Shown here: positions 1 through 36,457 of the stretch, piece after piece | Layout of the letters: the number at the start of each line of letters is the position of its first letter | Numbering within the stretch: position 1 is the first letter of the stretch | NCBI RefSeq assembly: GCF_001194135.2 | Contig: NC_068982.1 | Location: 37,534,963-37,571,419, forward strand | DNA from: Octopus bimaculoides | Lineage: Eukaryota | DNA: 36,457 nt | Direction: 5' to 3' | Program-made: the position numbers and the translations under genes | Notes under the pieces: generated by a model | Databases searched by the model: none | Told to the model about the DNA's origin: nothing | Seen by the model: the letters and a program-made list of their open reading frames with translations, nothing else

Positions 1-390
1 CTCATCTAAATTGATTCGCTCCCTAATTAGTTGGGCTATGACCCTCTCTGTAACTTTCATAACCTGATCTAACAGCTTGATGCCTCTGTAATTATTTGTA
101 TCTAAAGCGTCACCTTTACCTTTGTAGCAGTTGACTATGATGCTGCTACACCAGTCATTGGGTATGACTCCTTCGTGTATCACCTGGTTCGTAATACGGG
201 TGACTAGGCTATAGCCAACACTGCCAGATATTTTGAGCATCTCTGCAGTGATTCCTGATGGGCCGGGGGCTTTCCCGGTCTTCATACTCTTAATTGCTTT
301 ATCTACCCTGGTACTATCAACTCGGATAGCTGGTCCCTCTATTGGGTCGACATACGGCAGGCTCTCTTTCTCCCATTCATTCTCTTTATT
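1..390 (-). mobile_element. RTE-clade LINE, ORF2 fragment running off the window edge
   Basis: 130 stop-free codons: ...MKTGKAPGPSGITAEMLK...IPNDWCSSIIVNCYKGKGDALDTNNYRGIKLLDQVMKVTER..., the RT N-terminal region (KAPG.DG, W, YRGI.L). Confidence 0.92.
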
Positions 391-800
391 CTGTAATAAT
401 CTATAACAATCACATCTAAATATATGTTGTGCTCTAACCATAATACATCATTGGCAGTTGTGAAATAGATTCAATATTATTAGTTGGTATCATTATGTCC
501 CTTAAGTATATCTAAATAGAGAGCTTTGAATATTACTTACATAATCTGTTTTGGCACCTTATATATTTTGAATTTAAAATCTCCGGTGTTAAATTTTATT
601 TTAATTTTTGACAAATTGGCAAAATGTATAAATAAACATCAGTAATATATTCTTGCTGTTGAAAAATGATTCAAGAGTTTTCCTACATATATATAATCTG
701 TTTATTTACATACATACACACACACGCACACATTTTTGACTTATGTGTTTTATTTTATAGAAATACATTTTCAAAAATTCTTATTTTCAATTGTACATAG

Positions 801-905
801 GAATCTGAACTGCAAGTAGGAAATGATATTAGCAATCTAGAAGTGGTGCGTTGGATTCTTCGGACTCAGTTTGACAGAAATGTGGTAACACAATATGATG
901 TCCAG
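801..905 (+). CDS. ACTR5: ACTR5 exon 1 (in window): [35 protein letters not shown]
   Basis: catag| acceptor, |gtaaat donor, 105 nt, phase 0-0. Confidence 0.92.
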
Positions 906-928
906 GTAAATTGAGTTGTGTGTGTATG

Positions 929-970
<42 letters not shown>

Positions 971-3900
971 TACATACATACACAAATACTTATGTTTTTT
1001 ATTCTATATTAATGTTTCATTTCTAAAATCAATTCTGGTAAGTGAACTTGTGTTAAAAAGTTTTTTTGGTTCAATGTTTAGAAGTAGTACACACACCCAG
1101 TATCTGTAGCCACTCAACTTTCTTGGGTACCAGATGAAGCTTCAGTGTCTCTTTGAAAGCAGTACGTTGAATGAAGACGCATCATTTTTAGAAATTACAT
1201 AAAATTTTGTGTTATTGGTATGTTTTAATCATATATTTTTCTTTGTTAACCAGAGAAATGAAATCAAAGAGGATAAAATTAAAATTACAGTTTTTTAAAT
1301 ATATCATATTCAATCAAAATTATCAATACATTTAATAATCCACTAGATCATTTGGTTATTTTTAAGTTTCTATAAATTTCCTATAGAATCCAGAGCCAAA
1401 AAAATTTGTAAAAATAAACTTTAAAATGAGAACATTGCATTGCTAATGTAAAAGTAAGGCACAATATTGACTTATAAACCTTTAATATATTTGGTAGTAT
1501 ATTATGGTTGAAGAATGAAATACTGTGTCCTTGCTGCAATTAATATTTTGGTTATTGGAAGAAACATCTCCTTAACCTGGGATGTTCCTTTGAAGCCAAT
1601 GCTTAGCTCTGGTTTTATTGCATGAAACAAATGAAAAGTCTACTGTTGGATGATATGCCTCTCTTCTGAAAACAAAATTTCCAGATAAAATATCTCAGGC
1701 GGATAGCTAGGTTAATAAAAAATGGAATAAAGTGTTCTGTGCCAAAATATGATTTGTTAAATGCAGATTTGAATTTATGGAACCTGAGGTGGGACATTAC
1801 TTTATAGAAACCATGCCAAATCAGACATAGGAGTTCAATGTGACCCTGTGGCTTGCCTGTTATCCTATCAAACCATCCAATCTATGCTAGCTTGGTAAAT
1901 GGGTGTTGAATGATGATGAAACATAATTTAAAACAGGCATGGCTTTATGGATTTGGTTTTACAACCACATCATGTATTCTATTATAGCCTTGTTGACCAA
2001 TGCTTTGTGAGTGTTCAAAAGCCTGTCATATTTATATACGTGTGTGTATCTGTTACCATTTTCATCTGTTGACACTGCTTGGAAGATGGCACTCTAACCC
2101 TAACCCTATAATCTAGCATATATCAATTCATTAGTACCAGACTTAAAAATAAGTCCTGGTTCAACATGTTCAATTAATACTTTTGAAGGTGGTAATCCAG
2201 TATGTTAATGACTTCAAGTCGAGTAAACTGTATGAAAAAATATAGTTGTGATTTCTGAGTCATAAACATTTTGACAATGTATGTAAAAATTAAGATGTTT
2301 TTTTGTCTCAAATTATGTGTAGTTTGATGTGGCATTACCAAGTTATTCTGATGATAAATAAACCAAGATGAAATAAAAGTAGTTAAAATGACATTTTCAA
2401 ACCGATAAACATAAAATTACAGGATGAATAAATGGTTTGCATAAGGGATGATGATAACTGGTTGAGAGGAGTGAAGGAAATGAATGTAGAAGGGAGCAGA
2501 GGAAGGGGGAAACTGAAAGACTTGGCTAAAGATAATAGAGGAGGATGTGAAGGCAATGGGAGTTTGTCAAGTGGTGTATAGGATGAGTCAAAATGTTAAA
2601 AAAACATTATGGGGCTCACAAAGCTAACCATTGTTCAAGAAAGAAAAAAAGATTTTTAAGGTTTATTGTTGAATAAAGAATTAACGTGAAATGACTTGAT
2701 AACAAGGGGAAACGACTCTGGTAAAAGTTGTGTAAAATGTTTACACATAAATAATAATGAAATTATTGTGTTCAGTGCTCAGGTGCAAAATGTCGGGAAA
2801 GTGAACAGTGTATGAGTCATGATATATACATGTGTGCATGCGTATGGAGGTGAGGATATCAGGTGTAGTGTTGGCGAATTTTAGGAAGCCTGGAGGTTTT
2901 AAAGGATGCAATACCTCAGCAGCTAACAATTGATGCAGGTAATTTGTTCCATGCTTCAGCAACAGAGTGTGAAAGAATGTTTCCAAAAGTCATGGGAGCT
3001 GTGCTGTTTTCTGACTTTGTAGGCTTGCCCGTGTGTGTCAGACACTTGGAATTCAAAAAGGTGCTCAAGATTGTTGTTGGCATAATGGTTAATAATTTTG
3101 TGGGTGTTTACCAAGTTAGTTGCCAGATGTTGCAGCTTCAATGTATCCATGCCAGGGAAGCAAGGGGTTTGGAGTATGGTAGATGCCTGATGGAGGGTAT
3201 TCGCTTGGTTGCATGTCTCTGAACAGTTTCCAGGAGGTCAATGTTCTCAGCAAAATAGGGGTTCCAGACAGGTGATGCAAATTCCAAGTGTGGCCACACC
3301 ATAGTCATATACAGCGTTAAATAAATAGCTGGAGAGTGGCTGACAAAGGTTTTGTTGAGTGATGCCTAGACACCCTCTGCCTTCTTGACAGTTTTAGAGA
3401 TGTGCTTTGTCCAGTGCAAATTGTTGCTGACAGTGATGTCCAGGTTATGTTTACAAGAAGACTTCTTGGTAGTAGCGTTGTGGAGGGAGTATGTGGACGC
3501 TGGGAGTTTCCTCCCAAAATGCATGGTGGTACATTTGTCCACAGCCATGATCCATTGCTGCATTGTCTAGGTCCAATTGCAGGAAAGATCTATAGTGTTC
3601 AGGATCTATCCTTTTGATCTCGAGGTACAGCTTGATGTCATCTGCATATTTCAGCACTGTGGCATTTGTCATTGATGTATGTAACAAACAAAAGGGGACC
3701 AAGAACAGATCCCTGCTGTACACCAGATGACATCTCATAGTGAAGAATACTGTCCTACAACTGTGACTACTTCTTTTCAATTGAGAATGGACTTCAACCA
3801 AACTCAAGATAACTAAAAACAAAATGAACAAAACCTGTTTTTCATCTTTCAAATCAGAGTCAGATTAAAGCCAATTAATGGTTACACACACATACATAAG

Positions 3901-6900
3901 GATAATGTCAAAGAGAAACATTTGTTCCTCTTTAAATCATATCTTTGAAACTGTTAAATGATAAACGACCATCATTCTCAAACAAACAGTGGTTATTTGT
4001 TTTTTCATTTGGGTGGTTGGAGTTAGGAAGGGCATCCAGCTGTAGAAACTCTGCCAAATTAGATTGGAGCCTGGTGTTTCCATCCGGTTTCACCAGTCCT
4101 CAGTCAAATCGTCCAACCCATGCTAGCATGGAAAGCGGACGTTAAACGATGATGATGATCTTCATTGTACAAGATCCAGTAGCTATAGTAAAGTCAGCAA
4201 CATCAAATATATAGCCTTGCAATTTGTTTCATTGTCATTAGCTAATTCAGCAAACATTTTACATTAATTTAAAAATTACAAAAATAGATTGTTTTATGTA
4301 AGGGAGAAAAAGGAAATATTTGATAAGAGATAAGACAGCAGTAGAAGCATCTGTTATAATTTTACTTTTATAATGTCTACATTTATCTAAATTTTTGTTG
4401 TCTCTGATAAGTCACAAAGGAGATCATCAATCAACATTTCAGTGTTGTCTACAATGACTGCTTTATAGTAACAAGCTTACTCTGATAAAGCAGAATCATC
4501 TTGTCTTTTGTATGTCTAGGACTAAATGTCTGTTTTTTGCCTTCAAGACATGTTATATAGCAGGGAGACTTGGCTGTTTTCTAGCAAGTTGAGCAACTAT
4601 GTAGATTCTGTCCTAGGTAAATGAAATCATAGTTCTGTTTGTTTTTTTTATATTTTATATCATCCTGGCCTTGAAATGTAACAAAGGGTTCTTACATAAA
4701 ATTATGATGAAAGGTTTATTTTAAATGTGCACATTTTAAAATAGACAGTCTTGTATCATAGAATCAAAAGTGTCTCAAACAGATTGGTTGTGTAAGGGTT
4801 AAAATGGTAATTTTCTTTTCCTTATTCTTTTTTCAGGAGCAAGTGTTTGACTATATTTTTAACCATTTGGGTATTGATACTGAAAGTTGTGTGGATCATC
4901 CCATTGTCATGTCTGAAGCTCTGTGTAATCCAAACTATTGCAGACAACGTAAGAAATATTTGATATATCAATTTATTTTTAATAGCTGTGGTTAGGAAGC
5001 TTGCTTCCTAGCCATATGGTTTTGGGTTCAGTCCCACTGCTTGGCACCATGGGCAAGTGTCTTCTGCTATAGCCTCGGGCCAACTGAAGCCTTGTAATTG
5101 AACACTTACAAAACTTATTCTAATGAATCCAAAAGAGTTGCAGTTCGTTCATTATAAACCTTCAGGCAAAACAAAACAGTGGCACATAAAAAGCACTATC
5201 TGAACGTGATCGATGCCAGGCCCACCTGACTAGCACGTAAAAAGCACCCACTACACTCTCAGAGTGGTTGGCATTAGGAAGAGCATCCAGCTGTAGAAAC
5301 ATTGCCAGATCAGATTGGAACCTGGTGCAGCTGCTGGCTCTACGGACGTTAAACGATGATGATGATTGAAGCATTGCATCAGTTGTGCTGGGTCTGAATT
5401 TCTTTCTGCATTTTTAGCTAGCTAAACTATCATAAAGAGTGTTTGTATTGGAGAAGCAAACTGTTGATTTCTTGTTTATAACAAATTTGTAAAGATATTT
5501 TTTTGTTTTCATTCCAGAAATGTCTGAGTTGTTGTTTGAATGTTACCATGTTCCTAAAGTTGCTTATGGCAATGATGCATTATTCAGTTTGTACAAAAAT
5601 CATCCAAAACCAGGTATTCTCATAATTCATTTAAAATCGTTTCAAACATGTCATTAACTTTTATTGTTACAATTTTTCTTCATCAGGTAAATTGGAAAAA
5701 AGATAGATGTGTTCGTTTGTATCCATCTCTCACATGAAAACAATAGGGAATTTGGAAAATTGCTTTTAAAATAGATGTATCCTGCATTGAATAACTTCGG
5801 GTGGATTTTATTTATGAATTTTAGTTCTATTTTTGCTGAGCTGTTAGCCTCAACTACAGATACTTATCCCTAGTGATGGGAAAAATGAATGATGCACATG
5901 TTGACAAACAAGAAAAAGTAAAATATTAGTTACAAAAGTTTGCAAATTGTTGATAATGTTTCTCATGTCAACTCCTGTTATTTTCCTTCTATTACTCCAG
6001 ACATTGAACAGCATTATAACAGCTTTTACCGTCTACATGTTAAATGAAATTACTGTTTTAGATAACATAATTCCTTCCTGTCATAAGTTACTTTACTCAT
6101 CTTCTCTCTACATTATGCAAGCCCAATTTTACATTTTTCCTTTGACACAGACAAGACTGTTTTTTAAGTTAATCAATCCCTAGATATGTTTTATATTATT
6201 GTATCAGTCCATACCAGCCAATTTCTACAGTCGCTTATTAAAAATTTCATCCAAATGTCCTTTGGCACATTTTACTCACTTAAAGGAAGGACACAATCTG
6301 ATCTGAGACAAATATAGAATGGTCAGAACTGTTAAATTTGATAATGTCTGTCAATCTGGCATTTAACAACAATCTTTGTATTAATAATTTTCCATACAGA
6401 TGTTAAATTTTTACATTTACTCTATACATTAGCAAGTTTTCTTATTCTTTTATTAACAGAATCAGCAAATGCTTTAATAGTTGACTGTGGTTATCAAACA
6501 ACTCATGTCATTCCCTTTATAAATGGTCAAATTGTTGCTGAGAATTGTCGCCGTCTAAATTTAGGTGGTTTACATCTTGATTCATTCCTACACAGACTTC
6601 TTCAGTTAAAATATCCCAATCATTTGGCTGCAATAACTCTTAGCCGTGCTGAAGTAAGTATAATTCTTGAAAATTTTATCAAAATCTATATTTTTTTTTT
6701 TCTTTTTCCTACCAGCTCTTATTGCCCTCTATATTAATCAACTGAAAGATTTTGGGCTTATTGGCCAGAAAGCTGGGATTAAGAACTATATTGATATACT
6801 AGCATTGTATCACATGTCTAAGATGTATCAGTAATGAAACATAATAAAGACAGACTCACAGCAAGTGTAAAGAAATGAGCTAATGGATCTTCAATTAAAT

Positions 6901-9900
6901 CATTAGCAGACTTGCAAGAGAACAAATAAAAAAAAATCTTGGTATTGATCAAATTTGACAAAGTACACTGTATGCTTCCCAGATTCACCACACAGTTATT
7001 GAGGGAAATCATTTCTTTCATTACTTACACATCTTTAAGCATTACATTCAAAAGCTTCCTTTTATTTTTGTCAAACTCTTTGATCTTCCTTTCTTTACAA
7101 ATATCTAGTGTGTCCTATTTCCAAGTAGTGTAACATCACTGAGCATACAGGGGTTTTGCCCTGAATTGCAACATCTCAAGTGGAGATGGATGTAGTCATC
7201 TTTTTAATCTCCTCAAGTATCTCTGTTTTTGATCCAGTCTCCATAGTCAGATTTGAGATTTCTATAGTTCACATCTTTAAGAATTCTGGCAAAGTGTAGT
7301 CATTGCCTGGTATTACTAATGTTGTCACCTACACGCTTCCTTCAGTACATTGAGTGGCTAGTTGTTAATTCTAATTTAACAATTTAATTCAAATAGTATC
7401 AATTACACTTCATGCTAGTATTCTAAAATCCAGGCATGAACTTCTTGCAATAGCAAGATATTTTCCATACAAATCGAGAGAAGTCTAGCACCAAGCTCTA
7501 CATATGTATGAATAAAATAACTAAAACCCTCAGAAGCTACCACAAAGACAAGGACATAAAATCTGACTTCACATCCAAAGCATTACTAAAACTCCATGTG
7601 AAAACTAGTTTTCCTTTTCAGAGCAATTGCTAACTTACAACAAAGCTCAAGACTACTGCTGCATATTCAAATATCTTGTGCTGTATTAAAAACAAACTGA
7701 CAAGTTCCAACATAATGACTTCTGATCCAGAGATAGCCATTGTCTCCTCTCTGAACTATCAAGTTGCATACTCTCTTGATTCAGCTCACTTATCTTCTGT
7801 TTGTTGTCATTCCCCCCAGATTTTCACACAAATCATTACTTCCAGAACTGCAGCTCTCTACAATAATTCGGCCATCTGCTTAGAGCCACCCATCAAAGGT
7901 CATGGTGGCTGCCATCTTGACAAGATACTGGGAGAACAATTGCTATAAGCTTGTTCCAGGTAAAATTTTAGATTAGGCTGGAGGTGTCATTGGCTCTCAT
8001 TCATTAAAAAGATGCTATGTTCATTAGCAAATACATTGTATTATTAAAAAATACTATATTGATAGTGTGAAAGATACTGTTCAATCATCTAACAGAACGA
8101 AGATTTAGCTCTAAATAATGTAGTAAATAACACACATATGCACTAAAAAAGAAAAGAAATGGCAAAGAATTTTAAAAACAATATTTAATTAACTATGTTA
8201 ATACAGATACTGTACATTTTTGTTTTCTTTTAATAAGACAAATATGTCTGGGTTGAAATCTACTTAAAATGGAAATATACTACAAAGACAATGAAATTAA
8301 TCAACACTTTAGTATAAAAAATTAAGTCACGGAAAACCCATTACAGACGTTAAAGAAATATGAATTGGATTTGTAAATTTTCCAATGAGACTGAATTATA
8401 GGCAGAGTTTTTTTCCATCTCTATATGCCTTTACTTACGAGTACCTGACAAATTGCTGCTCTTACTGGCTGATGAATAAGCAACAGGCATACCCTGGCTG
8501 TTGTAGGTGTACATTGGAGCACTGGGGTTGTTCTTCACTTGCATGCATGTCATTGGGTTTCCAACCATAGGCATGTTAGAAGCATTTGCTGCTGACATCA
8601 TATAGACATCTGAATACTTTAGGTCTTTGTCTAAGTATTTGTGTTGCTGTGAGTAGGGCAATTGGCTATAGTTTGCTCCTGACATATTCATTGCTTGCAT
8701 CTGTTGTACTGCAGCAGCTCCATACATCTGATACTGGGGCAATGGTGCAGAACTCATCTGCATGAGGTTTGGATAGGTAGAATTCTGAAGTCCAACAGAC
8801 ATCATACCTACAATAAGAAATAAATAAATTTTTATACATTTGTCTGTATGAATAAAAAAAAAGTGGAGGGTGGTTTGTAAATATCTACATAGTATTCTAC
8901 CTAATATTTTCTAAATACAAGAAAATTTTTGCCTAAATAGAGGATATCCAGAAGAAAATTAGATCCAAATATTTTCTCAAATTATAATTGAAAGTGTAAC
9001 AAGAAAATAACTAAAGTATTTATTAAAACTAACAATCATTCATGAAATATAATTAATGTCTATAGTGTACATAAACTGTATACGCATGATGAATTAAAAA
9101 AAAATTTTTTTTTAAATTCCGGATTCACATCCAATAGGTGTGGTACAAATTTAACCCACATATTCAGATGATTTACAACTTTAATCTGTTGTCTCCAATA
9201 TATAAATTTCTTCTGATGTAAGTTGTAAATACACCTGAAATATAAACACTAACACAACCCAAGGGGCGATATCTCTGGAAATTTTGTGAAGTATATACAC
9301 ATTTTGTGCCCTTCTGATTGATTTTTCTTTTGCAAATATAGTCTACTTTATTTCTTATGTATGATTGTTAATTCAGTGAATATCATTTTTGTGAACCATG
9401 TGCATTTGTATAAGTTTATATTTTTGTATAAGTTGTGTATTAGTTTTATATTTTGCAATTTTATGCTTTTCTATGAAAAAGTATAAAAATGCAGAAAACA
9501 AGCAAAACGTTAAAAAAAAAAAAAAAGAAAGATACTTATCTGTTATGTGTGTGCGATATCTCATCTGTGTGGAAAGTGATAAAGCACAATATACACTGCA
9601 AAACAACATCCATGATAAACAATGAAAGAAAACATTGCTACTTGGAGAAGCTCACCTCTTTTTGAGAGGTTTTACGATCATTTCTTTATAAGTTTACTTC
9701 TTTAATCTCACTTTTGGATGTTTTTTTTTTAATGTAAAAAGTATCTTTATTTCATATAAAGTCCTAGGGCAACTTTTAGAGTAAAATTTTTGAAATGCTT
9801 TTATTCAAAGCTATTAAAAAAATTGTGTAATTCATTAAAATCATTCAAGCATCTGAATTAGTTACATATTTCTTATTTTACTATGGTTCCTGNNNNNNNN

Positions 9901-12900
9901 NNNNNNNNNNNNNNNNNNNNNNNNNNNNNNNNNNNNNNNNNNNNNNNNNNNNNNNNNNNNNNNNNNNNNNNNNNNNNNNNNNNNNNNNNNNNNNNNNNNN
10001 NNNNNNNNNNNNNNNNNNNNNNNNNNNNNNNNNNNNNNNNNNNNNNNNNNNNNNNNNNNNNNNNNNNNNNNNNNNNNNNNNNNNNNNNNNNNNNNNNNNN
10101 NNNNNNNNNNNNNNNNNNNNNAAAAAAAAAAAAAAAAAATGAATGTAACAGGTAGTGAAGAAGGAATTTTATCAAATATATTTGAGATTTTAATGATGTA
10201 AAAAAATATAATTGGAGGATTTACTCATATTTTTCAGAAATAATTTCTGACAAACATCAATATATTTATAGACTTACTTGAAATAAAGTTAAATAAATTT
10301 AAAATTAAAAATATTTATCACAAGATAAACTGGCTAATTTTTTTAATGTAATCTAAATGCATTCTAATGTTGAAAACAAATGTTTTCATATAATTAATAT
10401 TAAAAAAAAAAAAATGTAGAATATTCTTAATCAAATATTTAATAGCTTAATTTTTTTTTCTTCAATAAATCTCTGAAAATTGGTCCAAAAAAAAAAACAA
10501 AAAAACATTATAAACCATTAAAAGCTATTGGATTTGGTCAAAATGTTTTCACAATGGCTACACTAAGAAAGTATTTGAAAGTTTAGAAACTTAAACATAC
10601 CTGGTGTCTGATTAACAAACATGCTTTGCTGACCATAAGGGTAACCAGTATTTACACTGATACCTTGTTGAGAACCGCTACCATACATGATTCCTGGAAG
10701 AGTGACTGCTACCCCCTGTGCTGGCTGCAACACCATTCCAGAACCTACTGACCAGTCTTGTGATTTAGTGACATATTGTTTTGTTGCATCATATGCTTTT
10801 GATGTATCATAACCTTTTGACATTTTTACTGATCAGTTTCCAAACTTGCTGATTTTAAGTTTACTTTCTGATAACCAAACCCTTTCAGAACTTGAAATTT
10901 CAAAGAGACAAAGAAAAAGAAAAAAGAAAATTATAAGCAGTGACAAGTTTTTGTTGCTGTAAATGTACAATGTCTTTATTATACAATTGATACTTTGTAT
11001 ATTTCTATATTAACCTCTTAAAACAATTTGTTATAATAAATTAAAAATTTCAGTCTTGAGCTGATTTTTTTTTTAATGATTTCTACTTGTGCAGTGGAGT
11101 GTAATTAACCAAATTTTTCCTTGCTACAGGAGTTAGTACAACACCACACACATATGGCAGTAAACTACCATGAAGAGCTAGCAAAATGGGCTGACTATGA
11201 GTATTATGAAGCTAATGTTCATAAAATCCAATTGCCATTCACTCTGGTAAGTTATCTTACCTTTAAATTTATATAATTAATGTTACTATGATTTGAATGG
11301 TCATATGAAGTAATTGATTCTTAAAGTTCTTTATGAAGTATGATTTCATAAATTATTTAAGACCTGGTATAAAGATAAAAAATTAAAACTGATGAAATTA
11401 AAACTTATTCATGCCAATTAAATGTTAAGCAAATTCGATGAAGTTAACTTGATTTTTTTTTTTATTGGGATTACTGCTCTCCAATTTTTAATCATTACCA
11501 CTTGTATAAGATTTTTCATGAACATTTATTACCAAGCAACATCATCTATTTATTTATTAGTCCTAAAAGTCATTTTATATTATGCGTAATACAAATAGCT
11601 AGAATGGCAGAATTCTAGTTTAAACACCTCATACAACCCTTCATAACCTTATTGGGGGGAGGGGGTCAGAAAATTTCTGCGAATTTGTATTCTACAGATG
11701 GGAATTCATACGATTATGCAAAAAATTTTTTTTTTGCAGTATGATTTAAGGGCAATTTAGCTGTTATTTTTAGCACATATTACGACCACCTGATACTGCC
11801 CTCGTGTCTTTGTCACTCTGACACGTATAGATGTTTTTCAATATTTTTCTCCACATGAACACATTTAATGGAATGCTGATGCACCTAAAGGTGGTATATT
11901 GCCGGAATTTAAGCAAAAAAATTCGGACTATTCATATTTTTTAAAAGATTCAAAACGTGGAACTTTTAAGATTTAAAGGGAAAGAGTTTGTAAAATTAAA
12001 AAAAAAAAAATTTTCTTTCCATAATCGTATGAATGAAATTCTTGTGTGCAGAACACAAATTCACAAAGACTTACTGAAAATTCCAAAAAATAAAAATGAG
12101 GAGTTATTATGGGGTGCTTAAACCAAAATTTCGCCGCTAAAATAATTTCAATATGACAAATAAGTAAAAAGAAAACCAACAACTTAGCAGTGAGAAATGC
12201 AAAAGTCCAGTCTACTAATGAAAAGCCAATGCATTGAAGGGAGTTCATAAACTTTAAACATGATTTATACATTAATATAGAGATAGTGATACAGATTAGA
12301 CTCAAGAGAAAATCATCTCGGAAGAAGCGAAATTGTGTATAAGAATTAGCAGAAAGGACGGCTCGGTTTGCAAAAGTGTTAGTGATATTAATAACAAAAA
12401 TGTTTCGAGTATCAGTTAAAGAAACTGAATGATCTAAAGATGTTAGGGGAAAAAATCTAAAGCAGTTTATATTTGCTATGAACCTTGCAGAGTTATAAAT
12501 TGCGAAGTGTAGTGACAACATGCAATGTTTTTATGGCAGAGATAAACATTTATAAAACTTACATAGATCGTATTTATCTACAAAACAAATACGTTTTACT
12601 TTTTCTCTTTTTTTTTTTTGGTACAAACTGTAAATAATTCTGTTATTTTGTTAATTACTGAGAATTGGACGCTGTGTTATGAGATGCATGCTGAAAATAA
12701 TGATGGAGCGGAGAGACAATTTTGTAGAATTAATATCAACTATAACGTGATAAGTGGATACTCTGGTTACTCATATTTTTTAAAATTTGGACAGAGCAAA
12801 AATCAGAGGAAATTGATCTAAAATCCACTCATTTGAAATATGAATCGAAAATAAATATAAGGATGTAGTATATATGCAATTGATTTTGGATCTTACAAAT

Positions 12901-15900
12901 GATTACAAGTTAATTTGATAGTGATAAGCAGAAATGCAGAGCTAAAGGAAAACAAGCTCACATGTGGTGTAAACGGCATCATAATTCCACTTCAAGGGAG
13001 CTGGTATTTTTTAGGCTTATTTATGATGGGCTGAGGTTAAAGAAATAAACCGTCATGTTTGTCATAAAACGAGAAAACGAAAAGGTAAATTTTTACCATT
13101 ACACCAGTCACACTTTGAAGGTGTGGTTTACATAAATAATGAGTGATTTCCGACTGTTTTGATGATCAGAATCGCTCAAAATACATCAAAAGCATACATT
13201 TACCCAAAATGAGACGGGTATAAATTTCACTCTCAAAACTAGACGAGTACAATTGTAAATCCATGCCGTTTAAATATATTCTATTGTGTTTATATCTACG
13301 TGAGACACAGGTTCAGATGCTAGTCTGATAGGGGTAACTTTCCGGTAAATTTTTATTACACTCCGTCTCATTTTGAGGGGTGGTTTACCTAAAAGAACGA
13401 GTAATTTCCGACGGTTCTGATGAACAGAAAGATGGGAAAATTACGGGTCTAATTATAAAAAAATTATCAATGAAAATGAAGTTTTATAAAGTCAAATCCA
13501 TGAAGAAAAAGCATTTTGTCAAGACCTTCATTGAAAATTAATTTATGTACTATTTAGCTCTTTCAATCCAACTTCCATCATTAAATACATTCCACAACCC
13601 TCTTCATTATAGCGAGTTCTGATTCAATTATCTTTTTAATTTCACTCTTAAAAAACTGTATTCATTTCATAGCTGAAATAATTTACCAATTTATTTTTTT
13701 AAATAAAAATATTAACCACTGAAAGGATCTCGATTGAGTGTTATATAAAACTGTAAAGTTACATTTCGTCTTTTTAAAATCCCTCACATTTTTGCTTTGT
13801 TCCAAAATTGACGTTTGAAGAATTTTTGCTAATTAAACAGATTTAACTCAAAATTTTTGCTAATTAAACAAATTTAACTCAAAAATTTTTGCTAATTAAA
13901 CAGATTTAACTCAAAATTTTTTACTTGTATAACTCAAGTAATTTTGTTCTGTACTTGTGTTTAAAAAATCCAAGATATTGCATCAATTCTTTACTTCAAA
14001 CTGCTTTTCTTTTTAACTCTCAAAAGAAATGTTTTTTTTATCGTCATTCTAATATTTAATTTTGAAATAGTTGAGCATTAGTTGACAGAAGCATCTCTCC
14101 ATTCTTTGCGGATTGAGTGGGATGGACGATATGGGTCTCGTTAAATGAGTCCACTTCAAGAATTTACAATAAATGGTTAAAAAAAAATAAACAAAGGTCT
14201 AAAACATTTCAGCTATATATTGAAATTAATTTAGGTATTTGGAAGTTTTAAAGAGAGAGGCTGTTAAAATCTTATAATAATAGATAAAAATAATGCACGT
14301 CAACCAAGCCAGCCATTCTGTGAGTTCACTGAATGGGAAGAATGTCGAGGGAATATCGAAATTATTTCGAAAACAAAAAAATTTACTAGGTATACGTTAA
14401 TATTACCTCACATGGTGATGGAGCTTTAAGAAATTAGAGCTAATATTAGATTTTTAGTCCACAATTCTATGGATATTACCTTTTTAAATCGATTTAAAAT
14501 AAAAATAATGGCCATTAGAATTTGGAAAAAGCCATTGTAGGATTGCAGCAGCAACGATGTATATTTCAGGAAAAGGACGTCAGTAAAAGATTTTATACTG
14601 TGCTATTCATGATATTTTATTTCCAAAATGTCAAGGAAATCACTTTAAAACCAAGAAAATGAAATTAAAACCCTTTTCTAATATTTAAAACGCCCGTGAC
14701 TAATCCCTTCGTTGAAAGGCGTCAGAACCAAATTACCAGAACATGGAAAGAAAAGACCTGACAGAGAAACCCCCAATTCCGTGAACAGAATAAGAAGAAA
14801 CCTTACTTTATATAAATATATATTTTCCACTTAATTGTGAGTAGCAGCAGTCTTGATACGGATGATGGAAGTTTTGTGATGGCACACAAGCTTGTTGAAG
14901 AAATGTCAATTATTTGCTTCTAAAGGCTAGCAAGTCAATGAATGATTCACATACATACGCGCAGCAATGGCTTCTTCCTTCACTGCTGCTAAGATCAACA
15001 TTATCGAACTTCTTTTTTAAAATTGTGTATGTGTGTAGGTGTGTGTGCGTGCGCTTGCGCGCGCGTGCCTGCCTACGTGCCTGCGTGCGTGCATATACTG
15101 ATGTATGTATGTATGTATGTAATTTTTACACAGTGACTCAAGGGGTCGAGAGTTTCGTGAATTAGGCACGCACGCACACATAAACATTTATTGTAAATTT
15201 GTTTTGCAAGAATTGTGGTTCGATCTGGAACCGTGTGTTGTTGAAACTAATATAATTATATTTCGGAAATAGTCGATAAAACTGATTAACAACAACTAGT
15301 TAGTGTTTATTACGATGACTCTTCTGAAATTAAAACATAAACAATTCAGTTATCCTTTTATTCGTTTCAGCCATGTGGCTGCGGTCATGCTGGAGCTCTA
15401 ATATATATATATATATATAATNNNNNNNNNNTCTAAACACGCATAGACCTTTTTATATATTATTTATTTGATTTTTTTTGGCCTAAATAAATTTGAATTG
15501 TTTCCTCGTGAAAGGACTTTATACGATTCAAATTAAATTTGCACTTTGGTACTAGAATATTATTAACTCTCTAGATTTTATTCTATTATTAGTCATAGTA
15601 AACTAGATTCTCATTTAAATTTCACTTTAGAATCAGCACTAAAGTCTGATAAATGTAAACACACGCATATGTAAGCCATTGGATTAAATGCTTTGTATAT
15701 TAAATCCTCATTTATTTCGTTTATAAAGATAGATTCAGTCGTTTATCTTCATGTTCAATGCCCTATTTTTTTTCTCTACATTGCATTATCCTGATCAGAG
15801 TCGTTCCATAATGACCATCACGTTTTTTTATATTTCATATATCAGGAGATTTATTACCCAGTGCGCGAAAGATTAATAATAAACAAAGTAGTCCATATGT

Positions 15901-18900
15901 TCAGTGCACGCGATAAGATTTCTGTATCCCTTTTTAGTTAGCGTCCGAGATCATGGCTTTAACGGTTTTTATTATAATTCTCAAAATACAATATTTTGTT
16001 TTTCTAATTGAACAGAAGAGAACTAGATTGTCGCTGTTTATAGTTAGATTGAAACAGATTCGCTTTTGTTTACAACAAAATTCAAATTAGTAAAAGAATA
16101 CATATAGCTCCCCNNNNNNNNNNNNNNNNNNNNNNNNNNNNNNNNNNNNNNNNNNNNNNNNNNNNNNNNNNNNNNNNNNNNNNNNNNNNNNNACCCTTGC
16201 AATTTTCCTCATAGAGATGAACTTGCATCGAGCTGCTGAGCCCGCAGCATGGTTTCGATTCTCAGTTATGGCCATTTTATTCAAGTAGTGCCGTCGCTAC
16301 ACACACATGCAAATGATGAATTACTTAAAATCAAGTACAACTCCAAAATAAAAGGTTGAATAATTAAACAAAGGCTTCTTTAATGAAATTTAAAAAAAAT
16401 TTAATCTTTATTTCTTATTAAGTATTGTAGGGGAAGTCAAAATGATCTACTACTACTATTGTAAAAGATATTCATTTGAAGAATTGAAAAATGTGAAAGA
16501 ACAATATGCGAACATCAAATGTTAGGTCTTTGTGGTGACAGTGTAAAATAAAGTGATATGTCATGAATATTATATTAATTATCAGTCATATCGAAATACC
16601 ATTTCTTCAAATTTCGAATGACTTATTGTTTATCTTCTGAGCAGATCTGCGTTCAAAGGCGTTCCAGACATACCCATCCTCTCTTAAGCTTTGCGTATCT
16701 GTCCCTTTAGGGTATATATTGGAAGAGTTTTCGTTATTTGTATCAGGCTGAACGACCATGTGTTAGCGCTCTCGTTGGTCCACCAATTAAATATGTTGTT
16801 TATTTTATTGACAAAACAGCCGCAAGATATAAACATCGTTTATATTTTGCTTTGAAAAATATTCTCACATCCCCCTATTAGTGGTGTTGATAGTTTTTCG
16901 CGATTTCCTTTTTCTGTGTCTTTCTCACAAAGTGTTTTCCTCTAATTATACTTTAGTTTCGACACTATAATCATTAGGCCACATCTTATGACTTTCGTTG
17001 AATAGGTTTGTAAATTTAAATATATTTTGCCCAGTTTAAGTGAAATAAATTCCTTTTCGCAAGAGTTTCAACATTTAAAATTTTTTTAGTATCGAAGACT
17101 CAGTCAATAAAAGATTGGGTGTTTCTGGTCTACGTTACTGGCGCCGTTGTCATTCTGTAGCTTTGATCAACCAACGGTCGAACGACTGGATGTGAGTCAT
17201 AGATCCAGCTTTCCAAATATACCTTCCTCATCATTCCGGCATACGGTGATTTATAGTGTGGGGAGGGTGCTGTTTAGCAGTCTATTCCTGAAGATGAAAG
17301 ATTCTCAGTGTTCTTGACTTTGAAGTGTACAGAATGTCATAAATAAAAAAAATTATTGGCACACTTCACATGGCAAGTTATGAAGGAATGTTTGATAGTT
17401 TATATATATATGTTGGTTAATTGGTTTTACTAAACTTACATATATATAGCAATATTATGAATAATATATTTTCAAGACCCTCAAGCATGAGTAGGGATTT
17501 TCTAAAGCCCTAAATTATACTTCTAAAACATCTGCAACACCTAGATACTTGCTGCACTGCACTGTTTGAGAACTGCGTTGTAGGTACTAAATAACGGTTA
17601 TGGCTTGAGTAGGAACATTATGTATATTCTTTATATTTTTATCATTGGTTATGTATATAACTAACTAGTACTCGGTCGGTTACAATGACAAGAGTTCCAG
17701 TTGATCTGATCAATGGAACAACCTGCTCATGAAATTAACGTGCAAATGGCTGAGCACTCCACAGACATGCGTACCCTTAACATAGTTCTCAGGGAGATTT
17801 AGTGTGACAAGGCTGGCCCTTTGAAATATAGGTACTACTCATTTTTGCCACCTGAGTGGACTGGAGCTGCATGAAGTAAAGTGTCTTGCTCAAGGACACA
17901 ACGTGCCACTGGGAATCAAACTCATAACCATACGATCATGAGTGAATACCCCTAACCACTAAGTCATATGCCTTCACTGGTTATGTGTATAGCAGTATAG
18001 TGTTTCTGTTATATGCATCTCAATACAGTATTTGAGGAGAACATTGTACTTTGCAGTATAAGAATGGTTCTGTATTACATTACAGGTACAGACATGATTA
18101 TGTGGTTAAGGAGTTTGCTTTGTGACTGTATAGTTTGGCATCTTATTACATGGCATCTTAGGCAAGTGTCTTTTCCTATAGCCACAAGCTGAAAATGTTT
18201 TTCACGGTCTTGTAAACCTACCTAGCCATCCTTGATTCTCACTTTGTACCTTGAGGGTACACCTTGATACTTCATTTTCACCATCCTTTCTCCCTATCCT
18301 GCTGAGTTAGCTATGTATCTCTTCTACAGCAAGACACCAGTTCCTGTCCCTCTTTTCTACTTTTAACCGCTCTACTATGTCAAAAAGAGTCTTGTGAGTT
18401 ATTCAGTGACCTCACTTATACTGGTGTCTTGCGAAAAAAGTATCCAATACATTCTAAAACAGTTCATGTTAAGAAGGGTATCCAGCTGTAGAAATGTTGC
18501 CAAAGCAGACATTGGAGACCAATGTAACCCTCAGGCTAGTCGAATGCTGTCAAACCAAAAGACCCACCCACCATCATGGAATACAGATGTTAAATAATGA
18601 TGACACCAATACCTTGAAGCAGAATATATACAAATAGATATTGTAATAAATTTACATCTTGCATACAAATTTATTTTACAAGTTTTAGCAACATTTTATT
18701 GGCAATGTAGACTATTGTTATTTTCTTCTAGGTTTTACCCCCTTTTAATTAATGAAGCAGGATAGCAAATGAAGTTCTCAATGTAATGTAGCAAACTGTT
18801 CAAGTACTTGGAAGAAATGTTTTTTAATCAATTTAATAAAATTGCAAGCATTCATCCATGAGATAGACTTTAGCTTTGATTAAATAGATAATGGTTAAGA

Positions 18901-21900
18901 AGATATTTACTAATGAATACTTTCAAAAGTTCAACATATTTATGTGAAGTAAAAAAGATTGCACATGGGGGTGTGGTTAGGAAGTTCACTTACAAGCTAC
19001 ATGGTTTACTAATTCAGTCTCTTTGTCTAGTACTTTGGGCAAGTATCTTCCACTCTAGCCCTGGGTTGACCAAAGCCTTATGAGCACATTTGGTTGATGA
19101 AAACTGAAAGAAACTTGTATGTGAATGTTTGTGTTCTCTTGTCTTGACATTATGAGATAGTTGTCATTTGTTTCAAGTCTTCTGTGAAAAATGTCTGGCC
19201 AAGGGGAAATATTACCTTGCCTGGAAAATGGAGAGGGACAGTGACAGGAAGGGCATCTGACACATGAAAGCATGGGAAGATAGATATTAAATAGACAATG
19301 GTGATGATAATCACCGTCATAACTGTTAATAATTAATAATGTTTTATCATATTGTACCTCATGTAGTTTATTTTGATACTTTCATGAATAAAAAAAAAAT
19401 TCAATTGAAGTTTGGGAATGAGAACAAGATAGTGCATTAAACTTATTTGTCTGAGTCAAAATAGCTGAAAATAAATACTGCCTTAGTTGATATTAAAAAA
19501 ATAATAAAGTTGTTCAGCATTATAAACGTCTTTGATAAAATGCTATTGCTTGTTTGTTTTTTTTGTTTTTTTTTCCTCCAGACAACAGAAGCTCAAATAA
19601 CTCTTGAACAGCAAAAAGAACGCCGTGAACAACATATTCGAAGACTGAAAGAAATAAATGCCAAAAGAAGACTTGACAAGGTAAAATCTCTTCTTTATTA
19701 CTATTCTTTGCTTCATGTGGTTATTTTTCTCTTCCATTTATTTTTTGAGCATTTAGAAGGCATAGTTTGAATATCGATTATTTTTTCATATGATGTTGAT
19801 AAATTCTCACCTCATTCAGTTTCTAGCTTGTTACAATTTGGAGTTAGTTTGTGAAAAATTTGACTGCCTAATTTTTCTTTCATAGGCAACATTAACATAT
19901 CAACTTAGGTTGTCTGAAACCAGAACCAAGATTCACTTCATCATCATCATTATATGTCCATTTTTCCATGCTTGTATGGGCTGGATGGTTTGACAGGTTC
20001 CAAGCCACAGAACTGTATCAGGCTCCAGTGTTAGCTTTGTCATGGTTTCTATGGCTGATGCTCTTCCTAATGCCAAACACTTTATAGTATGTGCTGGGTA
20101 CCTTTTTTGTGACACCAGCAAGACAGAGAGAGAAGAAAGAAAAAGGCTTCTTTGACTATGGGAGAGGTGGCTTTATACCAGGTGTTGAAGTCTAAAGAAT
20201 GACATTGTGACATGCACAGGTATCTTGCTATAGGGGAAATACATGGCTGCACTGCATTATGTGAGGTGGATAAGAGCAGTTGGAAGGGACATAAAGATGG
20301 TGGTGACAGGGTACCAAGTCATACTCAAGGTAAATGATGAGGATAAGGGAGATTATTTTAATATAATTGGTTATTCTTCATTCACAACAGAAACGAAATT
20401 TCACTGCAACTTTTGTTCGCTGGTATAAGACATTTTACTATTATTATCCATCTAATCCATGCCAGCATGAAAAAACAAAATGAATGTACTCAAAATGTAA
20501 TACTTCCTATTGCTGTTATCAGCTCCAGTTTTTATCTGATACTGTTAGTAAATCTGAAGTTTGATTAATTATAACAATATATATATATATAGGCCATGAC
20601 ACTTTTAAAAATGAAAAAATTAAAAATTCGGAAATATTTTAAAATTCTGTGATTTATTGTTATTGGAAGAATTTGCTCAATTTCAATAGCAAGAAAATGT
20701 TTCAGAAGATTACATATCATTTCTCATATTATTTTCCATAGTTTTTCTTTTGTAGTCATTTACTTGCTTCAGTCTTTGAACTGTGATATTACTGGAGTAT
20801 AGACGTTTATATTGTGATTCTTATTTTATTAACCATAAAATAATGAAGGTGAAGTAAACCTGGGCAGAATTGAACTCGGAATGTAAAGGGACACAGGCAT
20901 AACTACAGATTTCTACCCTCCACCTCCAACTTTCGATGATAACTTTCAGAAAAACGGATATTTTGTAATGAAATTTTCTACGAATATGTGTTATATCATG
21001 TAGATTCTGAATATACAAATTTTTTTTTGGAAAGTGTTTTAGGAGGGGGTGGGGTGGGGAATTTAGGAAAATTCACCGGAGTCCACTTCAATTCGTCTTA
21101 ACTTTCAAGAAAATGGATATTTTTTAATGAAATCCCCTACAAATATACCTCGGACTATGTAGATTCCGAGGACATAAGAATTTTGAGGGAAAACAATTGG
21201 GGGTTATTTTTGAGAACTGTTCCCCACTTGGGCGTGTTTCAGAACAAGTCCATATTTGTTTCATTTTCTCTGTTTTGTGCGTTTGTGCATCCATAGATTT
21301 CTACTGACGCAACAAACAGGCAATGAAGGTAAATGAAGCCCTCACCAGAAAACTCGTTATGCTAAAAATAACAGCTGGTACACAGAAGTATGTTATTAGG
21401 ACGACTTATCTGTTGCATACAATTTTTTTCCCACTTTAAGTAAATTCCCAGATAAACGTTTCTAATAGAAAGGTAAAAGGCACCAAAAGCAAAAATAAGG
21501 AATATACAGGCACAGTTAAATATAGAAGTATAAATTATAATTTGTTACATAATATCTATAATAACATGATATTGAATGGAATAATTCCACGTTTGAACTT
21601 TTTTAATTACATATATGTGCGTGTGCGCGCGTGCGTATGGATGGGTGGGTGGTAGAAATCTATGGACGCACAAAACGGAGAAAATAAAACAAATATGGAC
21701 TTGTTCTGAAACACCCCCGAGTGGGGAACGGTTCTCAAAAATAATCCTCAATTGTTTTCCCCAAACATTCCTATGTCCTCAGAATCTACATCGTCCAAGG
21801 TATATTTGTAGAGAATTTCATTAAAAAGTATCCATTTTCTTGAAAGTTAAGACGAATTGAAGAGGACTCTGGTGAATTTTCCGAAATTCCCCACCCCACC

Positions 21901-24567
21901 CCCTCCTAAAACACTTTCCCCCACAAAAATTTTGTATATTCAGAATCTACATGATATAACACATATTCGTAGAAAATTTCATTAAAAAATATCGATTTTT
22001 CTGAAAGTTATGAACATCCTAAGTCAGGGTGAGGCAGAAATCTGTAGTTATGCCAGGACACAGCCGAATACTACAAGGTATTTTGTCCAATGTTTCAAAG
22101 ATTCTGCTATTCACTCATTACCAGACTTTCAGAATATTTATTGTGCTTTTGCTTACTGTAATGCTATGCCTGTTCTTTATTCACCACAGGGGGTTATTAT
22201 ATTTATTTCAGCTACAAGAGAATGAAGAACATTTGTTGCAGTTGAAGCGTATTCAACTGCTGTTGGAAGAAGATGATGAAGATGCTTTGAAAAAGTATCA
22301 TGTAAGTTCCCACAACTGTTTAAACAGCATACTAAGTTGTCAGTTTATGGTTTCCAAGTTTTACCATCATGACTGACTTTGAGATGTGCAATTTAAAGAA
22401 AAAATAATTATTCATAAGTTTTCTTTTATGTGACTTCTTTTGTTAAAAGAAATAAAGGTTTATAGTCAAGATTGTTAATTAAGGTTGATTACTCTGAATA
22501 CTACCATCAAACTAGCTGGAAAAAGTACAATTCTTTCTTCAGCATTGAATGGTATTCAGAAGAATATTCTTCTATAAAAGCTATAATAATGAATATATAA
22601 ATTATTAAAAAAAAAAAAAAATAACAATTACCTACCATATATTTGTCTTTATTTGCCACACCTTTACCTGTTTGTCCTAATTTATGTTAAATAAACATCA
22701 ACTCTCCGCTTCATATGTGGCAACTTTCACCCACCTTACTGTTTCAAGTAACATTTAAATAAATTACCAACAGATAATATTAACTATCAATATGCTGATA
22801 AGAGTAGCAGATGGCAGAATCAGCAGAGCAGCAGTAAAAATGACTTGTAGTATTAAGGTACAAATCCTGTTGCAGTCATCATAGTTAATTATCATTATCA
22901 TTTAATGTTCACTTTTCTATGACTAAATGCCCTTGTGTTTTCATTGTTTGATGGTGATGCCCATTTACAATTGTCACATGATGTCAAGACAAGGGTGCAC
23001 ACACACACAGAGGCACATAATTATTAATTATACACACACACATACATGCATATATATATATATATATATATATTTATGACAGGCTGCTTTCAGCTTCTGT
23101 CTGTCAAATCCACTCACAAGGCTTTGATTGGTGTGAGGCTATCATTGAAGATGCTTACCCAAGGGGGCCATACAGAGGGTCTGAACCCAAGACCACATGG
23201 TTAGGAAGCAAGTTTCTTAATCACACAACCATGCTGGTGTCTTTCTGAAATCTATGCAATAAATATACCTGTCAAGTATTGACCTAATTGACAATATTTT
23301 GCTTCCAATAATTTATGGTTTTCTGTTTATGTTAAAAAAACAAAACAATAAATGCTTACATTTTTACATTTACACTTTTTGTGTGTGTGTGTTTTGTTTG
23401 AAGTAGAAAATAATTTATTATTTAAGAGGTCAAATTGTGGGTTCTGTTTTTTTTGCATTTCAAGTGCAATAACTTTGAAAATAGAAAATGCTTGTACAGT
23501 AGATTTATTAACAATTTACAAGTTTAGTGTCAGATTGAGCAAACTTATAAAAAGGCCTGCCAGTCATGACCATCTCATCTTTCTAGGAATACATTAACTT
23601 ATGTTGCTTCCCCACAACTTTCTTTTAGGGAAATTTAGTTGCTATTCCTAGCAACTAAATTTAAAGGTCTCCTTGTTGGCTCATAATAATTACATGTATT
23701 ATAGCTGATCAACAACTAACCTATTAATATATTTCTTATTCTAGTTCACATTCTTGAGTGTCTCAACAAAAACAAGCAGATGGATTTGACAAAAGTAATA
23801 TTAAGGAGATATTGTACTAATAACCATTCAAATGTTATATTATTGTTTTTGGTATTAATCTGAGTTACATTATGTGTAAGTTTTTACTACTTATTTCTGT
23901 GTGCTTTATAACTTTTCAGCAGAATGTAAATTCAGTATTTCAAGCCATCAAACACTTAACTATCCCTAGTACAAGTCATCCAGCTCTCTGCTATTATTAT
24001 AAAATTTGTGGAAGGTACATTTTTTTTAATTTTTGGTTTTTATTTTCTTTCAGCAAGTTTTGAAGGACATGGGATTCCACTCCAGTGATGAACTCCTTGC
24101 TACTATGAATAAACTTTCTGCTAATATACAGCGCACAAGGGCAAAAATCCATGGAAAAGAACTTACAGAAGAACCAGAGGTATTTTTTTGAAAATAAATT
24201 TTACATAAATTGGTATAGATTTTTAAATGTTAAGAAAGTATAAATCAAGTTTGGCTCAACATTTGAATAAAATAAAGCTGAAATCTAAAAAATTGTTTGG
24301 TCACTAAATGAACCATGTCATGCTATCAATCCTGATATAGTTCTTTTAGTGTGTTGGGGTTTTTTTTGGGTGGTGGGAGGTCATGCTGGTACAGTTTAGA
24401 TAATTTTAGCATAGCCACTACTTATTTAAAGGGTATTTATTTTCAAAAAATAAAAAGAAAAAAATTTTAACATTCAGATTAGACTCAATGGTTTTTGTTA
24501 AGTTATTTTGAAGTGATTTGCATTTCTACAATTTTGTTGCATTTTAGAGCACTAGGCATTTTTTGTG

Positions 24568-24621
<54 letters not shown>

Positions 24622-27600
24622 AATTTTAGTCATGCTAAATCTATTATGAATGTCAGCATCTTAATTTACCAATCCCTTATTTTAACTGAGAATAATTGGT
24701 AGGTGTATTGAATTGACATATCATTATAACTAGTCAAAGTGTTTTAGATATGAAATGAAAAGCAAAAAAACTTGTTAGTGTAAGAGATTTTTCTATGTAT
24801 TTATTCTTAACATCCAAATTCTGAAATTATCTGCTAATTTTGAAATTATCTTTTAAATCTTGAACAGAATAAAGAAGAATCTAAATTTGATCTTCTCAAT
24901 ATTCCTGATGAAATGCTTACCATTGAGCAACAAGCAGCTAAAAGGAAACAGCATATTCTGAAGGCTGCTCAAGAAGGCCAGGCACAGGCTCAGGCTTTAC
25001 AACAAGCTAAAATCCAAACAGTATGGTTTTATTTATATTTTTTTAACATGCTGTACTGAATTAATTCCTGCACATCTTTCTATATCTTGTATATAGGTGT
25101 TTTTTTTTCAACATATTTTGTTATCTAATGACTAGTAGTATATGTCATTGTTGATTCTTCATACAATTGTCAAGAAGAATATAGATTATCATTTTGATTT
25201 CCGAGGAGGAAGGCAAAGTAACCTCAATGGAATTTGAACTCATCATAAAGGCACATGTCAAATGCTACAAAACATTTTATCTGTCACTCTACTGATTCTG
25301 CCAATCCCTATAAGATTTACCTTCAATATAAATTAGAATAAAATATTGCTGATAGAACAGATTTTGAATTGGTCATTTCACAATGGAGTGAACAGAAGTG
25401 AACATATGTGAGTTATTCATTTAACATGAAGTGAACATATTTGAATTAATGTAAATACTTCCAGTTGCATAATCAAACATGCTAAGATTCCTAAATATCA
25501 TAGGTTACATGAAATACAACTAACTTCATTTTTTTCTTTCTTCCTACAAGTTTTTTACACAGCTGTATAACTTGGCTATAATTTAACTCAAATTTTTATC
25601 ACTTAGAATTATACTCTTCTTTTCTTTCTATTTTATACTAACTTTCCTGTTCTCTATCTGTTTAACTATTCTTCCCCAATTTATTGCAATGTGTTGCCAA
25701 TTATTTATATTTACTCCCCATTTATTTTCCATGCCAGTCATATCTAAATTTATTGACTAGTGTTAGAAAGAACAAAACTAAGACCATTCCATAAATTTTA
25801 CTTATAAATCTAAATTTAATGTCATTTCAACATTATTGTTTCCTTTTTTTTTTATGTCAACTCATTTATTTATTTTTAACTTTTCAAGGAAGTTGCAGAA
25901 GAATTACTTATGGAGCAAAAACGTCTGACTGATTTTGACAGTTGGTTATATGAAGTCAGGCAGAAGCGAAAGGTAAAGTATTTTGTTGGCAACTTAAGCC
26001 AATTTTTATTGACGATATGTATCAACTGCCTAAAGAATCTCAATTATATGCTTATTATATCTACATCATTTAGAACTTATTGGAATCTCGGACTAACCGA
26101 CGACAACGCAAAATAGACATGGCCAAACGAAGGACACTAGCCTCTCAGCAAAGGATGAAAATTATCTCCCAACTCGCACAAAGTATGTTTTATTTTCTGA
26201 TTGTTATTTAAAATAGTTGTTTTTTCTCTCTGCATTGATTCTTTGTAATGTATTTTAACTTAGTAATTGCAGTTGTTACCTATGCAGTATGACATTTTGT
26301 GTTGAACAGGCAGCATATATGCCACATTTTTATCCATTTAATGGCAAATGTATCACAAAAGCATTTATGCACACAGGAAAAATAACACCAGCAGATGGTA
26401 TAGAAAAAGAAGTGTATTGGGATCATGGAAAATACATTTAAAATTAGACATTACATTCACTCCTTTTTTACATTCAGACACAGAATTAAATCTACCTATC
26501 TCAGTACTCTTAGAGTAGGTTTCTCCTATCTTTGACTCCTCCCCTGTATGTTATGTTCAGCATTAATCATTTTTCCTTTTTGTTACCTCCTTCTCCACCT
26601 TCAATCTTTATCATACACTTTTCACAATACTCTCCTTTTGGTTTTTTTTCCCCCTTGTTTTAGCTTTTTCCTTATGATGAATCTGCAAATGGTGCAGTGA
26701 CCATATTCCTCACTGTGAATATAGTGTGTGTTTGTGTGTGTGTGTGATTGCAATGTCAGCTGTAAAACACAGTGGTGGTGGTGGGGCATTGAAATTAAAT
26801 AAATCTTTTGTTATAGATTGTCTCAACATACTGAAACCTACAACAGATCATTACAAGACTTGCATTGAGATAAGTAAAAAGTGTGTTAAATAGTTATTTG
26901 AAAGAACAAAACAAATATCCTGAAACAAATAGTATTGAATTGTTTTTTGTAATTATCTGTCGGCTTGAAGGTCGTGAAAAGTAAATTGTAAATTCATATA
27001 TAAAAAAAGAGTTCTCTTTATCTTTCAGATAACAAAAAACAAAAGGATGATAATTTTGGACAGAATGATGCTGATTGGGATGTGTACAAGGAAATTGTGA
27101 GTATTATTCTGGATGAAAATGAAATTTTCACAGACACCTTATCTTTTACTTGTTTTAGTTATTAGACTGCAGCCATGCTGGAGCACCACTGGGAAGGTTG
27201 TCAAGTGGTGATGAGGGACAAACACAAAAACACTTTTGCAGAACAGTGAATCTCAAAGCACAGGAAGCTATAAGTAATCATGTGTAAATATTGGGTTTAA
27301 GAATATAAAAAAATCCTTGGCTAGAAAAAGTTGAAAGCTACATGGAGGACACGAACCCACATCTCATGCAAAGATTTTTGTATTCCATTATTTACACACT
27401 ATTATTTGAAGATTTATGTGCTTCGAGATGCACTGTTCCAAAAAACAATTTTCATATTCTCTCAAAAGAATCTAAATTCTTATGTCAATAATACACACAC
27501 ACACACACACACAAGCTTCCAAACAGTTTCCGTCTACCAAATCCATTCACAAGGCATTGGTCAACTTGGGGCTATAATAGAAGACAACCAACATGCCATG

Positions 27601-30600
27601 CAGTGGAACTGAGCCTGAAACCATATGGTTGCAAAGTGAGTTTCTTAATCATACAGCCATACCTATGCTTATGTTAATTTTTTTCACTATTTTTCTAAAT
27701 ATCTACATAATGTATAAACATACAGAAAAAAAATATCTTGTTTATAGACTCCTTATATTTCTTTGGGTCTTTTTTTAATTTTTTGTGAGTTTGTTCTGTG
27801 TGAATGATTGTATTTTTCTTTTAGAATCCTGATGGTGGAGATACTGATTCTGAGGTTGAGGAGGAACAACTAGAAGAACTTGAAACAATGTTGAGGGAAC
27901 ATGATCCTGAATTTCTTAAGTAAGTACCTGTTTCTACAATTTTTTTCCCCTTTTTGTATATTAATGGGCTTAAAGGGTAAAGACACCCTTCAGTCATGAA
28001 TGACCATGGGATTGCACCTAGGAAGTTCCCCTCCCAGGCACAAGTCTGGGCAAGCTTGTTTATGGAAGACCAGCAGTCGCCCATACATACTAATCTCCCC
28101 TCTCCATGCTTTCACTGTTTTAGTTGTCTATGTAGACATGCACAAACATAGATACTCTCTTGGCCCAACCATCTTTAATCCTGTGGAACAATGAGTACAT
28201 AACGGCTTACAAGAGAGAAGGCAGCGAAGCAATTTGAAAATGTGCCTTGCTCAAGTGCACAAGGTGCCACCCAATCCAGATATCAAACCCATGACCTTAT
28301 TATGAACACAACACTCTAACCACTTGGCCATGCTCCTTCATTATATAAGCAACAACAAATTTTTGTTTGTTCACAATGCTTAATTCTACTGTTACCTGAA
28401 AAAGAGTTGTCTAGAAATTAAATAACTGGAATTGAATAATAAGTTTCTGAATTCCAGAAGATAATCAATATTAAGTGAATCTGATATTTTAGTTTCGTTT
28501 GGTGTGAAAGCAGGTAAATGCATAATGTTTATAAAATTGAACTATTAATCTCCCCATAATATTGCTTCATTGATAGATTTTTTATCCTCACATTTGTCCC
28601 TTTGTATACTTTGTGTTTTGTGTCCTTTTATTTGTAGGTTAAATTTGCAATCATCGTTTTGTGGCTATATATATGTGTGTGTGTGTATGTATGTGAATAT
28701 TCTTCTGATTCATTATTCATCTGCTTATGTTTGATATAATGATTTGTTGTCTCTCATTAAAAAAATTCTTTTAAATTTTCAATGCAGTTAATGTTTAATA
28801 ATTTTAAGAGAATTAGAACCTGTCTTCTTAGACTGAAGCAAATGTCTTGAAATTTATTTAGTCATTTTCTTTCAAGTTGAAATTTCTGTGTTTATTATTA
28901 GGGAACTCGAGGAAAATGCTGGAATTGGAGAATTTGATATTGCTGAATATTACCGTCTCCATTTGGGAGTAGAAAGAATCAGGTTAGTTTTCTTCCTCCT
29001 GTATGTCTCATCTTTTATTTGCTAGCTTTACACATCCAGTGGTACCTTCTCATTTCATTTCTTTACAACCTTTGCATATCTTCCATTGTCAGTGCTCATG
29101 ATTTACTACCATGTAATACCCTACTTCATTCACAAATATCATACAATCTATTCTTCACTTGTTGAAAGTTTTTGTTGCCAATATAGATAATAGTTCCCAG
29201 AACTATTCCCATTTTTCTCTTTCTCAAGCTATTATGCTTTCAAAATACTCCATGGTTAATTAGGTGACATAGGTAACAAGATGTCGAGTAGTTTTAAAAA
29301 AGATCCTTCCAAGTATTTGGAAGACTTGATTTCATGAATGTTCTGCTGACTGCTCCTGCACACCTGCAACACATGAAGCCTTTCTGTTTTTTTAGCTTAC
29401 AAGTGATGCTACCTTATCTCTTGTGCACCTAAGTTTTTACAATGGATACACTATATAGAATTCATGCTTACTCTTTTTTTTGCATATGAAGCATAGGCAC
29501 TTCCCATATGGCAAAGTTCTATATTTTTTCTAGGTATTCTTTTAAACTTCTTCTTTTACATTTGGAACTTTTTCTCTATTCTTTGATTTGTTTACCTATA
29601 AGAAGTGGGTTGCTAGGATACAGGACTTCATGTGGGCAGCTAAACTATAGTAGACAGGAGTGGGTTGAAAACTGAGCCATTCATAGAGGATAACACCATT
29701 CTTTGCTTGACTATACGAGTGACATAATTTGTCATATATTTTTTGCAACTCAATGGCTGTTCTAGATAATCTCTGCCTTTATATTTTTAATGATTCATTT
29801 GACTGTACAGCTCTCAACCTCAATAGTTCTTTTGAGTTTACTTGATGTACTCTCTATTCTATACATTCTCCTTATTCGTCAGCTTTTCATACCAACATTT
29901 CTATGTCTTTTTTTAGCTCTATGTTACTATCATTATCATCATTTAGCATTCGTTTTCCATGATGGCATGGGTTAGATGGCTTGACTAGAACTGGTAAGCT
30001 GGAGAGCAGCACCAAGCTGTTTTGGCTTGGTTTCTATGACTGGATGCCATTCCTGATGCCAACCACTCCACAAAGTGTAGTAGGTGCTTTTTATGTGTCA
30101 CTGGCTTAGGTGCCTTTTACATGTCACTGATACTAGCCATTACAATTTCACTTAGCTTGACATGTCTTCTCAAGCACAGCATTTGTCATCGCTTCTGAGC
30201 AACATCTGAAGATTATATTTCACCACGTCATCCCATATCTTCCTGGGTCTACCTCTTCCACTGGTTCCCTCCACAGTTAGATTGGTACTTCTTTACACCG
30301 CTGTCCTTGTCCATATGCAATTACATACATATTTTTCATCAGTAACATCTTAATTTACACTGATGTACTGCTTTACAACTGAAGACTCCTCTCTCCTTTC
30401 TAAGTATACATGGTGTATAGTTTTTATGGCTGTATCTGATGCACCATTCACCACCATGTCACCTTCAGTCTCGCTAGAATCTTGCTTTATCTATAGATAT
30501 GGGCTGTGTCTGTTAGCTTATTTTGAAACATCTAGTTCTCTTTGTTTCTTTCTTTGTTTCCTAGTTTTCTTTCTCATCCTCCTCCTCAACAAAGATATTA

Positions 30601-33600
30601 CTTACTACATTTTTGAACTTATACATCTTATTTATTGAAATTACTGCAGAGTTCCAGAGCTATTATTCCAGCCTTCTATGATTGGAATTGAACAGGCTGG
30701 TCTTTCAGAAATGGTTGATTATGTATTGAAAAAATGTTCTCCATCTGAACAGAATGCCTTGGTTCAGGTAAGTCCTTGTAAAATTACTACTACATTACAG
30801 ATATTTTGTAATCTGTAGCATATTGTACACATTGATTCATGATTATCAGTATGGTGGCAACAAGAAAATGTAGTAATGGCTTGTACAGGCAAGGGAATTT
30901 AGTATGCAACAAGGTTCTGTTCTTAGCCACTTTTTTATTCATTATCTTTCTGCAGGCTGTCACAAAAGAGTATGGACTTGGTTACTTATGGAAACGCCTT
31001 TATGCAAATGAAAAGATTTTTATAGTAAAAATTCTATCAAAGAACTACAGAATAAGTCTGAAACAACCAAATGAAAGTTTACTGATGTATATGTAAGAAG
31101 TAGGCAAAAATTTAATGTTACCAATACAGTAAGATGATTGCTGTTGGATTGTCATTTTTGTACAGCAAAGGATATGCTAGCTGCAACCAAGAAATCTTGC
31201 AACATGAGACATGATCTAAAGATCTTGAACCCCTTAGACAGTTTGCTAGAAGTAGTATATAAGATTCTAAGTGACCATCATTAATGATTAACATGATTAA
31301 TATATTTGGTAATAGCAAAATGGCTAAGTTAGATAAGATAAAAAGTTTCATGACTTGATAGAAGGCTTCTGACTTTGAATGAAGGATAAATTGCATATGT
31401 AGTATACACTGAAACCTGAAGAAGAATAAGATGATTATGAGCTGATAAATGTGCATGAGTAGAGTGAGTGCAAGCAGTTTGGGAATATGTTTAACAATTT
31501 CAGCAGGGATATATAGTGTTAATAGAGAATGTATTGACGAAAAGGGTCTTGTTGTAAGCATAGGTGTAAGAATACTTGATAGAAAATTATTACATTTGAC
31601 ATAACTGAACCTCAGAGTAAATCATGCAAGGTTGTAGAAGGCTGGTTTTGTAAAGCCTTCAAGCCTACACTGGGAGACCCACCCATGCACCCCATCTCAA
31701 TCATGATATTACTAACAGAAGCCTAAACATGGAACTCAGTGCAACTAATTGTATGAACAATCAAGAACTGTAACTGTAGATAACTTGATGGATAACCAAC
31801 TAGCTCATAGTCCTTGAATTAAAATCCACTACAGATATTTTGTGTGTATCTGTATAATACACTCAATTATGTGTGCCTCAGTTCAACTAGTTGCCAGGAA
31901 TAGGTACCAGGTCATCTGGGAATGTTACCTGGGATAGGAAATCATCAACCATTTGTCTTAAATAGCTCCTTACATCTAAGGAGACAATGTTAATCATCAT
32001 CATCATCATCATCATCAGCATGGGTTGGACGGTTTGACTGAGGACTGGTAAGCCAGAGGCTGCACCAGGCTCAATCTGATCTGGCAAAGTTTCTACAGCT
32101 GGATGCCCTCCCTGATGCCAACCACTCTGAGAGTGTAGTGGGTGCTTTTTACATGCCATCGGCACGAGGTCCAGTCAAGTGGTTCTGGCAACGACCACAC
32201 TCGGGCTCAAAAGGTGTTTTTACGTGCCACCTGCACAGTAGCCAGTCCAGCGGCACTGGCAATGACCATGCTCGAATGTTGTTTTACACGTGCCACCGGC
32301 ACATGTGCCGGTAAGGCAGCGCTGGCTATGATCATACTCAAATGGTGCTTTTCACGTGTCACCAGCACAGGAGCCATTCCATGGCCCTGGCAACGGTCAC
32401 GCTCGGATGTGCTTTTAACATTCCACTGGCACAAGTGCCAGTCAGGTGGTATTGTCATCGGCCACGTCAGTGATTTTGGTTTATATTGGTGTTTTATTTC
32501 TTATTAAGGAACTTTGTGATGAAATGGAGATGAACTACATATTTTCACTTAACATAGTTTCTGGTTTCAAACACTTATCAGAATTGTTTTTTTGTTTTTT
32601 TTTAACCTTCAAATTTTATTTTTAATTATTTCCCCTGGGTACCTAAAATGCAATTTGTGGGAAATACATGACTTGATAGGACAGAAATCATGTAATTTTA
32701 TGTTTATCAGAAAGGAAATAAAGGTAATAATACATATTTAATAAAAGCTATTTTATTTTCAGTGTGTCTTCCTGACAGGATCAAATGCCATGTTTAATAA
32801 TTTCAATAAAAGAATGGAACGAGATCTTCTTGCCATACGTCCATTTCAGACCACATTCTCTGTCTATCGTGCAGGTAAAAAACTTTAAATTCTCCAGATA
32901 TTATTTCAGTGTTTAATATTTTGAAACCTTAATTTATTTGTGGACAATTTAGACAATCAATATTATGCATGCACACGCACACACTCACATGCATGCATGC
33001 ACACATACACAGCATTTGCACTAAGTTCCCAAGATGGTAGGAAATATTTGTGAAGACTATCAGCTACGTATACCTCAAAATATCAAGCCGTTTTCTTACG
33101 GGGCAGAATATTGAATAGAACTGTATATAGTGTCATTTTTGAAAATTTTATTGTGAAATCCTTTGAGATTAAATATTCACCTTGTACTAGATGTTAGCAT
33201 ATAGGTTTAATGATATGGTTGCATATTTACTGCCATAGGCAGCTTATAGTGAGAACTGGTATTCTTGTTCCATTCACTAACTGTATGAACCTGTTGTATT
33301 TATTTACAGTTAGGTGAACTGAAATACAAACTGTTGAGCCTCCAGAGGGTTGTGCAACACAGGGATCATAGTCATCTGTGACTCTCTTGGATAGAAATCA
33401 CAAACTATAGACAAATACCTTTTATCATAAAGTTCAGTGTTTAGTTAAATGTTTCTTCAAATGTAAGCACAATGAGAGAGTGCACATTGTTGGATTTATT
33501 TTACTGGTGATTGTAAATATTTTATTTAAATGCATTAAAAAAGAAGAAATTTTTGAGCAGTGCATTTGATATGTTGCTAAAAGTAGTACTGCTTTTAGCA

Positions 33601-34999
33601 TTATAAACTGCACTAATGATTATTGGTAGAACTATTAAGAGATTTTGTAGAAACTGCTCACTGTGGCTGTGTGGTTAGGAAGCTTGCTTTTCAACCACAT
33701 GGTTTCAGGCTCAGTCTCACTGCATGGCACCTTGGGCAAGTGTCTTCTGCTATAGCCTTGCTTGAACTGAAGCCTTGTGGTTGAATTTGGCAAGTGGAAA
33801 TTCCTGTCATGTGTGAAAGTGTTTGTGTCTCCTAACAGAGAGGAGGGATTTACAATCACCAGTTAAGTAAATCCCATAATAGTACATGTGTTTTATACTC
33901 TTTCTCTCTCTCATTATGCATGAGTTAGTTTAAATTAGAATATTCCACCAAACTTTCTTAAACATTAAAGGTATTTGTATATAGTTTGTGATGTCCATCA
34001 GGAGAGCCACAGATGACTATGATAATAGTATTGCCCAGCCACCTGAAGGCTTCAAGATCTCATATCCTATTGCCAGTGCTACACTGTGTTTGTAACAGAT
34101 ATTTAATTCTTAAAATTCAGTCTATAAGGATAATGTATAACTATATACTGGATTAATTTGTTTTCTTAATTTTAATTATGAAAATTATTGCTTCTGGCAA
34201 ATGAATGTTCAACATTTGGAAACCATATTTCTCATTCTTATGAGATATTGCAAAGAAATGAGTTTATCAGTTTAGTTTATCATCATCATCATCATCATCG
34301 TTTAACGTCCGCTTTCCATGCTAGCATGGGTTGGACGATTTGACTGAGGACTGGTGAAACCGGATGGCAACACCAGGCTCCAGTCTGATTTGGCAGAGTT
34401 TCTACAGCTGGATGCCCTTCCTAACGCCAACCACTCAGAGAGTGTAGTGGGTGCTTTTACGTGTCACCCGCACGAAAACGGCCACGCTCGAAATGGTGTC
34501 TTTTATGTGCCACCCGCACAGGCCAGTCCAGGGGCACTGGCAACGATCTCGCTCGAAAATCCTACAGGAGCCAGTCAGGCGGTACTGGCAACGGCCACGC
34601 TCAAAATGGTGCATCTCATGTGCCACCCGCACAAGAACCAGTCCAGGGGCACTGGCAACGATCTTACTTGGCTTGCCGGGTCTTCTCACGCACAGCCCAT
34701 TTCCAAAGGTCTCGGTCCGTAGTCATCGCCTCGGTGAGGCCCATATTTACTTTTTTTTCTTTTGTGATTGTCAGAATTTTATGTCTTCGATTATTTTTGA
34801 ATACTTTTGTTTTCTCTACCTATTTTCAGCTGATCCTATTTTGGATGCTTGGCATGGTGCAAGACAGTGGGCTCTTTCACCATTGGTTCATTCTTGCAGT
34901 GTTACCAGAGCTATGTATGAAGAAATGGGTGGCGAATATCTAATAGAACATGTTGCATCAAATCGATATTTTCCTACACCAGTTTTAGTTTCAAAATAA
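801..34999 (+). CDS. ACTR5: Actin-related protein 5 (INO80 subunit), 17 spliced coding exons; 5' exon(s) outside window
   Basis: Manually joined exons give one stop-free 1929-nt frame with all GT-AG introns and matching phases. Peptides match the Arp5 family: [103 protein letters not shown]. Confidence 0.96.
918..980. repeat. Compound (TG)/(TA)/(CA) microsatellite
   Basis: direct reading. Confidence 0.9.
1804..1920 (+). mobile_element. Degraded RTE 3'UTR/tail fragment
   Basis: tagaaac..gccaaatcaga ... catccaatctatgctagc ... gatgatga, similar to 4011-4160. Confidence 0.55.
2440..2600 (+). mobile_element. Old RTE-like ORF2 C-terminal fragment
   Basis: [22 protein letters not shown]..., resembling the G.R.RGRP..W C-terminus of RTE ORF2. 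Confidence 0.5.
2740..3800 (-). mobile_element. CR1/L2-like LINE, 5'-truncated and frameshifted RT plus C-terminus
   Basis: Across frames: [84 protein letters not shown]; several stops and frameshifts. Confidence 0.92.
4011..4160 (+). mobile_element. Young RTE 3'UTR tail fragment ending (GAT)n
   Basis: Near-identical reverse complement of 34300-34440 and 36246-36385. Confidence 0.85.
4837..4948 (+). CDS. ACTR5: ACTR5 exon 2: [37 protein letters not shown]
   Basis: tttcag| ... |gtaag, 112 nt, phase 0-1. Confidence 0.95.
4984..5100 (+). mobile_element. tRNA-derived SINE 5' part
   Basis: B-box-like GGTTCAGTCCC then ggcacc.tgggcaagtgtcttctgctatagcc; same family at 18086, 18962, 33655 and on - at 23075 and 27500. 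Confidence 0.8.
5179..5367 (+). mobile_element. RTE 3'UTR fragment
   Basis: aaaagcacccactacactctcagagtggttgg...catccagctgtagaaac...ggacgttaaacgatgatgatga. Confidence 0.75.
5518..5613 (+). CDS. ACTR5: ACTR5 exon 3: (Q)[31 protein letters not shown]
   Basis: ttccag| ... |gtatt, 96 nt, phase 1-1. Confidence 0.95.
6460..6653 (+). CDS. ACTR5: ACTR5 exon 4: (E)[19 protein letters not shown]...[18 protein letters not shown]
   Basis: taacag| ... |gtaagt, 194 nt, phase 1-0; actin phosphate-2 loop equivalent ([13 protein letters not shown]). Confidence 0.95.
8081..8088 (-). CDS. Possible terminal coding fragment of nested gene (H-D-stop)
   Basis: tcttcgttctgttag|AT GAT TGA fits phase 1; a competing acceptor at 8260 would give [20 protein letters not shown]. 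Confidence 0.3.
8439..8807 (-). CDS. Nested antisense gene, second coding exon ([13 protein letters not shown]...SSNLSGT)
   Basis: ttattgtag|GT completes Gly in frame with the previous exon; 369 nt open; ends ACT C|gtaagt (alternative donor at 8445); same composition as exon 10823-10601. Confidence 0.82.
9893..10121. other. Assembly gap (229 N) inside the nested gene's intron
   Basis: N run. Confidence 1.
10601..10823 (-). CDS. Nested antisense gene, first coding exon ([11 protein letters not shown]...FVNQTP-G), unknown low-complexity protein
   Basis: aaaaATG with an in-frame TGA three codons upstream; ends CCA G|gtatgt (phase 1); polypyrimidine tract and acceptor near 10891 suggest a spliced 5'UTR portion. 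Confidence 0.8.
11130..11246 (+). CDS. ACTR5: ACTR5 exon 5: [39 protein letters not shown]
   Basis: ctacag| ... |gtaagt, 117 nt, phase 0-0. Confidence 0.94.
11606..12135. mobile_element. Degraded inverted-repeat (MITE-like) element
   Basis: 11606-11737 is an imperfect reverse complement of ~11997-12135 (cataatcgtatgaat; aacacaaattc; ggtg.ttaaac). Confidence 0.5.
13821..13921. repeat. Tandem repeat, 3 x ~31-32 bp
   Basis: unit aatttttgctaattaaacagatttaactcaa. Confidence 0.9.
15422..15431. other. Assembly gap (10 N)
   Basis: N run after (TA)n. Confidence 1.
16114..16192. other. Assembly gap (79 N)
   Basis: N run. Confidence 1.
17665..17977 (-). mobile_element. tRNA-derived SINE, near full length
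   Basis: Minus strand: A-box-like TGACTTAGTGG, B-box-like GAGTTTGATTCCC, core tgtgtccttgagcaagacactttacttca; related fragment at 28230-28340. Confidence 0.8.
18086..18603 (+). mobile_element. Degraded SINE with RTE-like 3' tail
   Basis: SINE head (ggcatcttaggcaagtgtctt...atagcc) and tail (gggtatccagctgtagaaa...taatgatga). Confidence 0.6.
18962..19290 (+). mobile_element. Degraded tRNA-derived SINE
   Basis: gtgtggttaggaag...ttgggcaagtatctt...ccaaagccttatgag...ggaagggcatctg. Confidence 0.65.
19582..19680 (+). CDS. ACTR5: ACTR5 exon 6: [33 protein letters not shown]
   Basis: cctccag| ... |gtaaaa, 99 nt, phase 0-0. Confidence 0.93.
19933..20120 (-). mobile_element. Degraded RTE 3'UTR fragment
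   Basis: (CAT)n followed by tttccatgcttgtatggg...ctggatg-like and cttcctaatgccaa motifs. Confidence 0.65.
20896..22054. mobile_element. Non-autonomous foldback/long-TIR DNA transposon
   Basis: Inverted arms 20896-21304 and 21652-22054 (terminal GGCATAACTACAGATTTCT), 347-bp spacer, 8-bp direct repeat at the flanks, inserted into a SINE. Confidence 0.88.
22212..22301 (+). CDS. ACTR5: ACTR5 exon 7: [30 protein letters not shown]
   Basis: tttcag| ... |gtaagt, 90 nt, phase 0-0. Confidence 0.88.
23075..23240 (-). mobile_element. tRNA-derived SINE fragment
   Basis: reverse complement of the 4984-5100 family (cacaaggcttt...ctgaaccc..accacatggtt.ggaagcaag). Confidence 0.65.
24054..24179 (+). CDS. 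ACTR5: ACTR5 exon 8: [42 protein letters not shown]
   Basis: ctttcag| ... |gtattt, 126 nt, phase 0-0. Confidence 0.88.
24572..24619. repeat. (TA)24 microsatellite
   Basis: direct reading. Confidence 0.95.
24868..25020 (+). CDS. ACTR5: ACTR5 exon 9: [51 protein letters not shown]
   Basis: gaacag| ... |gtatgg, 153 nt, phase 0-0; L.IPD..LT motif of the Arp5 insertion. Confidence 0.88.
25195..25307 (-). mobile_element. tRNA-derived SINE head (ggcagaatc family)
   Basis: minus strand ttggcagaatcag...gagttcaaattcca.tgaggt.actttgccttc. Confidence 0.65.
25889..25972 (+). CDS. ACTR5: ACTR5 exon 10: [28 protein letters not shown]
   Basis: ttttcaag| (AAG acceptor) ... |gtaaag, 84 nt, phase 0-0. Confidence 0.83.
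26074..26182 (+). CDS. ACTR5: ACTR5 exon 11: [36 protein letters not shown]
   Basis: tttag| ... |gtatgt, 109 nt, phase 0-1; follows a 101-nt intron. Confidence 0.92.
27029..27096 (+). CDS. ACTR5: ACTR5 exon 12: (N)[22 protein letters not shown]
   Basis: ctttcag| ... |gtgagt, 68 nt, phase 1-0; D.FG..D.DW..Y motif. Confidence 0.93.
27500..27665 (-). mobile_element. tRNA-derived SINE fragment
   Basis: ggctatagtagaagac-like...gcagtggaactgagcctgaaaccatatgg...cttaatcatacagcc. Confidence 0.65.
27825..27919 (+). CDS. ACTR5: ACTR5 exon 13: [31 protein letters not shown]
   Basis: ttttag| ... |gtaagt, 95 nt, phase 0-2; L.EHDP.F motif. Confidence 0.93.
28902..28982 (+). CDS. ACTR5: ACTR5 exon 14: (K)[26 protein letters not shown]
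   Basis: attag| ... |gttagt, 81 nt, phase 2-2. Confidence 0.92.
29040..29720 (-). mobile_element. Old, heavily mutated RTE ORF2 fragment
   Basis: Relics of C..C.K.V..NSI.C..C, WE..LG.II, RLYD, LHGS..A.T.EDM.RL..NEM. Confidence 0.55.
29930..30320 (-). mobile_element. RTE 3' end (ORF2 C-terminus plus 3'UTR), degraded
   Basis: minus-strand ..[15 protein letters not shown]..; (CAT) tail and ctggatgcc..cctgatgccaaccac motif. Confidence 0.7.
30650..30767 (+). CDS. ACTR5: ACTR5 exon 15: (R)[39 protein letters not shown]
   Basis: ctgcag| ... |gtaagt, 118 nt, phase 2-0. Confidence 0.95.
31994..32470 (-). mobile_element. RTE 3'UTR fragment with internal minisatellite
   Basis: (CAT)n tail, gcatgggttggacgg, repeated ttttacgtgccacc / ggcaa(c/t)gacc units. 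Confidence 0.8.
32763..32874 (+). CDS. ACTR5: ACTR5 exon 16: [37 protein letters not shown]
   Basis: ttttcag| ... |gtaaaa, 112 nt, phase 0-1. Confidence 0.95.
33655..33860 (+). mobile_element. tRNA-derived SINE fragment
   Basis: gtggctgtgtggttaggaagcttgct...ggcaccttgggcaagtgtcttctgctatagcc. Confidence 0.8.
34281..34743 (-). mobile_element. Young 5'-truncated RTE LINE: last 25 codons of ORF2, minisatellite-bearing 3'UTR, (GAT)n tail
   Basis: Minus strand 34741-34664 = [25 protein letters not shown]; CpG-rich; 3 mismatches in ~212 nt against the 36246-36457 copy. Confidence 0.88.
34830..34999 (+). CDS. ACTR5: ACTR5 last exon: (A)[17 protein letters not shown]...[17 protein letters not shown]
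   Basis: ttttcag| acceptor, 170 nt to TAA; typical actin-family C-terminus (AW.G, YEE.G..Y..EH..SN). Confidence 0.95.
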
Positions 35000-35016
35000 A
35001 TTGGCTTTACATTAAA
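34995..35016 (+). terminator. Candidate ACTR5 polyadenylation signals
   Basis: AATAAA at 34995-35000 overlapping the TAA stop, ATTAAA at 35011-35016, T-rich tract ~35030-35040. Confidence 0.4.
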
Positions 35017-36222
35017 ATGTTTCTTAAAATTTTTTTTTTCCCGTTCATTTACTATTCTGTAGCCTCAGGTAGCAGTACATACTTCTTCATGAGGAGTTTT
35101 TGCCATGACCATCTTATAATTACAGAGAGTTGACTGCTATTTGTAACAAATTGAGGGACTGAGTTGGGCTTTCCTGGATTGGTAGTGATTGTATTGGTAA
35201 TAGTGGAGGTAAATGACAGTAATGCAAGGGTGACATTCATCAGGTGACAACACCTAGGGAAAAGTTTTTCAGAAGGAGTCAAGGTCAGAATATTGACACA
35301 GTTCACTGACATATCACCATTGCCACTACTTACAATAAAAACAATGCCCAAACCACCATCATCATTGCCTATAACATCACAACAATCATGACCACTATCT
35401 TTTATAAGTATGCAACTTTTGTCAATGGGGTTTATTAGTTCTGAGTTATATATAACAGGTCAAAAATTGTTCCCATCATTGTTGGATGTATTGCAACCTT
35501 TATGGGAATTACAATGACAAATCCACTAGAGTAGTATAATAAAGAGTAGAAAATAATATAAAAGGACCACATACACAAGCTGTAAATTCTCATCACTGGC
35601 AAAATTAAAATATCTGCTGTTTAAAGTGGCAGTTATATTTTTACTAGAGTTAACTGTGATAAAGACTTCTGGTATGAAAGGCAGATGAACAGATCACCTG
35701 GAGATCTGGATTTGGAAATCATCTGTCTTAGTGGTCACTAAACAGATACTGAAATTAAAGATGTAGCAGGTTGTTGTTTATAATTATCACATTAGACAGA
35801 TAAATTTGTCAGTAATTGATGGTACAGATGTAATTTTATTTTTCTCTTGAGACATGCAGACGGTTATGTGCATGTACTTTGTGAGGTGGATATCTTCAGA
35901 AGAAGAAACTTTAGTATTGAAAATGAAAGTGAAACTTATTGGAACTATTTGGTTGTGATGGCTCAGATCTCTCTAAAATTAGTTGCTTTGTTAATCTTAC
36001 AAGTAATCCTCATGCTTGTCAATATATATAGGTGAAGAGTATTTATCACAAAAGAGTAGCATAAATAAGTGAAGTAGACATATTGGCTATTGTAATGGAG
36101 TAATACTGTGAGAGCTTTCTAAGTTGATTGGCAGCAAGGAAAAAAAAAATTAGTGCATACATTAAGACACTCATGAATGCGAAAGGAAGATAAAATAAGA
36201 GCTTGTGATGTATCACTTGCAA

Positions 36223-36457
36223 TCATCATCATCATCATCATCATCGTTTAACGTCCGCTTTCCATGCTAGCATGGGTTGGACGATTTGACTGAGGACTGG
36301 TGAAACCGGATGGCAACACCAGGCTCCAATCTAATTTGGCAGAGTTTCTACAGCTGGATGCCCTTCCTAACGCCAACCACTCAGAGAGTGTAGTGGGTGC
36401 TTTTACGTGTCACCCGCACGAAAACGGCCACACTCGAAATGGTGTCTTTTATGTGCC
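36223..36457 (-). mobile_element. Young RTE 3' end, truncated by window edge
   Basis: (CAT)n plus near identity to 34300-34510. Confidence 0.88.

What the first reader, a model, noticed from the sequence alone, without database searches (positions are those of the whole stretch)
8439..10823. Orphan antisense gene nested in ACTR5 intron 4 encoding an Arg/Glu-free, Met/Gln/Tyr-rich prion-like protein
Seen: two minus-strand ORFs the track lists separately join exactly in frame (CCA G|gtatgt ... ttgtag|GT ATG ATG). They give ~197 aa with about 20 Met, 21 Gln and 17 Tyr, plus much Ser/Gly/Pro/Asn and no Arg or Glu. The ATG has an A-rich context and an in-frame stop just upstream, and the second exon ends in a perfect GTAAGT donor. 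Knowledge: Q/N/Y/G/S/M-rich, charge-poor sequences are typical of prion-like, phase-separating domains (FET proteins, the SS18 QPGY domain, germ-plasm scaffolds). It is not a reflectin, since it lacks Arg/Asp richness and the MDMS motif. I recognise no folded domain or family. Inference: a lineage-restricted condensate-forming or germline/neural protein hidden antisense in an INO80 subunit gene.
Basis: partly seen in the sequence, partly recalled or inferred. Interest (0 to 1): 0.78.

Follow-up and report, generated by a model that had tools for sequence, protein, structure and literature searches.

The report
Coleoid-only disordered Met/Tyr/Gln-rich protein gene
The two minus-strand reading frames are the coding exons of a real, expressed 199-residue protein gene found only in octopuses, argonauts, cuttlefish and squid, already listed in RefSeq as "uncharacterized", lying antisense among the exons of the ARP5 (ACTR5) gene; what it does is untested.

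Summary
The in-frame join is real. RNA contigs splice exactly 10601|8807, and the 199-aa product is identical to RefSeq XP_014776310.1 (Octopus bimaculoides) and XP_029651071.1 (O. sinensis), both named "uncharacterized protein". So the gene is annotated, not hidden.

Four details need correcting:
- The GTAAGT is not a donor. It is the codons CGT-AAG-TAA (…GTRK*), transcripts read through it, and Argonauta and the Sepia-like genome have CGC there. The protein therefore has one Arg.
- There is a third exon, an untranslated 5' exon at about 14807-15024.
- The coding exons lie in ARP5 intron 6, not intron 4. The 5' exon lies in intron 7, so ARP5 exon 7 sits inside this gene's first intron.
- The N gap is intronic and does not affect the frame.

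Orthologues exist in Argonauta (84% identity) and in cuttlefish and squid (about 50%), with the same arrangement. dN/dS is about 0.12. Profile searches of 1.8 and 5.8 billion proteins found nothing outside cephalopods. Pfam and PDB gave no significant match, and AlphaFold gave pLDDT 37 with no secondary structure.

Tyr, Gln, Lys and Met positions are conserved, while Ser, Thr, Val and Leu are not. It fails the Q/N-rich prion-domain criterion and is not a reflectin. A sticker-and-spacer low-complexity protein is the best reading, but condensate formation and any tissue role remain untested.

The parts
14807..15024 (-). Exon 1, untranslated 5' exon of the gene. The 5' end is uncertain. The donor is AAA|GTAAGG.
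   Evidence: RNA contigs L003 and L004 align to 15024..14809 at 93% identity. The sequence and donor were read. The first 96 nt of L003 and 28 nt of L004 map nowhere in the locus.
10891..14806 (-). Intron 1 of the gene. It contains ARP5 exon 7 on the other strand.
   Evidence: The same arrangement is seen in the Sepia-like genome contig L005.
10601..10890 (-). Exon 2. The 5'UTR is 10890..10824, with an in-frame TGA at 10835..10833. The ATG is at 10823..10821. The CDS 10823..10601 encodes residues 1-74 plus the first base of Gly75. The acceptor is caag|TTCTG, and the exon start is good to about 3 nt.
8808..10600 (-). Intron 2, phase 1, GTATGT...TTGTAG. It contains the assembly gap 9893-10121.
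   Evidence: The O. sinensis intron is gap-free, 1795 nt, and full of stops. The intron position is conserved in Argonauta and in L005.
8252..8807 (-). Exon 3. The CDS is 8807..8434 and the stop TAA is 8433..8431. The 3'UTR reaches at least 8252; its true end is unknown.
   Evidence: Transcripts run uninterrupted from 8809 to 8252 (L003) and to 8283 (L004). ATTAAA signals lie at 8234 and 8189.
8433..8438 (-). It is part of the codons CGT-AAG-TAA and is not spliced.
   Evidence: Transcripts read through it. Argonauta and L005 have CGC-AAG-TAA, so the GT is absent while R-K-stop is kept. All orthologues end G(T/P)RK.
6459..6653 (+). ARP5 (ACTR5) coding exon 6, host gene ([16 protein letters not shown]...LSRAE).
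   Evidence: Human ARP5 (6hts_H) matches at E=1.4e-67. RefSeq-derived gene calls give a 715-aa Actin-family gene spanning the locus on the opposite strand.
11130..11246 (+). ARP5 coding exon 7 ([39 protein letters not shown]). It lies inside intron 1 of the antisense gene.

Best explanation
This is a three-exon minus-strand gene: an untranslated 5' exon followed by two coding exons. It encodes a 199-residue, signal-peptide-less, intrinsically disordered, moderately low-complexity protein. The composition is Ser 14%, Gln 11%, Met 10%, Gly 9% and Tyr 9%, with no Glu and one Arg. The gene is single-copy and under purifying selection. It was detected only in coleoid cephalopods, and it has been interleaved antisense with ARP5 introns 6 and 7 since before octopuses and cuttlefish or squid diverged. 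All of that is shown.

The mechanism is inferred. The protein most likely acts through many weak contacts made by its positionally conserved Tyr, Met and Gln residues ('stickers'). These are separated by freely varying Ser, Thr, Ala, Val and Leu ('spacers'). That would mean self-association or co-assembly of the kind seen in aromatic- or Met-rich low-complexity domains. Met oxidation is one possible way to tune it, as described for the Met-rich domain of yeast Pbp1.
For: Gene reality:
- The spliced RNA contigs L003 and L004 have the exact junction and read through to the TAA.
- The protein is identical to XP_014776310.1 and XP_029651071.1.
- Among three Octopus sequences there are 0 nonsynonymous against 5-9 synonymous differences. 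Octopus versus Argonauta gives dN/dS of about 0.12. Against the Sepia-like sequence, dN is 0.355 with dS saturated.
- Decapod transcripts have the same three-exon structure, with a TATAAAAG about 30 nt before the 5' end of their first exon.

Restriction:
- One single-sequence search and two profile searches found only three cephalopod clusters.
- One cluster is present in Sepia esculenta RNA-seq run SRR20545817 (PMC10466719).
- The homologous ARP5 intron in the annelid Ridgeia and in a second non-cephalopod contig has no such ORF.

Disorder:
- No Pfam family reached threshold and there was no PDB match.
- AlphaFold2 gave mean pLDDT 37 and no secondary structure.
- The highest 19-residue hydropathy is 1.0, so no transmembrane segment is expected.

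Sticker and spacer pattern:
- Invariant positions are Tyr 76%, Gln 71%, Lys 70% and Met 60%, against Ser 26%, Val 15%, Leu 11% and Thr 0%.
- Pooled, Y+M+Q is 40/58 against S+T+A+V+L at 16/75 (Fisher p=5.6e-8).
- The counts of Met (20-21), Tyr (17-18) and Gln (19-21) are almost constant across lineages.

Met-rich low-complexity domains that phase-separate and respond to oxidation are reviewed in PMC8394241.
Against: - No experiment or predictor of phase separation was run.
- Q+N content is modest: 17% overall and at most 21 per 80 residues.
- Sequence entropy is 3.78 bits, which is only mildly low complexity.
- 46% of positions are invariant between octopus and cuttlefish or squid, in long blocks such as QQxKYLDKD, VGNxxxCM and GMxVAY. 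That fits specific partner-binding motifs as well as, or better than, generic condensation.
- The AlphaFold alignment had only 4 sequences, so low confidence is weak proof of disorder.
- Tissue and subcellular location are unknown.
Confidence: 0.55

Rival explanations
1. The protein is a disordered adaptor or ligand that works through a few specific short linear motifs, and may fold on binding a defined partner. On this view it is not a condensate scaffold, and the biased composition is secondary.
For: There are long, position-specific conserved blocks across lineages whose synonymous sites are saturated: the N-terminal KGY(D/E)-K(A/G)YD-KQY repeats, P(L/M)PQYQ, QQxKYLDKD, VGNxxxCM, MYxYxSxGMxVAY and the C-terminal G(T/P)RK. 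dN/dS is about 0.1. The single Cys and the single conserved Arg are invariant.
Against: No known motif is strictly conserved: the LPxY at residues 97-100 is MPQY in Argonauta. AlphaFold predicts no helix or strand. Conserved residues are overwhelmingly the sticker types rather than a few local patches.
Confidence: 0.3
2. It is an extremely diverged member of an older metazoan family. Its similarity has been erased by the biased composition, so it is not a coleoid invention.
For: HMMER loses power on compositionally biased sequences. Only 4 sequences fed the profile. Nautilus and other molluscs could not be examined at the genome level with these tools. The host intron position is ancient, being shared with an annelid.
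Against: There was no hit at E<=1e-3 outside cephalopods among 1.84 billion representatives or 5.8 billion clusters. The one Pfam hit (DUF6198, E=0.034, 14 bits against a cutoff of 27) appears for only one of four orthologues. The equivalent intron is 0.7-2 kb and empty in two non-cephalopods.
Confidence: 0.12
3. It is an antisense non-coding transcript that regulates ARP5, and the open frame is incidental.
For: The transcript is antisense and interleaved with the host exons. ORFs of this length are not very rare by chance at 33% GC.
Against: The frame, the start, the phase-1 intron and the R-K-stop ending are all kept across coleoids. dN/dS is about 0.12, and there are 0 of 5-9 nonsynonymous changes within Octopus.
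Confidence: 0.02
4. It is a fragment of a larger protein whose other exons lie elsewhere.
For: A GTAAGT lies at the end of the frame. Some gene calls in the cuttlefish and squid cluster carry N-terminal extensions, such as P0003 and P0012.
Against: Full transcripts show an in-frame TGA before the ATG and read through the GTAAGT into the 3'UTR. The GT is absent in Argonauta and in L005. The extensions begin at a TTG or in unspliced or alternative 5' ends picked by a prokaryote-style gene caller. RefSeq models in two Octopus species give 199 aa, as does the GenBank model in Argonauta.
Confidence: 0.02

Closest known systems
Methionine-rich low-complexity domain of yeast Pbp1 (ataxin-2 orthologue), and the Met-bearing low-complexity domain of TDP-43
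   Same: High Met content (10%) in a disordered, charge-poor, Gln/Ser/Tyr-containing sequence. The Met positions are conserved at 60%. Such domains self-associate, and Met oxidation dissolves the assemblies (review PMC8394241).
   Different: There is no sequence homology. Here the whole protein is the low-complexity region, with no Lsm or RRM module attached. Assembly and redox sensitivity are untested.
FET-family (FUS, EWS, TAF15) SYGQ low-complexity domains
   Same: Tyr residues are spread through a Ser/Gly/Gln-rich, nearly acid-free sequence, and the Tyr positions are the best conserved.
   Different: S+Y+G+Q is only 41% of the residues (one search counts), which to my knowledge is well below the level in FET domains. 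It has 10% Met and 5% Lys, and no RRM, RGG or zinc finger. It is a stand-alone 199-aa protein.
Reflectins (cephalopod Met/Tyr-rich disordered proteins)
   Same: Cephalopod-restricted, disordered, and rich in Met and Tyr.
   Different: There is no MD dipeptide at all and no [M/F]D(X5)MD motif. Arg and Asp are scarce. There is no Pfam hit.
Classical nested genes in host introns (for example OMG, EVI2A and EVI2B antisense in an NF1 intron; from general knowledge)
   Same: A small gene on the opposite strand lies inside a larger housekeeping gene. The arrangement is conserved over long evolutionary time.
   Different: It is not contained in one intron. Its own first intron encloses a host exon, so the two genes are interleaved.

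Membership tests
Reflectin | Repeated reflectin motifs built on conserved MD dipeptides, [M/F]D(X5)MD(X5)MD | tested here: not met
   There are 0 'MD' dipeptides and 0 regex matches. No Pfam family reached threshold.
Reflectin | Composition rich in Arg and Asp as well as Met and Tyr | tested here: not met
   1 Arg and 6 Asp in 199 residues.
Q/N-rich prion-like domain (yeast type; criterion of at least 30 Q+N in 80 residues, recalled from Michelitsch and Weissman 2000) | At least 30 Gln+Asn in some 80-residue window | tested here: not met
   The maximum is 21 Q+N per 80 residues, and 34 of 199 overall.
Q/N-rich prion-like domain | PLAAC or PAPA score above threshold; self-templating aggregation | not testable with these tools
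   No such predictor or assay was available, and no parameter table could be used reliably.
FET proteins (FUS, EWS, TAF15) | SYGQ-rich N-terminal domain joined to an RRM, RGG repeats and a RanBP2 zinc finger | tested here: not met
   No RRM or zinc-finger domain is found. The complete ORF is 199 aa with stops on both sides.
SS18 / SS18L (QPGY domain) | N-terminal SNH (SSXT) domain followed by a Gln/Pro/Gly/Tyr-rich tail | tested here: not met
   There is no SSXT hit at E<=10, and no homologue outside cephalopods.
Taxonomically restricted (clade-specific) gene | No detectable homologue outside the clade, and orthologues under selection within it | tested here: met
   Only cephalopod clusters were found in three searches. 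dN/dS is about 0.12. Caveat: Nautilus and other mollusc genomes were not searched at the DNA level.
Nested intronic gene | The whole transcription unit lies inside a single intron of the host | tested here: not met
   The coding exons are in ARP5 intron 6 (6654-11129), but the 5'UTR exon at about 14807-15024 is in intron 7. The same is true in L005. It is an interleaved antisense gene.
Intrinsically disordered low-complexity protein of the sticker-and-spacer kind | No stable fold is predicted. Aromatic or Met stickers are conserved in number and position while spacers vary. | tested here: met
   pLDDT is 37 with no secondary structure. Y/M/Q are invariant at 40/58 positions against 16/75 for S/T/A/V/L, p=5.6e-8.
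Intrinsically disordered low-complexity protein of the sticker-and-spacer kind | Demonstrated phase separation or reversible polymerisation | not testable with these tools
   This needs purified protein or imaging.

The most novel reading that the evidence does not exclude
A protein invented in the coleoid ancestor, made almost entirely of conserved Tyr, Met and Gln stickers, forms oxidation-tunable assemblies. This would be a free-standing analogue of the Pbp1 Met-rich domain. Its interleaving with ARP5, kept since octopus and cuttlefish lineages split, would couple its expression to that INO80 subunit.
Probability: 0.1. Interest if true: 0.6.

Novelty: new member of a known kind. Interest (0 to 1): 0.35.

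Why it matters
Coleoid cephalopods have many clade-specific genes, and few have been studied beyond reflectins and the structural proteins of beaks and suckers. This one is unusually clean: it is single-copy, has orthologues in octopus, argonaut and cuttlefish or squid, is under clear purifying selection, and is entirely disordered. Its genomic position has been fixed since before those lineages split. That makes it a tractable case for two questions. The first is how a new disordered protein arises and is retained. The second is whether Met/Tyr-rich sequences act as redox-tunable assemblies outside yeast and mammals.

For annotation, the practical results are modest. The RefSeq model is correct, a 5' exon extends the gene into the next ARP5 intron, and the apparent terminal donor is a coincidence of codons.

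Tried and rejected
- My first join used coordinates one base off, which gave a frameshift full of stops. It was corrected.
- Pfam scan of four orthologues: only DUF6198 at E=0.034 and 14 bits, for one sequence. I rejected it as a compositional match.
- PDB profile search: only a PHA granule protein at E=0.56, rejected.
- A fold search was not run, because the model (pLDDT 37) would give meaningless matches.
- A protein search with ARP5 exons was meant to retrieve the octopus ARP5 and other mollusc loci. It returned only fragments: a coral ARP5, an annelid and unnamed contigs. I therefore built the exon map by comparing window ORFs with the Sepia-like contig and with O. sinensis.
- A 9-residue similarity (PYSSQHAFL) on the antisense strand of the homologous intron in L021 looked suggestive. 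It sits in an unrelated ORF, so I rejected it as chance.
- Literature searches for the LOC and XP identifiers, for peptide strings and for the octopus SRA runs found nothing.
- The unmatched 5' ends of L003 and L004 could not be placed in any locus.
- Other long ORFs nearby (11973..12521 minus, 31118..31561 minus) have no Pfam hit and were not pursued.
- I did not type sequences of prion-like comparison proteins from memory, so no numerical composition comparison with them was made.


Full report
**1. The observation**

On the minus strand the window has an 86-aa ORF (10563..10823) and a 124-aa ORF (8431..8805). Reading the sequence, the first ORF runs ...ACA CCA G|GTATGT, and the second is preceded by TTGTAG|GT ATG ATG. 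Joining 10823..10601 to 8807..8431 gives a 600-nt frame with no internal stop. The product is 199 aa ending ...SGTRK*. My first attempt was one base off.

There is one Arg, in the last three residues. The ATG has an A at -3, and an in-frame TGA lies at 10835..10833.

ORF length alone is not convincing at 33% GC. The stop probability is 0.074 per codon. By my arithmetic, about 0.4 open runs of at least 124 codons and about 7 of at least 86 codons are expected by chance in the window. The weight must therefore come from outside evidence.

**2. The assembly gap**

The run of N at 9893-10121 lies entirely inside the proposed intron (10600..8808). In O. sinensis the same intron has no gap. It is 1795 nt against 1793 nt here, is AT-rich, and has 39-47 stop codons in every frame. 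RNA contigs join the two exons directly. The gap has no bearing on the reading frame.

**3. Is it a gene?**

Yes.

- The 199-aa sequence is letter for letter XP_014776310.1 (O. bimaculoides LOC106873457) and XP_029651071.1 (O. sinensis LOC115224337), both named "uncharacterized protein".
- Two RNA-derived contigs from a third, closely related Octopus (Logan SRR16213285 and SRR16213286; L003 and L004) contain the uninterrupted 600-nt CDS.
- These contigs align to the window as three blocks: 15024..14809, 10893..10596 and 8809..8252.
- The junction is exactly ...CAGACACCAG|GTATGATGTC.
- The introns are GT...AG only on the minus strand, which fixes the direction of transcription.

The window itself is O. 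bimaculoides assembly GCA_001194135.2, chromosome CM046602.1.

**4. Three corrections to the anatomy**

(a) The GTAAGT at 8438..8433 is not a donor.
- Both transcripts read straight through it into at least 180 nt of 3'UTR.
- All orthologues end G(T/P)RK.
- Argonauta and the Sepia-like genome have CGC-AAG-TAA, which removes the GT while keeping Arg-Lys-stop.
- The hexamer is a coincidence of the codons CGT-AAG-TAA.

(b) There is an untranslated first exon at about 14807-15024, with donor AAA|GTAAGG. Exon 2 starts at about 10890, after caag|.

(c) The host intron is number 6, not 4.
- The host gene is ARP5. The exon translations match human actin-related protein 5 in the INO80 structure 6hts_H at E=1.4e-67, against about 1e-12 for actins.
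- The public gene calls give a 715-aa Actin-family gene on the opposite strand in O. sinensis, O. bimaculoides and Argonauta.
- In O. sinensis two coding exons lie upstream of what the window shows: MSADEEEEEENVF...LVIDNG and SYQCRAGWAS.... In the O. bimaculoides assembly that stretch is a run of N.
- The four ARP5 exons visible before the antisense gene are therefore exons 3 to 6.
- Exon 6 is 6459-6653, exon 7 is 11130-11246, and the intron between them is 6654-11129.
- The antisense gene's 5' exon lies beyond exon 7, so ARP5 exon 7 sits inside the antisense gene's intron 1. The genes are interleaved rather than simply nested.

**5. Relatives**

A single-sequence search, a profile search of the 5.8-billion-protein collection, and a full HMMER profile search of 1.84 billion cluster representatives all returned the same three clusters and nothing else:

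- Octopus.
- Argonauta hians: 199 aa, 84% identity.
- A third cluster of 205-206-aa proteins at about 50% identity.

One member of the third cluster (P0005) is encoded in eight SRA transcriptome assemblies. One of these, SRR20545817, is Sepia esculenta larval RNA-seq (PMC10466719). Another member (P0009) comes from Tara Oceans and JGI marine metatranscriptomes.

A 378-kb ENA contig (L005) carries the genomic copy. It has the same phase-1 intron at TPG|MMS and the same ARP5 exons 6 and 7 on the opposite strand. Its short 5'UTR exon again lies beyond ARP5 exon 7, with TATAAAAG about 30 nt upstream of the transcript start. Decapod transcripts carry a 3'UTR of at least 3 kb.

The gene and its interleaved arrangement therefore predate the split of octopods from cuttlefish and squid.

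**6. Selection**

- Among the three Octopus sequences there are 5-9 synonymous and 0 nonsynonymous differences.
- Octopus versus Argonauta gives dN 0.066 and dS 0.55-0.61, so dN/dS is 0.11-0.12.
- Against the Sepia-like sequence dN is 0.355 and dS is saturated.

This rules out an incidental ORF in a non-coding antisense RNA.

**7. Origin**

The exon 6 / exon 7 boundary of ARP5 is ancient. The annelid Ridgeia piscesae (L020) and an unnamed non-cephalopod contig (L021) have the intron at the same position. There it is only about 0.7 kb and about 2 kb long, and it holds no Met/Gln/Tyr-rich ORF. This weakly favours origin in the cephalopod lineage. Nautilus and other molluscs could not be examined with these tools.

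**8. What kind of protein**

- No Pfam family reached threshold. DUF6198 at E=0.034 appears for one orthologue only.
- There is no PDB relative.
- AlphaFold2 with the four-sequence alignment gave mean pLDDT 37, pTM 0.10 and no secondary structure.
- There is no hydrophobic segment (maximum 19-residue hydropathy 1.0), and the N-terminus, [12 protein letters not shown], is polar rather than signal-peptide-like.
- Entropy is 3.78 bits, which is only mildly low complexity.

Conservation is strongly residue-type dependent. Invariant positions are Tyr 76%, Gln 71%, Lys 70%, Met 60% and Gly 59%, against Ser 26%, Val 15%, Leu 11% and Thr 0%. Pooled, Y+M+Q is 40/58 against S+T+A+V+L at 16/75, p=5.6e-8. 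The numbers of Met, Tyr and Gln are nearly constant in all lineages.

This is the pattern expected of a sticker-and-spacer disordered protein. The long conserved blocks (QQxKYLDKD, VGNxxxCM, MYxYxSxGMxVAY) equally allow specific partner-binding motifs.

**9. Comparison with known kinds**

- It is not a reflectin: there is no MD dipeptide and few Arg or Asp.
- It fails the Q/N-rich prion-domain criterion that I recall from Michelitsch and Weissman, with a maximum of 21 Q+N per 80 residues against the 30 required.
- It lacks the RNA-binding modules of FET proteins and the SNH domain of SS18.
- The nearest functional analogy is the Met-rich low-complexity domain of yeast Pbp1, whose self-association is reversed by methionine oxidation (review PMC8394241). 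That is an analogy of composition only. There is no homology, and nothing here tests assembly.

**10. Verdict**

The gene is already annotated, so it is not hidden. It is a coleoid-wide family rather than an orphan, it ends at a stop rather than a donor, and it is interleaved with ARP5 introns 6 and 7.

"Prion-like, condensate-forming, germline or neural" remains a hypothesis. I put about 0.95 on the gene model and its restriction to cephalopods within current databases. I put about 0.3-0.4 on the sticker-driven self-assembly mechanism and about 0.3 on a motif-based adaptor. Interest is moderate: a clean, conserved, clade-specific disordered protein with an unusual Met content, but with no functional evidence yet.

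Noticed in passing
L005 2852-2900; L007, L012-L015, L017, L018 5' ends: The 48-nt 5'UTR exon of the cuttlefish and squid orthologue is 98-100% identical between the Sepia-like genome contig, Sepia esculenta transcripts and Tara plankton transcripts. The adjacent exon 2, mostly coding, is only 92-94% identical. A TATAAAAG lies about 30 nt upstream. This may be a conserved leader element.
   Followed up: partly
L015 and L017 against L005 10441-13371: Decapod transcripts of this gene carry a 3'UTR of at least 3 kb. The octopus 3' end is not defined: contigs stop at window 8252. A UTR of similar length would run antisense across ARP5 exon 6.
   Followed up: no
L008 2-1108 (minus): One transcriptome contig (ERR4031017) has a Ser/Thr-rich ORF ending in an AN1-type zinc-finger-like C-terminus (...[36 protein letters not shown]...), head to head with the gene and 55 nt away. 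It is probably an assembly chimera.
   Followed up: partly
L002 20824-22393 (reverse complement = the 1570 bases just before window position 1): The O. bimaculoides assembly has a run of N immediately upstream of the window. ARP5 coding exons 1 and 2 lie in the corresponding stretch in O. sinensis, so the start of ARP5 is not readable in this assembly.
   Followed up: yes
L003 1-96 and L004 1-28: The extreme 5' ends of the two octopus RNA contigs differ from each other and match nothing in the window, in O. sinensis or in Argonauta. They could be a further upstream exon outside the loci or assembly artefacts. L003 also ends in Illumina adapter sequence.
   Followed up: partly
window 2741-3852 (minus); 5162-5374 (minus) and 34354-34722 (plus); 32138-32507: These are ORF fragments that look like transposon remains. 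One resembles the tail of a LINE reverse transcriptase (...[14 protein letters not shown]...). A repeated element encoding ...FQSDLA(M/E)[20 protein letters not shown]... occurs in both orientations inside ARP5 introns.
   Followed up: no
window 11973-12521 (minus): A 182-aa ATG-initiated ORF lies inside ARP5 intron 7, which is also intron 1 of the antisense gene. It has no Pfam hit and was not conserved in the comparison with the Sepia-like contig. It is probably chance.
   Followed up: partly
L020 14071/14779; L021 10213/12198; window 6653/11130: The ARP5 exon boundary ...LSRAE|ELxxxH... is at the same position in octopus, a Sepia-like cephalopod, the annelid Ridgeia and an unnamed animal contig. 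The intron has grown from about 0.7-2 kb to 4.5 kb in octopus.
   Followed up: yes
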